Assembly: GCA_965213705.1 (NCBI GenBank)
Contig: OZ243913.1
Coordinates: forward strand, 3,616,001-3,680,000
Length of the DNA stretch: 64,000 bases
Reading direction: 5' to 3'
From: Trueperaceae bacterium
GTDB taxonomy: Bacteria > Deinococcota > Deinococci > Deinococcales > Trueperaceae
Positions 1 to 64,000 of this stretch are shown piece after piece. Numbering within the stretch: position 1 is the stretch's first letter; every line of letters begins with the position of its first letter. Under the pieces are notes generated by a model. The model was given only the letters and a program-made list of their open reading frames with translations, had not been told where the DNA came from and did no database searches. A program made the translations under genes and the position numbers.

Positions 1-1378
1 GCGTCAGGGTTTGGTTCTCGAGTTCGTTTTGGCGCGCGACAAGCTCGTCGCGTTGGCGCTCAGTTTCGGTCAAGCTGCTGCTGAGCCGCTCGGCTTCCGC
101 CTGCTGGGTCGTTAACTGCGCTTGCAAGTCCGCCAGCTCGGCTTGGCGCTGCTCGAGGTCGGCTTGCGCCTGGTCCCGCTCGGCGCTGAGGCTTTGGCTG
201 GCTTGCGTGGCCGCGTCCAACTCGCTTTGCAAGGCGGTGGCCGACTCGGTCGCTCGGTCGAGGTCTTCTCGGTTCGCGTCCAACTCGGCTTGCAAACTGT
301 CCCGCTCGCTTTCGGCGGCGCTCAGGTCGGCCTGGGCTTGCTCCAGCGCTTGCGCCGCGCCGGAGGCCTCTTGCTGCGCGGCTTCGGCCTGAGCTTGCAA
401 GTCGTCACGTTCGGCGGTCACGGCCGCGAGGTCGGCGCCCAATTCCTCGGTTTGAGTCGTAAGTTCTTCGTTTTGCGCGGTGAGGTCGTCGGTTTGCGCG
501 GTGTTTAGGGCGGCAAGCTCAACGGCCCGCTGAGTCGCCGTTTCCAGCTCGGCTCGCAAGGAAGTCGCCGTTTCGGTTGCCTGCGCTAAGGTGTCTTGGC
601 TCGTGCTCAATTCGGTTTGCAAAGCGTCGCGCTCGGTTTCCGCCGTGGCGAGGCTCGTTTGCGCCGTCTCGAGCTGGCTTTGCAGGTCGTCGCGCTGTTG
701 TGTGAGGTTGGCAATCTCTTCGTCTTGCGCCGCGCTCTCCCCGGCCTGGGCTTGCAAGGTTTGGAGCTGTTCGTTGGCGCCGCTCAACTCCACTTGTAGC
801 CGGGCTTGCTCGTCTTGGAGCCGGGTTTGCTCACCCTGCAGCGTCTCGAGCTGGGTTCGCGCCTCGTCCCTTTGCCCTTGGGCCGCGGTGAGCCCTTCTT
901 GCAAGTCGGCGTTGCTTTGCGTCAGCTCTTGGTTTTCACTTTCCGCCGCGTTCAGACGCTCGGTCAGCGTGTCCACTTCGGCCTGCAGGTCCGCCGTCGC
1001 TGCAGCTTGTGCGTCGTCTTGTGACTGCTCGTCTTGGGTTTGCACATCCTGAGTTTGCCCGTCTTGTTCGCCTTCTTGTTCGTTTTGGGCTGGGGCGCTC
1101 CGGTTCTCCAAAGTTTGCTGGAGGGTGTCCAGCTGGATGCGCAAAGAGTCGAGTGTTTCCAGCGGTACCGACTCGTCCGACGTCTCCAGGGCGGCGAGCG
1201 CTCGCTGCAACTGAGCCAGAAGAGGCTCGAGCTGCGCTTCTAAGGTCGTCGGCGTCTGCACAATCGCCTGCGGCGCTGGCTGCGGAACTGCCGCCGAGGT
1301 CGACGTGGCTTGGGCCGGTGCCCAAGAGCAAAGTGCCAGGGACACGGCGACGAGGCAGGGCGTAAAGGTTCTTCGCAT
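1..1378 (-). CDS. Secreted long coiled-coil protein (partial, runs off the window start)
   Basis: Manual translation from ATG at 1378 (SD AGGAG upstream) gives signal-like MRRTFTPCLVAVSLALCSWAPAQA, then A/Q/E/L-rich heptads such as DLQAEVDTLTERLNAAESENQELTQSNADLQ. Absent from the ORF track, presumably because no stop lies in the window. Confidence 0.8.
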   Translation of the reverse strand, partial: MRRTFTPCLVAVSLALCSWAPAQATSTSAAVPQPAPQAIVQTPTTLEAQLEPLLAQLQRALAALETSDESVPLETLDSLRIQLDTLQQTLENRSAPAQNEQEGEQDGQTQDVQTQDEQSQDDAQAAATADLQAEVDTLTERLNAAESENQELTQSNADLQEGLTAAQGQRDEARTQLETLQGEQTRLQDEQARLQVELSGANEQLQTLQAQAGESAAQDEEIANLTQQRDDLQSQLETAQTSLATAETERDALQTELSTSQDTLAQATETATSLRAELETATQRAVELAALNTAQTDDLTAQNEELTTQTEELGADLAAVTAERDDLQAQAEAAQQEASGAAQALEQAQADLSAAESERDSLQAELDANREDLDRATESATALQSELDAATQASQSLSAERDQAQADLEQRQAELADLQAQLTTQQAEAERLSSSLTETERQRDELVARQNELENQTLT

Positions 1379-1651
1379 GGCTTTCAACTCCTAAAGGTGG
1401 TCTGTTCCCATCATAAAGGATGACGCCCGGACGGGTGGCGACAAGGCGGGAAAAACGCTTGGGCCGGCCTGGTCTGCACTCGAGCTTGAAAACTTCGTAA
1501 GTAAAAACTCGAGCTTCGTTTTCGACGTTCTCCGCCGACTCGGTACGTTCGACTTAACTCTTTCGACTCGGTACTTTTGACTCGGTACTAGGTCCTTTCA
1601 GCTCAAACTTTGAGAACCCTCTTCACCACGCGCACGCGGTAAACTGAAGGT

Positions 1652-4219
1652 ATGTCAGAGACCGCCCTTTTTGAGCCAGACCCCGCCGCGCCGGACAGCA
1701 ACAGTGAGTCGAACGGCCACAAAATCGTCATCATCGACGGGCACGCGCTCGCCTACCGCAGTTACTTCGCCATCCGCGAGCTGTCGAACAGCCAGGGGCG
1801 CTCGACGAACGCCATCTTCGGCTTTTTACGCTCGCTGCTGCGCATCCTGAAAGAAGAGGGCGAGTTCGACGCGACGATTGTCACCTTCGACGCGCCCGCC
1901 AAGACGTTTCGGCACGAGCAGTACGGCGACTACAAAGCGGGCCGCGCGCCCGCGCCGGACGACCTACCCGAGCAGATTCGCACCATCAAGCGCGTCGTCG
2001 ACTTGCTGGGGCTGTACCGCACCGAGGTACCGGGTTTGGAAGCCGACGACCTGTTCGGCACCATCGCCAAACGCTGCGAAGTGCAAGGGTACTCAGTCGA
2101 AATCGTCACCGGCGACCGCGACGCTTACCAGCTCGTCTCGGAACGCGTCTGCGTGCGCGGGCTCGACAAAAAAGACCGCTTCGGCCCCAAGGAAGTGTTC
2201 GACAAGTACGGCGTGACGGTGGAGCAGTGGGTGGACTACCGCGCGCTGACCGGCGACTCTTCGGACAACATCCCCGGTGCCAAGGGAATAGGGCCGGTGA
2301 GCGCGAAAAAGCTGTTGCAGAACTACGGCAGCCTCGACTATATTTTGGCGCACCTGGACGAGGTCGAGCCGAAAAAATTCGCTGAGAAGGTCGAAGCGTC
2401 GCTAGAGGACGTGAAATTCTCGCGCGAACTCTCGCGCATCGTCACCGACGCCGACATCAACATCGACCCGAAGGACTGGGCGAAGCGGGAGATGGCAAAG
2501 GACGAACTGCGCGAGTTGCTGGCGGAACTCGAGTTCGGCTCCATCGCTCGAGAACTGGATTTGACCGCGGCAGCAACGGCCTCGGGCGAGCACGACTACC
2601 AGCAGATTTCCTCGGCCGACATTTTTTTCGGCGGCGCTTACGGCTACGTGCTGTCCGAGCAAAGCCCGATGCGGGCCGAACTGACCGAACTCGCGGTGGC
2701 CGCGGCGCGAACCGTCGCGCCCGTGGCGGAAGAGTGGCGGGGAAGCGTGCTGAGCAGCGAAGGCGTACTGAACGCCTGCGACGCCAAGGCGCTGACCGTC
2801 TACGCGCGCAAACAAGGGCTCAAGGTCACGCCGGGCGACGACCCGCTGCTGATGGCCTACGTCCTCGACCCAAATACCGCCTCCCCCGAAGCCCTGGCGC
2901 GGCGCTACGGCACGCCCGACTGGGGCGTGAACGCGATAAGCCGCGCGGTGGTGACGGCGGAGTTGCTGAAAACCTTGCCCGAAAAGCTCACGCCCGAGCT
3001 GAAACACATCTACGAAGCGATAGAAAAACCCCTCCAGGACGTACTCGCCGACATGGAATACTGCGGCGTCGAGGTCGATGTGGCGCTGCTCAAGGCGCAG
3101 TCGGACCTGTTCGCCACGCAGTTGGAAACGCTCGAGAACAAAGTCCGCACCATCGCCGACAACCCCGACCTCAACCTGAACTCGCGCGACCAACTCGCCG
3201 ACCTCTTGTTCGACAAGCTCAACTTGCAAGCGGGGCGCAAAACCTCGACCGGCAAGCGCTCGACCTCGGTGCAGGCGCTCGAGCCGCTCCGCGAGGAGCA
3301 CGAAATCATCGCCATGATTCTCGACTACCGCGAACTCTCAAAACTCAAAAACACCTACCTCGACCCGCTGCCCGCGCTTCTAAACCCCGACACCGGACGC
3401 ATCCACACGACCTTCAACCAGACCGTCACCACGACGGGGCGGCTCTCGAGCGCCAACCCCAACCTCCAAAACATCCCCATCCGCACCGAAATCGGGCGCG
3501 AGATTCGTAAGGCGTTCATCGCGGGCAAGGGCGACAAACTGCTCGTCGCGGACTACTCACAAATCGAACTGCGCATTCTGGCGCACGTGACGGGTGAGGA
3601 AGCGCTGCTGGAAACGTTCCGCACCGGCGAGGACATCCACCGCCGCACCGCCGCGCAGATTTTCGACACCGGCATGGGTGCTGTGGACGCCACCATGCGC
3701 CGCGTCGCCAAAATCATTAACTTCGGCGTGCTCTACGGCATGAGCGCCCACCGTTTGACCCGCGAACTCGGCATCGAATACAAGGACGCCGACGCCTTTA
3801 TTACGGCGTACTTCGAGCGCTACCCGAAGGTGCAGGCTTACATCGACGACACGCTGGCTTTTGCCAGCAAACACGGCTACGTCGAGACGCTGCTGGGCCG
3901 CCGCCGCTACATCCCGGACATCAACTCGAAAAACCGCAACGCGCGCGAGTACGCCGAGCGCACCGCCTACAACATGCCGATTCAGGGCACGCAGGCCGAC
4001 ATCATGAAAATTGCAATGGTGGAGCTTGCGCCGCGTCTGCGCGAACGCCACGCCCGAATTACCCTGCAAGTCCACGACGAACTTGTCATTGAAGCGCCCG
4101 CCGAGAGTACGGCAGAGGTTTCGCAACTCGTCAAGGAGACGATGGAGAACGCTTATCAACTGGACGTGCCCATCGTCGCCGAGGTCGGGGTGGGAGAGAA
4201 TTGGCTCGAGGCGAAGTGA
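1652..4219 (+). CDS. polA: DNA polymerase I
   Basis: 5'-3' exonuclease motifs (IIDGHALAYRSYF, EADD) and polymerase motifs (DYSQIELR, KIINFGVLYG, QVHDEL). TAAACT -10 box 6 nt before the ATG suggests a leaderless transcript. Confidence 0.98.
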   Translation: MSETALFEPDPAAPDSNSESNGHKIVIIDGHALAYRSYFAIRELSNSQGRSTNAIFGFLRSLLRILKEEGEFDATIVTFDAPAKTFRHEQYGDYKAGRAPAPDDLPEQIRTIKRVVDLLGLYRTEVPGLEADDLFGTIAKRCEVQGYSVEIVTGDRDAYQLVSERVCVRGLDKKDRFGPKEVFDKYGVTVEQWVDYRALTGDSSDNIPGAKGIGPVSAKKLLQNYGSLDYILAHLDEVEPKKFAEKVEASLEDVKFSRELSRIVTDADINIDPKDWAKREMAKDELRELLAELEFGSIARELDLTAAATASGEHDYQQISSADIFFGGAYGYVLSEQSPMRAELTELAVAAARTVAPVAEEWRGSVLSSEGVLNACDAKALTVYARKQGLKVTPGDDPLLMAYVLDPNTASPEALARRYGTPDWGVNAISRAVVTAELLKTLPEKLTPELKHIYEAIEKPLQDVLADMEYCGVEVDVALLKAQSDLFATQLETLENKVRTIADNPDLNLNSRDQLADLLFDKLNLQAGRKTSTGKRSTSVQALEPLREEHEIIAMILDYRELSKLKNTYLDPLPALLNPDTGRIHTTFNQTVTTTGRLSSANPNLQNIPIRTEIGREIRKAFIAGKGDKLLVADYSQIELRILAHVTGEEALLETFRTGEDIHRRTAAQIFDTGMGAVDATMRRVAKIINFGVLYGMSAHRLTRELGIEYKDADAFITAYFERYPKVQAYIDDTLAFASKHGYVETLLGRRRYIPDINSKNRNAREYAERTAYNMPIQGTQADIMKIAMVELAPRLRERHARITLQVHDELVIEAPAESTAEVSQLVKETMENAYQLDVPIVAEVGVGENWLEAK

Positions 4220-4244
4220 GATAGTTGTCTGAGAGATGGTTTGG

Positions 4245-4292
4245 CTCGAGCCCAACAAGATAGAGCTGGCGCGAGAGGTGTTTGGGCCCGAG
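4245..4292. repeat. TA-array junction repeat, copy 1 of 6 (others 4991-5056, 5653-5710, 6730-6786, 7449-7495, 8057-8123)
   Basis: Shared core GC(A/G)AGAGGTG(T/C)(T/C)TG, typically bracketed by CTCGAG. The last copy is the 3' end of the mazF-like gene. Confidence 0.8.
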
Positions 4293-4353
4293 TAAGCTTT
4301 CAAACGCACGATTTTCAAATACATCCGGGCGTCACACCTGCTAAACTGTAAGC

Positions 4354-4620
4354 ATGAAGGGCGTAAGTTACCTGGTAGATGATAGCGGCAAAAAGACTCA
4401 CGTCGTCCTTGACCTCACCGTATGGCAGGCGACTTGGCAGGCGCTGGTAGAACAACAAGCTGTGCGTCAATCCCGCAAACTGGGAAGTCTGAAAAAAGCT
4501 TTTGAAACGGCAGGTTTCGAAGTCGGGCAGGTAGGCGACACTCTTTTAGAGCCTATGAGCGAAGAGGAACTCGCGCTGTGGTACGACGGCCCTATCTTCC
4601 CCGATGAAGCTCCTTCTTGA
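4354..4620 (+). CDS. Putative antitoxin for the downstream PIN toxin
   Basis: Small ORF overlapping the vapC start. N-terminus MKGVSYLVDDSGKKTHVVLDL is nearly identical to that of 7557..7772. Acidic C-terminus LLEPMSEEELALW. Confidence 0.7.
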   Translation: MKGVSYLVDDSGKKTHVVLDLTVWQATWQALVEQQAVRQSRKLGSLKKAFETAGFEVGQVGDTLLEPMSEEELALWYDGPIFPDEAPS

Positions 4621-4990
4621 CGCGCACACTTTGCTGTGGTGGCTAGCGGGTAATCCTAAACTTTCCATAAAAGCCGCCCAAACCATCGCCGACCCGGACA
4701 ATCAAGCTTTCGTCAGTGTGGCTTCCCTGTGGGAAATGAGCATCAAACACGCGGCTGGAAAATTGCCCGAGTACATCGTTTTAGGCAAAGATGCCGAACT
4801 TACCTTACAACAGCAAGGTTTTATCCTCATCCCTGTCTTGTATGCACATGCCTACGCCGCTGCGAACCTACCTATGCACCACCGCGATCCGTTCGACCGT
4901 CTTCTTTTAGGCACCTCTCAGGTAGAAGGCATGACCCTTGTTAGCAAGGACGAGATTTTCAAAAGTTACCCAGTCCAACTTGTTTGGTAG
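4604..4990 (+). CDS. vapC: PIN-domain (VapC family) toxin
   Basis: MKLLLDAH...SLWE...HRDPFDRLL, typical PIN Sll0205-like motifs. Confidence 0.92.
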   Translation: MKLLLDAHTLLWWLAGNPKLSIKAAQTIADPDNQAFVSVASLWEMSIKHAAGKLPEYIVLGKDAELTLQQQGFILIPVLYAHAYAAANLPMHHRDPFDRLLLGTSQVEGMTLVSKDEIFKSYPVQLVW

Positions 4991-5087
4991 CTCGAGTTCA
5001 ATGATTAAAGTTGATTCAAGAGGGTTTGCAAGAGGTGTTTGAGGTTTCGGCTCGAGCCGTCAACACCCAAGCGCGCTATAATCTGGT

Positions 5088-5312
5088 ATGGAAGAACGCG
5101 TTGTCGTCGATCCCGAGATTTGCAACGGTCGCCCGGTCATTAAAGGTACGCGCGTTACGGTGCAAACCGTCCTTGAGTTTCTGGGTGCAGGCGACAGCGT
5201 CGAGGACGTTTTGAGCGAATACCCTAGCCTCACACATGAAGATATTTTGGCGAGTCTGCGCTACTCTTCGCGCCTGATGGCAAATCACTTCACCCTCGAA
5301 CAGGTCGCGTGA
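5088..5312 (+). CDS. DUF433-domain antitoxin
   Basis: DPEICNGRPVIKGTRVTV...YPSLT.EDI.A.L.Y signature. TATAAT 5 nt before the ATG. Confidence 0.9.
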   Translation: MEERVVVDPEICNGRPVIKGTRVTVQTVLEFLGAGDSVEDVLSEYPSLTHEDILASLRYSSRLMANHFTLEQVA

Positions 5313-5649
5313 CAGGGTTATTGTTCGATGAAATTTACCGTACAAGCTTCGCTTTACGCCGTCACTTCCTGTTATTCATGCCAAAGATTTAGGCAAGAGT
5401 CCAAGCGACGCAGACTTGTGAAGTCACGCCCGGACAAATGACTTAGCGGTTGTCATTAAAGACGCGGATTTTTCTGACCGCATCCTCATTGCCGACCCTC
5501 CACCTAGAGTCGTACATTTGCGGTTTGGCAACTTGCGTCTGGTAGCCTTTCATGCACATTTAGCGCAAGTTTGGCCTCGAGTTGAAGTGCTTTTAGAAAC
5601 CAACAAACTTGTGAATATTTATTTGGACCGTTTGGAGGCGGTGGCGTAA
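5309..5649 (+). pseudogene. Disrupted DUF5615/VapC45-like PIN toxin
   Basis: GTGA overlap with the DUF433 gene. Reconstructs as LLFDENLP...SDADLW...VVIKDADF...PPRVVHLRFGN after adding one A at about 5331-5333 and reading through TGA at 5419-5421 (Trp position). Confidence 0.8.
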
Positions 5650-5797
5650 AGCCTCGAGCCGAGCAAGTTGGAGCGGGCTTGCAAGAGGTGTTTGGGGTTT
5701 AGGCTGAGCCGTTCCACTTTGCCCTGCTCGTTGATGATGTTTACCATGCGCGTGAGGAGAGTCTAGCATTTGTGGGTGACGAGGGAGTTTAAAGGTT

Positions 5798-6466
5798 CTA
5801 AATACCGGTACTTCTTTCCAAAGCACGAAAAGCCGCCTCGACACGCTCCAGAAAATAAGTATTCAGCTGCTCGGGATAACCCGCATCAGCCTTTCCCAAA
5901 CTCTCGTAGTAGGCATCCTCTTCCGCACTCGTGGGAAAATACTCGAGTATAGGGGAGGTTTCCAGCGAAACTCCGGCCAGACCAAAGGTTACCCAAAGAA
6001 AATAGTGGTCCAACACCCGACCCGTGCGCCCGTTCGTGTCCGGGAAGGGGTGAACGTACTGAAAATCGTGGTGCCCCTGAGCGATAATCTTCACGACTTG
6101 TTCCAAGGTCGGTTCGCTCGGTAAGCTTTGCATCTCGTTTACTCGCGCCGCCAGGTTATCAAAGCGTTGTTTCAGTTCCAGGCGTACCTGATGCCACTCT
6201 ACATGTACCAGACCTCCCGGCCCTCGGTTGTCGTTGCGGGGTTGTCCTGCCCACTCGTAGACAGGGTCGAACATTACCTTGTGCAGGGCGTAAATATCGG
6301 AGTCGCTTGGCGAGTGGCCGACCTTGTCCACCCGTGACGCCCGTTTAAAAGTCCAGATACGCCCACAAAGCTCGGCCTCGATAAGAAGAGGCTCGACTTC
6401 CTCATAGCTTGTCAAGAGCCCCAAGCGCGTAGCTTGGGGTAAGGTGATTCGGTTCTGTCTCGCCAT
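5798..6466 (-). CDS. Fic-domain protein (putative AMPylating toxin)
   Basis: Fic motif HPFPDTNGRTGR. Start placed at ATG 6466. Confidence 0.9.
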   Translation of the reverse strand: MARQNRITLPQATRLGLLTSYEEVEPLLIEAELCGRIWTFKRASRVDKVGHSPSDSDIYALHKVMFDPVYEWAGQPRNDNRGPGGLVHVEWHQVRLELKQRFDNLAARVNEMQSLPSEPTLEQVVKIIAQGHHDFQYVHPFPDTNGRTGRVLDHYFLWVTFGLAGVSLETSPILEYFPTSAEEDAYYESLGKADAGYPEQLNTYFLERVEAAFRALERSTGI

Positions 6467-6482
6467 GCGGCTCAGGACTGCG

Positions 6483-6677
6483 CTAAGGTGTCGCCGCTTC
6501 TGTCTCGAAGTGTTTTGCAACCTCACGAATGCGCGTTATCGGAATGTCGTAGCCTTCGGCCTTCAAGGACTGGCGGACACTCTCGAGCAGCCTTTCGGGC
6601 AGTTTCGTTTCAGCAGTGGCCGGGTACCGGCGTTGAATAGCGCGCATACGTTCGCTCAAACTTCGCTGGTTTGTCAT
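6483..6677 (-). CDS. VbhA-like Fic antitoxin
   Basis: Small ORF directly upstream of the Fic gene carrying the (S/T)xxxE(G/N) inhibitory motif SLKAEG. Confidence 0.75.
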   Translation of the reverse strand: MTNQRSLSERMRAIQRRYPATAETKLPERLLESVRQSLKAEGYDIPITRIREVAKHFETEAATP

Positions 6678-6819
6678 AAAGCACCTCTAACCTTACCGAA
6701 ATAATACCACGAGAAGAATTGTGTTGGGGCTCGAGCCGAGCAAGTTGGAGCGGGCTTGCAAGAGGTGTTTGGGGTTTGGGCTCGAGTTGCCACCTGCAGG
6801 TTGGAAGAAAGGTTAACCG

Positions 6820-7203
6820 TCATAACGTGTTTACCGAGTACCTTTGCATGATGCTGTCGACTGTCGCCAAAACGAGGTCATGTGCTACCGCTTGGCAGAC
6901 CAGCAAACGGTCGAAGGGGTCACGGTGGTGAGGTGGCAATTTGACAAGCTCCGTTACCGTTACCTCGTCAACGTTCAAGCTGTAGATGTGGTGTCGTTTT
7001 CGCTGCAGAGGTAAGTATGTATCCGGGGACGAGGGTAAGGGCAGTTTGCCCAACTGATACTTGATGATAGCTTCCCAAACCGATACGACGCTCAAATAGA
7101 CTTCGTTGTCCGGGTCGCGCACGGCGTTCAAAATGGGTTCCGGTAAACGTTTATCCCCGTTGATGTACCACAGAAAAACGTGGGTATCCAAAAGGACCTT
7201 CAT
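6820..7203 (-). CDS. vapC: PIN-domain (VapC family) toxin
   Basis: MKVLLDTHVFLW...SVWE...HHRDPFDRLLV. Confidence 0.92.
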   Translation of the reverse strand: MKVLLDTHVFLWYINGDKRLPEPILNAVRDPDNEVYLSVVSVWEAIIKYQLGKLPLPSSPDTYLPLQRKRHHIYSLNVDEVTVTELVKLPPHHRDPFDRLLVCQAVAHDLVLATVDSIMQRYSVNTL

Positions 7204-7418
7204 GCACGCTCGAAGTCATCCAAAATATCGCCTGGCAAAGGTGCGTCGAAGTCGTCCGGCACGCTGAACTCGCCTTTGCAAAGCCCGAAAGGGCGAAGTT
7301 TTTCGGTAGGCTCGTCCTCGAGAATCGTCACCAACGCCTGGCGTTTGTCACCCAAGGCGACAGGCTCGAGCAGTTCCACTTTACCTTGCTCGTCGATAAT
7401 GGCTTTCACCGTGCGCAT
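7200..7418 (-). CDS. Antitoxin (DUF2281-like C-terminus)
   Basis: RPFGLCKGEFSVPDDFDAPLP motif. ATGA overlap with vapC. Confidence 0.8.
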   Translation of the reverse strand: MRTVKAIIDEQGKVELLEPVALGDKRQALVTILEDEPTEKLRPFGLCKGEFSVPDDFDAPLPGDILDDFERA

Positions 7419-7556
7419 GAAAGCAGTTTAGCATTTGTGGGCTGGAGACTCGAGCCGAGCGAGTTGGCGAGAGGTGCCTGGGATTTGGGCTCGAGTAAGC
7501 TTTCAAACGCACGATTTTCAAATACATCCGTACGCCACACCTGCTAAACTGTAGGC

Positions 7557-7772
7557 ATGAAGGGCGTAAGTTACTTGATAGATGACAGCGGCAAAAAAAC
7601 ACATGTCGTTCTCGACCTGGACTTGTGGAGCGAGTGGCGGCAATTTTTTCGGGACGAAGAAGTTTTGCTGTCTCGTAGCGTCGACGACCTGCAAAACCAG
7701 TTGAACGACCTCGAGCAAGACCTTCCCCCCTCCGAACTCGGTGAGTGGCTGGCAGCCTTTAACAACGCGTGA
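7557..7772 (+). CDS. Putative antitoxin for the MazF-like toxin
   Basis: Small acidic ORF with GTGA overlap to the toxin. TAAACT 6 nt before the ATG. Confidence 0.7.
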   Translation: MKGVSYLIDDSGKKTHVVLDLDLWSEWRQFFRDEEVLLSRSVDDLQNQLNDLEQDLPPSELGEWLAAFNNA

Positions 7773-8116
7773 GCTACGGCTTAGGCGACATCGTCCTTGT
7801 CGATTTGGACCCCACGGTGGGGAGCGAGCAGGGCTTTAAGCGGCCCTGTGTCGTCGTTTCCGAGCTGGCGACCGTCACCGCCTCGCGCTCGAGACCACTC
7901 TACTTAATCGTTCCCCTGACCCGCTCCGAGAAATTGGTGGGAAAGCTTGCGCCGCGTCTCAAAGCGAAACAAGGCGGTTTGCCTGCCGATTCCACGGCGC
8001 TCGTCATGCACTTGCGTAGCATCGACCCGAGGCGAATCATTCGCAGTGTGGGCAAGCTCGAGTCGAGCGAGTTAAAGCTGATTCAAGAGGGGTTGCGAGA
8101 GGTGTTTGGGCTTTAG
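7769..8116 (+). CDS. mazF: MazF/PemK family endoribonuclease toxin
   Basis: GDIVLVDLDPTVGSEQGFKRPCVVVS...IVPLT...LRSIDPRRI. Confidence 0.9.
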   Translation: MSYGLGDIVLVDLDPTVGSEQGFKRPCVVVSELATVTASRSRPLYLIVPLTRSEKLVGKLAPRLKAKQGGLPADSTALVMHLRSIDPRRIIRSVGKLESSELKLIQEGLREVFGL

Positions 8117-8259
8117 GCTCGAGCAGTTCCACTTTGTCTTGCTCGTTGATAATGGCTATCACCGTGCGCATGGGGACAGTTAGGCATTTGTGGGTGAGGG
8201 CTCAAGGGCAGCAGCTGAACCGACAGCTCACGCAAGTCAGGTTGCAAATTTGTGAACAA

Positions 8260-9062
8260 CTATACTGGTCTCAATAATATTTTTTCTTCGACTTCCTTAG
8301 CGCCTAAAGGGGAGAGAAAAACTATTTCAGACTCTCGATCATATTCAATCTTCTTGTCTTCGTGGAGAGGAACTAAAACTCTTCCCTTAAATTTGTAGAC
8401 GTCACTGTACTCCGTCCAGTCGAATAGGTCTTCGACCAATACTCCCTTCTCTACGTCAGAATAAGTGAGAAGTAAAACCTTTTGTTTATGGTCGAGATCT
8501 GTCCGAAGGATGCGCTTTTTGCCCCCAATTTCCCATATTTCCGGCAGATTGCGTGTTGAAAGAACATCAACAATTGCTTGTGCTTCTTCTAAGGAGAGGC
8601 TGTGATAAATTCGAATTAGCTCACACATTATCCAATCGGCAAGTCTAACGATTGTTGCAGAATCAATACCGTTGGCCTCTACATCGCCACCGACGTGACC
8701 TATCCCCGTTTTCCACGAATTGTATACATGAAAATCAAAGCTCTTGGAATAATAACGCGCAGCGATTCTGGTCCAGCAGTAGAAGGTGTTTGAATTAACT
8801 TCCTCGCTTCTTCAGAAAAGTTCTTAATATGTGTACCAAACTTAGTATAAGTTCCTGTTAATTCATGTTGAAGGAACCTTAGAATATTTTCTGCAAACTT
8901 TCCAGAGCTAAGTCCAGCTGAATCATATGAGGAATCGAAAAGAGCTTCGCTATAGCGCTTTTTGATTTCAAGATATGAGGAAATAATTCTTGGTCGAAAC
9001 CTTTGTGGAATATTTCCTAATGCTGCTTCTAAGGTGGGAGAATTATGGGGCTGTGTACTCAT
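8260..9062 (-). pseudogene. Frameshifted HEPN-like / winged-helix protein (one gene split into ORFs 8700..9071 and 8260..8628)
   Basis: Adding one base at about 8702 fuses ...YTIRGKRG to IGHVGGDVEANGIDSATIVRLADWIMCELIR..., giving an Rx4-6H-like motif. AT-rich. Confidence 0.65.
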
Positions 9063-10209
9063 ACTGACCATCGCTATTTTTCTCGCGTTTTAGTTTCTCG
9101 TCACGCACAAATCTTATTAAGGCTCCTGAAAAATCACTCGCCTTGTAATTACAAGCTAAACTAGCCTCGCAGTGAGTAACAATTTCGCCAATAGTTCGAG
9201 GGATATGAAAAAAGCTTTCGCTGACTAACTTATCTAACATTTCGCTGGGGCCAGGGCGTTTGTTGGAAGAAACTGCTCTAGCTTTTTCGGTTTTTCGCTC
9301 GCTATCGTTTTTTAGCAGACCATCAAACTTGTTGGGTTTGGCGGAAGTCGAAGAGTTGTTCTGCTTCTTTCGAGAACGTTTTTTTGTCGAATAGTAGGGA
9401 ACATCTGAGTTAAGAATTTCTTTAAGCGCTTTCCTTGCGTACTCTTTTCCTGGTTCGCTTAATCCAATGCCGTCATTATAAACAATGGTATCTATATTTT
9501 CACTACTCCAGCGCCGTAGTTCCCGCCTTCTCGTTTCATCTTTTGCGTTATCTCTCAAAACAGTTTGTAATTCTTCGGAGTTAATTTGTTTGTGTCCAAG
9601 CACTTCTTTAGCATACAGAAACAGACAAGCTAATCTTCGAATGAAATCAAAGTTGCTTGATTCTTTGAGACGTTGATCTCCAAGTATGAGGGTACTTCCA
9701 TCTTGGCGAAATATTTTGGATAAAGAGGAAAAATTGGCTTCGCTTTCTTCAGACATGGGTTCTACATCTATGGTTTTATCTTCGAGATCTTGGTCTGGAA
9801 TGAGGTCGGCTTTCCCTTGCCCTAGTTGTTTGTATTCATCTAAAACTTGAGCAGGAGGAAAATTCTGTTTCCACACCTGTTTTGAGCCTAGTCGGTTTCC
9901 TAATATGAAATTTAGAGTGTCTGTCAACTCACCGCCCACATTGTCGGTGAAGGCACTTCGAAAAGTCCGCTTCGATTTGGTTTCTTTGTATTCAATAATG
10001 TTAACGGCAGTATTCTTTTCTTGCTCACTCCGACCTTCGCTACCCAACTCACCTTCACCAACCAATGTGCCACATGAGACGCAGGCACGCCAACCTTCCT
10101 CCAGTATGTCGCGACAATTCTTGCATTTTGCCTGGCTAGCACAGTTCGGGCAAAAAATAGCGCGTTCCGGTAAGACAAAAGAACACGAAGGACAAGAAAT
10201 TTGTGACAT
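9043..10209 (-). CDS. Double zinc-ribbon protein with probable C-terminal winged helix
   Basis: Four CxxC pairs at the N-terminus (CPSC, CPNC, CKNC, CVSC). C-terminus FFHIPRTIGEIV...LKREKNSDGQYEY. Overlaps the start of the downstream gene. Confidence 0.75.
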   Translation of the reverse strand: MSQISCPSCSFVLPERAIFCPNCASQAKCKNCRDILEEGWRACVSCGTLVGEGELGSEGRSEQEKNTAVNIIEYKETKSKRTFRSAFTDNVGGELTDTLNFILGNRLGSKQVWKQNFPPAQVLDEYKQLGQGKADLIPDQDLEDKTIDVEPMSEESEANFSSLSKIFRQDGSTLILGDQRLKESSNFDFIRRLACLFLYAKEVLGHKQINSEELQTVLRDNAKDETRRRELRRWSSENIDTIVYNDGIGLSEPGKEYARKALKEILNSDVPYYSTKKRSRKKQNNSSTSAKPNKFDGLLKNDSERKTEKARAVSSNKRPGPSEMLDKLVSESFFHIPRTIGEIVTHCEASLACNYKASDFSGALIRFVRDEKLKREKNSDGQYEYTAP

Positions 10210-10470
10210 ATGAGAACTTTACCAATTTTTAGAGCCCATGCCAATGCTTAAGTTAGGAAGTTCACCAAGAAGCTGTTCAACCCCAAGGTAAAAAGTAGGA
10301 TTCTCAGGCTTTGATGCAAAAATTGCACCTTCATGGCGGATAGTGAATATCCAACTTAGCCACTAGCCGTCAGCGCTCACTGCAATTTGACAGCCCGAGC
10401 CCTTTCACCTTATAAGTCGTACAATTCCCCAAACTTCTCCGTCAGATACTCTAAATAAGCCCCCAAACCC

Positions 10471-11247
10471 CTACCGCCCCCCATCCACCGACAACGTCTG
10501 CCCCGTCACCCACCCCGCCATGTCGCTGGCGAAAAACAGCACCCCGTTGGCAATGTCCTCAGGCGTGCCAAGCCGTCTCAGGGCGATATTCTGCAGCAGC
10601 TGTTCCTGGCCCTCTTGCCCGTAAGCCTGCCACTGCCGCTCGGTCGTCGGGTTCGAGCGCACGAAGCCGGGCGCGATACAGTTCACCGTCACGCCCCAGG
10701 GCCCGAGTTCATGGGCGAGCTGCCGCGTCAAGCCGATGAGCCCCGCCTTCGCCGCCGCGTAAGCTTGAATCCCGGTGAGGCTCACCCCGAGACCCGCCCC
10801 GCTCGAGATGTTCACAATCCGCCCACCCGCTTGTTTACCACCCGCCTTTTTGAGATGCGGCGCGGCGGCCTGGCTCGTCCAGAAAGCACCATCCAAGTTC
10901 ACGCCGAAAATTGCGTGCCAGTCTTGTTCGGGGACGTGCTCGAGCGGTCGCCCGGTTTGCCCCAACACGCCGCCCGCGTTGTTGACGAGCACATCTATTC
11001 GGCCCATGTCCGTGACCGCTCTTTCGACGAACCTACCCACCGCATTACGGTCGGTCACGTCGAGGGTGAGGGTCAAGAGGTTGCCTATTTCCCGCCCTAG
11101 GCGTTCGGTTTCTTGCAGTGCGTCCTCGAGCACGTCGCCGCCGTAGACGTTCGCACCCAAACGCGCGAAAGCGAGGGCGATGGCCCGCCCGAAACCGTGC
11201 GCGGCCCCGGTGACGAGGACGGTTTTATCGTCAAAGCGAAGTTGCAC
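10471..11247 (-). CDS. SDR family oxidoreductase
   Basis: TGAAHGFG, NNAG and YAAAK motifs. GTG start with AAGGAG SD. Confidence 0.93.
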   Translation of the reverse strand: MQLRFDDKTVLVTGAAHGFGRAIALAFARLGANVYGGDVLEDALQETERLGREIGNLLTLTLDVTDRNAVGRFVERAVTDMGRIDVLVNNAGGVLGQTGRPLEHVPEQDWHAIFGVNLDGAFWTSQAAAPHLKKAGGKQAGGRIVNISSGAGLGVSLTGIQAYAAAKAGLIGLTRQLAHELGPWGVTVNCIAPGFVRSNPTTERQWQAYGQEGQEQLLQNIALRRLGTPEDIANGVLFFASDMAGWVTGQTLSVDGGR

Positions 11248-12259
11248 GAGTCTCCTTTTGCAGCTCGAGCAGGTTCGACCAGGCTCGAGGCCGTTCGCCC
11301 CGTTCAACCTCGCTCATGAGTTGGGCGAGCGTTTTCAAGGTCGGCACTGGAAGAGAGTGCTTCTCGGCGAGGTTCAAAATGGGGCCGTACTGCGCCTCAA
11401 ACTCGGTCTTGCGTTTGTGGACAGCGAGGTCGCGCCACACGCCGCTGTGGGTTTTGGCCGAGCGCTTGTTAAAGGCGACCATCTCGTCAAAGGATTTCTC
11501 GACGGCGGTTTCGTCGGCCCCGAGGAACGCTTCGGGGTCGAAACCGTTGAAACCCAGCGGCGTGATGCCTTCGGTGGTGGCGACGCTCAAGACCTCTCGA
11601 GCCAAACGGGTGAGACCGGGCTGCACTTCAGGCGACGCCAGCACCTCGGCGATGCTCGCGTCGGTCAGCGCGCTGGCAAAAAGCGTCGCGCCGTAACCCA
11701 TCTTGCCCCACAGGTAACCCCAGATGTTGTCGGTGGTGACGGCGTCGGGTTCAAAATGTTGCAGAAGTTTGTGCAGCTCATTTAAACGTTTGCCGTTAAC
11801 GCCGTCCAACTCGCCCACCACCACCGCGCCGCGCCCGCCGTAGTGAATCACACCCGGCGCGAGCACGTCCGCGCCGAAGTTCACAAACGCGCCGACGGTG
11901 CGCTCCTGTCCCACGGCTCGAGCGATTGAGTGTTCGTTGAGGCCGTTTTGCAGCGAGACGACGTAGCCGTTTGCGCTCAAGTAGGGGCGCAGTTCGTTCA
12001 CGGCCGCTTCGGTGTGGAGGGCTTTGACACAGAGAAAAACCGTGTCCCACTCGCCTTCGACCTCGCTGGTGTGGAGAGCGTTCACGGGGAGGGTAAAGGC
12101 GTCGATAGGACCCTGCAGCTCGAGCCCCTTTTCCTTCATAGCTTTGACATGAGCGCGGTTAGTGTCAACGAAGGTCACATCAATCCCGGAACGCGCCAAA
12201 TACGCCCCGACCGTCCCGCCGATGGCCCCCGCGCCCCAAACCAGAATCCTCACCGCCAC
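11231..12259 (-). CDS. Ketopantoate reductase (ApbA/PanE) family protein
   Basis: GAGAIGG, LCVK, SLQNG, LWGK motifs. Confidence 0.9.
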   Translation of the reverse strand: MAVRILVWGAGAIGGTVGAYLARSGIDVTFVDTNRAHVKAMKEKGLELQGPIDAFTLPVNALHTSEVEGEWDTVFLCVKALHTEAAVNELRPYLSANGYVVSLQNGLNEHSIARAVGQERTVGAFVNFGADVLAPGVIHYGGRGAVVVGELDGVNGKRLNELHKLLQHFEPDAVTTDNIWGYLWGKMGYGATLFASALTDASIAEVLASPEVQPGLTRLAREVLSVATTEGITPLGFNGFDPEAFLGADETAVEKSFDEMVAFNKRSAKTHSGVWRDLAVHKRKTEFEAQYGPILNLAEKHSLPVPTLKTLAQLMSEVERGERPRAWSNLLELQKETRATSL

Positions 12260-12948
12260 GGTCCTTCCAGGGCTTCCCTAACCTCCTCGACGCCGACACG
12301 CCAAACCTCGTTCGTGTCCTCGTCGGGGCGCTCGTAACGCCCGCCGAACGAGCCGTCACCCAGCAGCTCGCGCACGCCCGCCGACGACAAAAGACGCATG
12401 AGTTCGGTGTCCACCAGCGGTTTTTGAGTGTCGGGTAAGCTAACGCCCTCGAGCCGCGTCCACGCGAACGCCTCCATCCACGAAGCGTGGGAGGCGTTCG
12501 CGTCTATCTCGCGCACTTTTGAAAGCGTTTTGGGCGCGTTCCACCAGTTGTGCCACTTCACCTGTACGTTTTCGTTTTCGTTCAGCCATTCTTGCAACAC
12601 GGCGCTCGCCGGGCTGTTGCCGCCGTGCCCGTTGACGAATAAAACGCGCTTGAAGCCGGTTGCGGCCAGGCTGTCTAAGATGTCCGTGAGTATGCGGGTG
12701 TAGGTCTCGAGCCTCAAACTCACCGTGCCGGGATAGGCGAGAAAGTAGGGCGTCAGGCCGTAGTTGAGCACCGGGAAGACCGGCACACCCACGGGCTCGG
12801 CGGCCTCCCGCGCGACGCGCTCGGCCAAGATGTTGTCGACGCAGAGGCTTAGAAAAGCGTGCTGTTCGGTCGAGCCTAAGGGGACCACGGCGCGGTCGTC
12901 GCGCTGCAAGTAGCGTTCGACCTGCTGCCAGTTCATGCCGTCTATCAC
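12250..12948 (-). CDS. Creatininase family amidohydrolase
   Basis: PLGSTEQH, NGHGGN, HASWME. GTG start with GAAGGAG SD. Confidence 0.9.
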   Translation of the reverse strand: MIDGMNWQQVERYLQRDDRAVVPLGSTEQHAFLSLCVDNILAERVAREAAEPVGVPVFPVLNYGLTPYFLAYPGTVSLRLETYTRILTDILDSLAATGFKRVLFVNGHGGNSPASAVLQEWLNENENVQVKWHNWWNAPKTLSKVREIDANASHASWMEAFAWTRLEGVSLPDTQKPLVDTELMRLLSSAGVRELLGDGSFGGRYERPDEDTNEVWRVGVEEVREALEGPWR

Positions 12949-13085
12949 AGTAACTCCTTCGTTTTGTAAAACTAGGTTGACAAAGCCGTAACGGACGCTC
13001 GCCTCTGCCAAAAGTGGGGTGCGCTGCGGGTTGGCAGGTTTTAGCATTCAAAACACATGCGGGAGAAAACACAGCCGGGAGGCGT

Positions 13086-13712
13086 TCAAAAGTCAGCCAC
13101 CAAGCCGAGGTGTTCGTAAAGACGCTCGAGCTTAATTCGCAAGTCCTCGACCTCGGCGTGGAGTTGTTCCAGCTCGCTCAACGTGCTGGCGGCGGGCCGG
13201 GCGCGCGGCCGGAGTTTTTCCTCGTCCGTGCCGAGCGTGTGGGCCCAGCGGTCCTGGCTTTGGCCGGGGCCGCGGCCGTGGTTTTGGGCCAGCGGCGGAC
13301 TGTATTCGGCGAGTTTTTGCAGCGTCGCCTCGACGTCGGCCAAGTCTTTGAACGCCACGTAACGCTCGGTCCGGGTGCGCAGTTCGCCAGGCGTTTGCTG
13401 ACCGCGCAGCATGAGGACGGCGAGCACGGCGAAGCCTTTAGGGCTCAGTTGGAAGGTGTCCGCCAACTTGTGCCTGTGTTTGTAAACGCGCTCGTTGTCG
13501 GCCCTGGCTGTGCCGACCAAGCCTTTGTCGCGCAGCGTCTGCAGGGTTTCCTCGACCTCACGCTCCGTGAAGTCTGTGACCGGGTCGCGGTTGGTTTTTT
13601 GGTTGCAGGCGAGCACAAGCGAATTTGTCGTCAGCGGGTAGACCTCGGGGGTGGTGCGCTCTTTCTCGAGCAAACTGCCTAAAACACGAATTTCGCTGCC
13701 ACGCATTCCCAT
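13086..13712 (-). CDS. YceH (DUF480) family protein
   Basis: RVLGSLLEKE.TTPE.YPLT.NSL..ACNQKTNRDPV and LMLRGQQTPGELR. Confidence 0.9.
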   Translation of the reverse strand: MGMRGSEIRVLGSLLEKERTTPEVYPLTTNSLVLACNQKTNRDPVTDFTEREVEETLQTLRDKGLVGTARADNERVYKHRHKLADTFQLSPKGFAVLAVLMLRGQQTPGELRTRTERYVAFKDLADVEATLQKLAEYSPPLAQNHGRGPGQSQDRWAHTLGTDEEKLRPRARPAASTLSELEQLHAEVEDLRIKLERLYEHLGLVADF

Positions 13713-13730
13713 CGGTTGCCAGTATAGCAA

Positions 13731-13776
13731 CAGAACAGGGCCGAGGTCGCAAAAATCCCTCGGCCCTGTTGTTCTG
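13731..13776. terminator. Inverted-repeat hairpin downstream of the ABC ATPase gene
   Basis: AACAGGGCCGAGG...CCTCGGCCCTGTT perfect 13-bp stem. Confidence 0.6.
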
Positions 13777-13786
13777 AAACAACCGT

Positions 13787-14884
13787 CTAGGTGTAGCGGA
13801 TGTTCGTCTCGCTGTCGAGGTCGAAAGCTTGCACCTTGGCGGGGTCGGCGACGAGGTCGATTTTGTCGCCGATTTGCGGGTTGACGTGGGCGTCCAAACG
13901 GGCGACTAAGTTTTGGTCGCCGTCGACCGAGGCGATGACGATGGTCTCCGCGCCGAGCGGTTCGACGACCTCGACGGTCGCGTTGATAGTGTGGCCCTCG
14001 GCGGGAATGTCCGTCATGCCCTTGATGTGCAGGGCTTCGGGGCGGATGCCCATGTAGACTTTTTTGCCGTTGTAGTTGAGCAGTTTTTGGGACAACTCGC
14101 TGTCCGGCTTGACGCTGAACGAGGTGCCTTTAATGGAGCCGTCCTGCAGCGTACCGACCAGAAAGTTCATGGCGGGCGAGCCCATAAAGCCGCCGACGAA
14201 CTTGTTGACCGGCTTGTCGTACAGGTTGATGGGCGTGTCGACCTGCTGGATGAGGCCGTCTTTCATCACCACGATGCGGCTGCCCATCGTCATCGCCTCG
14301 ACCTGGTCGTGGGTGACGTAGATGGTGGTGACGCCCAAACGCCGGTGCAGCTTGGTAATCGAAGCGCGCATCTCAACGCGGAGTTTGGCGTCTAAGTTGG
14401 ACAGCGGCTCGTCCATCAAGAACACTTTCGGCTCGCGGACAATCGCGCGGCCCAGGGCGACCCGCTGCCGCTGCCCGCCCGAGAGTTCGCGTGGGCGGCG
14501 CTCTAAAAGGTGCTCAATCTGCAAAATCTGCGCGGCCTCGCGGACGCGCGTGTCGATTTCGTTTTTGGGCGTTTTGCGCAGGCGCAAGCCAAACGACATG
14601 TTCTGGTACACGTTCATGTGCGGGTACAGCGCGTAGTTTTGGAACACCATCGCGATGTCGCGGTCTTTGGGCGGCACGTCGTTGACCACGCGGTCGCCAA
14701 TTTTCAGCGTGCCGTCGGAGATTTCTTCCAGCCCCGCAATCATGCGCAGCGTCGTCGTTTTGCCGCAGCCCGACGGCCCGACGAAGACCATAAACTCCTC
14801 GTCCTTGATGTGCAGGTTGAAATCTTTGACAGCAGTAACGTTGCCAAAGCGCTTGTATATGTGCTCCAAAATAACCTCTGCCAC
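13787..14884 (-). CDS. Sugar ABC transporter ATP-binding protein (MalK/UgpC/MsmX family)
   Basis: GPSGCGKT, LSGGQRQR, DEPLSNLD and a C-terminal TOBE domain. GTG start with GGGAGG SD. Confidence 0.95.
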   Translation of the reverse strand: MAEVILEHIYKRFGNVTAVKDFNLHIKDEEFMVFVGPSGCGKTTTLRMIAGLEEISDGTLKIGDRVVNDVPPKDRDIAMVFQNYALYPHMNVYQNMSFGLRLRKTPKNEIDTRVREAAQILQIEHLLERRPRELSGGQRQRVALGRAIVREPKVFLMDEPLSNLDAKLRVEMRASITKLHRRLGVTTIYVTHDQVEAMTMGSRIVVMKDGLIQQVDTPINLYDKPVNKFVGGFMGSPAMNFLVGTLQDGSIKGTSFSVKPDSELSQKLLNYNGKKVYMGIRPEALHIKGMTDIPAEGHTINATVEVVEPLGAETIVIASVDGDQNLVARLDAHVNPQIGDKIDLVADPAKVQAFDLDSETNIRYT

Positions 14885-15090
14885 AGCGTCCTCCCAGAAA
14901 ATTGATTTTAACAAGGCGAGTTTAGCACGGTGCCCGCGCAAAGGCAAAGGGGCGCGGCGGGCTGAAATTTGCGAGGGGATAGCTACGACCTCGGTTTGTC
15001 TGCCTCACTCGTCCGACTTATGAACCTGATTGGGCTTTCGGCGTGTTCGTCGCCTCTTGTTGCGACGGGAGAATAGAGGGGTTCGGAGCT

Positions 15091-15295
15091 TCAGCCGTCC
15101 TGACGTTCGTTCTTGATTTCAGCGGTCAACTCAGCCAGCGTCCGATGTTCGTAAAGCTTACGCCGTTCTTCTGTGTAGTTGCCATAGCCCGTCGTGTACT
15201 GTCTGATAAACCTGAGCGTATCCATTTGCGCCCAATTCTCGGCAGAGCAAGACGATGGCTTCGTGGTTGATTTCGGCGAGGGGTTTAACTTTAAC
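15091..15295 (-). pseudogene. Frameshifted small protein, probably an orphan TA antitoxin
   Basis: KPLAEINHEAIVLLCRELGA joins MDTLRFIRQYTTGYGNYTEERR if one base at 15225-15227 is removed. No clear start codon. Confidence 0.5.
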
Positions 15296-15503
15296 CCTCT
15301 TCCTCTGCCCACTTTTTCGCCGCTTCTTCAGCGTCCTCGAGGGCCGCGTCGAGCGTGGGATAACTGTTCTTGCCTTCCCAAACCGTGCTGCCCTCGTCCA
15401 GCAAGCGGATGAACAAATCCGTCCCGTCGCTATAGCCGACTTCCAACCAGCCGTCCAAAACCCAGGCGGCCAGGTTGGGGTAGTGTTTTTCAATCGTCGG
15501 CAT
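15291..15503 (-). CDS. Small hypothetical protein
   Basis: Protein-like ORF MPTIEKHYPNLAAWVLDGWLEVG... Confidence 0.6.
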   Translation of the reverse strand: MPTIEKHYPNLAAWVLDGWLEVGYSDGTDLFIRLLDEGSTVWEGKNSYPTLDAALEDAEEAAKKWAEEEG

Positions 15504-15697
15504 GATGATTTCGGTCAGTTCTCCGCTCACTTCGGTAGAGTATAGCGCGCCTCGAGAACCTCTCAAATACGCCTTCGTTTGTCCATGCGGTAGAGTAGGA
15601 CATCCAGACGGTGGACACGGTTTCGGGCGTCGAGTAGGTGCGCCTCGAGACGCTCCGTCTTGATACGGCTCACCTACGGAACCGACAAGGAGAAACT

Positions 15698-15991
15698 ATG
15701 GCGAACATCAGGGCTGTCGCCCACATCAGGGCGCGCGCCGACAAGGTTGAAGAGATGCGCGCCGTGCTGACGGCTTTGCTCGAGCCGACCCGCCGCGAAG
15801 ACGGCTGCGTCAGCTACATCCTTACCCAGAACTTAGACGACCCGACCGACTTTACCTTTATCGAGGAGTGGAAAAGCCGCGAGGCTATCCAGGCTCACTT
15901 AGGTTCTGAACACGTCGCCGAAGCGCTGTCGCACCTGCCGGAAGTCGGTGCCGCCGACCCCGATATTCGCTCTTATGAGGTTTTGGCTTAG
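15698..15991 (+). CDS. Putative quinol monooxygenase (ABM domain)
   Basis: TRREDGCVSY...FTFIEEW.S.EA..AHL. AAGGAG SD. Confidence 0.88.
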   Translation: MANIRAVAHIRARADKVEEMRAVLTALLEPTRREDGCVSYILTQNLDDPTDFTFIEEWKSREAIQAHLGSEHVAEALSHLPEVGAADPDIRSYEVLA

Positions 15992-16056
15992 CAGGCAAGG
16001 GTTAAGCTTGAAATGACAGCTTAGCCTCGAGCCGTTTACTGATGGCTTCGGTCTGT

Positions 16057-16278
16057 TCAACTCGCGGTCTGGTAAATTACAGGTCTGTACTTCGGCCTGG
16101 GAATGGTTTTGCCCGTTTCTCTCGTGACCTCGAGTCAGGCTTTCTTGGCAAGCTCGAGTTCGGCGAGTGCCTCGGCAGGCGTTTCTCCAAAAGCCGAGCG
16201 GTATTTCAGATCGGGAATATCGGCGATGTAGCCGCCGTCTTCCTTGCTGAAGAACAGGTTGATTTCGTAGTTGTCTAT
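16057..16278 (-). pseudogene. Disrupted HicB-like antitoxin
   Basis: DNYEINLFFSKEDGGYIADIPDL...AFGETPAEAL...KKA*LEV...IPRPKYRPVIYQ. TGA at 16135-16137 sits at the usual Trp position and the start appears as ATA. Confidence 0.7.
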
Positions 16279-16288
16279 CAGGCGTACA

Positions 16289-16492
16289 TCAACCTTTCGG
16301 CTCGGGGATGGCGCGACCCAATTCTTTTGCGGTCTCGAGCCACTTCCCAACAACGACTTCGGCGTTCGCGACCGCTTCGGCGTAGGTTTTGCCGTCCGCC
16401 AGACAGCCGGGCAGTTCCGGCACTTCGGCGATAAAGGCGTCGTCCTCAAAGCTCCAATGGAGAATGACCTCATATTTGGGGTGTTCAGTCAT
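16289..16492 (-). CDS. hicB: HicB family antitoxin
   Basis: YEVILHWSFEDDAFIAEVPELPGCLADGKTYAEAV...IPEPKG. GGAGG SD. Confidence 0.85.
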   Translation of the reverse strand: MTEHPKYEVILHWSFEDDAFIAEVPELPGCLADGKTYAEAVANAEVVVGKWLETAKELGRAIPEPKG

Positions 16493-16545
16493 TGGTATCG
16501 CCTCCGAGGTCTCTTGCAGGACTTTGACAAGGTTCTCGAGCCTCC

Positions 16546-18237
16546 CTAATCCGTCACCGCCCCTTTCGACGCGCTGCCCACCAACTTCGCGTACTTCGCC
16601 AGCACGCCGCGCTCGTACTTGATAGGCGGCGCGTTCCAAGCCGCGCGGCGTTCGTCTAACTCTTCGTCGCTGAGGTCGACTTGCAGCAGGTTCTTTTCGG
16701 CGTCGATGGTGACGCTGTCACCCTCTTCGAGCAGCGCGAGCGGCCCGCCCACTTGCGCCTCGGGCGCGACGTGCCCGACGACGAGGCCGTAGGTGCCGCC
16801 CGAAAAACGCCCGTCGGTAATTAGCGCGACCGAGTCGCCCAAGCCCTTGCCGATGACGGCCGAGGTCGGGGACAGCATTTCACGCATGCCGGGGCCGCCC
16901 TTGGGGCCTTCGTAGCGGATGACGATGACGTCGCCCGCTTGAACGACGTCGTTCATAATGGCGGTCATCGCGGCCTCTTCGCTCTCGAAGATGCGTGCGG
17001 GGCCGGTGATGCTGCTGTTTTTGAGGCCGCTCGTCTTGGCAACGGCACCTTCGGGGGCAAGGTTGCCGCTCAAAATGGCGAGGTGGCCCTGTTTGTACTT
17101 GGGTTTGTCGAGCGGCAAGATGACGTCCTGGTCGGGTGAGGGCGTACCGGACACCTCGGACAGGTTTTCCGCGACGGTTTTGCCGGTCACGGTCAGGCAG
17201 TCGCCGTTTATCAGACCCGCCTCGAGCAGCATCTTCATCACCAGCGGCACGCCGCCTGCCGCGTGAAAGTCGGTGGCGACGTATTTTCCGGAAGGTTTGA
17301 GGTCGGCGACGTGCGGTACTTTGCGGCGGACGCGCTCGAAGTCTTCCAGACTCAAGTCAATCTCGGCGGCGTGGGCGATGGCGAGGTAGTGCAGCACCGC
17401 GTTCGTGCTGCCGCCGATTGCCATGACCACGGCGAGGGCGTTTTCGATGGATGCTTTTGTGATGATGTCTCGAGCGGTGACGCCCTGCTCAATCATCCCC
17501 AACAACGCCTGCCCGCTCGCGGCGGCGCTTTCATACTTTTCGTGCTCGACCGCCGACATAGTTGAAGAATAGGGAAGGCTCATACCCATCGCTTCGAACG
17601 CCGACGACATGGTGTTGGCGGTGTACATGCCGCCGCACGAGCCCGCGCCGGGAATGGCGCGGCGTTCGATGTCGCGAAAAGTGTCCAACTCAATCCGCCC
17701 CGCCGAATACTCGCCTACCGCCTCGAACACGCTGACGATGGTGAGGTCATCGCCGTCATGCTGCCCCGGCAGAATAGTGCCGCCGTAGACGAAAATGCTC
17801 GGCACGTCCAGCCGCGCCATCGCTATCATCGCGCCGGGCATGTTTTTGTCGCAACCGCCCACGGCGATAACCCCGTCCATGCTCTGCCCGCGCACCACGG
17901 TTTCTATCGAGTCGGCGATGACCTCGCGGCTCACCAGGCTGCACTTCATCCCTTCGGTGCCCATCGAAATGCCGTCCGAAACGGTGATGGTGCCGAACAG
18001 TTGCGGCATCCCGCCCGCCGCTTTAATCGCTTCTTCGGCGGCTCGAGACAGGTCACCCAGCCCGGCGTTGCACGGCGTGATGGTCGAAAAGCCGTTCGCC
18101 ACCCCGATGATGGGCTTGGTAAAGTCGTCGTCACCGAAGCCGACCGCCCGCATCATCGAGCGGTTAGGGGCTCGCTCGACGCCTTCGGTGACAGTTGAAC
18201 TGCGGCGGTTGAGTTTTTTTGGGGTTGCGCTGCTCAT
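16546..18237 (-). CDS. ilvD: Dihydroxy-acid dehydratase
   Basis: [49 protein letters not shown]. Confidence 0.97.
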
Positions 18238-18306
18238 GATGTCCTCCAAGATTCGCTGAGTAGCTAGAAGTGTACCTTGGAGAACCCGCAGTTCGCTATT
18301 CTCGCC

Positions 18307-19101
18307 TCAAACCTTGCGTGCCCGCAGCGCTAGAAACAAGGGGATGTCCTGGTTGTCCTGCTCGCCTTTGTTCATGGGTTGGTCGGGCAGCTCGAGCAGC
18401 GCGTCGACAAACAACCCCGCGTTGCTCAGGGCCGTAACGTAGTCCTGAAGCGGCCGGTGAAAACTCCGCGTCGTGCCTTGCCCTTTAACGTGCTCTTTCA
18501 TCGGCACGTCCAGCGGGCGCAAGTAGCTATCCACCCGGCGATAGGTGAGCTTGCGGCCCGCGTCAAAACCCCAGCCGCTCTGCCGCGGCACCCGAAAACA
18601 AGGGTGCAGCATAAAGATAACGATGCGCCCGCCCTTTTTGAGCGCCCAACCGGCCGCGTTTACAACCTCGTCCAGCGGGTCCATGTCCTGAAGGCTGAGG
18701 AGGAACACAGCCCCGTCGAAGCTTTTTTCTTTGACATTGGGAAGCCGCTGCAAGTTCCGAACGTCTGCGCAGATGAATTCGCCCACCTTGCCGTGGTGCT
18801 GCTTGGCTGAACGCACGAGCGAAGAACTCAGCTCCACCCCGACGTAACTCGCGCCCGCGCGCGCGACGTGCGGCGCGAGGACGCTCGAGCCCGCCCCGAG
18901 GTCAAGAATCTTTTCGCCGGGGCGGGGCTCGAGCAACTCAAGCGTCGTCGGCAGCGCGACTTTCCGGTGATAGTGGCTGCCCTTTTTGCCGACCCAACCG
19001 TCGTACCAACCCGCCACGTTTTCCCAACTCGTAGCTTTGGGTTTGGTGACTTTGGTGGGTTTTGAAGAGTTGAGTTTTGTAAATTTAGGCTTCACCGGCA
19101 T
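18307..19101 (-). CDS. Class I SAM-dependent methyltransferase
   Basis: ILDLGAG motif and FMLHPCF. Confidence 0.85.
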   Translation of the reverse strand: MPVKPKFTKLNSSKPTKVTKPKATSWENVAGWYDGWVGKKGSHYHRKVALPTTLELLEPRPGEKILDLGAGSSVLAPHVARAGASYVGVELSSSLVRSAKQHHGKVGEFICADVRNLQRLPNVKEKSFDGAVFLLSLQDMDPLDEVVNAAGWALKKGGRIVIFMLHPCFRVPRQSGWGFDAGRKLTYRRVDSYLRPLDVPMKEHVKGQGTTRSFHRPLQDYVTALSNAGLFVDALLELPDQPMNKGEQDNQDIPLFLALRARKV

Positions 19102-19150
19102 ATATCTTGTTTCACAAAACTTGTCTCCAAACACAGCTACAATATACTTC

Positions 19151-19561
19151 GTGGCTTCCGACGAGAACGGGCGGTCAAACGAAAAAGCTCCAACCCAAAG
19201 CTTTCTGAAGTACCCTCGAGGGCTCGTCCTTTTTCACCGCTTCTACCGAGGTTTTATCCTAACACCTGTCGTCATTCTCATCATTATGCTACCCCTGAAC
19301 GCTTTTCTCGGTATTTCCCCTCCGCGCATCCTCCACCCGGTTTTTGACGAGTGGCTGTTCGGTTACGCTGCGATTGTGTTGCCGACGTCGCTTCTACTCG
19401 CATATCTACTCTACCTTTTGACCAGTCGAGCCAAGTTCAAGTCGACAGACGAAGAAATAGGTAAAAGAATTAGAAAAAACCTTAAACGTGACGGTTTGTA
19501 CCTGGTAGGTCACTTCGTTTTTATGCTCGCCCTGCCGTTACTTTCGCTGTACCTGAGTTAA
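19151..19561 (+). CDS. Hypothetical membrane protein
   Basis: Three hydrophobic segments. GTG start shortly after a TACAAT box. Confidence 0.55.
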   Translation: MASDENGRSNEKAPTQSFLKYPRGLVLFHRFYRGFILTPVVILIIMLPLNAFLGISPPRILHPVFDEWLFGYAAIVLPTSLLLAYLLYLLTSRAKFKSTDEEIGKRIRKNLKRDGLYLVGHFVFMLALPLLSLYLS

Positions 19562-19664
19562 GACACCAAAGAATGTCTCTCGGTTGGTTGAAACCCGGTT
19601 CGGATTTTCGTTGAGGCCTGTCTGATGAGGTCTACTGACGAAGCTGCACCAAGACGTGACCCCT

Positions 19665-20480
19665 TTACCCTTCTACAAACTCGAGCAACACACGGTTGAA
19701 CTGCCCTGGGTTGTCCCAGTTGAGCATGTGTCCGGCATCGTTGATAAAAACCAGCCTGGATTTCGGGATACGCTGCGCCATCATACGCGCTTGTCTGTGG
19801 GTTTGCTTGTTGAGACCCCCCACCATGACAAGCGTTGGACAGCCGATGTACTCTAAGCGTTTATAACCGTCGAACTGAGTAACCGCTTTCCACACTTCGC
19901 GGTAATTTGTGAGGTCGGCAGCGTGCTTGCCGATTTCGGCCTGGACGTAACGCTTTGCACCGGCGCTGCGTTTCCCGATTTGACCGGCAAACAGCTTCGT
20001 TTGCCAAGCTACCGGCGCAAGGTTGAACATAGGCAGCGTAATATCCGTCAAAAAAGCTTCCAAGCGCGTCGAGCGAACCCCGTAAGAGGTATCGACCAGG
20101 ACGAGTTTGGTCACGAGGTTTGGACGCTGCACCGCTAGCTGCTGAGCGACCATGCCACCCAAAGAGTGACCACAAAGAGTAGCCGGCTCGAGTTCCAAAT
20201 GTTCTAGGAGTTGCCCAACATCATCTGCAAACTTGGCGACGCTGTACGGGTAGCCTTTTCGTTCGGATTGCCCGTGGCCTCTCAGGTCAACCAACAGGTA
20301 AGACTTGCCGGTGAGTGCCTCGAGCTGAGGCTGCCATTCGCTCGAGGCGATGTAAGCACCGTGGATGAAAACGAGGGTAGGCTCCCCGTTGTCTGCGTGT
20401 TGAAAAGCAATTTTTGTGGCGTCGTCGGTTTGGAAATGAGCTGTGTTTGCAGGGGTGGCGTTTGCGAACTCAGGTTTCAT
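19665..20480 (-). CDS. Alpha/beta fold hydrolase
   Basis: FIHG, DLRGHG, GHSLGG nucleophile elbow, AGH. Confidence 0.92.
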   Translation of the reverse strand: MKPEFANATPANTAHFQTDDATKIAFQHADNGEPTLVFIHGAYIASSEWQPQLEALTGKSYLLVDLRGHGQSERKGYPYSVAKFADDVGQLLEHLELEPATLCGHSLGGMVAQQLAVQRPNLVTKLVLVDTSYGVRSTRLEAFLTDITLPMFNLAPVAWQTKLFAGQIGKRSAGAKRYVQAEIGKHAADLTNYREVWKAVTQFDGYKRLEYIGCPTLVMVGGLNKQTHRQARMMAQRIPKSRLVFINDAGHMLNWDNPGQFNRVLLEFVEG

Positions 20481-21219
20481 ACCTACCAGCCACAAAACAG
20501 AAGTCCATCTCTACCTCTTTGCTTTCGTCCGGCTCTCCCCAAACAGACGAAACCTGACGGTAAGCCTCTTCGAAAAAACTTTCTCCAAGCGCGGCCATAC
20601 ATCTTCGGGTTGATGACCAAGTGCGAAGGTAAGCAAAAAACCTGTTCAAGTCCCAGCATGTTTTCATTGGAAAAACCGGGGCCTCGATGATTTCAAAAGG
20701 TATATCTAGGTCTCGGTAGTGATTCCATAAAAGCTTGTTTTGTTCTGCCCAATAAGGTTTTACAACGTCCAAAAAGGACTTCTCAACGACTTTGTCAACC
20801 TCACTGTTTATGTTGGGCCAGCAGTACCCCCACGCCGAGAAGATGCCCCCCGGCTTCAACACTCTTTTGACCTCGCAAAAAAACTGGTCGTGTTTCATCC
20901 AGTGCAGCGCTTGGGCTACACAAACCAAGTCGAAAGAGGCTTTTGGAAAAGGTGTAGCCTCGGAGGGGCAGACGGAATAGTTTATTTTTGGATGGTCAAA
21001 GGCGTTTTTGATTTGGTTGGGGCTTACGTCCGTTGCTTGCACCTCGTCGAAATGACCAGCGAGGCTGACGGCGGCTTGTCCGTTGCCGCAGGCGCAATCC
21101 CACGCGCTTTTGGTTTTCATACACTGGCTGACGAGAAATTCAAACAGTTCTGGTGGGTAACCGAGTCGTGCTGAAGCGTAACTGTCGGACTTGTCGTTGA
21201 ACAGTTCGGTGTAGTTCAT
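20470..21219 (-). CDS. Class I SAM-dependent methyltransferase
   Basis: WDCACGNGQA, AQALHW, LKPGG. Confidence 0.9.
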   Translation of the reverse strand: MNYTELFNDKSDSYASARLGYPPELFEFLVSQCMKTKSAWDCACGNGQAAVSLAGHFDEVQATDVSPNQIKNAFDHPKINYSVCPSEATPFPKASFDLVCVAQALHWMKHDQFFCEVKRVLKPGGIFSAWGYCWPNINSEVDKVVEKSFLDVVKPYWAEQNKLLWNHYRDLDIPFEIIEAPVFPMKTCWDLNRFFAYLRTWSSTRRCMAALGESFFEEAYRQVSSVWGEPDESKEVEMDFCFVAGRYET

Positions 21220-21274
21220 GGTGAGGGGAACAGTGAGATACGGCTACCAACTGACTTTCCAAAGCCTACCTTTT

Positions 21275-22255
21275 TCACCCGCCAATAGCGACCATCGTCC
21301 GCGGCCGCTCGACGGGCGTGGTGATGCCCGACTTGACCTTGCGGTGTGCGGCGACCAAGAACATCTCTTGGATAGCCCCCACCGGGTCGGCGGCGTTCAA
21401 GGCCTCGCGGATGTCGATTTCACGGTCGGTCATGAGGCAGGGGCGCAAACGGCCGTCGCTCGTCAAGCGCATCCGGCTACACGCGCCGCAAAACGGCTCG
21501 GAAACGGGGTTGATGAAGCCGATAGCGCCTTGCCAACCGGGCACCTTGAACAACCTGGCCGGGGCCGAGGGGTCGGTCTGGACGGGCTCGAGCGCCCCGA
21601 ACGCCGCCTCGACCGTCTCTTTAATCTCTTTACCCGACACGAAGTTTTCAAAATACGCCCCCGGCTCGGCGTTGTTGAGGTGCATGTACTCGATGTAGCG
21701 CGTGTGGATGGGCCGGTCCCGCGTCAGCTCGGCGAGTTTGACGATTTGGTGCTCGTTGATGCCCCGAATCACCACCGCGTTCAGTTTGACCGGGTGCAGG
21801 CCGGCTTCCAATACGGCCTCGATGCCCGCCCACACCTGTTTGATGTCGCCGCCCTTGGTCGCCTCACGGAACACCTCCGGGTCGACGGCGTCGAGCGAGA
21901 TGTTCACGCGGTCGAGCCCGGCGTCGAGCAGCGCGGGCAGGCGGCGTTTGAGGAGGCTCGCGTTCGTCGTCACGGCCACGTCGGGGATGCCGACAATTTG
22001 TTTGGCGTGGTGAATCATTTCCGGGAGTTCTTTGCGCAGCAGCGGCTCGCCGCCGGTAAAGCGCACCGCGTCCATGCCCATCCCGGCGGCGGCGAGGACC
22101 ACGTTCGCCACGTCCTGCACCGTGACCGTCCCGAGCGGGTCGCCGTGGCCCAAACCGAGTGGGTCGCAGTAAAAGCACTTGTAGTTGCAGCGCGGCGTCA
22201 CGCTGATGCGCAAGTCTCTGACGACGCGGCCGTGCTGGTCGATGAGCGAGTTCAA
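21275..22255 (-). CDS. moaA: GTP 3',8-cyclase (molybdenum cofactor biosynthesis)
   Basis: LRISVTPRCNYKCFYC, TGGEP, FCGACSRMRLTSDG.LRPCL and C-terminal IGG. Confidence 0.95.
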   Translation of the reverse strand: MNSLIDQHGRVVRDLRISVTPRCNYKCFYCDPLGLGHGDPLGTVTVQDVANVVLAAAGMGMDAVRFTGGEPLLRKELPEMIHHAKQIVGIPDVAVTTNASLLKRRLPALLDAGLDRVNISLDAVDPEVFREATKGGDIKQVWAGIEAVLEAGLHPVKLNAVVIRGINEHQIVKLAELTRDRPIHTRYIEYMHLNNAEPGAYFENFVSGKEIKETVEAAFGALEPVQTDPSAPARLFKVPGWQGAIGFINPVSEPFCGACSRMRLTSDGRLRPCLMTDREIDIREALNAADPVGAIQEMFLVAAHRKVKSGITTPVERPRTMVAIGG

Positions 22256-22345
22256 GGTAAGACGAGTGTAGCGTAAAAACGAGGTGTTGTGTGGCTTGGG
22301 GCTGAGCGCCGGGGCTCGAGCCTCAACGCCGTTAAGATTGAGGCT

Positions 22346-23281
22346 ATGAACAGTTACCTCGTCCTGACCGACGCCGACGTTGCCGAACACCTCACCATGC
22401 CCGTGGCGGTCGAAAAGATGGAGGACGCTTTCCGAGAACTTGCGGCGGGTACGCTGGTCGCGCCACCGCGCTTTCGCGTCGAAGCGCCCAAGGGTGCCCT
22501 GGTATTCACCGCGGGGGCGGCGACGGGCGTTGAGCAAGCCATCGGTTTTCGCGTTTACGACACCTTTCCGAGTACCACATCCACCGACCAAACCCAGCTC
22601 GTCGCCGTTTTCGACTCAGAAACAGGGCGGTTCAGGGGGGTCGTCATCGGCGGGGCCATCGGCGCTGTGCGCACGGGTGCCATCGGCGGTGTGGCGGTCA
22701 AGTACATGGCGCGGCCCGGCGCGCGGGTGCTCGCCGTCGGCGCAGGTTTCCAAGCGCGAACGCAGCTTCGCGCGGCTATGGCAGTCAGGACATTCGAACA
22801 GGTTTTTATTACCAGCCGGACCCGCTTGAGCGCGAAAACTTTCCGCGATGAAGTCGTCGCCGAGTTCACCGTCCCCTGTGAGGTGACCGACGCGCAAACG
22901 GCTGTTCGAGCCGCAGACGTGGTGCTGTGCGCGACTACCAGCCGAACCCCGGTTCTCGAGACGGCTTGGCTCAAGGCAGGCGCGCACGTCAACCAGGTCG
23001 GCCCCAAAGGTCTCGGTCATTCGGAGCTTCCCGCGGACGTTGTCGACGTTGCTGCCGTCATCGCCACGGACTCGTTAGCGCAAACCAGGGCCTACCCGGA
23101 ACCTCACTTCGTTACGGACGAACGTCGTTTTGTCGGTTTGGAAAACATCGTCGTGGGGGATGAGCCGGGACGCCGGAGCGATGACGACGTTACCCTGTTT
23201 TGCTCGGTAGGTTTGGCGGGTACGGAAGTCGTGCTGGCGAATCATCTCCTGAAGCTGAAAACTGACGAAGCTAAAAAGTGA
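22346..23281 (+). CDS. Ornithine cyclodeaminase / mu-crystallin family protein
   Basis: RTGA, GAGFQA, ADVVLCAT, LFCSVGLA. Confidence 0.88.
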   Translation: MNSYLVLTDADVAEHLTMPVAVEKMEDAFRELAAGTLVAPPRFRVEAPKGALVFTAGAATGVEQAIGFRVYDTFPSTTSTDQTQLVAVFDSETGRFRGVVIGGAIGAVRTGAIGGVAVKYMARPGARVLAVGAGFQARTQLRAAMAVRTFEQVFITSRTRLSAKTFRDEVVAEFTVPCEVTDAQTAVRAADVVLCATTSRTPVLETAWLKAGAHVNQVGPKGLGHSELPADVVDVAAVIATDSLAQTRAYPEPHFVTDERRFVGLENIVVGDEPGRRSDDDVTLFCSVGLAGTEVVLANHLLKLKTDEAKK

Positions 23282-23359
23282 TTTTGTCGTACAAGTCTTT
23301 TGGCGTTACCGCGCAGGGAACGGTCGCGAGGGTTACCGTGGCCTCTTCACCCTCGAGAC

Positions 23360-23389
23360 TTGACAAATATGGGCAAATGCCTATACGTT
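23360..23389 (+). promoter_or_regulatory. Sigma70-like promoter with overlapping operator palindrome for the TA pair
   Basis: TTGACA at 23360-23365 and a TATACG/TACGTT -10 candidate. Imperfect palindrome TATGGGCA-AA-TGCCTATA overlaps the spacer. Confidence 0.55.
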
Positions 23390-23408
23390 GTTCCTAGAGG
23401 GTAACGCT

Positions 23409-23768
23409 GTGGCAATCGAAAAGCCGGTTATTTGGGTTCGCTCTTCACTGGAGGATTTGAAGGCTTTACCCCAAAAGCCCAGACGCGACATAGGGTTTGC
23501 CCTGTCTGAAGTGCAAGAAGGTGGGTATCCAGACAATGCCAAGCCGCTGCAAGGATTCAGTGGCGTCTACGAAATTCGCACCGATTTCGGTAGCAGTACC
23601 TACCGAGCGGCTTACGTCGTGAATCTTGGCGAGAACATCTACGTGCTTCATGTCTTTCAGAAAAAGTCAAAACGCGGTGCGGAGACGCCGAAGGTCGATA
23701 TAGAGAAAATACGCAAGCGCCTAAAGCGCGCTCAGGAACTTGCAAAGGAGTTGGAAAATGACGACTAA
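23409..23768 (+). CDS. RelE/ParE (Gp49/HigB-like) toxin
   Basis: AKPLQGFSGVYEIR...YRAAY...IYVLHVFQKKSKRG. Confidence 0.9.
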   Translation: MAIEKPVIWVRSSLEDLKALPQKPRRDIGFALSEVQEGGYPDNAKPLQGFSGVYEIRTDFGSSTYRAAYVVNLGENIYVLHVFQKKSKRGAETPKVDIEKIRKRLKRAQELAKELENDD

Positions 23769-24093
23769 AAAAGACTTCACCCTCGGCAGCGGCAACGTGT
23801 TTGCCGACCTCGACTTGCCCGACCCCGAGGAATTGCAACTCAAAACAAAGCTCACTTTGCTGATTAAACGCATTATTCAGCAGCGTGGCTGGACCCAACA
23901 ACAAGTTGCCGACGCCTTGGGCATCAAGCAACCCGACGTGTCTGAACTCAGCCGAGGCCGGCGTCTCGAGCATTATTCGGTAGAGCGGCTGATGAATTTT
24001 TTAAGTAAGCTCGAGCAGAAAGTGACGATTACCGTCAGCAGCGATGAACTGCCGCTGGAAGAGATTGTCCTTGCTGCTCAGGCAACAAGATGA
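23758..24093 (+). CDS. XRE/HTH antitoxin (HigA-like)
   Basis: GSGNVFADL.LPD.EEL..K, TQQQVADALGIKQPDVS, SVERL. Confidence 0.9.
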   Translation: MTTKKDFTLGSGNVFADLDLPDPEELQLKTKLTLLIKRIIQQRGWTQQQVADALGIKQPDVSELSRGRRLEHYSVERLMNFLSKLEQKVTITVSSDELPLEEIVLAAQATR

Positions 24094-24108
24094 GTTTGCA
24101 TTGAACCG

Positions 24109-24374
24109 TCACGGCTTCGGCCCTTGCCCAGCGTGCCAGCCCCCCGCCCGCCCCCCGCGCCAAAAACGTTCGCCGCTGGAAGAATGAGTGTTGGGGTAAG
24201 TCCGCAGCGCTCCGACGACCTCTTCTAAAGGAATCCGGTAAGCGAAGCGGGTTTCAAGTACCACAGCTCGAGGCCAGTGTGCAGTGCCTCGGCGTCCTCC
24301 AACGCCACCCCGAGCCGCAGCGCGTAAGTCAGCGCCCGGTTTATGGCGAGGTCGAAAAGGGCGTCTCGAGGCAT
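24109..24374 (-). pseudogene. Frameshifted small hypothetical protein
   Basis: MPRDALFDLAINRAL...LELWYLK joins TRFAYRIPLEEVVGALRTYP...GGWH if one A is added to the run at 24252-24254. Confidence 0.55.
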
Positions 24375-24452
24375 TTCAGGTTAAAGGTAGGCCGAGAGTA
24401 GACGAACGCAGTTGAGATTTGAAACTCGGTACTTTCCGCTCGGTACTTTTTC

Positions 24453-25541
24453 TCAATTCCTTGTCATAACCTCATAGCCGATATTGGTCAACACCTGAAC
24501 CGCCCGCTTGAGTTGCGACTCGCTATCAAAGGCGAGCCGCACCGCGCCGCCGGTTTCACGGATGCCCAACACTTCGATGTCGTTGATGTTGATGTCCGCG
24601 CCGCCGAGCGCGCCGGTCATCTTGGCGAGTTCGCCGGGTTTGTCCGGCACGCCGACGACGATTTCATAGCGGGCGGGCAGCAAACTGCGCTTGACGATGG
24701 GGAAGCTGTCGCGGGTGCGCTTGGCGGCCTCGGCGCTCTCGAGCAGCTTTTCGGGGTCGTCAAGCGTTTCGGTGAGGTGCCCTAACTGCCGTTTCAGCGC
24801 TTCAAGCGCCTCGTGAATCGCCTCACGGTTGCCGAGCACCATGTCGCGGCTCATCGTCGGATTGCCCGAGGCGATGCGGGTGAGGTCGCGGTAGCCGCCT
24901 GCGGCGAGGAGCATCATCAGCTCTTTGTCCTCGTCCTCGGCAATCATTTGAGTGAGGGCGACGGCGGCGAGGTAGGGCACGTGGCTCACCGCGGCGACGA
25001 GCCGGTCGTGCTGCTCGGGGCGCACCTTGAGGGGTTTCGCGCCCAGGTGCGTGACGAACTCGCGTACCAATGCAAGCGCGGCGGGGTCGGTATTCTCACC
25101 CGGCGTCAGGGCCCAAACGGCGTTTTCCAGCAGCGCCGCCGAAGCGTTCTGCACGCCGCTCTTCTCGCTCCCCGCCATCGGGTGGCCGCCGACGAACCGC
25201 AAGTGGGACAGCGCGCGCACCACTTCGCCCTTGACGCTGCCCACGTCGGTCACAACCGTGTGACGGCCCAAAAAGGGCTCGAGGCTTTGCGCCAACGGCA
25301 CAATCGCCTTGGCGGGCGTTGCCAGGATGACGAGGTCGGCCGTTTGCAGCCACTCGCCCGGCGACAGCTTGGCCTCGTCGATGACGCCCATGCCCTGTGC
25401 GGCCTCGAGGGCTGCGGGATTCTGGTCCAGCCCGACGACGCGCTCGGCCAAAAAGCGCTGGCGCACGCCCAAGCCGACCGAGCCGCCGATGAGTCCGACG
25501 CCCGCGATGACGACGGTACTGAGCAACGGCGCGGGGTGCAT
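24453..25541 (-). CDS. tyrA: Prephenate dehydrogenase with C-terminal ACT domain
   Basis: GVGLIGGS, TDVGSVK, GGHPMAGSE, HD..VA.VSH.P, and ACT motif VPDKPGEL. Confidence 0.93.
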   Translation of the reverse strand: MHPAPLLSTVVIAGVGLIGGSVGLGVRQRFLAERVVGLDQNPAALEAAQGMGVIDEAKLSPGEWLQTADLVILATPAKAIVPLAQSLEPFLGRHTVVTDVGSVKGEVVRALSHLRFVGGHPMAGSEKSGVQNASAALLENAVWALTPGENTDPAALALVREFVTHLGAKPLKVRPEQHDRLVAAVSHVPYLAAVALTQMIAEDEDKELMMLLAAGGYRDLTRIASGNPTMSRDMVLGNREAIHEALEALKRQLGHLTETLDDPEKLLESAEAAKRTRDSFPIVKRSLLPARYEIVVGVPDKPGELAKMTGALGGADININDIEVLGIRETGGAVRLAFDSESQLKRAVQVLTNIGYEVMTRN

Positions 25542-25637
25542 AGGGACAAGTTGTATCACATCTGGAGTTTTTCGTTTTTGGTTACTCGTACTTCGTTTTT
25601 ACGAACTGCGAAGCGCGAGTAACGAACGACCTTTCCT

Positions 25638-26393
25638 TCAAACGTGGACGGGCTCGAGCCCCCGCACCTTCCCCTTCACCGCGTCCATAAACACCCTGAA
25701 CGGCGCGATTTGCTCGTCATAGCGGGCGAAACTCATTTCCGGGTGCCACTGGACGGCCAGGACGAAGGTCCGGCCCGTGCCTTCCGCGGCCTCGACGATG
25801 CCGTCTTGCGCCCAACCGGTCGCCCGCAACCCGTCGCCGAGGGCGTCAATCGCTTGGTGATGGTACGAGTTGGTGCGAATCGTCGTTGCGCCGTAGCTTT
25901 GCTCGAGCAGCGAGCCGGGCTCGAGCCTCACCTCGTGAAACAAGGTGCCGTCGATGTTGCGCTGGCCGTGCTGCACGGTGTCCGGCAGGGCGGGCAGGTG
26001 CTGGTGCAGCGTGCCGCCCTCGGCGACGTTGACGAGTTGGATGCCGCGGCAGATGCCCAAAACGGGGACGCCCTTGCGCTTCGCCGCCTTGTAAAGCGCC
26101 AGCTCGAACAGGTCACGCGCTTCGTCGACAATGCCCAAACTCTGCTGCGGCGTCTGCCCGAAAAAGTGCGGACTCACGTCCTCGCCGCCGCTCAGCAGCA
26201 AACCGTCTACGCTTTCGACAAAGTCGTCGGCAAGCTCGGGCGCGAGGTTGGTGGTAAACAGCGGCAGGCCGCCGCACTGCACGACGGCCTCGGCATAGTT
26301 GACGCCGCCTACCGCGTCCAAACGCCGCAAACCCTCGAGCCGCATCCGGGTCGCCGTGGTGATGAGAATACGCGGTTTGAAGGATGATTTCAT
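25638..26393 (-). CDS. Gamma-glutamyl-gamma-aminobutyrate hydrolase family (peptidase C26)
   Basis: LLSGGED, LGICRG.Q, NSYHHQA, VQWHPE. Confidence 0.92.
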   Translation of the reverse strand: MKSSFKPRILITTATRMRLEGLRRLDAVGGVNYAEAVVQCGGLPLFTTNLAPELADDFVESVDGLLLSGGEDVSPHFFGQTPQQSLGIVDEARDLFELALYKAAKRKGVPVLGICRGIQLVNVAEGGTLHQHLPALPDTVQHGQRNIDGTLFHEVRLEPGSLLEQSYGATTIRTNSYHHQAIDALGDGLRATGWAQDGIVEAAEGTGRTFVLAVQWHPEMSFARYDEQIAPFRVFMDAVKGKVRGLEPVHV

Positions 26394-26492
26394 GCGGCTG
26401 AGCATAGCAGAAAAGCGCCGAGCCTTAGGGTCAGATTTGACGCAGTCCAGCTCTTCTACTCGGTACTTTCCACTCGGTCCTCGGTACTGCCC

Positions 26493-26960
26493 TCAAGCGT
26501 TCGGCCCGAGCAGGTGCTCCAAGCAGGGTTCGTAGGTGACGCCCTGCCGAAAATCTTCAGCCAGGTCTGCCACGGTGACTTCGGCTAGGACCTCGAGCAG
26601 GGCGTCGCGCACCCGCAGCCAGACGCTGTTGCGGGCGTGGCAGCGCCGCTCGACGACACAAGCTTTATGCCAGTTGAGGCTCACGCACGACAGCGGCGCG
26701 ACGGGGCCGTCGATGGCCCGCATCACGTCGCGCAAGCTGATTTCGTGCGCGGGCCGCGCCAGCGCGTAACCGCCGCCGGTGCCTTTTTTGGAAATGACGA
26801 TGTCGCTTGCGCACAGCGTCGCTAAAATCCGCACGAGGTAGGGCCGCGCCACGTTCACGGCCTCGCTGATGGCGTCGCTGCCGGTCCAGCGGTTGATGGG
26901 CACGGTGCCCAGGTAGCCGAGCGCCTGGAACGCGTAAATATCCGTCGCTGAAAGCCGCAT
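26493..26960 (-). CDS. Rrf2 family transcriptional regulator
   Basis: [12 protein letters not shown]...ISL.DV.RAIDG, with Cys residues compatible with Fe-S binding. Confidence 0.92.
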
Positions 26961-27135
26961 AGGAAAGTATACCAAGCCCAAGACCGAGGCTCGAGCCTGA
27001 ACTTTGGAGGGCGCGAACTCTCACGCCTCGCCGTATTCAAACCCCTACTTTCCACTTTTAACTCGGTACTTTCGGTTCTGACCGAATCTTGCCGACGTCT
27101 GCGCATCCTGAATCGTCGAGTGTCGTCCTGAGTCG

Positions 27136-27738
27136 TTAAGTATCGTCCCACTCGTATTCCATACGCCGCGCCGTCCACTCGGCCGTGTTTTGTCCGTGCA
27201 GCTTGGCGACGACGTGGAGCGCCATGTCGATGCCCGCCGAAACCCCCGCCGAGGTGACGATGCGCCCTTCGTCTACAAAACGGGTGTTCTCGAGCATCGC
27301 TACTTGTGGATACGTTTCGCGCATGAAGTCGATGCTGCCCCAATGCGTGGCGGCGCGTTTACCGTCCAGCAAACCCTTTTCAGCAAGTAAAAACGCACCC
27401 GTGCAAACGCTCAAGGTAAGTTCGGTGTGGGCGTCCTGCGCCTCAATCCAGGCCAACAGCGTTTGGTTGTGCCGCTCACGCCGTGTACCGCGACCGCCGG
27501 GCACGACGATGACGTCGAACTGCGGCGCGTTTTCAAACGTGTAGTGGGGTTTGACGAGCAACCCGCCGCGACAGGCAACCGTTTCGTCCTGTTCCGCCAC
27601 CGTGAAAACTTGAAAAAGCCGCGCCGTGTCGTCGTCCGTACCTTCCGGTCGGGCGACCGAAAAGACTTCGAAGGGGCCGCAGAAGTCGAGGACTTCGACT
27701 TCGTCAAAAATAAGAATGCCGACGCTGCGCGGGGTCAT
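27136..27738 (-). CDS. DJ-1/PfpI family protein
   Basis: EVLDFCGPFEVF, VPGG, SVCTGA, TSAGVSAGIDM. Confidence 0.92.
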   Translation of the reverse strand: MTPRSVGILIFDEVEVLDFCGPFEVFSVARPEGTDDDTARLFQVFTVAEQDETVACRGGLLVKPHYTFENAPQFDVIVVPGGRGTRRERHNQTLLAWIEAQDAHTELTLSVCTGAFLLAEKGLLDGKRAATHWGSIDFMRETYPQVAMLENTRFVDEGRIVTSAGVSAGIDMALHVVAKLHGQNTAEWTARRMEYEWDDT

Positions 27739-27797
27739 AGCGGCAGTATAACTGTTGGTAGCGAACTGCTGACAGCCTGGTTTTCACAACACCACGC

Positions 27798-28124
27798 TTA
27801 AAGAAATGCAGCGGCAAAAGCGGCCAGGACGAGTACCACGGCCCAATACTCCATTTTGACCCAGAAGAGCGCGTGGTGAGGCCGCACGACGAACTCTTCG
27901 CCGGTCGCCTTGTCGACCAACCTGCGACCCGGTTTGCCGTTGAGGTAGCGGCCCAAAAACCAAACCACCGCGGCCGCGCTCAGGAGGGCGGCGGCTTGCA
28001 GTGACGAGTGCGCCGTGTAAAAACCCTCTACCCCCGTCACGGCGTCGGCGACGGCCTGGGTAAGCAGAAGAATTGCAAAAGCGATGACGGGGACTAAAAT
28101 GCCCAAGCCGTTCCAGACGATCAT
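27798..28124 (-). CDS. Hypothetical membrane protein
   Basis: MIVWNGLGILV...H.LFWVKMEYW, with hydrophobic segments and a GGAGG SD. Confidence 0.75.
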   Translation of the reverse strand: MIVWNGLGILVPVIAFAILLLTQAVADAVTGVEGFYTAHSSLQAAALLSAAAVVWFLGRYLNGKPGRRLVDKATGEEFVVRPHHALFWVKMEYWAVVLVLAAFAAAFL

Positions 28125-28162
28125 GACAGTCCTCCAGGTTTAACTACCTTACGCACAGCCGC

Positions 28163-28360
28163 TCAGTTCAGCAGGCGTTCAGGCGTCAGGTTGAGCGGCG
28201 CTTCCTCGTCGGTTTCCAAGTAGAGGTAGTCGTCGATGGCCTCGAGCAACTCGCGCAGCCGCGGGTCGTCGACGAGGGCGTCGCAAAGTGCGAGTTGTTC
28301 CGCCGCCGTGAGCGCGGCCAGTTCGTCGATAAGGTCTTTTAGAGTAAGCCGCTTCGGCAC
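28163..28360 (-). CDS. Small acidic hypothetical protein
   Basis: Helical protein-like ORF. TACACT box just upstream of the GTG. Confidence 0.55.
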   Translation of the reverse strand: MPKRLTLKDLIDELAALTAAEQLALCDALVDDPRLRELLEAIDDYLYLETDEEAPLNLTPERLLN

Positions 28361-28470
28361 AGTCAAGTGTACTCGTTTTGGGTGCAGGTGCCGGCGTTTT
28401 CTAGCAAACCTCGAGTGCGGCTCCTCGGAGGATGTGTCATACTTAGCCCCGACGTTCTAGGGAGGTCGCT

Positions 28471-29694
28471 ATGCCGGGCATCGCCATCATCGGCGCGCAG
28501 TGGGGAGACGAGGGCAAGGGAAAAGTGGTCGACGCGCTCGCGGGTGAGGCGGACCTTGTAGTGCGCTACTCGGGCGGGGCCAACGCGGGCCACACGGTCG
28601 TCGCCGGGGAAGAGGTATTCAAACTCCACCATTTACCTTGTGGCGTGCTGCACGAGCGCGCCGTCTCAGTCTTGGGCGGCGGCATGGTGGTGGACCCGTG
28701 GACGTTTCGAGACGAGTACACCGGCATGGCGGCCCGCCGCGACGTGGGCGAGGTGTATATTTCCCACGAGGCGCACGTGGTGTTGCCACATCACAAGAAA
28801 AACGACGAGGGCGGCGGTTTCGTCGGCACCACCGGGCGCGGAATAGGCCCGTGTTACTCGGACAAGGCGCGGCGCATCGGCTTGCGCTACGGTGACTTTT
28901 TAGACGAGGCGGTGCTGCGTGAACGGTTGGAGCGGTTGCTCGAGGCCAAACCGAACTCGACCGCGCGCGTCGGCTGGACGGACGTAGACACGGCTTTTGA
29001 AGCTTTGGCGGAGGTGCGCGACTTCGTCCTCCCCTTCGTCTGCGATACCGGCGAACTGGTCAGGAACGCCATCCAGCACAATAAAAAAGTGCTATTCGAG
29101 GGCGGGCAGGGCACGATGCTCGACCTCAGCTACGGCACCTACCCGTTCGTGACGAGTTCGCACCCGACCGTCGGCGGCATTTTGGTGGGCGCGGGCGTGA
29201 GCCACAAGGCGCTCGGCGGCGTCTACGGCGTGGTTAAAGCGTTCACCAGCCGGGTGGGCCACGGCCCCTTCGTAACCGAACTGGACGGCGACATGGCGCT
29301 GCGCTTGCGCGGCACGGGCGACAAAATCGGCGACGAGTACGGCACCACCACCGGGCGACCGCGCCGGGTGGGTTGGCTCGACTTGGTTCAACTCAAGTAC
29401 GCCTGCGACATAAACGGTTTCGACGGCCTCGTAGTGACCAAGCTCGACATTTTGGCCGGTCTGGACGAGGTCAAGGTTTGCGTCGCCTATGAGGACGGAC
29501 CGGTGTACGAGTCGCTGCTCGGTTGGGGCAACCTGGCCGGACTGGGCCACCGTAAGGCCCTGCCGAAAGAAGTCATCGCTTATTTGGAACTCATCGAAGC
29601 CTTTACCGGCGTACCGGTGAGCATGTTTTCCACTAGTCCCCACCGTACCGATACCTACGGTGAGGTCGCCTGGAGCCAAGCTGTAGCGGTATGA
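28471..29694 (+). CDS. purA: Adenylosuccinate synthetase
   Basis: GAQWGDEGKGK, GGANAGHT, GTTGRGIGP, GTTTGRPRR. Confidence 0.97.
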   Translation: MPGIAIIGAQWGDEGKGKVVDALAGEADLVVRYSGGANAGHTVVAGEEVFKLHHLPCGVLHERAVSVLGGGMVVDPWTFRDEYTGMAARRDVGEVYISHEAHVVLPHHKKNDEGGGFVGTTGRGIGPCYSDKARRIGLRYGDFLDEAVLRERLERLLEAKPNSTARVGWTDVDTAFEALAEVRDFVLPFVCDTGELVRNAIQHNKKVLFEGGQGTMLDLSYGTYPFVTSSHPTVGGILVGAGVSHKALGGVYGVVKAFTSRVGHGPFVTELDGDMALRLRGTGDKIGDEYGTTTGRPRRVGWLDLVQLKYACDINGFDGLVVTKLDILAGLDEVKVCVAYEDGPVYESLLGWGNLAGLGHRKALPKEVIAYLELIEAFTGVPVSMFSTSPHRTDTYGEVAWSQAVAV

Positions 29695-29704
29695 GCGTTT
29701 CCCC

Positions 29705-30253
29705 GTGAGTCTACCGGCGTCGCGCCGCAAGTACGCCGACCGCACGAGGTGGGTGCGTGTTCTCGAGCGCTCCTTTGCGGTGAGGCGGCTCGAGGCCTCA
29801 AATTTCAGTGGCTACGTGACGCGCCTCGACATCGTCAAGGTGCTCGAGCCGCTCTACAAAACTTCGGTCGGGCGGCGCTTGTGCCTCGCCGACGCGGGTT
29901 ACACCTGGCTGCAGCACTTTCCCGATAGCGAACGCTACTGCATGACGACCGTGCTGAATCCGGTGGGCGAAGTGGTCCACTTTTACATCGACGTGGCCGA
30001 CACAACGGGCGTGAGCGAGGAAAACGTGCCCTGGTGGGACGACCTTTACTTAGACGTTCTCGTCGTGCGGGGTGTAGGCTCGGAAATCGTGGACGAGGAC
30101 GATTTAGAACAAGGTTTGGCCGAAGGTGTGGTTACCGAAGGGGATGCGGAGAGGGCTCGAGCCGAAGCGAAGCGCCTCAGAGGCCTCATCGACGCCGACG
30201 ATTTCCCACTCTTAAAGCTCGCTCCACACCATGCTGGTTTGTTCGAGGATTAA
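29705..30253 (+). CDS. DUF402-domain protein
   Basis: FYIDV...DDLYLDV...VDEDDL. Confidence 0.8.
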   Translation: MSLPASRRKYADRTRWVRVLERSFAVRRLEASNFSGYVTRLDIVKVLEPLYKTSVGRRLCLADAGYTWLQHFPDSERYCMTTVLNPVGEVVHFYIDVADTTGVSEENVPWWDDLYLDVLVVRGVGSEIVDEDDLEQGLAEGVVTEGDAERARAEAKRLRGLIDADDFPLLKLAPHHAGLFED

Positions 30254-30305
30254 ACTCGAGTGACCCGTGTTTTTAAATTTCTACAAGCCACTCGCTACAA
30301 GCCTC

Positions 30306-31448
30306 TTACCGCTCTTCAACCGGCGTAAACGTTTTCCCCATCGGTCCTTCGTAAACCAAGCGCGGGCGCATAATGCGGTTGTCGGCGTACTGCTCGAACA
30401 AATGTGCCATCCAGCCGCTGATTCGCGCCACGGCGAAAATCGGCGTGTACAGGTCGGGCGGAAAGCCGAGCATCCGGTAAACGCTGGCCGAGAAAAAGTC
30501 CACGTTCGGCTTGACCTGCGAGCCCTTTTTGTCCATCTCGCGCGCCATGACGCGCTCCATCTCTAAGCTCATGTCGAACCACTTGCTGTCGCCGGACTCT
30601 TCGGCGAGGTCGTGCGAGACCTCTTTGAGGATGATGGCGCGCGGGTCGAGCACGCGGTAAACGCGGTGGCCGAAACCCATCACGCGGCCTTTGGGTTTGG
30701 CAAGCGTGTCCATGACGTACTGCTCGACGCCCTCGACGCTGCCGATTTTCTCTAAGGCATTCATCACCGCCGAGTTCGCGCCGCCGTGGAGCGGACCCTT
30801 GAGCGAGGCGACCGCCGCCGTGACGGCGCTGTACGTGTCGGTGAGGGTCGAGGCGGTGGCGCGGGCCGTAAACGTGCTCGCGTTCGAGCCGTGTTCGGCG
30901 TGGAGCACCAGCGCCACGTCCATCACGCGGGTCGCCGCTTCGCTCGGTTTTTCGCCGTTCAACATGTACAAAAAGTTGCCGGCAATGCTCAGTTCGGGGT
31001 CAGGCTGCACGGTTTCTTTGCCGTCGCGGATGCGCGCGTAGGCGGCGACGACCGTCGGGAACTGGGCTAGCAGCCGAAACCCGATGCGGCGGACGTTGTC
31101 CAGGTCCACGCCGTCGGCCTCGGGGTCGAAACTCGCCAGCATCGCCACAGCGGTTAAGACCGCGTGCATCGGATGGATGCCTTCGGGCAGGCTCGAGAGC
31201 ATGTCGCACACTGGATCGGGAATCCCGAAGTTCGGTTTGATTTGGTCTTTAAACGCACTCAGTTCTTGCTCGGTCGGTAAATCGTCGTTCCAGAGCAGGT
31301 AGGTCGTTTCTTCGAAGCTCACCCTATCGGCGAGTTCGCGGATGTCGTAGCCGCGGTAGACGAGTTCGCCTTTCAGCCCGTCGATGCTCGAGATGCTGCT
31401 CGCGTCGATGTTGACGCCGTCCAAGCCGCGGTGAATCGTGTCTGACAT
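30306..31448 (-). CDS. gltA: Citrate synthase (or 2-methylcitrate synthase) family
   Basis: LHAEHGSNAST, GPLHGGAN, GFGHRVY...DPR, NVDFFS. Confidence 0.93.
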   Translation of the reverse strand: MSDTIHRGLDGVNIDASSISSIDGLKGELVYRGYDIRELADRVSFEETTYLLWNDDLPTEQELSAFKDQIKPNFGIPDPVCDMLSSLPEGIHPMHAVLTAVAMLASFDPEADGVDLDNVRRIGFRLLAQFPTVVAAYARIRDGKETVQPDPELSIAGNFLYMLNGEKPSEAATRVMDVALVLHAEHGSNASTFTARATASTLTDTYSAVTAAVASLKGPLHGGANSAVMNALEKIGSVEGVEQYVMDTLAKPKGRVMGFGHRVYRVLDPRAIILKEVSHDLAEESGDSKWFDMSLEMERVMAREMDKKGSQVKPNVDFFSASVYRMLGFPPDLYTPIFAVARISGWMAHLFEQYADNRIMRPRLVYEGPMGKTFTPVEER

Positions 31449-31550
31449 TCGTCCTCCAGGAAAATAGTAGGCACCTCGCTCGAGGCGCGCTTGCAAAGTG
31501 GTGCCGGCCCTTACTTGCACACTTTAGACCCCGCAGTCTACCAATATTCT

Positions 31551-31697
31551 GTAAGTGAGGATGTAGGTGGGAAAGAAGCCGGTCCCAACCCCAAACGAAC
31601 GCGCCCTCGTCGACTTGACCGAGGGTGCGTCAGGACGGTTTGGAACGACAGTGTCAGGCGGAGCGAACCGGCGCCAAAATCGCCTCGCCTTACTTAC
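31551..31697 (+). ncRNA. Candidate rod-shaped structured ncRNA (6S-like)
   Basis: Nested pairings: GTAAGTGAGG/CCTTACTTAC, AGGTGG/TCGCCT, an A-rich internal loop, GCCGGT/ACCGGC, CCAAAC/GTTTGG, ACGCGCCCTCG/CGAGGGTGCGT. G-U pairs favour the + strand. Confidence 0.4.
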
Positions 31698-31770
31698 GTT
31701 CTAACTCGTCAGGCACCAGCGACTTCAAACCTGTAGAACCTGCACCGGACAGTCGGAAAAACTTGCAGGT

Positions 31771-32346
31771 CTAACCCCGGCTACGCTCGAGCAAGGTCAT
31801 CATAATTAAGGACATGACAATCAGCAGGTCGTCCTCGTTTTCCCCGTACCGCTCAACGGAAAACTTGCGACCGAAAAACGAGGGCTGCTTGCGCAGGGTG
31901 TAGCGGCGGGTGCCCGAACCGTCCACGACGTCGTAGTGCGGGTTCAGCAGGTAGCCCGTGAACATGCCGACAATCGGAACCTCGCTCACGAGTTCGTCCA
32001 GTACCTTGGTCCAGGGGTTGCCCTCTTGAATGGTGTAGTGCGAGTTTTCGTCTTGCACTTCGTAGCGCGTGCGCCAGATGGACCGCAAACCTTTGCGCTT
32101 CACGCTGCCGTAGGTAACGCCCTCGGTATCGACGAAATGATAGGCTGCCGAGAAGTCGATGATCCTGTCCGCATGAATCTCGCTGATGAGTTGCGTTTTG
32201 CTCTCGTCCTTAAAAACCGAAATATGCTCTTTAAACTTGAACATCTTTTGCCGCACGTAGCAGAGCGGCCTGCCGAGCGCGTCGTGTACATAAATCTGTG
32301 GCGCCAAAGCGGCAACTTTGAAAGTCAGAGACAGGGGAAAGTTCAT
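31771..32346 (-). CDS. LURP-one/scramblase-like protein
   Basis: YVRQKMFKFKE.I.VF.D...ADRIIDFSA.Y...VKRKGLRSIWR pattern. Confidence 0.7.
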   Translation of the reverse strand: MNFPLSLTFKVAALAPQIYVHDALGRPLCYVRQKMFKFKEHISVFKDESKTQLISEIHADRIIDFSAAYHFVDTEGVTYGSVKRKGLRSIWRTRYEVQDENSHYTIQEGNPWTKVLDELVSEVPIVGMFTGYLLNPHYDVVDGSGTRRYTLRKQPSFFGRKFSVERYGENEDDLLIVMSLIMMTLLERSRG

Positions 32347-32405
32347 GACCTCACTTTATGACGAAGGAGGCGCTAGGTCGCTGATAATTTCCACAGGCGC
32401 AGGTG

Positions 32406-32436
32406 AAAAGCGTGCTTCGAAGCTTTAGAAGCACGC
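32406..32436 (-). terminator. Intrinsic terminator
   Basis: GCGTGCTTC/GAAGCACGC stem with an adjacent A run (U tail on the - strand). Confidence 0.55.
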
Positions 32437-32478
32437 CGTATTTTATCGCGGCTTGAAAATAGCCTGTTCTTTCTTGTT

Positions 32479-33426
32479 TTAACCGCTCCGAATCAGCTTC
32501 AAAATCGCCTCGCCGTAGCGCTCGAGCTTGACCGGCCCGATGCCCTTGACGGCTTTGAGGGCGTCCAGCGTTTGCGGCTTTTCGGCGGCGACTTGCCGCA
32601 AACTTTCGTTGGTCAGCACGAGGTAAGCGGCGCGGTCTTCACGCTTGGCGGTCTCGCGCCGCCAGGCTTCCAAGCGCTCGTACAGCGCCGAGTCGACGGG
32701 TTGCGCGGGCGCGGTTTCCACCGGCGCTTCGGCCCGAAAATCTGCAGGAGAAGTTACGGAAGAGTCTGCTCGCGGCGTCGCGGGCGGGATGTCGACGCGG
32801 CTCGAGGCTGGACTTACTGAGGCTGTGGGGGTTGAGGCTGTAGGGGTTGGGGCTGGGGTAGTTGAGGCTGTGGTAGCGGCCGCCGTCTCGGTCGGTTGCG
32901 GGCCGGGCGTGACGAAGGTCTCCGGCGCGGGATTGGTTTTATGGGTGCCGGTCTCATAGCCGGCGGGGGTGGCTGTAGACGCCCCCCGGCCGACCTCTTT
33001 TTTGTTCTGACCGAGCAGGTACGCGCCCGCCCCAATGAGAATGAGCGCGAACCAGAACGAGCCCAGCACGCCCGTCTCGGACAAGCCCACGACGACACCG
33101 AACAGCGCCAGCAACCCGCCGACGTAAAGGGGCCAGCGGTTCGTTTTGGGCTCAATGCGGTCAATCATCGCAAAACCGACGCCGAGACTGACCAAAAACG
33201 CCCCGTTCCAGCCCCAGCTTTCTTCCAGCAGGATGCCCACCGCCACGCCCGCTAAGACGCTGCCCGCGACGAGCAAACCGTAGCTTTTGCGGGTGGTGTA
33301 GCCCCACAAAAAGGCGGCGGCGACGAGCCCGACCCAAATCCAGCCCGTGTCCATGTCCAGGCGCGACAGCAAAAACAGCGAGCCGACCCCAATAAGGATG
33401 TAGGCAAGTAGTTTGTTGTTCTCCAC
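32479..33426 (-). CDS. Membrane protein with C-terminal HRDC domain
   Basis: Multiple N-terminal TM helices, a Pro/Thr/Ala linker, then LYERLEAWRRE.AK......YLV..N..L...A...P.....L..VKGIGPVKLERYG. Confidence 0.85.
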   Translation of the reverse strand: MENNKLLAYILIGVGSLFLLSRLDMDTGWIWVGLVAAAFLWGYTTRKSYGLLVAGSVLAGVAVGILLEESWGWNGAFLVSLGVGFAMIDRIEPKTNRWPLYVGGLLALFGVVVGLSETGVLGSFWFALILIGAGAYLLGQNKKEVGRGASTATPAGYETGTHKTNPAPETFVTPGPQPTETAAATTASTTPAPTPTASTPTASVSPASSRVDIPPATPRADSSVTSPADFRAEAPVETAPAQPVDSALYERLEAWRRETAKREDRAAYLVLTNESLRQVAAEKPQTLDALKAVKGIGPVKLERYGEAILKLIRSG

Positions 33427-33712
33427 AATTTCCTCCTTTGAGCTTGAAAAAGCTTACCGCACGCCCTCTGGCCTGTAACCCTACGAAGGTAGGAGACGGT
33501 CGAGAGTAGGCTGAACTGTGTACCCGCCGTTCGCCAACGGTTACAGCTAAAGGCAAAGCCGAATGCTAAACTGCATATATACATTGTCTTAGGTCCGCTG
33601 TAGGCGGATGAGGGGGTTGAATGATGTTGCAACCGATGAACCGAACCGCGCTGGAAAGTAGACCCAGTAGCGCGACTTTTGCCCGGACGAGTTGGCAAGC
33701 TCGAGGCTTTGA

Positions 33713-34822
<1,110 letters not shown>

Positions 34823-34826
34823 GTTT

Positions 34827-35801
34827 ATGCCCGTCCAAACCATCGTCCAAACCATCGCCCGAACCCTCGACGAAGAAATGAACCGCGACGACGCCGTCGT
34901 GCTGCTGGGTGAAGACGTGGGCAAGCGCGGCGGCGTGTTCCTGGCGACCGAAAAACTGTTCGACAAGTACGGCCCCGACCGCGTCATCGACACGCCGCTG
35001 TCCGAAGCGGCCATCATCGGCGCGGCGGTCGGCATGGCGGCGCACGGTCTGCGCCCGGTCGCCGAAATCCAGTTCGCCGACTACGTCTACCCCGGTTTCG
35101 ACCAGCTCGTCACCCAGGCCGCCAAGCTCCGCTACCGCTCAGGCGGCCAGTTCACCGCGCCTATGGTCGTGCGGATGCCCGCCGGGGGCGGCGTCAAGGG
35201 CGGCCACCACCACTCGCAAAACCCGGAGACGCACTTCATCCACACGGCGGGCCTCAAGGTCGTGTACCCTTCGACGCCTAGCGACACCAAGGGCCTCCTC
35301 AAAGCCGCCATCCGCGACGACGACCCGGTGATTTTCATGGAGCCCAAGCGCCTCTACCGAGCGGTGAAAGAAGAGGTCTCCGAGGACGACTACGTGACGC
35401 CTATCGGCAAGGCGAAGGTGCGGCAACAAGGCGACGACGTGGTCCTCGTCTCCTACGGCGGCAGCATGGCTGAAACGCTGCGCGCCGCTGAAGAGTTAGC
35501 CAAACAAGATGTTTCTACCGAGGTCATCGACCTGCGTTCGCTCATGCCCTGGGACAAGGAAACGGTGCTAGAGAGCGTGGCGCGAATAGGCCGCGCCGTC
35601 TTGGTCAGCGAGTCGCCCCACACGCTGAACTTTATGAGCGAGGTCGCCGCGACGGTTTGCGAAGAGGTGCTGGACAGCCTCCACGCGCCGCCGCTCCGCG
35701 TCACCGGCTTCGACGTGCCCTACCCTTATGCCCAAGACCGCGAGTACCTGCCGGGGCCGAACCGGATTTTGAGGGCAGTTCAAAAAGTATTACAGTATTG
35801 A
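34827..35801 (+). CDS. 2-oxoacid dehydrogenase E1 beta
   Basis: [28 protein letters not shown]. Confidence 0.95.
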
Positions 35802-35809
35802 TAACTTAA

Positions 35810-35838
35810 AGGGGAGAAAAATCTCCCCTGATTTTTTT
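35810..35838 (+). terminator. Hairpin with T tract between E1 beta and E2
   Basis: AGGGGAGA-AAAA-TCTCCCCT followed by GATTTTTTT. Possible partial attenuator. Confidence 0.5.
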
Positions 35839-35848
35839 GAGGAGATTT

Positions 35849-37282
35849 ATGCCCAAGGAATTTTTACTGCCCGAACTCGCCGAGTCGGTGGTCGAAGGGG
35901 AAATCGTCAAATGGCTCGTCGCGGAGGGTGAAACGGTCGAGGAAGACCAGCCCATCGTCGAGGTGATGACCGACAAGGTCACGGTCGAGTTGCCGAGCCC
36001 CTATGCGGGCGTGCTCGAGAAACGCCTCGCCGCCGAGGGCGACGTGGTCGCCGTCCACGCGCCCATCGCCCTGTTCGCCGACGGGGAAGCGCGACCGGGT
36101 GAGCAACCCGCCGAAGAGCCGGGCGAAAACGTCCAGGCCGAGGAGGAACGCTCCATCGTCGAACCCGGCGGCCACGTGCCCGAGGACGACGGCGAGAGCT
36201 TGAGCCTCTTCAAACCCTCGGCCGCGCTCGACGAAGGCCCGGTCGTCCAGGTGCGCAAAAGTGGGGCGGCGGTCGCTGAGAAAGCCGCCGCGAGGGTTCC
36301 TGAGCAAACGGTCGCCGCGAAAAAAGAAGCCGCGAAAAAAGTCACCGGTCCCTACGGCCGCGTGTTAGCCGTCCCGGCGGCGCGCAAGCTCGCTCGAGAC
36401 TTAGGCTTAGACATCGCTTCGGTCGCGGGCAGCGGCCCCAACGGCCGGGTGCGCGTGGACGACGTGCGGGCGCACGCGGACACCGCACAAACCGACACCG
36501 CGCAAGTGCCCACGCCCTCCCCCAAACCCATTCCCGAAACCAAACGCATCGCCTACCAAACGCCCGAGGACTACGCCGCCCTGGAAGAGCGCGTCCCGGT
36601 GCGTGGGCTGCGGCGGGCCATCTCGAGCCAGATGCTCGCCTCCCACTTGCAAACCGTCCGCACGCTGCACGTGGACGAGGCCGACATGACCGCCTTGTTC
36701 GACATGCGCGCCCGCCTCAAACCCGTAGCTGAGGAGCGCGGCGTTAAACTCTCCTACCTGCCTTTCATCATGAAGGCCGTCGTGGCGGCGCTGAAGCGGT
36801 TCCCAATTATCAACTCGAGCTTGGACGAAACCAGCAACGAAATCGTGCGTAAGCACTACTACAACTTGGGCGTCGCGGTGGCGACCGAGTCGGGCCTGGT
36901 CGTGCCGGTCGTCCACGAGGTCGACAGGAAATCCATTTTAGAGATTGCCGACGACGTCTCGAGCCTCGCCGCGAAAGCTCGAGACGGCAAGCTCGCCCCC
37001 GGCGACGTAAAGAACGGCACCTTTTCGATTACCAACATCGGCACGCTGGGCGGGCTTTTCAGCTTCCCCATTATCAACGTGCCCGAGGCGGCGATTTTGG
37101 GCGTCCACAGCATTAAAAAGCGGCCGGTCGTCCTTGAAGACGACACGATTGTGGCGCGGCAGATGCTTTACTTGTCCCTCTCCTTCGACCACCGAATTAT
37201 CGACGGGGCGGAGGCGGCGATGTTCACCTCGGCCCTCATCAAGCTGTTGGAGACGCCGGAAAGTTTGCTGCTCGAGCTTTAG
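35849..37282 (+). CDS. Dihydrolipoamide acyltransferase E2
   Basis: Lipoyl domain EVMTDKVTVE, E3-binding PAARKLA...GSGPNGRV, catalytic DHRIIDG. Confidence 0.95.
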   Translation: MPKEFLLPELAESVVEGEIVKWLVAEGETVEEDQPIVEVMTDKVTVELPSPYAGVLEKRLAAEGDVVAVHAPIALFADGEARPGEQPAEEPGENVQAEEERSIVEPGGHVPEDDGESLSLFKPSAALDEGPVVQVRKSGAAVAEKAAARVPEQTVAAKKEAAKKVTGPYGRVLAVPAARKLARDLGLDIASVAGSGPNGRVRVDDVRAHADTAQTDTAQVPTPSPKPIPETKRIAYQTPEDYAALEERVPVRGLRRAISSQMLASHLQTVRTLHVDEADMTALFDMRARLKPVAEERGVKLSYLPFIMKAVVAALKRFPIINSSLDETSNEIVRKHYYNLGVAVATESGLVVPVVHEVDRKSILEIADDVSSLAAKARDGKLAPGDVKNGTFSITNIGTLGGLFSFPIINVPEAAILGVHSIKKRPVVLEDDTIVARQMLYLSLSFDHRIIDGAEAAMFTSALIKLLETPESLLLEL

Positions 37283-37362
37283 CCTCAGCTAAGAAGAACT
37301 TGAAGAGGTTGGAAAGGGGCTTTGGGCTGCGCTGACGGTTTTCATAAAACATTCATGTTTCG

Positions 37363-37391
37363 CTGACTCTGCTAACAGTTTTGTATAGAAT
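37363..37391 (+). promoter_or_regulatory. Putative sigma70 promoter of the RiPP/LRR operon
   Basis: CTGACT (37363-37368), 17-nt spacer, TAGAAT (37386-37391). Confidence 0.45.
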
Positions 37392-37424
37392 TTTTCACAG
37401 ATGGCAAAGGGGGAGGGCAAGCAA

Positions 37425-37703
37425 ATGTACGGTTCCGCTTCGAGCATCACGGCGACCCAGGAGCAAATTTCCACCGAACTAGACGGTGAAGTCGTCATCC
37501 TCAACACGAACACGGGCAAATACTTTACGCTGGACGGCGTCGGCACCGAGGTGTGGCAGCACCTACAAAACGCGGTCACAGTCTCAGACCTGTGCGCCAA
37601 GGTTGAGGCCCGTTACGACGTTGCGCCGGAACGCTGCCGGGCCGACGTGCTGGCGCTGTTGCAAGACCTCACCGAGGCAGGACTCGTCGAGCGTGTCGAC
37701 TAA
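37425..37703 (+). CDS. PqqD-family RiPP recognition element (lasso B1-like)
   Basis: ELDGEVVILN..TGKYF.LD.VG..VW..L....TV..L...V...YDV..ERC..DV..LL.DL...GLV. GGAGG SD. Confidence 0.92.
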   Translation: MYGSASSITATQEQISTELDGEVVILNTNTGKYFTLDGVGTEVWQHLQNAVTVSDLCAKVEARYDVAPERCRADVLALLQDLTEAGLVERVD

Positions 37704-38121
37704 GCTCGCCAAGATACCCGCCTTTTTCGCGAGGTCGGCTCTGGAGCGCCGGCTTTTGCTCGAGGCCCTGGCCACTCTCTGGCTCGTTCGGCTCGGGTTG
37801 TGGCTGCTGCCTTTCGGCGCGCTGCTGCGCCTCGTCCGGCGTCCGCTGGGAACGTCTAGCGTCGAAGTCGGCCGTTTGACAAAAACATTCACGGTTGTGA
37901 GCCGCTACGTGCCGCGTGCCACTTGCCTTGCCCAAGCCCTCGCCGGTCAACGTCTGTTGGCGGCTCACGGGCATTCCAGCCGCTTGCGAATAGGCGTTCG
38001 CAAAGACGGCGCGCGGTTGGGGGCGCACGCGTGGCTCGAGCATCAGGACCGCGTGGTTGTCGGACTCGTGTCCAACCTGACCGACTACCACCCCTTGTCC
38101 GGCGAGGGAGAACGACCATGA
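37693..38121 (+). CDS. Lasso-peptide B2-type transglutaminase-like leader peptidase
   Basis: TCLAQALA...LRIGVRK...AHAWLE with catalytic Cys/His. GTG start overlaps the PqqD stop. Confidence 0.9.
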   Translation: MSTKLAKIPAFFARSALERRLLLEALATLWLVRLGLWLLPFGALLRLVRRPLGTSSVEVGRLTKTFTVVSRYVPRATCLAQALAGQRLLAAHGHSSRLRIGVRKDGARLGAHAWLEHQDRVVVGLVSNLTDYHPLSGEGERP

Positions 38122-38241
38122 CCTAAAGCCGCGTGAGCTTGCCCGCGCCACGACCGGGCGAGATGGGGAAGAACCGTGGTGGCCTGTTGCCGATAGTTTC
38201 GGCGCGTCCTGGGAAACTTCAAAAACTTTAGGGGAGAGTTT

Positions 38242-39402
38242 ATGAAACGAATTTTGTGGGGCAGCCTGTTAATTTTTATTCTTGCTGCTTGTGGCACGAG
38301 CAGCAATCCAGAAGTGCCGCAAGCGACGAACACCTTTAGTTTTACTGTGGACCCGGCAGCGCGAAGCGTCGAACTCGCTGCAGCACCGGCTGGTGCTCTT
38401 GCCGCTCGAGCCGAAGATGGCAGCCGTGTTTTAGTACCGCGTACGGACTTGAGTTTGAAGTCCTACACCTTTACTTTCTTGCCCGGCAACATACTCGCCA
38501 TCAACGCGAGCTTTAGAAACATTTCGGGTAAAACTTTCAAAAACTTGACGTTCAGCCGCGCTGCAAGCTCAGACAATATAGTCAGTTCGAGCGAGCCGGA
38601 CGTGGTCGAAACTTTGGAGTCTGGCGCGTCCACCAGCACTTTGCGCTTTATGGTGCAACACCAAGGTCAGCGCTTTGCTTACGAAGTAGACGCGAGTGCG
38701 ACGGTTGCAGCCCCAGAGCCTGGTGGAACCGAATGTACCAATCCGGTAAACATCCCCGACGACGTTCTTAGGCGGCAAATTCGGTCGGTGATTGGTAAAT
38801 CTCAAGGCGACATCACTTGCGCTGATATGGCGAGCCTGGAATCGTTGAGCATCGAGTCGCTTTACTCTTACGTTGGTGAGGTTTACAACCTGGAGGGATT
38901 GCAGTTTGCGGTGAACCTGACAGAGCTCCGAGTTAGTTTCACTGAACTTACCGACCTCCGCCCTTTAAGTGGTCTCACAAGCTTGCAGGGTTTGGATGTT
39001 GCTTCCAACAAAATTGATGATATCAGTCCACTACAGGGATTGACGAACCTGACGGGCCTGTCTGTGGCTAACAACAACATAAGCGACATCAGCGCAGTGA
39101 GCGACCTGCTCAGGTTGGAGCGCCTCATCTTGGCCTTCAACCCTATCACCGACATCGGCCCCTTGAGCGGTCTGGAAGACTTACAAATACTTCTCATTTG
39201 TAACAACCGGATCAGCGACCTCGGTCCCCTTATTGCCAACCCAGGTATCGGGAACGGCGACGACTTCATCGATTTGTCCGTGAACCCTTTTGACCTTTCT
39301 CCCGGTTCAAAAGCCTCACAAGACATCGAAACCCTAGAGCGTCGCAACCCGAACATTCCCAACATTTTCGGAACCGAAGCTCAGCCGGGCAGATGTAGCT
39401 AA
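38242..39402 (+). CDS. Internalin-like LRR lipoprotein 1
   Basis: Lipobox LAAC, a shared N-terminal beta domain, cap CTNPVNIPD..LR...GDITCADM, and 22-residue LRRs (L..L.L..N.I.D..PL..L). Confidence 0.9.
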   Translation: MKRILWGSLLIFILAACGTSSNPEVPQATNTFSFTVDPAARSVELAAAPAGALAARAEDGSRVLVPRTDLSLKSYTFTFLPGNILAINASFRNISGKTFKNLTFSRAASSDNIVSSSEPDVVETLESGASTSTLRFMVQHQGQRFAYEVDASATVAAPEPGGTECTNPVNIPDDVLRRQIRSVIGKSQGDITCADMASLESLSIESLYSYVGEVYNLEGLQFAVNLTELRVSFTELTDLRPLSGLTSLQGLDVASNKIDDISPLQGLTNLTGLSVANNNISDISAVSDLLRLERLILAFNPITDIGPLSGLEDLQILLICNNRISDLGPLIANPGIGNGDDFIDLSVNPFDLSPGSKASQDIETLERRNPNIPNIFGTEAQPGRCS

Positions 39403-39412
39403 GGAGCTTGAC

Positions 39413-39571
39413 ATGCATAAACCCGAGCCACAACCCAAGCCCACCGGCGGGCAACCCGTCAACGTGAACAAGCAGCCCTACGAGACACCGGTTTTTAAGG
39501 AACACGGCAGCGCCAAAAGTATCACTTTGCAAACCTTCTTCGGCACCTTCTCGCCGCCCGCCTCGGACTAA
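39413..39571 (+). CDS. RiPP precursor peptide 1 (52 aa)
   Basis: AAGGAG SD. MHKPEPQPKPTGGQPVNVNKQPYETPVFKEHGSAKSITL-QTFFGTFSPPASD. Not in the ORF track. Confidence 0.9.
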   Translation: MHKPEPQPKPTGGQPVNVNKQPYETPVFKEHGSAKSITLQTFFGTFSPPASD

Positions 39572-39638
39572 ACGTTACTTTCCAGCACCCCTACGCAGGG
39601 ATACTTAAAACTCATCGAAAACTTCAGGAGAGAGTCTG

Positions 39639-42209
39639 ATGAAACGGATTTTGTGGGGCAGCTTAATAGTTTTACTCTTGGCAGCTTGCGGAACCAGTAA
39701 GCCAGACCTGCCGCAGGCTACAAATACTTTCAACTTCACCGTCAACCCGGCGGCGCAGAGCGTTGAACTCGCTTCGACACCTGCGGCTGGATTGACCGCT
39801 CAAGCCGAGGACGGTAGCCGCGTTCTCAAACCCGCCACAGAACTGAGCTTGGAGTCTTTCACATTTACTTTCTTGCCAGGTAATTTGCTCGCCATCGACG
39901 CGGTTTTCAAAAACGTCTCAGACCAAACGTTTACCAACCTGACGTTCAGTAGGGCGGCGGGCTCAGACGACATCGTCAGCTCGACTGAGCCGAACGTGGT
40001 CGCAACCTTGGCACCTGGCGCGTCCACCGGCACGCTGCGCTTTACGGTACAGCATAGAGGCCAACCTTTTACCTATGCGGTAGAGGCTAGGGCGACCGTG
40101 GGGATGACGGGAGGGGCTGGCTGTACCGACCCGGTGAACATTCCTGACCGTTTTTTGAAAGAAGGTACACGCATCCAGCTTCAACTTCAAGACAGCGAGA
40201 TTACCTGCGCGGACATGGAGAGGTTGACCGAACTCGACATCTATGAGTTAAGGGACGACATTGATGAAGAATTTCCCGAGCTGGTTGATGTCGGTACTCT
40301 TGAAGGGCTTCAGTTCGCGGTAAACCTCGAGTTCCTGGCGCTGCCTATTAACAGTAACAACAAAGACCTGCTCCAACCTTTGACGGGGCTCACAAGTCTC
40401 ACGAAACTTAGAATCGGCTTGTCCGGTGGGCGTCTTGACAACATCGACATTCCAGAGGAGTTTGAGAATTTTTACAATTTCAGCTACCTCGGCAGTTTGA
40501 TCAACTTGACTGACCTGAGACTATTCGCCTACCAAACGGATTACAGTTGGATAAGCAGTTTGACTAAGTTGACGACTCTCGACCTCAGCTTCAACGAACT
40601 CATAGAAGACTTGACTCCGTTCAGTACCCTGACCAACCTGACCGACTTCAACCTGTCTACCAACTCAGTCAGCGAGTTAGGTCCTTTGGTCTCAAATCCC
40701 GGCATCGGCGAAGGTGACGACCGGCTCGACTTAGACCAGAACTGTTTAGTTCTCACACCGGGGTCGGAAGACCTCGAGGCTGTCAATACCCTGGAGAGCC
40801 GCAACCCGGACGTTCAGAACGTTTTCTTAGGCACCCAAAAGAAGGACGCCTTTTGCGGCAGGACGCCCGACAGCGGCGCTGACCTGAGTCTGTTCGTCAA
40901 CGCTTTTAAACGTGGCGACGACGGCTTCGGCACTGTCGACACCGTGCAGGTCGGGGATGTTGTGGAATTCGTCGTAACCATTGATAACAACGGCCCCGAC
41001 ACGGCGTTCGACATCGTTGTCACAGCTGAGGTTGATAATGCCGCCGGACTCGAGTCATTTACATTTGAGGCCGTTGCTGACTCCAACTGCGACACCGTGC
41101 TAGACGGACCCGAAACCTACAAGCTGGTTTGCACTTTGACAGAAGCGTTGCCCGCTGGTGGTGAGGTTGGTCAAGTAGACCCTAGATTCTTCCTCGGTTT
41201 CGCAGCCGAGGCGGACAACGTCGGAACCATGACCGCGCGGTTTGAGGTATCTTCTAATACTACCAACGACTTCGATTCGTCCAACAACGATGATGTTAAA
41301 GAGATTAGTGTTTTGCCGGAGAACTCCGGCGATGAGTGTACCGACCCCGTGAATATTCCCGACGACACCTTGAGGCAATCCATTCGTGATGCGTTGAACA
41401 AGCCCGAAGGCGACATCACTTGCGCAGACATGGCGAGCTTGACCGAGTTGGTTTCACGCATCGAAAACGAGGTTGACCTCGAACAAATCGGCAACCTGGA
41501 AGGCATTCAGTTCGCAAAGAATCTCGAAACACTTGATTTTTTCGTCTCATGCTGCGAAGTAGTTCCCGACTTCTTCGAACCCCTGAGCGGTCTCGCCAAC
41601 CTGACTACCTTGAAAATTTTCAACATTCGGGACTTTCAGGAACTGGACTTTGACGACCTGGACTTCAGTCCTTTAGGTAGTCTCTCCAACCTTACCGTCC
41701 TCAGCCTTCCAGAAACCCAAGTAAGTAATATCGACTTTTTAAGTGGTTTGACCAACCTGTCCACCCTCGACCTTTCCGACAACGTCATAGACGACTACAG
41801 TCCCTTGAGCAACCTGACCGCCCTGAAAAAGCTGGACCTTTCGTCGGACAGGTTGTACTTAGAGTTTTTCGGAGTTGAGGACATCGGCTTTCTGAGTGGT
41901 CTTACCGCTTTGACCGACCTCGACCTCTCGAGTAACAACGTCAGTGACCTCAGTCCGTTGAGCGGCCTCACCCAGTTGGTCAATCTCGACCTTTCTTCCA
42001 ACCTCGTCACTGACATCAGCCCTTTGGTCATCAATGAGGGAATTGGCGACGGTGATGATGAACTTGTCTTAGTGAGCAACTGCTTGGATACGAGTTCGGG
42101 TTCTCAAGCGCTTGGTGACGCTGACACCCTAGAAAGCCGTAACCCAGATGTTCAGAATGTCTTCCTGGGAATGCAAGGAGATGATGAGGCTTGCAGCCAG
42201 GAAAACTAG
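39639..42209 (+). CDS. Internalin-like LRR lipoprotein 2 (two LRR blocks plus DUF11-like domain)
   Basis: Lipobox LAAC and two capped LRR blocks separated by ADLSL...VTIDNNGPD...SNN (DUF11-like). Confidence 0.9.
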   Translation: MKRILWGSLIVLLLAACGTSKPDLPQATNTFNFTVNPAAQSVELASTPAAGLTAQAEDGSRVLKPATELSLESFTFTFLPGNLLAIDAVFKNVSDQTFTNLTFSRAAGSDDIVSSTEPNVVATLAPGASTGTLRFTVQHRGQPFTYAVEARATVGMTGGAGCTDPVNIPDRFLKEGTRIQLQLQDSEITCADMERLTELDIYELRDDIDEEFPELVDVGTLEGLQFAVNLEFLALPINSNNKDLLQPLTGLTSLTKLRIGLSGGRLDNIDIPEEFENFYNFSYLGSLINLTDLRLFAYQTDYSWISSLTKLTTLDLSFNELIEDLTPFSTLTNLTDFNLSTNSVSELGPLVSNPGIGEGDDRLDLDQNCLVLTPGSEDLEAVNTLESRNPDVQNVFLGTQKKDAFCGRTPDSGADLSLFVNAFKRGDDGFGTVDTVQVGDVVEFVVTIDNNGPDTAFDIVVTAEVDNAAGLESFTFEAVADSNCDTVLDGPETYKLVCTLTEALPAGGEVGQVDPRFFLGFAAEADNVGTMTARFEVSSNTTNDFDSSNNDDVKEISVLPENSGDECTDPVNIPDDTLRQSIRDALNKPEGDITCADMASLTELVSRIENEVDLEQIGNLEGIQFAKNLETLDFFVSCCEVVPDFFEPLSGLANLTTLKIFNIRDFQELDFDDLDFSPLGSLSNLTVLSLPETQVSNIDFLSGLTNLSTLDLSDNVIDDYSPLSNLTALKKLDLSSDRLYLEFFGVEDIGFLSGLTALTDLDLSSNNVSDLSPLSGLTQLVNLDLSSNLVTDISPLVINEGIGDGDDELVLVSNCLDTSSGSQALGDADTLESRNPDVQNVFLGMQGDDEACSQEN

Positions 42210-42284
42210 CTGACACAAGCGTTTCTTGACGCGAGGTTTAGTCAGACAGTAGAACATCAGTCGTAAGTAGTGTAAGGAGTAAGT

Positions 42285-42446
42285 GTGAGCAAATACCTAA
42301 AGTCCCAACCCTTGTTACAAAACGTTGCTGAAAACGAAAAAGGCAAGAAAGTTTACCAAACCCCCATTCTCAAAGAACACGGTAGCGCCAAGGACATCAC
42401 CCTGCAAACCTTCTTCGGCACCTTCTCGCCGCCCGCTTCCGACTAA
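42285..42446 (+). CDS. RiPP precursor peptide 2 (53 aa)
   Basis: AAGGAG SD and GTG start. MSKYLKSQPLLQNVAENEKGKKVYQTPILKEHGSAKDITL-QTFFGTFSPPASD. Not in the ORF track. Confidence 0.9.
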   Translation: MSKYLKSQPLLQNVAENEKGKKVYQTPILKEHGSAKDITLQTFFGTFSPPASD

Positions 42447-42454
42447 TCTCCTCG

Positions 42455-42484
42455 GTCCGGTGGCCCCACGCGGGGCTACCGGAC
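42455..42484 (+). promoter_or_regulatory. Conserved hairpin after precursor 2
   Basis: GTCCGGTGGCCCC-ACGC-GGGGCTACCGGAC, with no U tail. Confidence 0.65.
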
Positions 42485-42552
42485 TCATCAGCGTCGTTAC
42501 CACTCGAGCGCCCTGTTGCTTTACAGTAAGCACAAGACATGAAGGAGGAACT

Positions 42553-44640
42553 GTGAAACGACGATTATGGGGAAGCTTTTTGGTGTTGCTTCTGGCCGCT
42601 TGCAGCTCGAGCCCGGTAGACCTGCCGCAGGCCGGCAATACTTTCAGCTTTGCGGTTGACCCGGCGGCGCAAAGTGTCGACCTCGTCTCGACGCCTGCTG
42701 CGCTGAGTAACCAAGCCGAAGACGGTAGCCGCGTCCTCGTACCGGGTGAAGACTTGAGCCTGGAATCTTACACATTCGTATTTTTACCCGGCAACGTGCT
42801 CACCATCGACGCGGTTTTCAAAAACGTTTCAGACCAAACTTTTACCAACCTGAGGTTCAGCCGCGGGGCGGGCTCGAGCAACGTTGTCAACTCGACCGAG
42901 CCGGACGTGGTCGCAACCCTGGCACCCGGCGCGTCCACCGGTACGCTGCGTTTTGAAGTGCAGCACAGGGGCCAAAGTTTCAGCTACGAGGTCGAAGCTA
43001 CCGCGACCGTGGAGACGGGCGGGGCCGACTGCGCCGACCCGGTAACGATTCCGGACGAGGTTCTGAGGCAAGCCGTCCGGGACGCTCTGAACAAACCCGA
43101 AGGTGACATCACCTGCGCCGACATGGCGAGTTTGTCCGAATTGAGCGTGATAGGTCGCCAGGGCGAGAACGGAATTCCTAACAGGTTCGTCGAAAACTTA
43201 GAGGGTTTGCAGTACGCCGTGAACCTGATGACGCTGCAGCTTATGGGCAACCTTACCCTCAACGACGTCACTCTGCTGAGCACGCTTACCGAACTGACCG
43301 ACCTGGACCTGAGCGGCAACCGCATCGGTGATATCGGTCCGTTGAGCACGCTGGTCAACCTCACGAGGCTCGACCTCGGTTTCAACCTGGATATCGAGGA
43401 CGTCAGCCCGCTGAGCGGACTGACCGGGCTCGAGACCTTGGTCCTCAACATCAACCAGATTACCGACCTGGCCCCGCTGAGCACGCTTACAAACTTGCGC
43501 AGGCTCGACCTCGGCACCAACTTTGTTGCCGACCTTGGTCCTTTAGCAACCAACACAGGCGTCGGAAACGACGACGACCGCATCGACCTGAGGTTCAACT
43601 GTTTGGACGTCTCACCGGGTTCGCAAACGCTCGAGAACGTCGCCGCACTGGAAAGCCGCAACCCGGATGTCCAGAACGTTTTCTTGGGAACGCAAAGAGA
43701 GAGTGACGAGGACTGCGGTCGGCTGCCGCCACCGCCTCCCGCCGAAGAGTGTAGCGACCCGGTGAACATTCCCGACGACACTCTGCGAAAAGAACTGCGT
43801 TTGCAACTTCAACTCCTTGAAGACAGCGAAATCACCTGCTCGGACCTGCTACGTCTAACCGAGTTCAGCTATCAAGATATAGACGTCTTCATCACTAATT
43901 TGGAGGGGTTGCAGTACGCCGTCAACCTGATATCGCTCGAGATTGTCGACGGTTTTCTTACAGACATCAGTCAAGTGAGCGGCCTCACCAAGTTAACAAG
44001 ACTGGATTTGAGCCGCAACGAACAAATTAGGGACACCACACCGCTGAGTGGTTTGGTGAACCTCAGATACCTTGACTTAGCGAGCAATGCCATTGAAGAC
44101 GTCAGTTCACTAAACGGTTTGACCAACCTCGAAATCCTCTACCTGTCCAATAACCCTATCAAGCACATAAGGCCACTTAGCGGTCTGACTAATCTCAGGG
44201 AACTTTACCTAAACGGCGTTGCTGCGCTCGAGGACTACAGCGCTCTACAAGCCCTACCCAACTTGCAAGTTCTCAACCTGTCAAACCGGTTTCTTTTTGA
44301 AGATTTGAAAATAGTCGACATCAGCTCTTTGAAAGGGCTTACCAGCCTGACCCAACTGAATTTGTCCGACAATAAAATCTCCGATATCGGTTCGCTAAGC
44401 AACCTGACAAACTTGAGTAGGCTTGATTTATCGGAAAACTTCGTACGTGACCTTAGCCCCCTTGTGGCAAATACAGGTCTTGGGAACGGCGAAGACAGCA
44501 TCGAGTTGGGGAACAACTGTCTGGACACTTCCCCCAAATCACAGGCTTCACAAGATGTTGCAATTATCGAAGCGAGAAACCCATCAGTTGACAATGTTTT
44601 CGGCTTCGATGTTCCGAAGCTACCGTCACAGTGCAATTAA
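42553..44640 (+). CDS. Internalin-like LRR lipoprotein 3 (two LRR blocks)
   Basis: GTG start after AAGGAGG. MKRRLWGSFLVLLLAAC lipobox and two capped LRR blocks joined by PPPPP. Confidence 0.9.
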   Translation: MKRRLWGSFLVLLLAACSSSPVDLPQAGNTFSFAVDPAAQSVDLVSTPAALSNQAEDGSRVLVPGEDLSLESYTFVFLPGNVLTIDAVFKNVSDQTFTNLRFSRGAGSSNVVNSTEPDVVATLAPGASTGTLRFEVQHRGQSFSYEVEATATVETGGADCADPVTIPDEVLRQAVRDALNKPEGDITCADMASLSELSVIGRQGENGIPNRFVENLEGLQYAVNLMTLQLMGNLTLNDVTLLSTLTELTDLDLSGNRIGDIGPLSTLVNLTRLDLGFNLDIEDVSPLSGLTGLETLVLNINQITDLAPLSTLTNLRRLDLGTNFVADLGPLATNTGVGNDDDRIDLRFNCLDVSPGSQTLENVAALESRNPDVQNVFLGTQRESDEDCGRLPPPPPAEECSDPVNIPDDTLRKELRLQLQLLEDSEITCSDLLRLTEFSYQDIDVFITNLEGLQYAVNLISLEIVDGFLTDISQVSGLTKLTRLDLSRNEQIRDTTPLSGLVNLRYLDLASNAIEDVSSLNGLTNLEILYLSNNPIKHIRPLSGLTNLRELYLNGVAALEDYSALQALPNLQVLNLSNRFLFEDLKIVDISSLKGLTSLTQLNLSDNKISDIGSLSNLTNLSRLDLSENFVRDLSPLVANTGLGNGEDSIELGNNCLDTSPKSQASQDVAIIEARNPSVDNVFGFDVPKLPSQCN

Positions 44641-44650
44641 GGAGATGCGT

Positions 44651-44809
44651 ATGAAAAAACCTGATTTGTTTTTCAAGTCCGCCGACGAACAACTTACCGA
44701 AGTGGATAAGCAACCTTATGTGACGCCGGTTCTCAAAGAACACGGCCACGCCAAAGACGTCACCCTGCAAACCTTTTTCGGTACTTTTTCGCCGCCTGCT
44801 TCGGACTGA
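44651..44809 (+). CDS. RiPP precursor peptide 3 (52 aa)
   Basis: AAGGAG SD overlapping the upstream stop. MKKPDLFFKSADEQLTEVDKQPYVTPVLKEHGHAKDVTL-QTFFGTFSPPASD. Confidence 0.9.
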   Translation: MKKPDLFFKSADEQLTEVDKQPYVTPVLKEHGHAKDVTLQTFFGTFSPPASD

Positions 44810-44817
44810 CCGCCCTG

Positions 44818-44847
44818 TTCCGGTGGCCCCACGCGGGGCCACCGGAA
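44818..44847 (+). promoter_or_regulatory. Conserved hairpin after precursor 3
   Basis: TTCCGGTGGCCCC-ACGC-GGGGCCACCGGAA perfect 13-bp stem, with no U tail. Confidence 0.65.
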
Positions 44848-44929
44848 AGTGTGAAATATCTTAAATACGGTATTGGGCGAGCAGCGTGTTATTTTACGGT
44901 TTTGTGAGGGGGCGATGAGGGAGGATGTC

Positions 44930-46444
44930 GTGAAGCGACTTTTTTGGGGTGGATGGCTCGTTCTTTTGCTGGCGGCTTGTGGTGGGCGCGGCCCCGAGGC
45001 GAAGGTGACGGGCGTGTTTGTTTTGAGCGTGGACCCAGGTACACAGACCGGCGAAGTTTCGGTGGTGGGGACGGGTGCGGCCGAGCGGGACGGCGCTCGC
45101 GCGCTCGTTCCCGGCGAGGACTTAGCAGTCGCGGGCTCAGAGTTCGTTTTTCTGCCCGACAACGTCGTCAGCTTGGAGCTGGCTTTCAAAAATGTCTCGT
45201 CTTGCACCTTTAGGAACTTGGCGTTCAGCCGAGGCGCGGACTCCCGAGCCGTGGTGAGTTCGGTCGAGCCCGCCGTTACGAGTGCCGATTTAGGCGGGGG
45301 CGCGCTCGAGCCCGCCGAAACCACGCGCACGTTAACTTTCGGCGTCACTCACACGGGCAAGCCGTTTGTCTACGCCCTCGCGGCCGAGGCCGACGTGACG
45401 TGCGCCCAAGCGGCGAGCGCCGACCTGCAGACCAACCTGGACGCCCGCTCCGGGAGTACCGTCGCCAAGGGCAAGCCTTTTACCTACTACGCCAACGTCA
45501 GGAACAACGGACCCGACGAGGCTGCGGGCGTCGCGCTCACGGTGACGGTGCCGTTTCCGGTCAGCGTGCCGGACGGCTGCAGCCAGAGCGGGAGCACGCT
45601 GACCTGTGACCTGGGCAAAGTCGGGGCGGACGGGAGCAAGGGCGTGCTCGTCACCGGGACGGCCGCCGAAGCGGGTTCGTACAAGGTGTCCGCCACAGTT
45701 TCCGCAGGCACGCCCGACCCGGACTCGCGCAACAACAGCGTGACAAAAACTTTCGAAGTCTCCGTGCCCACCCAAACCTGCACCGGTCCTGTGCAGATTC
45801 CCGACGCGGCCTTGGAGGCCGCCGTCCGCGCCAAGCTGAAGATTCCGAGCGCCGGCTTGACTTGTACGGACATGGCGAAGTTGACAACCCTCAGGGCCGA
45901 CGCCGACGTTGAGAGCGAAGATGACCCGGACCTTATCAGCAACCTGCAAGGGTTGCAGTTCGCAACCAACCTGACCACCCTAAGCTTAAACGACAACAGC
46001 GTCAGCGACTTGGGTCCGCTGAAGGGCCTTACGAAATTGACGGAGCTTAACTTGATTACCAACCGCATCAGCGACCTGGGTCCGTTGAGCGGCCTGACCG
46101 GCCTGAAACGCCTCACTCTCAACTTCAACGAGGTTACAAACCTGACGCCGCTCAAAGGGCTGACGTCTTTGACAGACCTGCAACTCGCCGTCAACCGAAT
46201 AAGCGACGTGACGGCGTTGAGCGGTTTGACAAACCTCAACATTCTGGACCTTTACTTCAACACCGTCACGAACATCAACCCCCTGGTCGCCAACAGCGGT
46301 GTCGGGAACGCGGACGACTTCGTCGACCTGAGCAACAACTGTCTGGACGCGGCCGGTGTCAACGCCGCACGCAGCCTCGAGGCCAGAAGCCCAAACAACG
46401 TCGTGAAGTTCGGCAGACAGGGGGGCGAGCAGTGCACGCCGTGA
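44930..46444 (+). CDS. LRR lipoprotein 4 with DUF11-like domain
   Basis: GTG start after GGAGG. Lipobox LAAC, the shared N-domain, ADLQ...VRNNGPD...DPDSRNN, then a capped LRR block. Confidence 0.88.
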   Translation: MKRLFWGGWLVLLLAACGGRGPEAKVTGVFVLSVDPGTQTGEVSVVGTGAAERDGARALVPGEDLAVAGSEFVFLPDNVVSLELAFKNVSSCTFRNLAFSRGADSRAVVSSVEPAVTSADLGGGALEPAETTRTLTFGVTHTGKPFVYALAAEADVTCAQAASADLQTNLDARSGSTVAKGKPFTYYANVRNNGPDEAAGVALTVTVPFPVSVPDGCSQSGSTLTCDLGKVGADGSKGVLVTGTAAEAGSYKVSATVSAGTPDPDSRNNSVTKTFEVSVPTQTCTGPVQIPDAALEAAVRAKLKIPSAGLTCTDMAKLTTLRADADVESEDDPDLISNLQGLQFATNLTTLSLNDNSVSDLGPLKGLTKLTELNLITNRISDLGPLSGLTGLKRLTLNFNEVTNLTPLKGLTSLTDLQLAVNRISDVTALSGLTNLNILDLYFNTVTNINPLVANSGVGNADDFVDLSNNCLDAAGVNAARSLEARSPNNVVKFGRQGGEQCTP

Positions 46445-46571
46445 GGGACGCCCCGCCGAGCCGCGCCCCGTCGAGCGCCCGCTCGAGACGTGACGCCCAC
46501 CCTCGCCCCCACACGATTTTGCTACCTATTGCCGCCCGTGCCAAACAGGTAGAGGACTCCAGGACACCGTT

Positions 46572-47594
46572 ATGAAAAAACTGAGTTGTTTAGTTCTCGT
46601 CGTTTTGTTGCTCAGCGCCTGCAGCGCACCCAACTCGCAGCCTACCGAACCGCCGCCGACTGAGCCTGTCGACCAGCCGCAGCCCGTCGCCGACCTGCAA
46701 GTCAACTTCGACGAGCGCTCGGCAGACCCCGTCGCCCAAAACGGTACTTTCGAATACTACGTCAGTGTCAGGAACAACGGCAGCGCCGACGCAGAAGGCG
46801 TGCAGCTTACGGTCACAGTGCCCTTTCCGGTCACCGAAGTCCCGCCAGAATGCGGCTCGAGCGACAGCACGTTAGAGTGTGACCTTGGCAACCTCGACGT
46901 GGGCTTTACCGAAGGGGTTCTCGTTTCAGGCCAAGCCGTTGAAGAAGGAATTTTTCTGGTATCAGCAAATGTTTCTGCCGCCACGAATGACCCTGACCTG
47001 AGTAATAACAGCACCACTGAAAGTTTCGAGGTTTTTCTGCCGACATCGCCTTCGGACTTGCAAGGCCGAATTGCGAATTGGTCTGTAGGTGAAGCTGAGC
47101 TGAGCACGGTGCTTTACGATCAAGCGGAAAAGTCTACTAAAGTCGCTTCGGGGACTGTAGGCGCGGACGGAAAGCTCGACATCTTTTTGGGCAAAAGTGT
47201 ACCGGCCGATGTCCTGTCAAGAATTTCCGCCTGTTCGGGGTTGATGCAGACGAACCCGGGCACGCGCCAAAACACCTTCTCGGCTCTTCAGGTCATGCGG
47301 GGTCAGACAGAGGTAGGCCGGGTGGCCCTCGCCTCGAGCCAAGCGGTTCTAACTGAAGGTCTGCGTAAGGTAGGCGACTACTACGTCCAGCAAACCTACG
47401 CGGACGCCGCCAACACGGTGACGGGGAGCTGCGCGCTCGGCGGGGTGGTCGACGCGGTTTTCAAGTATGACCTCAAACTCAACCAGGGTTGGAACACCGT
47501 CACCTTTAAACTCACCAGAAAAGACGGTGACGCCCAAACCCTCGAGCTGTCGTCGGGTACCCCACAAGGGGCCGCCTGGTTTTTCGCGCCCTAA
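46572..47594 (+). CDS. Lipoprotein with DUF11-like domain (no LRR)
   Basis: Lipobox LSAC and ADLQV...VRNNGS...DPDLSNN, similar to the module in 44930..46444. C-terminal YDLKLNQGWN. Confidence 0.85.
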   Translation: MKKLSCLVLVVLLLSACSAPNSQPTEPPPTEPVDQPQPVADLQVNFDERSADPVAQNGTFEYYVSVRNNGSADAEGVQLTVTVPFPVTEVPPECGSSDSTLECDLGNLDVGFTEGVLVSGQAVEEGIFLVSANVSAATNDPDLSNNSTTESFEVFLPTSPSDLQGRIANWSVGEAELSTVLYDQAEKSTKVASGTVGADGKLDIFLGKSVPADVLSRISACSGLMQTNPGTRQNTFSALQVMRGQTEVGRVALASSQAVLTEGLRKVGDYYVQQTYADAANTVTGSCALGGVVDAVFKYDLKLNQGWNTVTFKLTRKDGDAQTLELSSGTPQGAAWFFAP

Positions 47595-47611
47595 ACGAGG
47601 CCGACGAACAC

Positions 47612-48622
47612 ATGCCCGCCGCCCCCAAGACTGCCGCCCCCAAAACTGCCGGCTTGGTCATGGTGGGACACGTTGCCGTGGGGCTCGAGGGTGACGCTAC
47701 CCACCTCGGCGCCTTGTTGGAGGCGTTGGGGCGGCTGTTCGTGCTGGGTTCGGAGCCTACCGCAAAAGGCGTCACTATTCGGCTGAGCGAGTCGGGGTGG
47801 GCGCTCGGGCCGGGTAAAGAGGTCTACAAAGCCGCTGGCTTGCAGGTTGTCGAGACGGCGTCGGGCTTTTATTTGCGCTGCGGCGCGTCGGTGTTCGAAG
47901 TGTCTCCCGGCGTGACGGGGCGGTTGTACCTCGGGCCGGACTTTTGGGAGCACACCTCGTACGAGCGGCGCGAGTTCTTTTTGCTCGGGCTACTCATGCT
48001 GCTGCGCCCGCTGGGGCTGTACGGTTTGCACGCCTGCGGGCTACGCAAACCTGACGTGTGCGGTGACGCGGGCGGTGACGTGGGCGCGCTGTTGGTGGGC
48101 GGCAGCGGCGCGGGCAAAACGACCACCACCTTGAACCTCATCCGGCACGGTTGGGACTACCTGTCCGACGACGCGGTGTTGCTGCGTGAAGCGGGCGAAA
48201 GAGTGGAAGCCGTAGCCTTTCGCAAAGGGTTTTCTTGCACGCCGAAGACACTTCTCGCTTTTCCCGGTTTGCGCGGCGTGGAAGAGTTCGGTGACCCTTC
48301 GGGCAAGCGGGTCGTGGACTTAGGGGCAACGTTTGGGGGCGGTTTCGTACCGCGTTGCACGCCGCGGTTGCTGCTGTTTCCCCGGCTACACGCGGGACGC
48401 ACGGAGCTTCGGCCGCTACCGAACGCGCTGGCCCTCGTCCGGCTCAGCCAGCAGAGTGGCGGCATCATGACGGCCGCTAGGGGGGACAACGTGGTGTCGC
48501 GCGGCCAGCTCGAGCTGCTCAAACGCCTCGTGCGTCAGGCGCAGAGTTTCGAACTTTTACTGGGCGAGGACGCGCTGCACGATTTGTCTTTGGTGAGTAA
48601 GTTATTGGAGGATTCATTCTAG
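47612..48622 (+). CDS. HPr-kinase-related (RiPP-associated) kinase
   Basis: LHACGL, Walker A GGSGAGKTT, YLSDD. Confidence 0.85.
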   Translation: MPAAPKTAAPKTAGLVMVGHVAVGLEGDATHLGALLEALGRLFVLGSEPTAKGVTIRLSESGWALGPGKEVYKAAGLQVVETASGFYLRCGASVFEVSPGVTGRLYLGPDFWEHTSYERREFFLLGLLMLLRPLGLYGLHACGLRKPDVCGDAGGDVGALLVGGSGAGKTTTTLNLIRHGWDYLSDDAVLLREAGERVEAVAFRKGFSCTPKTLLAFPGLRGVEEFGDPSGKRVVDLGATFGGGFVPRCTPRLLLFPRLHAGRTELRPLPNALALVRLSQQSGGIMTAARGDNVVSRGQLELLKRLVRQAQSFELLLGEDALHDLSLVSKLLEDSF

Positions 48623-49641
48623 TGCGCGTCGTCGTCGAACTCACCAACCGCTGCAACTTGGCGTGCCAGCACTGTTTTTCGGGACGGCACGGCGGCAACG
48701 ACGACCTACCCCTGGCGGTCCTAAACAACATCTTGGCGGGCGCGGCCTCGGTGGGCCTCACCCACCTCACCTTTACCGGCGGCGACCCGACGCTGTACAA
48801 ACACTTCGACACCTTACTGGACCGCGTGACGCAGGAAGGTTACCGCTACAGTTTGGTTACGAACGGCTTTAACTTCGCGCAGGTTTATCCGAAGGTTTTG
48901 AAGTACCGGGGCGGTCTCGAGCAAGTCACCTTCAGCTTAGACGGCGCGACCGACGCCACGCACGCCCGGTTGCGCGGGAGTAAGTCATTTGCTCGAGTCC
49001 TGGCGGCGATGGCGCTGTGCCGCGAGCACGAGGTTCCTTTTACCAACAACATGGTCGTCACCAAGCACAACGCGCACGAACTCGCCGCGGCCGCCGAGCT
49101 TGTGCTGGCGCAAGGCAGCGCGGGCCTGCGCTTTGGGCACCTAATGCACTCGCCACTGACGACGGCCCAGGACTTCGACCTGAGCTTAGACGAGCGCCGC
49201 GGGGTCGAGCGCGAAATCTGGGCGCTGCAAAAACGCTACGCCGCGCGGCTGCCCGTTGCGATGGCTCCCGGCTTCACCACCGCCGACCCGCTGCCCTGCG
49301 CGCCGCTGCACCTGCAAGAGGTCAACGTGGACTACCGCGGCTACCTGACCAAGTGCTGCCATCTTTCGAGCCACGGCGCGGGCGTGGGCACGGACGACGT
49401 GGTGTGCAACCTCGCCGAGACCGACTTTCGTGAGGGCTTTCTCAAGCTGTTTTTGCAAAACGAAGGATTCAAACGCGCTAAGGCCGCGCGGCTTCAGGCC
49501 AGCCCGAGCGAGAGCGATACAAGTCCCTGCTGGTACTGCGCCAACCACTTCAAAAAGGTCGACTGGCTGCGGAACTTTGAGGGGCATCCGTGGCTCGAGC
49601 ACCTGTGGGACGCCGCACCCGCCGAGGACGTGCTCGCGTGA
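48622..49641 (+). CDS. Radical SAM enzyme with Cys-rich C-terminal (SPASM/twitch-like) region
   Basis: ELTNRCNLACQHC, TGGDP, SLDG...H...RG. C-terminal C...G.LTKCC...CNL...CWYC. Confidence 0.92.
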   Translation: MRVVVELTNRCNLACQHCFSGRHGGNDDLPLAVLNNILAGAASVGLTHLTFTGGDPTLYKHFDTLLDRVTQEGYRYSLVTNGFNFAQVYPKVLKYRGGLEQVTFSLDGATDATHARLRGSKSFARVLAAMALCREHEVPFTNNMVVTKHNAHELAAAAELVLAQGSAGLRFGHLMHSPLTTAQDFDLSLDERRGVEREIWALQKRYAARLPVAMAPGFTTADPLPCAPLHLQEVNVDYRGYLTKCCHLSSHGAGVGTDDVVCNLAETDFREGFLKLFLQNEGFKRAKAARLQASPSESDTSPCWYCANHFKKVDWLRNFEGHPWLEHLWDAAPAEDVLA

Positions 49642-50792
49642 CCGTTCCCTCCTCCGCACCAGCAGGATTTCGGCTGCTCGTCGCCTGCTCGAGGGCGCAC
49701 CTGGAACCCGGTAACGCGGCGACGCTCGACGAACTTCTCGGGCTACCCCTGGACTGGGACGAAGTGCTCGCCGAAGCGCGCCGGCACGGCGTCACGCCGC
49801 TGTTGCACCGCCACCTGTCGGGCCGGGCTGAGGTCCCCGCCGCCCCGCTCGCCGAACTCAGCACCTACGCCCGCCGCAACGCCGTTCACAACCTCCTGCT
49901 GTCAAAAGAACTGCTCCGGGTGCTGGGGGAACTTGAGGGTGCGGGTGTGCGCGCCGTGCCCTACAAAGGCCCGACGCTCGCCGTCGCCGCCTACGGCGAC
50001 GTGGCGCTGCGCTCGTTTCAGGACCTCGACGTCATCGTGCGCCCGAACGAGTTCGAACCCGCTCTGGACGCGCTGCAAACGTCTAGCTACGCCCTCGTCG
50101 AGAGTGCCGAGGGCCGGTTTCACGCGACGCTCAAACACGAGGAAACGGGCGTGCTGGTCGAACTCCACCGCGACGTGGTGCGGCGTGAGCGTTTTCCGAC
50201 CGGGCTCGAGCTTACCGCTATGTGGGAAAGGCTCACGGAGGTCGGTCTGCTTGGTCAAAGAGTGCCGAGCTTCGCACCCGAAGACACGCTTTTGCTCCTG
50301 TGCCTCCACGGAGCCAAACACGAGTGGCAAGGGCTCACCTGGCTGTGCGACCTCGCCGAATACCTGCGCGCTCACCCAAGCCTGGACTGGGACCGAGTGC
50401 TGCAGCAAGCCGAGCGGGCACGCGTGACGCGGGTGCTGCTCCTCGGGCTGGCGCTGGCGGAGCATGTTTTGGCCCCGCCGCTGCCCGAAACGGTGCAGTG
50501 TTTGGTAAAGAGTGACCGCAGTTTGCCCGGTTTGCAGGCGACTATCATCGTGAGGTTCTACGAAGACGCAAACCTGCTCGAGCGGGGCGCCCTACCCTAC
50601 CGCCTGCGCGCCGGGATGCGCTCGAGGTTGGAGGACAAGCTGCCCGTTTACAGAAGTTTTGCAGCCCGGCTGCTGCGCCCGAACGAGCAGGACAAACGGG
50701 CCGTCAAGTTGCCGAAACGGCTCGAGCCTTTGTACTACCTCGTCCGGCCGCTGCGCCTGCTAAAGGACGGCGTGGCTCAAAAACGACGCTGA
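49638..50792 (+). CDS. Nucleotidyltransferase family protein (NTP_transf_5-like)
   Basis: YKGP.LA...YG....R...DLDVIV, VELH, LCLHGAKH.W..L.WLCDL. GTGA overlap with the rSAM gene. Confidence 0.88.
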   Translation: MTVPSSAPAGFRLLVACSRAHLEPGNAATLDELLGLPLDWDEVLAEARRHGVTPLLHRHLSGRAEVPAAPLAELSTYARRNAVHNLLLSKELLRVLGELEGAGVRAVPYKGPTLAVAAYGDVALRSFQDLDVIVRPNEFEPALDALQTSSYALVESAEGRFHATLKHEETGVLVELHRDVVRRERFPTGLELTAMWERLTEVGLLGQRVPSFAPEDTLLLLCLHGAKHEWQGLTWLCDLAEYLRAHPSLDWDRVLQQAERARVTRVLLLGLALAEHVLAPPLPETVQCLVKSDRSLPGLQATIIVRFYEDANLLERGALPYRLRAGMRSRLEDKLPVYRSFAARLLRPNEQDKRAVKLPKRLEPLYYLVRPLRLLKDGVAQKRR

Positions 50793-50816
50793 AGTTTAGA
50801 GCCGCTCGAGACGCGG

Positions 50817-52217
50817 TCACTGGTTTGCGCTGACCCGCTCGAGCTTGAGTTCCCGCCTGAGACCCCGCTCGCTCGTACCGAGCGTGCCGTCTTCGATAAA
50901 ACCCGTATAGACTTCGTCGTTGCGGTTGGGTAGCAACGCGTCGATAACCCAAGTGGAGGCTTGGCCGTCTTCAGCCGTCGTTTTAGCCCGGAAGCTGACG
51001 GGGGCGTAGTAGTCGGCGGGTGCCAAATACTTTTGCTCACTACCTCCTTGGACTTCACCTTGTAGGTCGCGAACGGTGCCGGAAGCGTCCGTAACTGTTC
51101 CGCTTACGCCATAGTGCCACTCGTCCAAAAAGGTTGCCTCGAGGTCCAGATAAAGCGTTTCAGGCGCAGGGTCGGGAAGGGTTTGCAAAAGTTGTCCCGT
51201 TTCCAACTCGAACATTTGAACAACGCCGTCGGTGGTGGCCGCGACGACGTAGCGCTCGTCACGACTCAAAACCGGCGGCGTGTACAGCGCGAAAGGTGCC
51301 GAAGGCGCGCGCACTCCGGCGCGGCGTTCGCCCGTGGCGATGTCCAAAAGCTCGAGTTGGGTCGTGTTGGTATCGTAGGGCGGAGCAAACAAAGACGCGG
51401 TTAGTACGGCGGTGCCGTCGCCGCTGAACCCCAGCAGGTAGCTTGCCTCAAATTCGGCTGGTGTATCTAAGTAGGCACCACTGGCGAAATCCCACCTATC
51501 GATGAGGCGTCCGAGCCATTGCACCCACAGTTGCCGCCCGTCCGGCGTAAACAGGGTGCGGTAGAGTGACGAGCCGTTGTATTTGACACTCGTGAATTGG
51601 CGGACGAGCTGCCCCGTTTTGAGGTCCCAGACGAAATAAGTGCTGGTGCTGCCCCCTACCAGCAAGTAGCTGCCGTCGGGGCTGAAAATCAACTCACCAA
51701 CGGCAACGGGGTGCTCGAGCGTATAAAGCAAATCTCCAGTTTTCGCGCTCCACACTTTGACGGTATTTTCATCTCTGTAATACAGAGCGGTTGCAAAGAG
51801 GTCGAAGTTGGGTGAAAGAACGCTCGTGGCACTCAGTCCGTCCTGCTCGACCACATCAAAGTCCAGCAGGGTTTTCCCGGTAGCCAAGTCCACAATTTGA
51901 ACCGCGGGGCCGCTGACCCCCAACCGCGTGCCGTCGGCGCTGAACGAAACTTGACCCGGCCCGAGGTCGATTTTTGTACTCGTGAAAGTCTGCGTGTCGT
52001 AAAGGTCGAACCCGTAAGAGGTCGCCGCTGCAAAGCTCGAGCCGTCCGGGTTGAAGGCCAAGCCGGACACGCTCTCGCCCGTGACTTTGCCGACCTTGGC
52101 CTGCCAGGTGCCGCGCAAGACGCTCGGGTCGCTGGCAAAGTCGACCGATTTGCGCGTGTCTAAGCAGCCGCTGAGCAGCAACGCGAGTGAAACGAGCAAC
52201 AGGTTTCGACGTAACAC
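50817..52217 (-). CDS. WD40/beta-propeller lipoprotein
   Basis: Lipobox LSGC and repeated FSPDG...VWD blades. Confidence 0.85.
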   Translation of the reverse strand: MLRRNLLLVSLALLLSGCLDTRKSVDFASDPSVLRGTWQAKVGKVTGESVSGLAFNPDGSSFAAATSYGFDLYDTQTFTSTKIDLGPGQVSFSADGTRLGVSGPAVQIVDLATGKTLLDFDVVEQDGLSATSVLSPNFDLFATALYYRDENTVKVWSAKTGDLLYTLEHPVAVGELIFSPDGSYLLVGGSTSTYFVWDLKTGQLVRQFTSVKYNGSSLYRTLFTPDGRQLWVQWLGRLIDRWDFASGAYLDTPAEFEASYLLGFSGDGTAVLTASLFAPPYDTNTTQLELLDIATGERRAGVRAPSAPFALYTPPVLSRDERYVVAATTDGVVQMFELETGQLLQTLPDPAPETLYLDLEATFLDEWHYGVSGTVTDASGTVRDLQGEVQGGSEQKYLAPADYYAPVSFRAKTTAEDGQASTWVIDALLPNRNDEVYTGFIEDGTLGTSERGLRRELKLERVSANQ

Positions 52218-52330
52218 GAATCACTGTAGTCGAGGTGAACCGAGAAGTCAAGAACTTGCTTGGGGCGTGTCAAAGCTCCCTCAGCTCGACCGCAAAAGGT
52301 CGAGCCGAGGGAGGATAAGTGTTTGTTGGT

Positions 52331-52843
52331 TTAGCGAAAATTCTCGAGAATAGCTTTGACCGACGGCGAGGTGCTTTGCGGACTCAGTGAAGCTGTCGTC
52401 AACTCGCTGTCGTAGGCAAGATTCAGCGTGAGGCTGCTGCTCTGACCGTCTATAACGAAGATGAGTTTGCCCGTTAGGGTTTTGGCGTCAGTGCCGAAGG
52501 TACCCTCAACCTTGATTTGGTCGCCGACGTCGTCCGTTATGCTGAGAGTCAGCGTCGTACCTTCGACTGAACCCTCCAGGGTGCAACACGTAACCGGGTT
52601 ATCGTACTGGTCTATGTAACCGAAGGTACCGGACACCGCGGTACCCGTTTGGGTGAAGCCGAAACCCACGTACATACCGCTGCCCGAATCCGGGCTGGTG
52701 GCGGTGCCAAACCAAAAATCGTTGTCGAGGTTGATGACGCTGGGGACGGGTTTCGGGGCTGGAGCGGCCGGGCTCGGGCCGGTGGACGAGCACGCCGCCA
52801 ATCCGAAGACGAGGAGGAGCAACACGACGTTTCTTACTTTCAT
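52331..52843 (-). CDS. Hypothetical lipoprotein
   Basis: MKVRNVVLLLLVFGLAAC lipobox, beta-rich body, AAGGAG SD. Confidence 0.8.
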   Translation of the reverse strand: MKVRNVVLLLLVFGLAACSSTGPSPAAPAPKPVPSVINLDNDFWFGTATSPDSGSGMYVGFGFTQTGTAVSGTFGYIDQYDNPVTCCTLEGSVEGTTLTLSITDDVGDQIKVEGTFGTDAKTLTGKLIFVIDGQSSSLTLNLAYDSELTTASLSPQSTSPSVKAILENFR

Positions 52844-52986
52844 ACGAACTCCTTTGGGCATAGTGACCTGCAGGTCTCAACCAGTGTAGGTGACGCGTCC
52901 TTACAAAATCCTTACCCTCGAGCGGCGTGGACAACGCAAAGCGCGGCACGTTTCCAACTCGTCGGGGTGGGTAAAATAAGGGTGTT

Positions 52987-54768
52987 GTGACCCGAGACGA
53001 CCTGCCCGTTTTACCCCTGCAGCCCGGCTGTTACTTGTACTACAACGGGGCGAACACGGTCATCTACATCGGCAAGGCGAAAGTGTTGCGCGCCCGGGTG
53101 ACCTCGTACTTCAACGCCGGTGTTGATAAAAAAGCGCGGCAAATCGTCAAGGAGGCGGTCAGGCTCGAGTTCATCGTCACCAAAAACGAGGTCGAGGCGC
53201 TTATCTTAGAGGCCAACCTCATCAAGCGTTACAAGCCGGTTTACAACGTCTTGCTAAAAGACGACAAACAGTATCCCTTTTTGAAACTCACCAACGAAGA
53301 ATACCCGATGCTCATTTTCACGCGGCGCGTGCTCGACGATGGCGCGACCTACTACGGGCCTTACCCGAGCGCGGGTTCGGTGCGCAAGGTTCAAGACCTC
53401 ATCGCCACGCTGTTCCCGCTGCGCCAGAACAGCGGCCTGCCGTTTCAGCCGCGCAAAAAACCGTGTTTGCGTTTTCACATGGGCCGCTGTCTCGCGCCGT
53501 GTATCGGCGAGACGACGCCGGAGGAATACGCCAAGGTCGTGGCGCAGGCGAAGGCTTTTTTGGAGGGCCGCATCGAAGACACGCTTGAGTCGTTGCAAGA
53601 GGAGATGCGCGCGGCGGCCGGACGGCAAGACTTCGAGTTGGCCCGCGTTTACCGTGACCGCATCGCGGCGCTGCAACGCTTGACTGGGTATGACAGCGAC
53701 GTGTCGCGACTGAGCGGCGACGACCTGGACTTTTTGGGGCTGGCGCGGGGCGGCAACTACGCGATGGTGCAACTGTTCCAGATGCGCCGCGGGCGCGTGG
53801 TCGGGCGCGACAAGCGCTTTTTGACCAACGCCGCCGACGCCGCCGACGCCGAGATTTTGGAACGCTTTATGGCCGACTACTACGCCCAAGCGACGCAACC
53901 CCCGCCCCTCATCATGCTGCCCGAAGCGGTGGACCTAGAGTTCTGGCAGGACTTTTTCAGCGAGCGCTCGGGCCGCAAAACCGAACTGCGGGTGCCGAAG
54001 CGGGGCGACAAGCTGGACCTCATGGCGATGGCCGAGCGCAACGCGGCGACGGGTTTGGAGGCCGAGCTGGCCCTCTTAGAGCGCCGCGGCGAAGCGCCCG
54101 GCGTCGGGGAACTGCAGGCTTTAGCGGAGCTTGAAAACCCGCCCTACCGCATTGAAGGTTTCGACATCTCCAACCTCATGGGCACGCACACGGTCGCGTC
54201 CATCGTCGTGTTCGAGGGGGGCCGTGCTAAGAAGTCCGAGTACCGGCGAATGCGCGTGACCGGACTGGACAAACCCGACGACTTTTACTCGATGCACCAG
54301 GCCGTTTATCGGCGTTTTACGGGTTCGCTCGCCGACAAGCTGCCGCTGCCCGACCTGCTCCTCATCGACGGCGGCAAGGGCCAACTGAGTGCGGCCCGGC
54401 GTGCGCTGGATGAAGCAGGCATTGACATTCCCATGCTGGGCCTCGCCAAAAAGCAGGAGACCATCATCACCGAGGGTAAAAAGGAAATCCTCGTGTCCGA
54501 GACGCACCCGGCGTTGCGCCTGCTCATCAACATCCGCGACGAGGCGCACCGGACGGCGGTCGGCTACAACCGCAAAAAGCGCGGCGAGGCCATGACGAAG
54601 TCGGTGCTCGACGACGTGCCGGGCATCGGACCCAAGCGCCGCGACGCGCTGCTGGCGCACTTTTCAAGCGTCGACGAACTCAAAAGCGCCGAGGTGGCCG
54701 AACTCGCCGGCATTCCCGGCGTCGGGCGAAACGCGGCGGAGGCGGTCAAGGCGTTTTTCTCGGGGTAG
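52987..54768 (+). CDS. uvrC: Excinuclease ABC subunit C
   Basis: GIY-YIG (PGCY...YIGKAK.LR.RV.SYF), UVR, RNase H-like (IEGFDIS, IDGGKGQ) and HhH motifs. Confidence 0.97.
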
Positions 54769-54789
54769 AGCGGTCGCGAGGTCCAGCAT

Positions 54790-54831
54790 AAAAACAAAAA
54801 ACGACCAGGTCGAGGAAGCCTCGACCTGGTC
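54790..54831 (-). terminator. Intrinsic terminator between converging uvrC and carbonic anhydrase
   Basis: GACCAGGTCGAGG-AAG-CCTCGACCTGGTC stem with an adjacent A-rich run. Confidence 0.75.
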
Positions 54832-54846
54832 AATAGAGGTACAAGC

Positions 54847-55611
54847 TCAGTCGTCGCTGGCGTCCTCCAGCAGCGTCCGGTCGCCCAGCGGTTGCAGCGG
54901 GCGGTTGCTGGTGCCGATAACCGAGAAAAGCGCGTCTATTTGCTCAGCAGACAGTTCCACGGGTTCGGCCATCACGTTCCACTTCACGCCTTGCGAGCAG
55001 GGCGGCGTGGTGAGCGAACCCGGGTAGCGGTAGGTCGCGCCGCTCTCGGGCAGCATGGCGCTCGGGTCGACGGTCTCTTGGGTTTCGGTTTCGCCCTCTT
55101 CGGCGGGAGCGTTCGCCAGGACACCGGCTAAGGCTTCGTTCTCCGCGCCTTCTCGGAGCATCACCCCGACGACGGCCAGGTCGCCCTCGGTGCCCACCTT
55201 CCTGTGGACAAAGTGGAGTTCGGCACCGAGCAGGTCGCCGTTGAGCGCGTGCTCGCTCGGCGTGTGAAAGTGAAACTGCAACAGTTCGTACGCCTCACCG
55301 TCGAGCGTCATGTCGACCTCGCTGCTCGAGTCGTAGGGCACCTGGATGGTGTGGCCGTTGTTCATCACCACCAGCGGCGACGGTTGGTAGTTGAACGAGA
55401 TGTCCCGCAAGTCTTCTTGGGTCAAGCTGGCTTCGGCCAAGTCGATGGGCGACTGTTCGGTGCCGACGGCGCAGAGCTGGTACGCTTCGTCGAGGTCGCC
55501 CCAGTTTTCGGGTCCGGCTTCACCGCTGTACTCCCAGTGGGGCGGCTCGAGCGCTTGCCCGTAAACGCTTCCTACGAGTAAAAGAGCTGTGAGGGTTAAG
55601 AGTTTGGTCAT
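54847..55611 (-). CDS. Alpha-class carbonic anhydrase, secreted
   Basis: Signal peptide, HWEYSG, QSPID, QFHFHTPSEH, ELHFVH, GSLTTPPC. Confidence 0.95.
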   Translation of the reverse strand: MTKLLTLTALLLVGSVYGQALEPPHWEYSGEAGPENWGDLDEAYQLCAVGTEQSPIDLAEASLTQEDLRDISFNYQPSPLVVMNNGHTIQVPYDSSSEVDMTLDGEAYELLQFHFHTPSEHALNGDLLGAELHFVHRKVGTEGDLAVVGVMLREGAENEALAGVLANAPAEEGETETQETVDPSAMLPESGATYRYPGSLTTPPCSQGVKWNVMAEPVELSAEQIDALFSVIGTSNRPLQPLGDRTLLEDASDD

Positions 55612-55698
55612 CGTTCCTCCCGGTCCAAGCTTAGCCGCAGCGCAGTTTCTAAAGAGCGTCGTGGTTTATAGTCGTGCGCTTAGCCGTGACGTAAAGAG

Positions 55699-55944
55699 TC
55701 AGGGTTGGGCGGACGGCCGCGAGCCGGTTCCGTCAGGCTGCGCCTTCTCACACCCCAACCGCACAAACGGAAACTCAGCTGTGAACGTTTTGCGGCAGGT
55801 GGCGTTGGGAAGCTCTGTCGCCACGCTGAGGCCGCCCCGCCCTGAGCCCTGCACGTCCAAGCGCGTGTTGCCGACCAGGTAAACGAGCAAGCTCAGCAGC
55901 GCAACTGCGAGGACGGCTCCGAGAAAAACGCGGCCCAGCTTCAT
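55699..55944 (-). CDS. Small membrane-anchored hypothetical protein
   Basis: N-terminal TM helix and a Cys pair. Confidence 0.5.
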   Translation of the reverse strand: MKLGRVFLGAVLAVALLSLLVYLVGNTRLDVQGSGRGGLSVATELPNATCRKTFTAEFPFVRLGCEKAQPDGTGSRPSAQP

Positions 55945-56047
55945 GGTTCAAGTCTAGCGTCTCACAGCGCTCCAAGGCCTCTGCCAAAAGGCTGAACGTT
56001 TATAAAGACGAACGTTTGTAAGACCCGGCGGTTCGTAAAAACTGAGG

Positions 56048-57913
56048 TCAGTAGCGGACGCCGTAAGCCTTGACGGTGCCGTCCAGCGCCGCCACGATAA
56101 CCGTGTCGTTCAAAACGAGCGGGCTCGCCTGAATCGGTCCCAGGGTGACGCTGTCTTCGAACAGGCGTTGCCCGGTCAGCGCGTCGAACACGAGCAGCTG
56201 CCCGCCTTCGGTCACGACGTAGAGCCGCCCCGCCGCAACCACGGGCGTCGCGGTGACGGGTGCGTCTAAGCCCTGCTCCCACACGTCGTCGCCGGTCGGC
56301 AGCGACAAGCAGCGCACCGTGTTCGCCCACGACACCGCGTACACGTAGCTGTGCCAGCACACCGGCGAGGCCCACAGCTGGCCCTCGAGGCCGTAGCTCC
56401 AGCGCACCTCCAACTTGTCCAAGTCGAAAGCGTGCAGCTCGCCGGAACGTTCCGGCAACAGCAGCAGTCCGTCTTTGGCGGCGGGTGCGGCGGCGACCGA
56501 GCCGAGCTTGACCTTGAACTTGCCCTCGCCCGTTTTTGCGTCGACACCGTGGACCCAGCCTTCCTGGGTAACGCCGTAAACCGTACCCCGGTAAAGGACC
56601 GGCGGCGTGAGGAGCGGGCTGGCGGCCTCAGAGCGCCACAACAAACCGTTGTCGAGGCCCCTGGCCTGCAAGTTGCCGTCTCTCGAGCTGATAACCAGGT
56701 CGCGCCCGAAGGGCGTCACCCCGACCGCGCCGACCGCCTCCCGCCACAGGGTCCGGCCGCCGGGCCAACTCAGCAGCGACAGGGCGCCGTCGCGACTCAC
56801 TACAGCCAAGTGCCCGTGATGGTAGAGCGGCGCGGTGTTGACTTCGTCGTCGGTTCGAAACTCGGCCTCGGTCGTGCCGTCGGCGGGCCGCAACGCGCGC
56901 ACCGTCTCGTTGCGCAAACCCAAAAACACGAACCCCTCGGCCGCCGTGAGCGCGCCCGGCCACTGCGGGCCTTCGCCGAGCGCCAGCTGCCAGCGGCACA
57001 CCAAGCGTTTGGGGTTGACGGGGCCGTAAGGATACGTGCCTTGCTGGGCGGGACCCCCCAAACGCTGCTGCGTCGCAGCCTGCAAGGTCGTCGCCAAAAT
57101 CGTGCGCAGCGCCGCGGCGACGCTGCGCCCCGAGGCGGGCCGCTCATGGGGATGTTTGGACAACAGCAAACTGATGAGGTCGGACAAGGCGGCGGGAACA
57201 AATGGGTTGTGGTCGAGGGCCGGGGTGATGTCGCCGTAGACGTGCTGGTACAGCACGGCCTGGTCGTTGTCGGCGTCGAACGGGGTGACGCCGGTGACGG
57301 CCTTGTAAAGCACCGCGCCGAAGGCGTACAGGTCGGTGTGCGCGCCGACCGCCCCGCTCAGGGCCTGCTCGGGAGCCATGTAGTGCGGCGTGCCCAGCGT
57401 GAGGCCGGTGCGAGTGAGCTGCCGCGTCGTCTCGGCAAGTTGGACGAGGCCGAAGTCCATCACTTTAGGCTGCAACTGCGCGGTGAGAAGGATGTTGCGC
57501 GGCGTCACGTCGCGGTGGACGACGCCGAGACGGTGGACGTAGTGAAGCGTTTCGGCCACCGTGATGGCCGCTTCTAACAGGTCGCGCAACGGTTCCGGGT
57601 CGGGCTCGAGCGGCCCCAACGACGTAAACGGCCCGCCCTCGACGAGTTCCATGACGAAGTACACGCTTTCACCCTCGCCCCGCCCGAGGTCGTAAATCGT
57701 CACGATGCCCGGATGGTTGAGCCGCGCCAACGTCTTGATTTCCCGCAAAAACCTCTCCCGGTCGGTCTCGGTCAGGTGAGGCCGCAAAAACTTCAGCGCG
57801 ACGTCGCGCTCTAAGTGCTGGTCGCGCGCCCGGTAGACGTAGCTCATCCCGCCCTGCCCGAGTTCGCCGGTTACTAAGTAGCGGTCGTCCAGGAGGTTGC
57901 CGAGGTCTATCAT
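56048..57913 (-). CDS. Hanks-type Ser/Thr kinase with C-terminal PQQ-like beta-propeller (Deinococcus RqkA-like architecture)
   Basis: LGQGGM, VALK, HRD, DFG, APE, then repeated A.D..TG...W blades. Confidence 0.9.
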   Translation of the reverse strand: MIDLGNLLDDRYLVTGELGQGGMSYVYRARDQHLERDVALKFLRPHLTETDRERFLREIKTLARLNHPGIVTIYDLGRGEGESVYFVMELVEGGPFTSLGPLEPDPEPLRDLLEAAITVAETLHYVHRLGVVHRDVTPRNILLTAQLQPKVMDFGLVQLAETTRQLTRTGLTLGTPHYMAPEQALSGAVGAHTDLYAFGAVLYKAVTGVTPFDADNDQAVLYQHVYGDITPALDHNPFVPAALSDLISLLLSKHPHERPASGRSVAAALRTILATTLQAATQQRLGGPAQQGTYPYGPVNPKRLVCRWQLALGEGPQWPGALTAAEGFVFLGLRNETVRALRPADGTTEAEFRTDDEVNTAPLYHHGHLAVVSRDGALSLLSWPGGRTLWREAVGAVGVTPFGRDLVISSRDGNLQARGLDNGLLWRSEAASPLLTPPVLYRGTVYGVTQEGWVHGVDAKTGEGKFKVKLGSVAAAPAAKDGLLLLPERSGELHAFDLDKLEVRWSYGLEGQLWASPVCWHSYVYAVSWANTVRCLSLPTGDDVWEQGLDAPVTATPVVAAGRLYVVTEGGQLLVFDALTGQRLFEDSVTLGPIQASPLVLNDTVIVAALDGTVKAYGVRY

Positions 57914-58072
57914 GCGCTCGTCACTATACCGCGAGGGCTGAAAAACATGAGGAAACAGGGACGAGGCTCAAAAAGGCTTGCCATTTTTTCTGGCAGAGTC
58001 TCAACCGCGGCTGTAACTATCCTCACAGCCGCGTGCGGACGTGAATAACCTTATGCCCAAGCCGTCGAACTT

Positions 58073-58285
58073 TCAGCTATCGTCTTCTAAGGCTTTTAAG
58101 ATGTCAGGAGATAACTTGCCCTCTTCCACCGCGCGGTTCAGCATTTCGATTCCCAAGCGCACCACCTCGGACTTCGAGACGAGGCGTTCGGGGTTCGAGA
58201 GCTGGTACGCCGTTTTGGTCAAGAGCGAATCCTGCTCTTCGGTAATCACGACCTGGAGCCGTTTGCTTTTCTCGCGTTTCGGCAC
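58073..58285 (-). CDS. Small ribbon-helix-helix-like DNA-binding protein
   Basis: KRLQVVITEEQD.LL...SKSEVVR. AGGAGG SD. Confidence 0.7.
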   Translation of the reverse strand: MPKREKSKRLQVVITEEQDSLLTKTAYQLSNPERLVSKSEVVRLGIEMLNRAVEEGKLSPDILKALEDDS

Positions 58286-58434
58286 GCTTCTCCTCCTGGT
58301 CTCACTTTACCCCTTTGCCCAACGCCTTGACAATGTTGGGGCGACTCGTTACACTGCGGGTGAGTGTTATGTGTAAGTGGTGTAAGACTGCGGAAGCCGT
58401 CAGCACAGGCTCGCCACGCTCTTGGGATGGGAAC

Positions 58435-59736
58435 ATGACCGACTACCAAAACACGCTTCAGGTTACCGGCGGCACGCCGCTAAAGGGGACTGTCCGCGTC
58501 AACGCCGCCAAAAACTCGGTGCTCGTCCTGATGTTGGGCGCGCTTCTCAGCCGCGAACGCGTCGTGCTGCAGGCCGTCCCGCGGCTCAGCGACATCCTGG
58601 TGATGGTGGACTTGCTGCGGCACTTCGGCGCGACCGTGACCTGGCAGGGCAACGACCTGCACATCCAGGCCGACACCCTTACGACCTGCGCCGCGCCCTA
58701 CCACTTGGTCAGCAAAATGCGCGCCAGCTTCGTCGCGCTGGGCGCGCTGCTCGGGCGTTGTGGCAACGTAAAAATGCCGATGCCCGGCGGTTGCGCCTTC
58801 GGTCCCCGCCCGGTCGACCGCCACATCAAAGCCTTCAAAGCGCTCGGCGCGCAAGTGTTGGAAGAAGAGGGCGACTTCGTCGTGAATTTGCCGCAACCCT
58901 TGAGCGGAAGAGTGGTGTTCGAAGCGCCGACCGTCGGCGGCACCCAAAACATCTTGCTGGCGAGCGTGTTGGGCACGGGTGAAGTAACAATTCAGAACGC
59001 CGCCTGCGAACCCGAAATCGTCGACCTGGCGAACCTGCTCGTCTGCATGGGCGCACGCATCACGGGTGCGGGCACGCCGACCGTCCACGTTGTCGGCGTA
59101 AGAAGCCTGCACGGCGTCACTTACCGCGCCATCCCCGACCGCATCGAAGCGGGCACGCTGATGTTGGCCGTCGCCGCCACGAGGGGCGCGGCGTTGTTCG
59201 AAGACGTGAACTTCGAGCACCTGAAAGCGGTCGTCGCCAAGCTGCGCGAGGCGGGTGTGCAGGTCACCCCGGAGGGGCAAGACAAACTGTTTGTCGACGC
59301 TTCCGGCACGTTGCGCCCTGTGGACCTGGCCGCACTCGAGTACCCCGGCATTCCCACCGACCTGCAAGGCCCGTTCGGCGCGTTTCTGGTGACGGTGCCG
59401 GGTGAAAGCGTCGTGTCCGACCACGTGTATTTCGACCACCGCTTTACCCACGTCGCACCCTTGAGCGACCTGGGCGCGGATTTAGAATTGGACTACAACA
59501 CCCTCACCATTCGGGGCGGCCGGCCGCTGGTCGGAACGACGATGCAAGCGGCCGACATTCGCGCGGGCGGCGCGCTCATCGTGGCGGCGCTCGCCGCGCA
59601 GGGCCGCTCCAGCATCGGCGGCGTCGAGTACATCGAGCGCGGTTACGAACGAATCACCGAACGCTTGCGCGGTTTGGGCGCGGCGATTCACAAAGTTTCA
59701 CACGTCGAGGTCGTCACGGGGACGTACGGGGACTAG
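58435..59736 (+). CDS. murA: UDP-N-acetylglucosamine 1-carboxyvinyltransferase
   Basis: AKNS, MRAS, PGGCAFG.RPVD.H, PDRIEAGT, PTDLQ, DIRAG, ERGY. Confidence 0.96.
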   Translation: MTDYQNTLQVTGGTPLKGTVRVNAAKNSVLVLMLGALLSRERVVLQAVPRLSDILVMVDLLRHFGATVTWQGNDLHIQADTLTTCAAPYHLVSKMRASFVALGALLGRCGNVKMPMPGGCAFGPRPVDRHIKAFKALGAQVLEEEGDFVVNLPQPLSGRVVFEAPTVGGTQNILLASVLGTGEVTIQNAACEPEIVDLANLLVCMGARITGAGTPTVHVVGVRSLHGVTYRAIPDRIEAGTLMLAVAATRGAALFEDVNFEHLKAVVAKLREAGVQVTPEGQDKLFVDASGTLRPVDLAALEYPGIPTDLQGPFGAFLVTVPGESVVSDHVYFDHRFTHVAPLSDLGADLELDYNTLTIRGGRPLVGTTMQAADIRAGGALIVAALAAQGRSSIGGVEYIERGYERITERLRGLGAAIHKVSHVEVVTGTYGD

Positions 59737-59894
59737 GCGAGTCACAAGCCTCAACCGAGTGCCGCCAGCAGTTCAGGGATAAACAACGGCGTCGGCTGGG
59801 TCGCGCCGGGGAAATAAGGTCGAACCGGGCGCTGTTTTTTGGGGCGACGAGCGCGGCGCTCTTGCCGACGCCGGTCAAACCGACGCCGAAGAGG

Positions 59895-61112
59895 TTAGCC
59901 ACGAAGCGTTTTCAAACGCTCCCCGGCCTCGCGCAGCGCCTCGTCGGTTTTGCAAAACGCGAAGCGGACGAGGTCTTTTGCCAAGTGCTTGTGCGCGTCG
60001 CTGTAAAAGGCGCTCGGCGGAATCGCGGCGACGCGGGCGCGTTTGGGCAGGTCCAGACACAGCTCGACGTCGTCTTTGTAACCCAGGGCGCTCGAGTCCG
60101 CCATCACAAAGTAACTCCCCTGCGGAACGAGCGCCTTAAACGGCGTGGCGGCGAGGGCGTCCAGCAGCAGGTCACGTTTGCCCCGGTACATCGTTTGCAG
60201 GTCTTGGAAAAAAGGGCTCTCCGCGCGGCCCGCTTCCGCAAGCGCGTCGGCGGCGGCAAGTTGCAGCGGCGTCGCCACCGTGTAGGGTATCCACTGGTGC
60301 GCCATTCGCACGGCGTGGATAAGGGGTTGGGGTCCGACCACCCAACCGACCTTCCAGCCCGTCACCGAAAACGTTTTGCCGACCGAGGAAATCGCCAGGG
60401 TGCGCTCCCAAGCGCCGGGGCGGCTCGCGGGCGACACGTGCGGTTCGAAAACGATGTGCTCGTAAGCCTCGTCGCTGACGATTGTCGCGTCGTACTGCTC
60501 GGCAAGCCGCACGATTTCGTCGAGTTCTTCCGCGCTGAACATTTTGCCCGTCGGGTTGTGCGGGGTGTTGAGGAAGATGGCTTTGGTCTTAGCAGAAAAA
60601 GCGCGCGCCAACTCCGCAAAGTCGAGCTGCCAAGTGCCGTCGGTTTGCGGGTGCAGCGGCACGTAAACCGGCACGCCGCCCGCCATCAGCACGTCGGCGG
60701 GGTAGGCGTCGTAAAAGGGCTCGAGCAAAATCACCTCGTCGCCGGGGTCGAGGAGGGCTTGCGCCACGGCGAACAGCGCTTCGGTCGCGCCCACGGTCAC
60801 TTGTACGTTGAGCAGCGGGTCGAGGCTGCGCCCCAGCGTGGTTCCCTTGACCGTGGCGACGGCCTGGTTGAACTGCGGCATCCCCGGCAACGGCGCGTAC
60901 TGTTGGTAAGCGTTTCCCGCGCGCCGGTACGCGTCCATTACCAGGGCGGGCGGCGCGAAGTCGGGAAAACCTTGGCCCAAATTCACGGCGTCGTGTTCGG
61001 CGGCGAGGCGCGAATAGGTGGCGAACACCGTTTCGCCAAAACCGGCAACGCGCCGACTGTGCGGCAGGGCGGGAGACGGCAGGGTGGGAGACGGCAGGGT
61101 GAGGGGACGCAT
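59895..61112 (-). CDS. PLP-dependent aminotransferase class I/II (YbdL/kynurenine-like)
   Basis: NLGQGFPD, NTPHNPTG, SDEAY, SVGKTFSVTGWKVG. Confidence 0.93.
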   Translation of the reverse strand: MRPLTLPSPTLPSPALPHSRRVAGFGETVFATYSRLAAEHDAVNLGQGFPDFAPPALVMDAYRRAGNAYQQYAPLPGMPQFNQAVATVKGTTLGRSLDPLLNVQVTVGATEALFAVAQALLDPGDEVILLEPFYDAYPADVLMAGGVPVYVPLHPQTDGTWQLDFAELARAFSAKTKAIFLNTPHNPTGKMFSAEELDEIVRLAEQYDATIVSDEAYEHIVFEPHVSPASRPGAWERTLAISSVGKTFSVTGWKVGWVVGPQPLIHAVRMAHQWIPYTVATPLQLAAADALAEAGRAESPFFQDLQTMYRGKRDLLLDALAATPFKALVPQGSYFVMADSSALGYKDDVELCLDLPKRARVAAIPPSAFYSDAHKHLAKDLVRFAFCKTDEALREAGERLKTLRG

Positions 61113-61412
61113 AGGACCATCATAGAAGAAAACCGCTTTCGCGCAGGAGCCGCCGCCTCAGTCTTCCAGAACGCTTGCAGGGACGAGCGAGCAAGTTGTG
61201 AGCCGTGAGCGCCGACCGACGTTTCCCGCGTGGCAAACTTTTCGCTGTTCGCAGTCGAGGCGGCGGTCCGGGGGGTTTGTGGTTGCGGCTCCGTACCAAC
61301 AGAGTTTCTTTGTCCATGTATACTGCAAAACTGAGTCGCGCACGACCCCCCAAAGCCCCATCCCAGACCGCGTGGTCGGAAAGACCGAGCGGTCAGAATT
61401 TGTGAGTCTTTT

Positions 61413-62792
61413 ATCGACACCAACGAACCCACCTTTGCTCATTTCAACCTTTCGAAACCCTTGCAGAAAGCCGTTGCCGACCAAGGCTACAGCCGTCCCA
61501 CCCCCGTCCAGCTCGAGGCGATTCCCCCTGTTCTCGCCGGCCGAGACGTGATGGCGGCGGCGCAGACGGGCACCGGTAAAACGGCCGGGTTCACCCTGCC
61601 GCTGTTGCAGCGCCTCACCGCAACGCCGCAGAACACCTCCCGGTTCGGTCCCCGTCCGGTCCGGGCGCTCATCGTTACGCCGACGCGGGAACTTGCCGCG
61701 CAAGTCGCGGAGAGCGTCGAGACTTACAGCAAGTACCTAGACGTTCGGACGGCCGTCGTTTTCGGCGGCGTCTCCGCGGGGCCGCAAATCAGCGCGTTGC
61801 GCCGCGGCGTCGACGTGCTCGTCGCCACGCCGGGCCGCCTGCTGGACTTGGTCGGTCAAAAAGCGGTGTCGTTTTCGGAGCTGGAAATTTTAGTCCTGGA
61901 CGAGGCCGACCGGATGCTCGACATGGGCTTTATCCACGACATCCGCCGGATTATCAAACTGTTGCCCACCCGGCGGCAAACCCTCTTGTTCTCGGCGACT
62001 TTTTCAAAAGAGATTCGCCAGTTGGCCGAGGACTTCCTGAGCGACCCGGTGCGCATCGACATCACGCCGACGAACGCGGCGGCGGAAACGGTGACGCAGT
62101 GGCTTCACCCGGTCGACAAAGCGAGCAAGCCCAAAGTGCTGAGCCACCTCATCACCCACCACGGTTGGGAACAAGTGCTCGTTTTTACCCGCACCAAGCA
62201 CGGGGCCAACCGGCTGGCAAAAAAGCTCGTACAAGACGGCATCAACGCCACGGCGATTCACGGCAACAAGAGCCAGGGCGCGCGCACGCGGGCCTTGGCC
62301 GGGTTCAAAGACGGCTCGGTGCGGGTGTTGGTAGCGACCGACATCGCCGCGCGCGGCCTGGACATCGAAGAGCTGCCGCAAGTCGTGAACTTCGAACTGC
62401 CGAACGTGCCCGAGGACTACGTCCACCGCATCGGCCGGACGGGTCGCGCCGGGCTCGAGGGTCGGGCGATGTCTCTGGTCAGCGAGGACGAGGCTAAGCA
62501 GCTCTTCGACATCGAACGGTTGCTCAGACGAAGCCTGCCCCGCGAGCTGGTCGCAGGTTTCGAGCCCGCCACGGACTTTCTGACGAACCCCCGCTCAAGC
62601 TCGCCCCCCACGTCCGCCCCCCACGCTCGCAACGGCCCTCGCGGTGAGGGTCCAGGCACGCCCAGAAACGCCCCAGCACGAAACCGCCGCTCGAGACGCC
62701 CCCGACGCTCCGGCGACGGGAACAGGCCCCAATTGGACAACGCCCCCCGCAAAAAGACGAACAGCGGACCCAAAAAGCCGCGCCGCTCGTAG
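61413..62792 (+). CDS. rhlE: DEAD-box RNA helicase (RhlE-like); start codon uncertain
   Basis: [33 protein letters not shown]. The Q-motif region F..FNLS extends upstream of the TTG at 61461. Confidence 0.9.
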
Positions 62793-63214
62793 TTGTACTT
62801 TTCGTAGTTGTACTTTCTCGAGCGACCGTAGAGCCGCCTCACGGCGCAACCGAACGAGCTGCCGGGCTCACCTCCAATACCTTTTCCGGTTGATTCTTGC
62901 TGTTAACCCGAGCCAATAGTCCTGAACCGCAGGTAGTGACTATGACGGCTGAGCATTGAGCCGTGACCGATAGCCCCGCTGTTTCAGGACTGTCCAGCGA
63001 GAAGAAAAAGATACGGGCGCCGCTAAGGAAGCGAACAACTCTTCCAAGGTTTACGAGCTGTAGTATCGGAATCCGTCTAAGTTGCCAGCGTCTTCAAGCT
63101 CATCTGGTAAGTTTGCAAGAGACCAAGCCGGTTCATCCGTACGCTCGCGCTCGGTACGCTCGTGAAGCTCACTTCACTCGGGTGGTTTTGTGAGAGAAAG
63201 CCGCCGGGCGGTGC

Positions 63215-64000
63215 TCAAATCGCCAACACCTTGGCAATCTCGAACAGCTGCGTGTCGATTTTTTTCTTGCGCTCGAAGACCAGGTTCAAGGGCACGAACA
63301 CCGTGCCGCGCTTGTCGACGCCGACCATCACGCCGGACTTGCCCTTTTGCAGGCCTTGCACGGCGGTGTAGCCGAGGCGCGAGGCCAGCACCCGGTCGCG
63401 GGTCGAGGGGCTGCCGCCGCGCTGCACGTGGCCCAGGATACTGGTGCGGATTTCGTAACCGCAGTGGGCCTCCAACTCCCGCTGCAGCGCCATCGCGCCG
63501 CCCGGATACGCGCCCTCGGCGACGACGATGATGCTGCTCGCCTTGCCGCGTTCCTGCGCGCTGATGACGAGCGCGACGACCGCCTCGGCACCCATCTCGG
63601 ACTCAGGGACGAGGATGGCTTCGGCCCCCGCAGCCACCCCGACGTTGAGGGCGATGTGGCCCGACTTGCGGCCCATCACCTCGACCAGAAAAAGCCGGTC
63701 GTGGCTCGCGGCGGTGTCGCGCAGGCGGTCGATGGCCTCGAGCGCGATGTTCATGGCCGTGTTGAAACCTATCGACACGTCGGTGCCGTAAATGTCGTTG
63801 TCGATGGTGCCGGGAATGCCGACGACCGGGAAGCCGTGTTCCTCGTACAGCTTGCTGGCCCCCCGAAATGAGCCGTCGCCGCCGATGACGACCAGGCCTT
63901 CAATCCCGTGTTCGCGCAGGTTGGCGGCGGCCTGGGCGCGGCCCTCGGGTTCGAAAAAAGGCAGACAGCGGGCGGTGCGCAAAATGGTGCCGCCGCGCTG
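63215..64000 (-). CDS. pfkA: 6-phosphofructokinase (partial, 5' end outside the window)
   Basis: IGGDGS, PGTIDND, EVMGR, LGHVQRGG. Confidence 0.95.
   Translation of the reverse strand, partial: QRGGTILRTARCLPFFEPEGRAQAAANLREHGIEGLVVIGGDGSFRGASKLYEEHGFPVVGIPGTIDNDIYGTDVSIGFNTAMNIALEAIDRLRDTAASHDRLFLVEVMGRKSGHIALNVGVAAGAEAILVPESEMGAEAVVALVISAQERGKASSIIVVAEGAYPGGAMALQRELEAHCGYEIRTSILGHVQRGGSPSTRDRVLASRLGYTAVQGLQKGKSGVMVGVDKRGTVFVPLNLVFERKKKIDTQLFEIAKVLAI

Follow-up and report, generated by a model that had tools for sequence, protein, structure and literature searches.

A gene cluster in a Trueperaceae bacterium raises the question of what is made when the leader-processing machinery of lasso peptides is combined with a kinase, a radical SAM (rSAM) enzyme and a nucleotidyltransferase (NTase), and why the precursor genes are interleaved with genes for lipoproteins. 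The window analysed is a 64,000-nucleotide stretch of a single-contig, 98%-complete genome. We find that the rSAM/kinase/precursor cassette family to which this cluster belongs is widespread, and that its precursor genes follow genes for exported proteins carrying one particular domain, as seen from gene pairing and domain homology.

Organization of the locus

The cluster consists of ten protein genes and three precursor genes, all on the plus strand between positions 37401 and 50792 of the window:

37401..37703, +, stand-alone RRE of the lasso B1/PqqD type (PF05402 E 5.5e-22; NF033536 72.4 bits, cut-off 80)
37693..38121, +, lasso B2-type cysteine leader peptidase (PF13471; NF033537 81.7 bits, above the cut-off of 33)
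38242..39402, +, lipoprotein 1, 386 aa: lipobox, unnamed beta-sandwich partner domain (about 38326-38715), LRRs
39413..39571, +, precursor 1, 52 aa, predicted core QTFFGTFSPPASD
39639..42209, +, lipoprotein 2, 856 aa: partner domain, LRR, DUF11, LRR
42285..42446, +, precursor 2, 53 aa, core identical to that of precursor 1
42553..44640, +, lipoprotein 3, 695 aa: partner domain, two LRR blocks
44651..44809, +, precursor 3, 52 aa, core identical to that of precursor 1
44930..46444, +, lipoprotein 4, 504 aa: partner domain, DUF11, LRR; no precursor behind it
46572..47594, +, DUF11 lipoprotein
47612..48622, +, HPrK-like P-loop kinase (Hpr_kinase_C E 1.1e-6, below family cut-offs)
48622..49641, +, radical SAM enzyme with CxxxCxxC and a twitch-like auxiliary domain (Radical_SAM E 1.7e-25)
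49638..50792, +, NTP_transf_5 nucleotidyltransferase-like protein, DxD kept (PF14907 E 6.1e-61)

Family searches confirmed the co-directional run of RRE, B2 peptidase, four LRR lipoproteins with three precursors, DUF11 lipoprotein, kinase, rSAM enzyme and NTase that a first-pass annotation had described from the letters. The translational overlaps that it had reported can be read from the sequence: the B1 stop and the B2 GTG start overlap by about 11 nt, and the kinase/rSAM and rSAM/NTase junctions are TAGTG and GTGA, respectively. The starts at 42553, 44930 and 49638 were taken as likelier than those of the longest ORFs, and an alternative ATG start at 37425 is possible for the RRE. All five lipoproteins carry an L-A/S-A-C lipobox; four match LRR_4, and two of the four also match DUF11. 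Each precursor gene starts 10-75 bp past a lipoprotein stop. Genome-wide, the RRE, B2, kinase, NTase and the three precursors are each confined to this locus. The site at 37363 that resembles a promoter is at the level of chance (3 found against 2.2 expected), and a scan for promoters and terminators was at or below it.

As the same annotation had stated, the cluster itself contains neither a cyclase nor a transporter gene, and the genome-wide check for a lasso cyclase that it had proposed returned none: NF033535 has no match, and the sole PF00733 match is partial and corresponds to GMP synthase. No cyclase match was seen in the genomes of two relatives (G290 and G199), nor did any of 123 ORFs, out of 159 that neighbour the cassette at 38 loci, match Asn_synthase. 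Transporter genes occur in only three of the 38 loci (L124, L126 and L141), two of which (L124 and L126) appear to be one and the same.

Precursor peptides and their putative modifying enzymes

The identical 13-residue core of the three precursors follows a leader of the form YxTPx[L/F]KEHG...T-L, and precursor 3 has a weak match to the lasso-leader model NF033521 (E 0.0017, 18.3 bits, cut-off 19). The YxxPxL leader with Thr at -2 is present in the family, with P, G and T invariant in 37 alignment rows. The family core is FFGxF[S/T]P. Position by position, the residues are F 44, F 43, G 39, x, F 43, S/T 43 and P 42 among the 44 anchored of 48 distinct precursors, and F 119, F 119, G 114, x, F 119, S/T 116 and P 114 among 119 of the 120 database matches listed. 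The precursor profile matches 1206 proteins, leader-driven matches included. The precursors are short and Phe-rich, and are encoded behind secreted-protein genes sharing one domain.

Core length ranges from 7 to 23 aa, with many cores of just 7-9 residues. Between cleavage site and FF, the spacing varies by 0-4 residues, and just 4 of 46 cores carry D/E at positions 7-9, findings that speak against a macrolactam; in the core encoded here, the first residue is Gln and Asp/Glu is absent from these positions. The Cys donor that characterizes sactipeptides and ranthipeptides is absent from all 46 listed cores. The core is under purifying selection: codon differences in five genes are 44 synonymous versus 0 non-synonymous, and in eight genes 103 synonymous versus 12 non-synonymous, all 12 at one G/T site (pairs are non-independent in both comparisons).

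In B2, the catalytic-type Cys and His are at least 90% conserved (36 alignment rows), and the kinase retains the GxxGxGKT and SDD motifs. Of 64 loci with 0.5 kb or more upstream, 62 have the kinase next to the rSAM gene. The NTase is missing from 4 and B2 from 9 of 18 long loci, absences of which split clusters explain some, and rSAM and kinase stay together where the NTase is lost. The DUF11 lipoprotein's C-terminal portion recurs immediately upstream of the kinase in several Trueperaceae loci.

The rSAM enzyme belongs to a family of 267 proteins at E<=1e-30 and has five near-invariant C-terminal cysteines (C226, C245, C246, C303 and C306). Membership in an already characterised class, which the first-pass annotation had considered, was not found at NCBIfam cut-offs: the enzyme is above cut-off for no family, and its best match is ScmE (85.7, cut-off 400), with ScmF at 56.5 (cut-off 400). 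The closest folds in a narrow VIA search are SuiB (Z 25.4, rmsd 3.4, 293 aligned), SkfB (24.0) and BlsE (23.9), with ChlB at 21.4 and EpeE at 19.5; BlsE is the top Foldseek match. Since identity to any solved enzyme is at most 22%, any assignment of its chemistry is a guess. An EpeE-type reading, based on the cysteine pattern, was unsupported by sequence; a profile of the C-terminal domain matched no PDB radical SAM enzyme even at E 10.

The precursor travels with a domain of exported proteins

A check for co-occurrence of rSAM and peptide had been proposed in the first-pass annotation; rSAM, kinase and FFGxF[S/T]P precursor are found together in many bacteria. Of 33 loci with 2.5 kb or more upstream, 28 contain a precursor, and for three of the five that do not, the genome or assembly has one at another place (G246, G234 and G184). 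A single-protein search of genome contigs yielded 80 loci with just six true orthologues, and the remaining 74 served as controls. In a Chloroflexota sample, 2 of 401 genomes had matches. One genome (G378) with a distant rSAM has no precursor or domain match.

The first-pass annotation had suggested that a modified peptide works with surface LRR proteins. The link to surface proteins holds at the level of gene pairing, but the shared element is not the LRR. LRRs as the conserved partner were rejected because cargo differs among relatives (Receptor-L, Big_7, SpaA/DUF11/GEVED, beta-propeller or other), while their surface proteins have in common an unnamed beta-sandwich domain of about 110-130 aa; thus LRRs are interchangeable cargo and this domain is the conserved partner. 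Trueperaceae lipoproteins bear it at the N-terminus and secreted proteins of other bacteria at the C-terminus, and the two forms are homologous (hhalign 95.1%, E 3.1e-8). The domain forms 1603 clusters at 50% identity, with no Pfam or NCBIfam model. All ESM Atlas matches are below 0.9 (unnamed clusters 0.86-0.89, CBM-like 0.76-0.81), and Foldseek returned nothing at E<=0.001 for the domain model, whose top structural match is WSSV VP37 (Z 9.4).

Among 128 Trueperaceae genomes, the rSAM is present in nine, the domain in 11 and the precursor in eight; the domain is also found in each of the nine rSAM-bearing genomes, and 117 genomes contain neither. Of the 18 precursor genes in Trueperaceae, 15 lie behind a domain gene (13 directly behind an intact one, two behind split or IS-broken ones), the other three follow surface-protein genes truncated by contig ends, and six precursors sit 0.4-3.4 Mb away from the rSAM gene. 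Outside Trueperaceae, 20 loci have both a precursor and 1 kb or more upstream; the domain lies upstream in 15 of them and is lacking there in the other five. These pairing counts are partly circular, since cassette neighbours were used to build the domain profiles, and several of the loci counted are kin or close to duplicates. No domain match occurred in the 1.18 Mb of the 74 control loci, which surround distant rSAMs. Taken genetically, the link between peptide and surface protein is supported.

Domain genes also occur without the peptide, which counts against a peptide-domain relationship: G206 (97% complete) has two domain genes and no precursor or rSAM match, G706 (67% complete) has a domain gene alone, and G147, G184 and G199 have additional domain genes with no precursor behind them. 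These cases fall mostly in separate clades.

Relationship to known systems

The SynChlorMet cassette combines a PqqD-type RRE with two radical SAM/SPASM enzymes. Our cluster resembles it in the RRE-rSAM combination and in the best NCBIfam match, but scores are far under cut-off (ScmD 40.3, cut-off 100, in addition to ScmE and ScmF), there is one rSAM only, and B2 and NTase are present. In triceptide/cyclophane RiPPs, a SPASM enzyme forms an Aromatic-X-X C-C cross-link, with which the Phe-rich core would be compatible; the ChlB fold match ranks below the top one. SuiB, SkfB and EpeE share the fold of our enzyme but only 14-22% identity, and Cys, Trp and Lys are all absent from the core. According to the accessible text of PMC13012085, EpeE contains a single auxiliary cluster together with a catalytic Cys223. 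Our enzyme has one Cys beyond the need of a four-Cys cluster; its C-terminal domain has no sequence match to EpeE, whose Z is below that of SuiB.

Linear polyphosphorylated peptides (LPP; Popov et al. 2026, PMC13381572), as presented in the accessible part of that paper, are the closest parallel together with paeninodin-type clusters. The LPP pathway is likewise cyclase-less, with a discrete RRE, a YxxP-type leader, an HprK-like kinase (LppK, which phosphorylates Ser), an NTP transferase and a link to cell-surface loci. It differs in having a SipW-like signal peptidase and an MsbA-like exporter, both absent here, where B2 is found instead; in its 45-aa core phosphorylated at Ser3; and in its leader consensus YxxPxVLxHQxIxFETxxS, which our leader alignment does not match. 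Its main text does not mention a radical SAM enzyme, whereas our cluster has one along with the partner domain. With paeninodin and pseudomycoidin, the cluster shares split B1/B2, the Thr(-2) leader, the kinase and the NTP_transf_5 protein, as far as the available text of PMC9266682 describes them, but it lacks the macrolactam cyclase, the ring acceptor residue and the transporter, and has an rSAM and a secreted-protein domain.

The first-pass annotation did not recognise this architecture as described, and our literature search, which covered mainly open-access main texts, likewise found no description of the cassette family and no match to the core motif strings. The accessible text of RRE-Finder (PMC7470986) reports about 300 lasso-type RREs beside rSAMs and does not describe this family; nor do those of PMC12710340, PMC10885120 and PMC8326336.

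Proposed pathway and alternatives

We moderately favour the reading that the locus belongs to a cyclase-less cassette whose non-lasso peptide is probably phosphorylated and rSAM-modified, and likely binds the domain of the exported proteins; as a cyclase-less RiPP cassette with lasso-type leaders, as initially proposed, it is supported by the recurring rSAM/kinase/precursor set and the failure to find a remote cyclase. The RRE would bind the YxxPxL/F leader, and the kinase would phosphorylate the F-S-P Ser, in the way that LppK and PsmK each phosphorylate a Ser. The rSAM enzyme would then modify the FFGxF motif: the product may well be a C-C cross-link to a Phe ring, could possibly arise by some other chemistry, and is rather unlikely to be a C-alpha epimer formed with the spare Cys. 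The NTase could optionally place a nucleotidyl or hexose group on the phosphate; PsmN adds hexoses onto phospho-Ser (PMC9266682, accessible text). B2 would cleave two residues past the invariant Thr, and the peptide, once at the cell surface, would dock on the domain, where it would be a ligand, an anchor or a factor in assembly for the variable cargo (LRR at this locus).

More tentatively, the gene pairing may reflect peptide-dependent display or assembly, in which diverse secreted proteins bear one domain and the rSAM-modified phosphopeptide docks on it as a dedicated ligand or anchor. The topology counts against the favoured reading: no signal peptide is evident in the enzymes, lipoboxes are present in the lipoproteins, and transporters are rare. 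GAE/adaptin-ear domains, which bind DFGGF and FGxLV motifs (PMC13581114, accessible text), resemble the domain model (Z 6-7, rmsd 3.4-4.4, about 100 residues aligned), and our peptide carries FGxF; these ears are, however, eukaryotic and cytosolic, and the Z is within the range of generic Ig-like sandwiches; the likeness is an analogy and a lead only.

It is less probable, though worth weighing, that the peptide is a signal or other diffusible product merely co-expressed with surface proteins, its genes being operon partners or hitch-hikers that make no contact. The domain genes without a precursor, among them a genome with the domain and no cassette match, would fit, as would the lack of a conserved exporter and the short distance behind the lipoprotein stops, at which a precursor is easily copied along; LPP and paeninodin clusters, moreover, co-localise with capsule loci and have no known binding partner in the accessible text of PMC13381572. 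What speaks against mere co-expression is that the same domain is paired in both N- and C-terminal positions on unrelated cargo, and that the core is constant in dispersed copies while synonymous sites vary.

An improbable variant is a linear LPP-type phospho- or phosphoglycopeptide, with the rSAM acting on an NTase-added sugar or nucleotide (BlsE/DesII-like) instead of the Phe motif. The kinase-NTase pair, as in LPP and pseudomycoidin, and the rank of BlsE (top by Foldseek, tied third by VIA) agree with it, but three near-invariant Phe and a Gly would be left to explain, rSAM and kinase persist together without the NTase, and SuiB and SkfB score equal to or above BlsE. An ordinary lasso peptide closed by a remote cyclase is very improbable. 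The B1 RRE, a B2 above the lasso cut-off and a YxxPxL-type leader with invariant Thr(-2) are lasso features, and two related genomes (G267 and G184) have a full-length Asn_synthase-family gene elsewhere; no Asn-synthetase-like macrolactam cyclase matched in this genome or in the two relatives named above, however, and the Gln start, missing ring acceptor and short cores do not suit a lasso ring. The lasso reading is thus largely refuted.

Significance

The cassette defines an unstudied radical SAM family with a tiny, well-defined substrate motif, which makes new chemistry directly testable, and it reuses lasso leader machinery without the lasso. The biosynthetic half alone is known RiPP logic, varied; novelty rests on the genetic pairing of peptide and domain. 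The function of paeninodins and LPPs is not known, according to the accessible text of PMC13381572. Here the functional clue is unusually specific, as the peptide gene trails a particular secreted-protein domain around the chromosome. If the display or assembly reading is true, this RiPP would be a structural part of the cell surface and not an antibiotic or a signal.

A cyclase-less cassette in the window

Gene calls and family searches bear out the single-direction, 13.4-kb run proposed in the first-pass annotation. In order, it comprises an RRE (lasso B1/PqqD-type), B2 (a lasso-type cysteine leader peptidase), three lipoprotein-precursor units, a fourth lipoprotein, a DUF11 lipoprotein, an HPrK-like kinase, a radical SAM enzyme (rSAM) and an NTP_transf_5 protein (NTase).

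Features of the window
37401-50792, +: the cluster
38200-44800: lipoprotein-precursor repeat region, 52.8% GC versus ~61% in its flanks
42450-42490 and 44815-44850: near-identical copies of a GC-rich inverted repeat, 3' of precursors 2 and 3
50817-52861, -: two lipoprotein-like genes convergent with the cluster end (WD40 beta-propeller, 466 aa; unknown, 176 aa)
1652-37282 and 52987-63982: 31 other ORFs scanned, mostly housekeeping (polA, ilvD, moaA, purA, citrate synthase, E1/E2 dehydrogenase, uvrC, murA, rhlE, pfkA)
21275-22591: second rSAM, MoaA

The inverted repeat is possibly an RNA-stabilising hairpin. The closest relative, G290 of the same genus, carries two lipoprotein-precursor units versus three in the window, at the same site between a 2-oxo-acid dehydrogenase operon and uvrC, and lacks the two convergent genes at the corresponding position.

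The three precursors have Shine-Dalgarno-like sites and divergent N-termini, and share the leader YxTPx[L/F]KEHG...T-L and an identical core, QTFFGTFSPPASD. The genome, a single contig and 98% complete, has the RRE, B2, this type of kinase and this type of NTase once each, within the cluster. The absence of a lasso cyclase, first noted for the run, holds genome-wide: NF033535 had no matches, and the sole PF00733 match is GMP synthase.

Distribution of the cassette

At E<=1e-30 the cluster rSAM has 267 homologues; those named belong to Trueperaceae, Anaerolineae, Caldilineaceae and Novipirellula. We compiled 95 loci (6 from genome contigs, 80 from metagenomes and 9 genome regions; 90 without five duplicates), 51 of which match the precursor profile. 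Among the 64 loci that extend 0.5 kb or more upstream, 62 have the kinase next to the rSAM; of the 33 that extend 2.5 kb or more upstream, 28 contain a precursor. Where at least 2.5 kb is available on both sides (18 loci), the kinase occurs in 18, precursor in 14, NTase in 14, RRE in 13 and B2 in 9. A Pfam scan covered 123 of 159 neighbouring ORFs at 38 loci, with long ORFs truncated to 700 aa; most of the 36 left aside were short or of doubtful reading frame. It detected no Asn_synthase, and transporter domains at three loci.

Several accessory genes were also observed. A GNAT acetyltransferase, absent from the window, lies 3' of the RRE in 6/38 loci (L007, L086, L092, L101, L132, L135) and could cap the N-terminus freed by cleavage. 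In ten non-Trueperaceae loci a gene for a small secreted protein of ~150-210 aa is found 5' of B2 or the precursor (L092, at 1097-1675; L101, L111, L112, L115, L128, L091, L095, L124, L156); one has weak secretin N-domain matches (PilQ, E 0.009; SctC, E 0.046), and the protein may be an additional part of the system, possibly for export or anchoring. Toxin-antitoxin-type small genes (TumE, HepT-like) lie between precursor, kinase and rSAM in L091, L097, L098 and L100.

The precursor core

The core motif F-F-G-x-F-[S/T]-P anchors 44 of 48 distinct precursors and occurs in 119 of the 120 database matches listed. It is preceded by 0-4 residues and followed by a variable or absent tail; an acidic residue occupies core positions 7-9 in 4/46 cores only. 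Codon differences within the core are almost all synonymous (44:0 and 103:12, synonymous:non-synonymous), which shows selection on the core. Together these observations indicate that the modification follows the motif rather than the N-terminus, and they argue against a macrolactam.

Precursor genes are paired with a domain of exported proteins

All four cluster lipoproteins share an N-terminal domain of ~130 aa, a predicted beta-sandwich (pLDDT 87). Outside Trueperaceae, the large secreted proteins encoded upstream have a C-terminal domain of ~110 aa in common, and the two forms are homologous (probability 95.1%, E 3.1e-8, 98 columns). The domain, with 1603 representatives at 50% clustering, has no meaningful-score match in Pfam or NCBIfam. 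Its model weakly resembles adaptin-ear/GAE domains (Z 6-7), which are reported to bind DFGGF and FGxLV motifs (PMC13581114); this resemblance is only a lead.

The first-pass annotation had linked the peptide to surface LRR proteins. Genetic pairing with surface proteins stands; the shared part is the beta-sandwich domain, and LRRs were rejected as the partner because in relatives the domain precedes Receptor-L, Big_7, SpaA/GEVED/DUF11 or unannotated cargo.

Of 128 Trueperaceae family genomes, 9 have the rSAM, 11 the domain and 8 precursors; all nine rSAM genomes carry the domain and 117 have neither, the co-occurring genomes representing four genera that are perhaps not independent of one another. 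An intact domain gene lies ahead of 13/18 Trueperaceae precursors; two follow split domain genes in G199, one of them 0.9 Mb from the rSAM, and the remaining three come after surface-protein genes truncated at contig ends. Elsewhere, the domain is upstream in 15/20 precursor-bearing loci whose sequence extends 1 kb or more in that direction, and anywhere in 20/79 loci versus 0/74 control loci. G147 and G184 have split cassettes: kinase, rSAM and RRE stay together, RRE+B2 pairs are found at other positions, and each genome has three precursors. Of these six, five lie 0.4-3.4 Mb from the rSAM, and a domain lipoprotein gene is directly 5' of each (6/6). Of the genetic evidence gathered, this scattering of precursors together with individual domain genes, at sites remote from the enzymes, speaks most strongly for a peptide that serves exported proteins.

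Some results count against the pairing. G206 has two domain genes and G706 (67% complete) has the domain, neither with a precursor or rSAM match, and G147, G184 and G199 also contain precursor-less domain genes. In a domain tree of 34 rows, which omits partial domains under 95 aa and is largely unresolved, five precursor-less domains group in one supported clade (100/99) and another two pair together. Cassette neighbours supplied the seeds for the domain profiles, and the locus set includes some near-duplicates.

Several domain lipoprotein genes of G199 (L252, L253, L254) are split or interrupted by apparent insertion sequences; one still has an intact precursor 3'. The second RRE+B2 pair of G147 (L202; L200 in G184) has another HprK-like kinase and NTase nearby, and no precursor was detected at that site. 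In both genomes (L248, L250) the gene after a precursor-less domain lipoprotein encodes a subtilisin-like (S8-type) lipoprotein.

The radical SAM enzyme

The confident AlphaFold model (pLDDT 91.6) has as structural neighbours SuiB (Z 25.4), SkfB (24.0), BlsE (23.9), anSME (23.0) and EpeE (19.5), at 14-22% identity. SuiB is an aromatic cross-linker. All listed NCBIfam matches fall far under cut-off (best ScmE, 85.7 of 400). Besides CxxxCxxC, five cysteines are near-invariant (C226, C245, C246, C303, C306), which judging by sequence would suffice for one auxiliary cluster and a spare. The spare recalls Cys223 of EpeE, described as donating a hydrogen atom (PMC13012085), and EpeE is not matched by the C-terminal domain profile of the cluster rSAM. 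Given three fixed aromatic positions and SuiB as best structural match, our first guess at the reaction is a cross-link to a Phe ring.

Discussion

By analogy with known families, the RRE would bind the leader and B2 would cleave after Thr-X (PMC10885120); the kinase would phosphorylate Ser, as LppK does in linear polyphosphorylated peptide (LPP) pathways (PMC13381572), and the NTase might decorate the phosphate, like PsmN of pseudomycoidin (PMC9266682). In the LPP study LppN gave no detectable product. What reaction the rSAM catalyses, and whether the product binds the partner domain, are guesses.

We give slightly better than even chances to a cyclase-less cassette making a phosphorylated, rSAM-modified non-lasso peptide that likely binds the domain of exported proteins. 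That the peptide is co-expressed with surface proteins and binds nothing on them is rather unlikely. It would agree with the precursor-less domains, and no conserved exporter was found among scanned neighbours (38 loci), which leaves contact between a cytoplasmically modified peptide and a lipoprotein unaccounted for; against it stands the dispersal of precursors with domain genes. An LPP-like glycopeptide, its rSAM acting on the sugar, would suit the kinase and NTase and is improbable given a conserved aromatic motif. A lasso peptide completed by a remote cyclase, compatible with the leader machinery, is scarcely credible after the genome search.

The favoured non-lasso phosphopeptide resembles the paeninodin-type (PMC9266682) and LPP (PMC13381572) pathways in leader handling and probable phosphorylation. 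The cluster nevertheless falls outside lasso peptides, LPP, SynChlorMet and sactipeptides/ranthipeptides. No description of the family was found in the openly accessible main texts searched; RRE-Finder (PMC7470986) gives an aggregate figure of ~300 lasso-type RREs neighbouring rSAMs.

The cluster is real and represents an rSAM RiPP family, undescribed in the texts searched, that is tied to an unnamed domain of secreted proteins. More tentatively, with the balance somewhat against it, the modified phosphopeptide may be a dedicated ligand or anchor docking into this domain, which would make the cassette a peptide-dependent system of surface display or assembly.

Follow-up and report, generated by a model that had tools for sequence, protein, structure and literature searches.

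Among the systems closest to the locus described here are the paeninodin- and pseudomycoidin-type clusters (PadeK; PsmK and PsmN), which likewise combine split B1 (RRE) and B2 genes with a lasso-type leader carrying Thr at -2 and which, in the available part of PMC9266682, share its kinase His-Lys-Asp-Asp motif and a nucleotidyltransferase-family gene. The locus lies in a window, the whole 64,000-nucleotide stretch of Trueperaceae DNA that was analysed, and differs from those clusters in lacking a cyclase, in having a radical SAM enzyme and in being tied to secreted proteins that bear an unnamed domain, X; its cores (5-13 aa across homologues) are also without a ring-forming acid and without a conserved C-terminal Ser as phospho-acceptor. 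A lasso macrolactam needs Asp or Glu at core position 7-9. The sole acid of the core here, QTFFGTFSPPASD, is at position 13, some homologous cores have as few as 6 residues, and the operon has no asparagine-synthetase-like lasso cyclase; the leader side of the lasso machinery is present (YxxPxL leader with Thr at -2, B1 RRE, B2 peptidase). The whole genome yields one partial match to the cyclase family PF00733 (23.5 bits, positions 2-77 of 354, about 1 Mb from the cassette), and five further genomes yield none near the cassette. With an RRE, a CxxxCxxC enzyme and a conserved short precursor in one operon, the system has the gene content of the RRE-dependent radical SAM RiPPs in the broad sense and would belong with them.

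The SynChlorMet cassette (ScmC/D/E/F; TIGR04248-04251) similarly keeps PqqD-like, kinase-like and radical SAM proteins together, and the radical SAM enzyme finds its best NCBIfam match in ScmE or ScmF (ScmE in the window). Scores are nevertheless far under cut-off (86 bits vs 400; RRE 40 vs 100; ScmC 23 vs 125), and SynChlorMet has two radical SAM genes whereas the cassette here has one, plus B2 and NTP_transf_5. For the HPr-rel-A system (TIGR04352/04353), the HprK-related kinase A model gives 23 and 46 bits vs a cut-off of 200, and only the RRE reaches TIGR04353 (35.3 vs 35). The fosfazinomycin pathway (FzmF/K/U), as outlined in the available part of PMC13622209, uses kinase activation followed by nucleotidyltransferase ligation to a ribosomal peptide, as is proposed here. 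Neither the asparagine-synthetase-like enzyme nor the phosphonate genes on which that pathway depends recur here, and the likeness drawn is one of function.

C-terminal sorting systems (PEP-CTERM/exosortase, LPXTG/sortase, T9SS CTD) offer a different parallel: one processing locus serves many exported proteins whose unrelated passengers share one, mostly C-terminal, module. PEP-CTERM and LPXTG signals consist of a short motif, a membrane helix and a basic tail at the C-terminus. X, in contrast, is a folded 120-aa sandwich without a membrane helix, occurs N-terminally or internally too and is linked to RiPP enzymes; none of the X-protein tails listed has a hydrophobic helix. Finally, the leucine-rich repeat (LRR) blocks of 22 residues match the InlA/InlH models of NCBIfam and recall Listeria internalins, but here they belong to lipoproteins that have an X-type N-domain, lack an LPXTG end and carry the LRR only as a passenger, and scores against the class 1 internalins InlA/InlH/InlK in NCBIfam are 85-184 bits vs cut-offs of 1050-1600 (5-17% of cut-off).

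A duplicated array within a cyclase-less operon

What has been duplicated in tandem is the core of a peptide-modification operon that has a lasso-type leader but no cyclase (Table 1). The threefold repeat that had been noticed from the sequence holds up: behind each of three LRR lipoprotein genes stands a precursor gene with the identical core, and the threefold copy number is the result of local tandem duplication. An assembly artefact is ruled out because contig depth is flat across the array (two runs of one sample) and the paralogous N-domains are only 41-79% identical. A fourth paralogue with the same N-domain (lipoprotein 4, about 44915-46444) had been overlooked.

Table 1. Features of the array and the flanking modification genes (window coordinates)
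Feature	Position	Strand	Remarks
RRE / PqqD-type leader-binding protein (B1)	37425..37703 (alternative start 37401)	+	PF05402 E 5.5e-22; NF033536 72 bits, under cut-off 80
Lasso-type B2 leader peptidase	37693..38121	+	NF033537 83.8 bits vs cut-off 33; Cys-His-Glu; TCL and AHAWLE motifs
Lipoprotein 1 (386 aa)	38242..39402	+	Lipobox Cys17; N-domain (X homologue, residues ~23-160); one Cys-capped LRR block
Precursor 1 (52 aa)	39413..39571	+	Lasso-type leader YETPVFKEHG...T; core QTFFGTFSPPASD; SD overlaps LRR1 stop; weak NF033521 (just under cut-off) and NF033528 (under cut-off) matches
Vestigial 4-bp hairpin, unit 1	39589..39600	+	ACGC loop as in units 2 and 3; z +0.5
Lipoprotein 2 (856 aa)	39639..42209	+	Lipobox Cys17; N-domain, LRR block, DUF11, second LRR block
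Precursor 2 (53 aa, GTG start)	42285..42446	+	Core QTFFGTFSPPASD; NF033521 20.2 bits vs cut-off 19
GC-rich hairpin, unit 2	42456..42483	+	z -5.1; no U-tract
Lipoprotein 3 (695 aa)	42553..44640	+	Lipobox Cys17; N-domain, two LRR blocks
Precursor 3 (52 aa)	44651..44809	+	Core QTFFGTFSPPASD; SD overlaps LRR3 stop; NF033521 just under cut-off
GC-rich hairpin, unit 3	44819..44846	+	z -6.0; nearly identical to unit 2 hairpin
Lipoprotein 4	44915..46444 (start 44915 or 44930)	+	N-domain, DUF11, LRR block; no precursor 3'
DUF11 lipoprotein	46572..47594	+	C-terminal module precedes kinase in 6 loci; those named are Trueperaceae
HPr-kinase-like protein	47612..48622	+	PF07475 E 1e-6; His, Walker-A Lys and Asp-Asp motifs (LHA, GGSGAGKTT, SDD)
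Radical SAM enzyme, unnamed subfamily	48622..49641	+	PF04055; CxxxCxxC; conserved C-terminal Cys (PC, CCH, CWYC; alignment A1)
NTP_transf_5 nucleotidyltransferase-family protein	49638..50792	+	PF14907 E 5e-61; KGPTL and DLD motifs; no solved relative found at E<=0.01

The overlap of Shine-Dalgarno and stop codon (TAAGGAG) noted earlier for units 1 and 3 is found at 39400-39406 and 44638-44644; unit 2 has the same motif at 42273-42279, but 64 nt beyond the LRR2 stop. Variable LRRs do stand beside an invariant core: the first LRR blocks are 41-53% identical. The N-domains of units 1-3 are 68-79% identical. The three cores vary at seven nucleotide sites, none of which alters an amino acid (P ~6e-5 if single bases changed at random). 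Many homologous cores end in Pro, those of the window in Ser-Asp. Among 45 aligned precursors, four have Leu or Met in place of the first or second Phe, leaving an obligate Phe-Phe cross-link doubtful, and the invariance of the last Phe among precursors is partly a product of the selection pattern used.

A hairpin in every unit had also been proposed. Strong hairpins are present in units 2 and 3 (stems of 13-14 bp; 0 of 200 shuffles equally stable), but unit 1 retains only its remnant, as stable in 135 of 200 shuffles. The two strong structures are the only exact copies in the genome, which rules out a genome-wide REP element; an intrinsic terminator is ruled out by the missing U-tract, the reason why the hairpin is absent from the terminator list. 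They are likely 3' mRNA stabilisers. U-rich tails do follow the hairpin in two relatives (L014, L189), and outside Trueperaceae z falls below -3 for only one of 23 precursors.

Across 56 homologous loci of the radical SAM subfamily, a precursor is present in 42, the RRE in 45 and the kinase in 53.

Homology and co-occurrence of the N-domain and domain X

X is a beta-sandwich of ~120 aa in secreted proteins with otherwise unrelated passengers, and the lipoprotein N-domain is homologous to it (hhalign 89.3%, E 2.1e-6, 73 columns; controls: DUF11 1.2%, reversed 0.2%, 20 column shuffles <=1.8%). Both are modelled as confident beta-sandwiches with matching strand order, the LRR2 N-domain all-beta at pLDDT 87.9, and in the ESM Atlas their top three clusters are equal in size, X matching at 0.92-0.95 and the N-domain at 0.76-0.78 (lead level only). 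Neither reaches the cut-off of any Pfam or NCBIfam family, and Foldseek gave no match at E<=0.001. Adaptin-ear/GAE domains are recovered as fold matches (Z 6.3-7.0, rmsd 2.8-4.0, 89-105 aligned, 11-16% identity), but the fold matches lie in the range expected of a common sandwich (Z below 8, except WSSV VP37 at 9.6), so the likeness is analogy only. The same applies to their ligands: gamma-adaptin ear/GAE domains bind FGxLV and DFGGF motifs, according to the available part of PMC13581114, which resemble the FFGxF of the cores here, whereas GAE domains, unlike X, are eukaryotic and cytosolic.

The cassette spreads across many bacterial phyla with X, not with LRRs. X or the N-domain occurs in 33 of the 56 loci and in 23 of the 29 that are at least 18 kb long (six long loci show none), and in 0 of 24 distant radical-SAM control loci; the X profile was itself derived from these loci, which makes this forward count partly circular. 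In the reverse direction, loci found by X alone contain a cassette gene in 32 of 76 cases (13 of 23 at >=5 kb). Among 61 relatives, all four radical-SAM-positive genomes have the N-domain and 56 have neither. The class of G061 (101 genomes) has X in 13, radical SAM in 13 and both in 12; Acidobacteriota, the phylum of G063 (301 genomes), have X in 12, radical SAM in 10 and both in 7 vs 0.4 by chance, with weak X matches lacking a radical SAM match in five genomes; in the phylum of G062, 200 of 201 genomes have neither. Since the genomes are related to one another, these counts overstate independence. A single radical SAM match may accompany 15, 16 or 21 X matches (G162, G154, G141).

LRRs, by comparison, are retained in 2 of the 56 loci. 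On other N-domain proteins of Trueperaceae the passenger is SpaA, GEVED, DUF11, receptor-L or carboxypeptidase-regulatory, and X elsewhere is joined to proteases, lectins and adhesins. Nor is the pairing of LRR gene and precursor fixed, as had been supposed: LRR4 lacks a precursor, as do three of five N-domain genes in G004. In that same genome, an N-domain gene 1.39 Mb from the cassette still has a precursor and hairpin 3' of it. The X proteins of anammox bacteria have a core-like tail, GFFGRFRP, fused at their C-terminus; FFGRFxP-type tails close 31 of 83 X proteins, a count biased by anammox seeds.

A proposed docking tag and its alternatives

X homology, co-occurrence of X and cassette across phyla, and the fused tails of anammox bacteria all support a functional partnership between peptide and lipoproteins and favour the N-domain over the LRRs as partner, as the original prediction had guessed. 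The chances are about even that the short, Phe-rich matured product docks one-to-one, as a stoichiometric tag, onto the X domain of exported lipoproteins, with the LRRs as interchangeable cargo. By what is known of the enzyme families, the RRE would bind the YxxPxLxxHG leader, the radical SAM enzyme would modify the FFGxF core (at a guess, by a cross-link involving the last Phe), the kinase would phosphorylate, the nucleotidyltransferase would add or ligate a group onto the phosphate, and B2 would cleave two residues past the conserved Thr. From the genomic associations, the matured peptide may then bind X by beta-strand addition and so tether X proteins to the cell surface or within a complex. 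A need for equal numbers of peptide and lipoprotein would account for a precursor copied per lipoprotein gene, translational coupling and a stabilising hairpin. Several observations stand against a docking tag: no exporter recurs across the loci, and the precursor has no signal peptide whereas X proteins are exported; the fused tail, in a model of an X protein with its natural tail, is of low confidence (pLDDT 54-69) and forms no strand; pairing is not obligatory; and the Trueperaceae N-domain carries its own FxFxVDP strand in cis, which may fill the groove. Co-folding of the LRR2 N-domain (A6) with an unmodified peptide, the C-terminal 32 residues of precursor 2 (A5), scored 0.00 vs a mark of 0.32, the controls not being folded; this speaks neither for nor against docking.

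Covalent decoration or anchoring is unlikely. By this reading X proteins or an envelope carrier would receive, through a sortase- or exosortase-like ligation, either the peptide itself or a peptide-phospho-sugar or lipid produced by the kinase and nucleotidyltransferase. In its favour, one cassette serves many targets, and X lies <=55 residues from the C-terminus in 77 of 83 proteins, a sorting-system layout; B2 has a transglutaminase-like fold by domain search; and there are precedents in the available parts of the sources, fosfazinomycin kinases and nucleotidyltransferase ligating a phosphonate to a peptide (PMC13622209) and PsmK and PsmN building a phospho-hexose on a lasso precursor (PMC9266682). 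Yet the aligned cores have no invariant Ser/Thr or other acceptor residue, invariance across the N/X alignment is limited to Asn70 and Phe122, and the enzymes are cytoplasmic whereas X is exported.

Coupling at the level of a pathway, without contact, is rather improbable. X would be a split sandwich completed by an FxFx(V/F)DP strand and passed to an N0-like adaptor, C1; the peptide would act in that export or display route as signal or cofactor, its gene merely carried by tandem duplication. In 15 of 15 N-domains the 8-mer that scores best against the C1-tail profile is the first strand, and the profile rates the C-terminal tails of L061 and L030 at a background of 2e-6 to 3e-6, vs only 2e-3 for the core FFGTFSPP; going upstream, 14 of 46 precursors meet B2 rather than X as the first labelled gene. 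C1 coexists with precursors, and G147 has both C1 and fused tails, so mutual exclusion of tail and adaptor is ruled out. Such coupling, however, accounts neither for core-like tails appended to X, nor for a precursor that has moved to a distant site together with an N-domain gene, nor for selection on all three core copies; moreover, a whole-profile comparison of N-domain and C1 gives only 1.6%. C1 has no match in the window's own genome.

CBM2 domains bind sugars via surface Trp. That X is a carbohydrate-binding-module-like domain, reading a sugar-phosphate put on the peptide or an envelope polymer by kinase and nucleotidyltransferase, is improbable: a weak CBM_2 (PF00553) match in 1 of 28 members (E 0.0015, 19.3 bits vs a gathering score of 24), CBM2 clusters at 0.82-0.84 in the Atlas, a CBM2 fold Z of 7.4 and the PsmN precedent in the available part of PMC9266682 are set against the lack of a conserved Trp in the X and N consensus and the plain-peptide nature of fused tails. 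LRR domains commonly bind peptides and the genes adjoin in the window, but an antimicrobial or signal peptide with LRR blocks as its receptors or immunity proteins is highly improbable, because LRRs are so rare in the loci and passengers vary, with LRR blocks that diverge more than the N-domains beside an invariant core and no exporter in the loci.

Implications for RiPP biology

No description of this system was found in the openly accessible papers searched. The biosynthetic half by itself would count as a novel form of RRE-dependent RiPP; the larger claim rests on the link to X. Somewhat short of an even chance, the docking-tag reading extends to RiPP-dependent surface display in many bacteria, anammox included, with an FFGxF peptide matured by radical SAM enzyme, kinase and nucleotidyltransferase as anchor or docking strand for X on up to ~20 exported enzymes and adhesins, and with the tag hard-wired as a fused C-terminal tail in some lineages. 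If so, one would expect radical SAM chemistry of a new sort on a motif of 5-7 residues and a function for NTP_transf_5, an uncharacterised family. The reading is directly testable, since its parts (five enzymes, a core of 13 residues and a domain of 136) all lie within one window. According to the available part of PMC7470986, RRE-Finder set aside as false positives ~300 lasso-type RRE genes without a cyclase, beside radical SAM enzymes. The docking-tag reading could give a function to many such cyclase-less genes. Described RiPPs are mostly weapons, signals or cofactors; if true, a RiPP serving a family of exported proteins as their structural tag would put RiPP chemistry to a new use and add a new route of protein sorting or display.

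The tandem array and its operon

The array lies in a genome of 4.25 Mb assembled as one contig, and sequencing depth is level across the array. Behind each of three LRR-block lipoprotein genes (386, 856 and 695 aa) comes a precursor ORF of 52-53 aa, and all three ORFs end C-terminally in QTFFGTFSPPASD. The original observation of an invariant core and of a lipoprotein stop united with the precursor SD in TAAGGAG in units 1 and 3 is borne out, all seven variable nucleotide sites of the core being synonymous among the copies. The hairpin seen in the original reading fares less well: lipoprotein gene and precursor recur in all three units, but only precursors 2 and 3 have a strong hairpin on their 3' side (z -5.1 and -6.0), unit 1 retaining a 4-bp remnant. 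Among the three precursors the leader motif shares 12-13 of 17 positions, and the N-terminal 20 residues merely 3-7. The units are products of local duplication. A fourth paralogue, LRR4, lies downstream without a precursor, and the array of the relative G001 comprises two units and an LRR4 orthologue. LRR1-3 have a GC content of 52-54%, whereas LRR4 and the enzyme genes reach 63-66% and the genome as a whole has 61%. Ahead of precursor 2, TAAGGAG stands in the LRR2 reading frame after two earlier stops; this may be a former end of LRR2, matching the arrangement in units 1 and 3. Far from the array, the genome encodes a fifth LRR protein whose Cys-capped repeats are of the array type, with no match to the N-domain or the precursor.

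The array is preceded by an RRE protein and a B2 peptidase of the lasso type. On its downstream side come a DUF11 lipoprotein, an HPr-kinase-like protein, a radical SAM enzyme and an NTP_transf_5 protein (NTase), the starts and stops of whose genes overlap. The catalytic motifs of the operon enzymes are in place. The DUF11 lipoprotein also has two distant paralogues at other sites of the genome. Leader handling is like that of phosphorylated-lasso pathways, but membership of the lasso peptides is excluded, since no lasso cyclase was found in the operon and a ring-forming acid is missing from the core. SynChlorMet and HPr-rel-A are likewise ruled out, neither the radical SAM enzyme nor the kinase reaching the cut-off of an NCBIfam model; the closest named relatives of the former are from Trueperaceae. 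The RRE-Finder paper treats some 300 lasso-type RREs beside radical SAM enzymes as false positives (PMC7470986). Literature searches, supplements aside, on this gene combination, on SynChlorMet, on cyclase-less or anammox RiPPs and on PqqD-linked anchoring returned no description of the present system, and for the FFGTF motif only papers unrelated by title.

Homologous cassettes and the exported domain X

When a 26-row radical SAM alignment was compared with genome contigs, 523 stretches were matched, 434 of them relatives, and the best 80 of the 434 were retained: 56 subfamily loci (L010-L065, at least 213 bits) and 24 controls (L066-L089, at most 100 bits). Going by their titles, the subfamily loci come from Deinococcota, Planctomycetota (with anammox genera among them), Chloroflexota, Nitrospirota, Acidobacteriota, and Delta- and Gammaproteobacteria. 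Among the 56, the kinase is present in 53, the RRE in 45, the precursor in 42 (none in the 24 controls), the NTase in 39 and B2 in 37. Cores follow the pattern (F/L)(F/L/M)GxF(S/T/V)P, preceded by a linker of 0-8 residues, and are as short as 6-7 residues. Several lineages carry a GNAT acetyltransferase within the cassette, which may cap the peptide N-terminus. Divergent Acidobacteriota precursors have KKxFVxP leaders and cores reading TFFQ, FIGTF or FTASFIAP, with divergent X and radical SAM genes adjacent; co-evolution is possible.

Table. Locations of features in the window and in surveyed loci
Feature	Location	Strand	Remark
LRR1-3	window 38242-44640		
TAAGGAG ahead of precursor 2	window 42207-42285		
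DUF11 lipoprotein	window 46572-47594		C-terminal module 5' of kinase in 6 loci
DUF11 module in 589-aa G001 protein	L005:13676-15445		seemingly repeated
WD40 lipoprotein	window 50817-52217	minus	convergent with operon end; absent there in G001
176-aa lipoprotein	window 52331-52861	minus	convergent with operon end; alone there in G001
Ser/Thr-kinase-like protein fused to propeller-like C-terminal region	window 56048-57913	minus	also in G001; no link to cassette
Fifth LRR protein	G000:C1:4049715-4051466		
Decayed precursor remnant	L015:8905-8952		
N-domain/LRR gene	L011:11115-12565		broken into two ORFs
C1 family examples	L021:5349-5924, L178:8160-8675, L181:9986-15958		among others
Double-N0 form of C1	L200:5097-6038		in Acidobacteriota cassettes
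GNAT acetyltransferase	L178:12881-13408		also L018, L019, L025, L048, L061, L063
Apparent B2-NTase and B2-kinase single ORFs	L051:11356-13014, L059:4580-5959, L047:4617-6113		fusion or frameshift artefact
Extra radical SAM and partial RRE copy	L183:9099-10503 (G082)		amid transposase-like ORFs; no precursor or X
Divergent Acidobacteriota precursors	L200:6130-6310, L203:7330-7490		also L205; gaps 5' of kinase gene in L201, L202

The most frequent cassette neighbours are exported proteins sharing one domain of about 120 aa, X, for which Pfam has no family. Passengers of X in the 50 neighbour proteins scanned include VWA, PKD, CBM9, CBM4, subtilase, papain, C-type lectin, NHL and SBBP propellers, laminin G, beta-helix, SpaA and GEVED. 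Homology links the N-domain of the window lipoproteins to X (hhalign 89.3%, E 2.1e-6, against at most 1.8% for the DUF11 and reversed controls and for 20 shuffles), and the X profile directly matches three N-domain proteins of the relative G004 (E 9e-4 to 3e-7). The top three ESM Atlas clusters have identical sizes for the two queries, and AlphaFold2 predicts confident sandwiches (pLDDT 87.9 for the N-domain, 87.8 for X); on these models the N-domain is X with an extra N-terminal hairpin. X or the N-domain occurs in 33/56 subfamily loci, 23/29 long loci and 0/24 controls, a partly circular count.

Co-occurrence also appears when X is the starting point. A metagenome scan with X as sole query gave 260 stretches, 93 relatives and 76 loci, mainly short, and a cassette gene is present in 32 of the 76 (in 13/23 of those at least 5 kb long). 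Of these 32, one depends on a weak radical SAM match. A set of 61 relatives has the radical SAM gene in G000 (the window's genome), G001, G002 and G004, and the N-domain in the same four; G005, a 67% complete genome, adds a weak N-domain match, and 56 have neither. In the class of G061 the enzyme is found in 12/13 X genomes and X in 12/13 enzyme genomes. Of the exceptions, G147 (X only) carries a precursor at the end of a contig and G106 (enzyme only) a weak N-domain match close to a precursor. In the G062 phylum X or the enzyme occurs in the centre genome only. The 301 genomes of the G063 phylum include 12 with divergent X, 10 with divergent enzyme and seven with both; in G584 a weaker X adjoins the enzyme, and in G381 and G602 the enzyme has no cassette gene within the stretch examined. 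X is multiplied in some genomes (21, 16 and 15 matches in G141, G154 and G162), with one enzyme match each. Related genomes are not independent in any of these counts, and some genomes entered by two routes, so that figures from different searches are not additive.

The peptide and its proposed partner

Anatomy, conservation, homology, co-occurrence and fusion make up the observed part of the case. Beyond these, the RRE would bind the leader, the radical SAM enzyme would modify the FFGxF core, the peptide would be phosphorylated and passed to NTase transfer (precedents are PsmK/PsmN, PMC9266682, and FzmF/K/U, PMC13622209), and B2 would cleave the leader. The chances seem evenly balanced that the matured peptide then docks one-to-one on X and so displays or assembles the exported proteins, a reading that offers no explanation for export of the peptide; no exporter family was present in three or more surveyed loci.

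Several links tie peptide to X. Anammox X proteins carry a basic C-terminal tail bearing FFGRFxP, spaced as in the core; among 83 X proteins from a seed-biased protein search, 31 bear such a tail, and X is C-terminal in 77. In G004 a precursor and a hairpin follow one N-domain gene that lies 1.39 Mb away from the cassette, but not three other N-domain genes. The nearest labelled gene 5' of 46 precursors is X for 15 and B2 for 14, and a strong hairpin follows 7/8 tested Trueperaceae precursors (z -2.6 to -6.2 against shuffles), with differing sequences. The accessory family C1 (12/56 loci; 7/13 X genomes of the G061 class) combines a signal peptide, weak FecR_C/STN/N0-like matches, a linker and a conserved tail, FKFEFDP, and in L181 its genes interleave with X genes as precursors do in the window array. 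The tail matches the first strand of 15/15 N-domains and the tails after X in L030 and L061, and more weakly the core, which suggests that X would accept an aromatic beta-strand in cis or in trans; C1 is a candidate adaptor donating such a strand. Against this, the fused anammox tail is undocked in the structure model of its X protein, and the Trueperaceae N-domain groove may already be occupied. Among structures resembling the N-domain in fold, WSSV VP37 ranks first (Z 9.6, rmsd 2.5, 107 aligned). GAE domains (Z 6.3-7.0), an analogy only, bind FGxLV and DFGGF motifs (PMC13581114).

Covalent anchoring by the peptide is conceivable though unlikely. The layout resembles that of protein-sorting systems, but their sorting signals are all absent here. 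A common pathway without peptide-X contact is improbable, and sugar recognition decidedly so. The LRRs are most improbable as receptors or immunity proteins; LRR genes occur in just 2/56 homologous loci. A partnership through the conserved N-domain rather than the LRR agrees with that count and with the N-domain belonging to cassette-linked X. The LRR-precursor array is real, and its pattern is wider than first read: the unit is an X protein with an FFGxF peptide, and the LRR is cargo.

Follow-up and report, generated by a model that had tools for sequence, protein, structure and literature searches.

Genes for peptide precursors with lasso-type leaders and the conserved core motif FFGxF[S/T]P accompany genes of domain-X proteins in Trueperaceae and other bacteria

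Work on RiPPs has mostly dealt with peptides that act on their own, whether as antibiotics, as signals or as cofactors. PQQ and QhpC are ribosomal peptides that are matured by a radical SAM enzyme together with an RRE and become partners of exported proteins, namely of one redox enzyme class. Among the radical SAM enzymes acting on peptides, those of the triceptides are two-cluster SPASM proteins that use aromatic-x-x motifs with a C-beta-bearing acceptor, and EpeE displays a ‘Cys-Cys’ arrangement. PadeK, PsmK and LppK are Ser kinases, and PsmN adds a cap to the phosphate. In the linear polyphosphorylated peptide (LPP) system (lppAKBSDN) the phosphorylated residue is an internal Ser, S3 in LppA, according to PMC13381572. 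For EpeE, PMC13012085 names a spare Cys (Cys223) as the hydrogen donor. RRE-Finder, finally, returned about 300 lasso-type RREs adjoining radical SAM enzymes, which were classed as false positives.

The locus described here lies in a window of 64,000 nucleotides from a Trueperaceae bacterium (assembly GCA_965213705.1, contig OZ243913.1, positions 3,616,001 to 3,680,000 of the forward strand). Coordinates count from the first letter of this window, and all features discussed are on the + strand. Three precursor ORFs are present, each ending in TL-QTFFGTFSPPASD and each with an AGGAG-type ribosome site on its 5' side: A1 (39413..39571, 52 aa, predicted core 39530-39568), A2 (42285..42446, 53 aa with a GTG start, predicted core 42405-42443) and A3 (44651..44809, 52 aa, predicted core 44768-44806). 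All three stand directly 3' of an LRR lipoprotein gene that contains a domain we call domain X, at distances of 10, 75 and 10 nt from lipoproteins 1, 2 and 3, respectively. Scanned in all six frames, the complete genome contains the core in these three copies and no others. Three precursors with a lasso-type leader and one common core had already been claimed in a sequence-only reading of this DNA, and both the ORFs and the scan bear this out; its statement that the N-terminal ~20 aa are unrelated holds only in part, since copies 1 and 3 have MxKP and VxKQPY in common. The leaders follow the lasso-peptide pattern YxxPxL...G...T-x, with an RRE and a B2 peptidase encoded in the same window, and score 15.3, 20.2 and 18.3 bits for copies 1, 2 and 3 against NCBIfam lasso_leader_L3 (cut-off 19, passed by one of three).

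These are real RiPP precursors, and their core is under purifying selection, as that reading had proposed. Between copies 1 and 3, six of the 13 core codons differ, all of them synonymously as had been noted (6 synonymous, 0 replacement; pS 0.62, pN 0, Fisher p 6.4e-5), and when two copies from another genome (G001) are added, 9/13 codons vary with 0 residue changes. Copies 1 and 2 differ at only 2 nt of the core (p 0.06), although synonymous change between their leaders is close to saturation (pS 0.96); this pair may therefore have undergone recent conversion.

Five further genes of the pathway flank the precursors and lipoproteins. The discrete RRE (B1) belongs to the PqqD family (37401..37703; PF05402 E 5.5e-22, with the lasso PqqD models just below their cut-offs). 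The B2-type, transglutaminase-like leader peptidase (37693..38121, its start set at a GTG that overlaps the stop codon of B1) reaches 81.7 bits with NF033537 (cut-off 33), matches PF13471 and carries the Cys/His motifs TCL and AHAWLE; family-wide, the catalytic Cys is kept in 51/51 sequences and the His in 50/51. Both genes support the lasso-type B1/B2 leader handling that had been predicted. On the other side lie an HprK-like kinase (47612..48622; PF07475 E 1e-6, below cut-off; His140, P-loop Lys169, Asp186-Asp187), a radical SAM enzyme with a CxxxCxHC motif (48622..49641) and a PF14907 nucleotidyltransferase of the PsmN/LppN type (49638..50792; E 6e-61; DxD motif). The combination that characterizes LPP, namely an RRE, an HprK kinase and an NTP transferase without a cyclase, is thus found here.

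Together with the precursor, these genes form a six-gene cassette (precursor, HprK-like kinase, radical SAM enzyme, RRE, B2 peptidase and PF14907 nucleotidyltransferase), with intact catalytic motifs, that recurs in records labelled Brocadia, Kuenenia, Nitrospira, Entotheonella, Acidobacteriota, Chloroflexota and Trueperaceae. In 37 long loci, counted with near-duplicates kept, the kinase occurs in 36, the RRE in 34, a precursor in 30, domain X in 28, B2 in 27 and the nucleotidyltransferase in 26. Of 138 loci, 88 yielded precursors, and those without one are mostly on short contigs; 2 of 95 precursors failed the leader regex, one of them being window copy 1, whose core equals that of copies 2 and 3. 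From 78 unique cores, three of which could not be anchored, the 75 others yield the motif FFGxF[S/T]P (F71 F69 G69 x F74 [S/T]64 P68). Family-wide, this motif is the only conserved part of the core, the PASD tail being lineage-specific. We found no description of the motif or the cassette in the literature, although supplements of RRE-Finder and other mining papers may list such clusters.

The cores also inform on the expected chemistry. In the window, core positions 7-9 are F, S and P and Cys is absent, just as had been pointed out, and only 5 of the 78 unique cores have Asp/Glu at positions 7-9. A lasso cyclase is encoded in 0/138 loci (leave-one-out controls recovered 12/12), and the own genome offers only a partial match to an asparagine-synthetase-like cyclase (E 8.5e-5) ~1 Mb away; PF00733 occurs elsewhere in 42/50 genomes, with none inside the locus ranges when contig numbers are taken as record order. 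A lasso peptide is thus ruled out, in agreement with the earlier denial of a lasso ring. The suggestion of Ser/Thr phosphorylation in that reading appears likely from the motif, as 74/75 cores have S/T at motif position 4 or 6. An N-terminal pyroglutamate, on the other hand, is ruled out as the defining step and is no family trait, since Gln begins only 29/78 cores. Taken as a whole, that reading is partly supported: it stands in its RiPP, leader and no-ring claims, its pyroglutamate does not extend to the family, and it missed what matters most here, the link of every precursor to an exported domain-X protein described below.

The radical SAM enzyme belongs to a clade of 397 representatives (E 1e-30 or better) and appears twitch-like. 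Its C-terminal Cys 226, 245, 246, 303 and 306 are invariant, these five auxiliary Cys being conserved in 228-229 of 229 sequences. Among the best 25 of 69 NCBIfam families matched, no radical SAM model reaches its cut-off (best 85.7 vs 400) and YydG does not appear; a YydG profile match covers residues 3-152 only (E 5e-11), and YydG is absent from 401 sampled genomes. C-terminal searches of the PDB recovered no EpeE sequence, and the weak C-terminal profile match is to PqqE. By fold, the predicted model ranks closest to SuiB (Z 25.6, rmsd 3.1, 288 aligned) and SkfB (24.7), with EpeE (Z about 19) below both and below anSME.

A D-residue, most likely at Phe, is in our opinion the leading candidate for its product; other chemistry is a lesser possibility. 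That the enzyme instead joins the ring of a Phe to some residue close by, as a cyclophane or biaryl, within an otherwise identical system, we consider rather unlikely, even though the motif has three conserved Phe, the cross-linker SuiB is the closest solved fold and PqqE the C-terminal match. Of the 75 cores, 6-7 have a non-aromatic residue at positions 1-2 and one has Ile at position 5, the first two Phe being replaced at times by Leu, Met, Ile, Arg, Ala or Pro. Checked against the C-beta acceptor rule for aromatic-x-x motifs, F-S-P is conserved and places Pro third, FFG ends in Gly, and the last residue of FGx varies, being Gly in 11 cores. Moreover, only five C-terminal Cys are conserved, which falls short of the two clusters of SPASM enzymes and predicts a single auxiliary cluster plus a spare Cys. 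The apparently spare invariant Cys, the tolerance at the first two Phe and the fact that x can be Gly fit epimerisation better than a cyclophane, so that of the Phe-centred radical SAM chemistry proposed earlier the epimerisation half appears the sounder one. The cross-link was the preference of that reading; it concerns the chemistry only and overlaps with the other alternatives discussed below.

The lipoproteins that precede the precursors are predicted to lie at the cell surface. LRR lipoprotein 1 (38242..39402) has a LAAC lipobox, domain X at ~38320-38712 and then LRRs; lipoprotein 2 (39639..42209) has domain X at 39714-40106, two LRR blocks and DUF11; lipoprotein 3 (42553..44640) has domain X at 42628-43017 and two LRR blocks; and lipoprotein 4 (44930..46444), with domain X at 45002-45403, DUF11 and LRRs, has no precursor 3' of it. 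They are followed by a DUF11 lipoprotein (46572..47594) with a ‘c14’ domain (E 4e-56 to the c14 profile), which also precedes the kinase in other Trueperaceae cassettes. In this genome domain X is confined to the four lipoproteins, where it is N-terminal, and it aligns with the form that other phyla have at the C-terminus (hhalign 89%, E 2e-6). No member of domain X matches a Pfam or NCBIfam model or a PDB sequence at E below 1e-3, and Foldseek gave no match at E of 1e-3 or better. AlphaFold predicts an Ig-like beta-sandwich, whose fold matches include CBM2 sugar-binding modules (best Z 7.7, none of at least 8). As cargo, domain X carries LRR, beta-helix, SBBP propeller, peptidase and lectin-like Pfam families.

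Several surveys tie the precursors to this domain. Of 61 related genomes, 4 have the enzyme; domain X was detected in all 4 of these and in one further genome, which is 67% complete, with a profile partly built from those genomes. In a blind sample of 250 genomes from the phylum of G085, enzyme and domain X were each found only in G748, where they are adjacent; in 200 genomes from the phylum of G082, domain X is present in 2/5 enzyme-positive and 1/195 enzyme-negative genomes, leaving 3/5 blind enzyme-positive genomes without it. Orphan precursors, located far from the enzymes, are directly 3' of a domain-X gene in 7/9 cases and behind a broken one in one more, and in G070 all three precursors are orphans behind domain-X genes, none near the enzymes. 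Some anammox domain-X proteins even end in the motif itself, as [KR][GS]FFGRF[R/Y]P (5 + 2 in separate surveys), and a similar tail is found in 10/52 proteins of a further survey. The tie is incomplete: 12/50 cassette genomes, many of them fragmented, lack a domain-X match, domain X lies within 4 kb upstream in only 24/42 precursors, and many domain-X genes (lipoprotein 4, L253-L256) have no precursor 3' of them. A crude signal-peptide heuristic (30/68 upstream genes vs 34/165 background) served as a lead only.

Precursor genes thus track a protein domain and not their own enzymes, which points to the peptide as part of exported proteins, and their pairing with domain X across many groups suggests a modified partner or tag and not a free antibiotic. 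On balance, we think that the neighbouring enzymes mature the peptide into a modified partner of domain X, which would putatively bind it. In such a pathway, B1 would bind the YxxPxL leader, and the HprK-like kinase would (poly)phosphorylate the motif Ser/Thr, most likely core Ser8 or Thr6. The radical SAM enzyme might then abstract a C-alpha hydrogen, the spare Cys returning one from the other face to give a D-residue, and the PF14907 enzyme may cap or transfer the phosphate, as PsmN does. B2 would cleave after Thr-Leu, and the product, presumably made in step with each exported protein, would join domain X, serving as its ligand, in assembly or as an anchor. It counts against this partner model that the enzymes are cytoplasmic and domain X is exported, with no recurring transporter. 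More tentatively, this could be a novel type of protein tagging, in which the D-amino-acid, phospho-capped heptapeptide is an interchangeable handle, bound or covalently ligated to domain X, that anchors, assembles or exports a whole set of proteins; as a possible part of the same proposal, anammox bacteria would encode an unmodified cationic handle in cis at the protein end. Donor-strand docking of the fused tail was not seen: in an AlphaFold model of a natural fusion of domain X and FFGRFRP the domain is confident (pLDDT 94-98) and the tail unstructured (55-62), which gives no hint of docking in cis.

This absence of docking would also suit a free modified peptide, a signal or antimicrobial, with the domain-X proteins as co-regulated cargo, receptors or immunity factors, or with domain X binding a glycan (perhaps the peptide's sugar cap), as its CBM2-like fold matches allow. 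The enzymes are of ordinary RiPP pathway types, a minority of cassettes has no domain X, and the strong RNA hairpins 3' of A2 (42454..42485, z -3.8, without a U tail) and of A3 (44818..44847, z -5.6, nearly identical to the former) fit overproduction of a small product. For the hairpin 3' of A2, a role in mRNA stabilisation is likely; promoter and terminator scans gave signals at or below shuffle level. We nevertheless regard a free product as unlikely, because precursor genes accompany domain-X genes even at sites remote from the enzymes, anammox domain-X proteins carry the motif as a fusion, the core hardly varies from phylum to phylum, which is not the pattern of diversifying antimicrobials, and no exporter family recurs in the cassette among the ORF clusters scanned.

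Alternatively, the kinase may build a polyphosphate on the Ser/Thr of the peptide, which the nucleotidyltransferase would treat as an NTP and thereby ligate the peptide covalently to domain-X proteins or an envelope polymer. Related kinases polyphosphorylate, and the nucleotidyltransferase FzmU joins a triphosphate-like phosphonate to a peptide (PMC9266682 and PMC13381572, and PMC13622209, respectively); LppN was inactive in the absence of a further partner, and this locus has one precursor per exported gene. The proposal seems improbable, however, as the conserved positions of domain X are Asn92 and hydrophobics only, without an invariant Ser/Thr/Tyr/Lys acceptor, PsmN adds hexoses in E. coli, the nucleotidyltransferase was found in only 26 of the 37 long loci and the Ser/Thr of the motif is absent from the tails fused to anammox proteins. 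That the locus is a lasso cluster in decay, with a precursor copied passively along with the tandem lipoprotein paralogues (60-80% DNA identity), copies 1 and 2 perhaps being homogenised, can practically be dismissed given pN 0 vs pS up to 0.83, the same motif and cassette in many phyla, the cyclase-free loci and the intact catalytic motifs.

For the radical SAM clade, so far uncharacterised, the system would supply a short substrate, and PF14907 enzymes, on whose chemistry two papers do not decide, gain a candidate partner context. It is found in organisms whose envelopes are poorly understood.

Compared with LPP, the YxxPxL-type leader, discrete RRE, HprK-like kinase, uncharacterised NTP transferase and lack of a macrolactam cyclase are common to both. 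LPP has a signal-peptidase-like protease, an MsbA-like exporter and variable cores (PMC13381572), whereas neither such a protease nor such an exporter is found among the window cluster genes or the recurring ORF clusters scanned; the present cassette has a B2 peptidase and a radical SAM enzyme but lacks an exporter, its FFGxF[S/T]P core is invariant and its partners carry domain X, and the main text on LPP contains ‘radical’ and ‘rSAM’ 0 times. With paeninodin and pseudomycoidin (PadeK, PsmK/PsmN) the locus shares the split B1/B2, the His-Lys-Asp-Asp kinase and a PF14907-type nucleotidyltransferase with DxD, but it has no cyclase, ring acceptor, C-terminal Ser rule or ABC exporter, and it adds the radical SAM enzyme. 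Epipeptides (EpeE/YydG) and proteusin epimerases resemble it in hydrophobic core residues and would do so in one predicted auxiliary cluster with a putatively spare conserved Cys; unlike in epipeptides, the precursor is different and a kinase, nucleotidyltransferase and B2 are present. Triceptides and radical SAM cyclophanes likewise have an aromatic-rich, Cys-free core beside a radical SAM enzyme, yet no conserved aromatic-x-x with a fixed C-beta acceptor exists here, and the enzyme is twitch-like, not two-cluster SPASM. Among Ig-like folds, the gamma-adaptin ear (GAE) is one of those listed for domain X (3mnm Z 6.7, rmsd 2.8, 90 aligned; 2ymt Z 6.5), and GAE domains bind DFGGF and FGxLV motifs (PMC13581114), which resemble FFGxF; they are eukaryotic and cytosolic, and as Z values under 8 are generic, with CBM2 and transglutaminase barrels scoring equally, we claim no homology. 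In contrast to PQQ and QhpC, the cargo domains found with the partner domain here are unrelated to one another. Every enzyme is of a known type; what is new is the gene-level logic of a peptide, its domain-X repertoire and their fusions, which the genomes show, and the physical link is putative.

The three precursor genes described in the sequence-only reading are real. On the forward strand, A1 (39413-39571), A2 (42285-42446), and A3 (44651-44809) each have a ribosome site, a lasso-type leader of the form Y-xx-P-x-[L/F]-xxx-G-x5-T-L, and the same 13-residue core, QTFFGTFSPPASD; the complete 4.25 Mb genome has no further copy. The purifying selection claimed for the core is borne out as well: A1 and A3 differ at six core codons, all silently (pS 0.62, pN 0, p 6.4e-5). 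The congeneric genome G001 has two further copies with an identical core, and over all five copies 9/13 core codons vary with 0 residue changes. The cores of A1 and A2 are 2 nt apart, closer than their leaders, so some gene conversion between these two is possible.

The forward strand carries, in order, the discrete RRE B1 (PqqD family), the leader peptidase B2, lipoprotein 1, A1, lipoprotein 2, A2, lipoprotein 3, A3, and lipoprotein 4, followed by a DUF11 lipoprotein, an HprK-like kinase, a radical SAM enzyme, and a PF14907 nucleotidyltransferase (NTase). A1 and A3 start 10 nt after a lipoprotein stop and A2 75 nt after one; strong hairpins lie directly 3' of A2 (z -3.8) and A3 (z -5.6), and the same analysis found none 3' of A1. 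The G+C content is 0.48-0.57 in lipoproteins 1-3 and the precursors (38242-44809) versus 0.64-0.66 in the kinase, radical SAM, and NTase genes (47612-50792), as would fit a cargo array that turns over faster; precursor units number two in G001 and three here. The nearest labelled homologues are from Trueperaceae, and the internalin-repeat likeness of the lipoproteins' LRRs falls far below family cut-offs. Two reverse-strand ORFs, judged by eye from their translations, are unrelated to the precursor system: a secreted carbonic-anhydrase-like protein (54847-55611) and a Ser/Thr kinase with a fused propeller domain (56048-57913).

At least 267 proteins are close homologues of the radical SAM enzyme. 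From the 436 genome loci and 431 metagenome loci matching this enzyme, the best 80 of each were taken; 137 passed identity and coverage, making 138 with the window. Precursors turned up in 88/138, short contigs accounting for most misses. A common motif (F71 F69 G69 x F74 [S/T]64 P68) anchors 75 of the 78 unique cores; 0-7 additional N-terminal residues precede it and, in 31, no tail follows. Thus, as read from this conservation, the peptide's functional unit is FFGxF[S/T]P and not the 13-mer. Ser/Thr occupies motif position 4 or 6 in 74/75 cores; where position 6 is neither, position 4 is Ser/Thr in 10/11 (Fisher p 0.007, kin not being independent). The 37 long loci contain the kinase (36), RRE (34), precursor (30), B2 (27), NTase (26), and a GNAT acetyltransferase (7; L028, L050, L063, and others), an optional component that could acylate the freed N-terminus. 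An asparagine-synthetase-like cyclase was found in 0/138 loci (positive controls 12/12), and the ORF clusters scanned showed no recurrent transporter family. L039 (G091) has two tandem units of domain-X protein (see below), precursor, and kinase, the first with divergent cores FFNVFTP and FFNVFYP. A pair of small inserted genes (92 and 113 aa) separates kinase from radical SAM gene in L104, L106, L109, L113, L116, and L119; we take them to resemble a nucleotidyltransferase/DUF86-type pair.

The kinase carries the same His-Lys-Asp-Asp residues that passages of PMC9266682 report for lasso kinases; 83/84 family members keep the Asp-Asp pair. Such kinases (poly)phosphorylate a Ser, an internal one in LppA (PMC13381572, in part), and PsmN-type enzymes add a hexose cap to that phosphate by a route left unresolved in the relevant passages of PMC6993621. 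The NTase DxD motif is present in 54/54. In the radical SAM enzyme, Cys226, 245, 246, 303, and 306 are kept in 228-229 of 229 sequences, and Cys246 in 103/116 aligned sequences, distant representatives included. Five conserved Cys minus one four-ligand cluster would leave one spare Cys, an arrangement used by epimerases (passages of PMC13012085, PMC8326336, and PMC5682303). That the first two Phe positions accept non-aromatic residues fits C-alpha chemistry too. The enzyme model (pLDDT 91.6) is nevertheless nearest to SuiB and SkfB, with EpeE more distant, so that epimerisation is our lead guess rather than a result, at slightly under an even chance. A much wider radical SAM clade (P0121-P0268; 397 representatives, E 1e-30 or better) has the C-x18-CC...CxxC pattern in common, and some of its members are double-length proteins.

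Cassette neighbours are often exported proteins with unrelated cargo domains and one common domain of ~115 aa (domain X), mostly C-terminal (at most 12 residues from the end in 45/71). The window's four lipoproteins carry domain X too, at their N-terminal end (hhalign 89%, E 2.2e-6); the earlier account missed this putative partner. Searches against Pfam, NCBIfam, and PDB sequences gave no match, and the nearest Atlas clusters are hypothetical proteins. Its fold, predicted with confidence, is an Ig-like sandwich whose structural matches are all generic (Z at most 7.7).

Four lines of evidence, the last from anammox records, link domain X to the peptide, and the two are very probably functionally tied. 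Among 61 relatives, the enzyme occurs in 4 and domain X in the same 4 plus one incomplete genome, by a profile partly trained on those genomes. Of 250 genomes sampled blind, G748 alone has either (Fisher p 0.004), with four domain-X genes immediately upstream of a full cassette; in a second blind sample, of 200, domain X is present in 2/5 enzyme-positive genomes (7 and 13 copies) versus 1/195 others (Fisher p 0.0015). At least 38/50 cassette genomes encode it (33, and five more via the lipoprotein form). Enzyme-distant precursors with enough upstream sequence stand directly behind a domain-X gene in 7/9 cases, the other two being one behind a broken gene and a weak copy without domain X; in G070, all three precursors do so, none near the enzymes. 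Two counts speak against strict pairing: domain X lies within 4 kb upstream of only 24/42 precursors, and several domain-X genes have no precursor. Separately, L189 encodes a divergent lipoprotein form of domain X, although its genome (G005, 67% complete) gave neither an enzyme nor a precursor hit.

Anammox records join both elements in one protein: domain X, then a basic linker, with FFGRF[R/Y]P closing the chain (5/1695 ORFs of at least 150 aa, leaving out two more regex matches that are precursor frames). Such ends recur in 2 further proteins and in 10 of a set of 52 proteins; FF[GSRC]RF occurs in 0/5698 long frames of the window's genome. AlphaFold leaves the fused tail unstructured, which again speaks against strict pairing.

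Other variants accompany the system. Cluster c5 (L047:1708-2229 and 24 other ORFs) is a small exported protein whose gene often separates domain-X genes from the cassette; it was not found in the window's genome and has weak similarity to FecR_C (6/20), STN (5/20), and secretin-N0 (2/20). Its C-terminal FxFx[FIL]DP motif (15/25) resembles the Fx[FLV]x[VI][DN]P strand that begins the lipoprotein form of domain X (12/12); the Asp might stand in for the phospho-Ser of F-S-P. G865 and G924 (L274-L287) have 13 and 7 domain-X proteins, mostly very large (open frames about 450-1900 aa) and scattered apart from a divergent cassette, several in G924 with short basic C-terminal tails (-RR). Caldilineaceae domain-X proteins (L025, L248, L249, L255; P0317-P0320) end in an xYLPLVxR-like tail, presumably a Chloroflexota surface-sorting signal.

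We propose that each exported domain-X protein would be co-expressed with a precursor, which a single enzyme set, in trans where needed, would phosphorylate, epimerise, cap, and cleave. The matured product may then associate with domain X, a step we favour by a small margin. By analogy only, the GAE domain, a fold analogue, binds DFGGF-type motifs (PMC13581114, in part). Ligation of the peptide to domain-X proteins is also suggested by analogy, with a precedent in FzmU (passages of PMC13622209), but no invariant acceptor residue was found in domain X.

The system belongs neither to the lasso peptides nor to the LPPs, and its radical SAM enzyme is not a member of the YydG family. For triceptides the signs are mixed, F-S-P being conserved while FFG has a Gly and FGx varies. 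The literature searched, including passages of PMC7470986, PMC12710340, and PMC10885120, gave no description; supplements may list such clusters. The precursors almost certainly make up a genuine RiPP family. On the sequence evidence this peptide family is new, and its genomic link to a whole repertoire of exported proteins is unprecedented. It works like the tailoring kits of LPP and paeninodin with a twitch radical SAM enzyme added.
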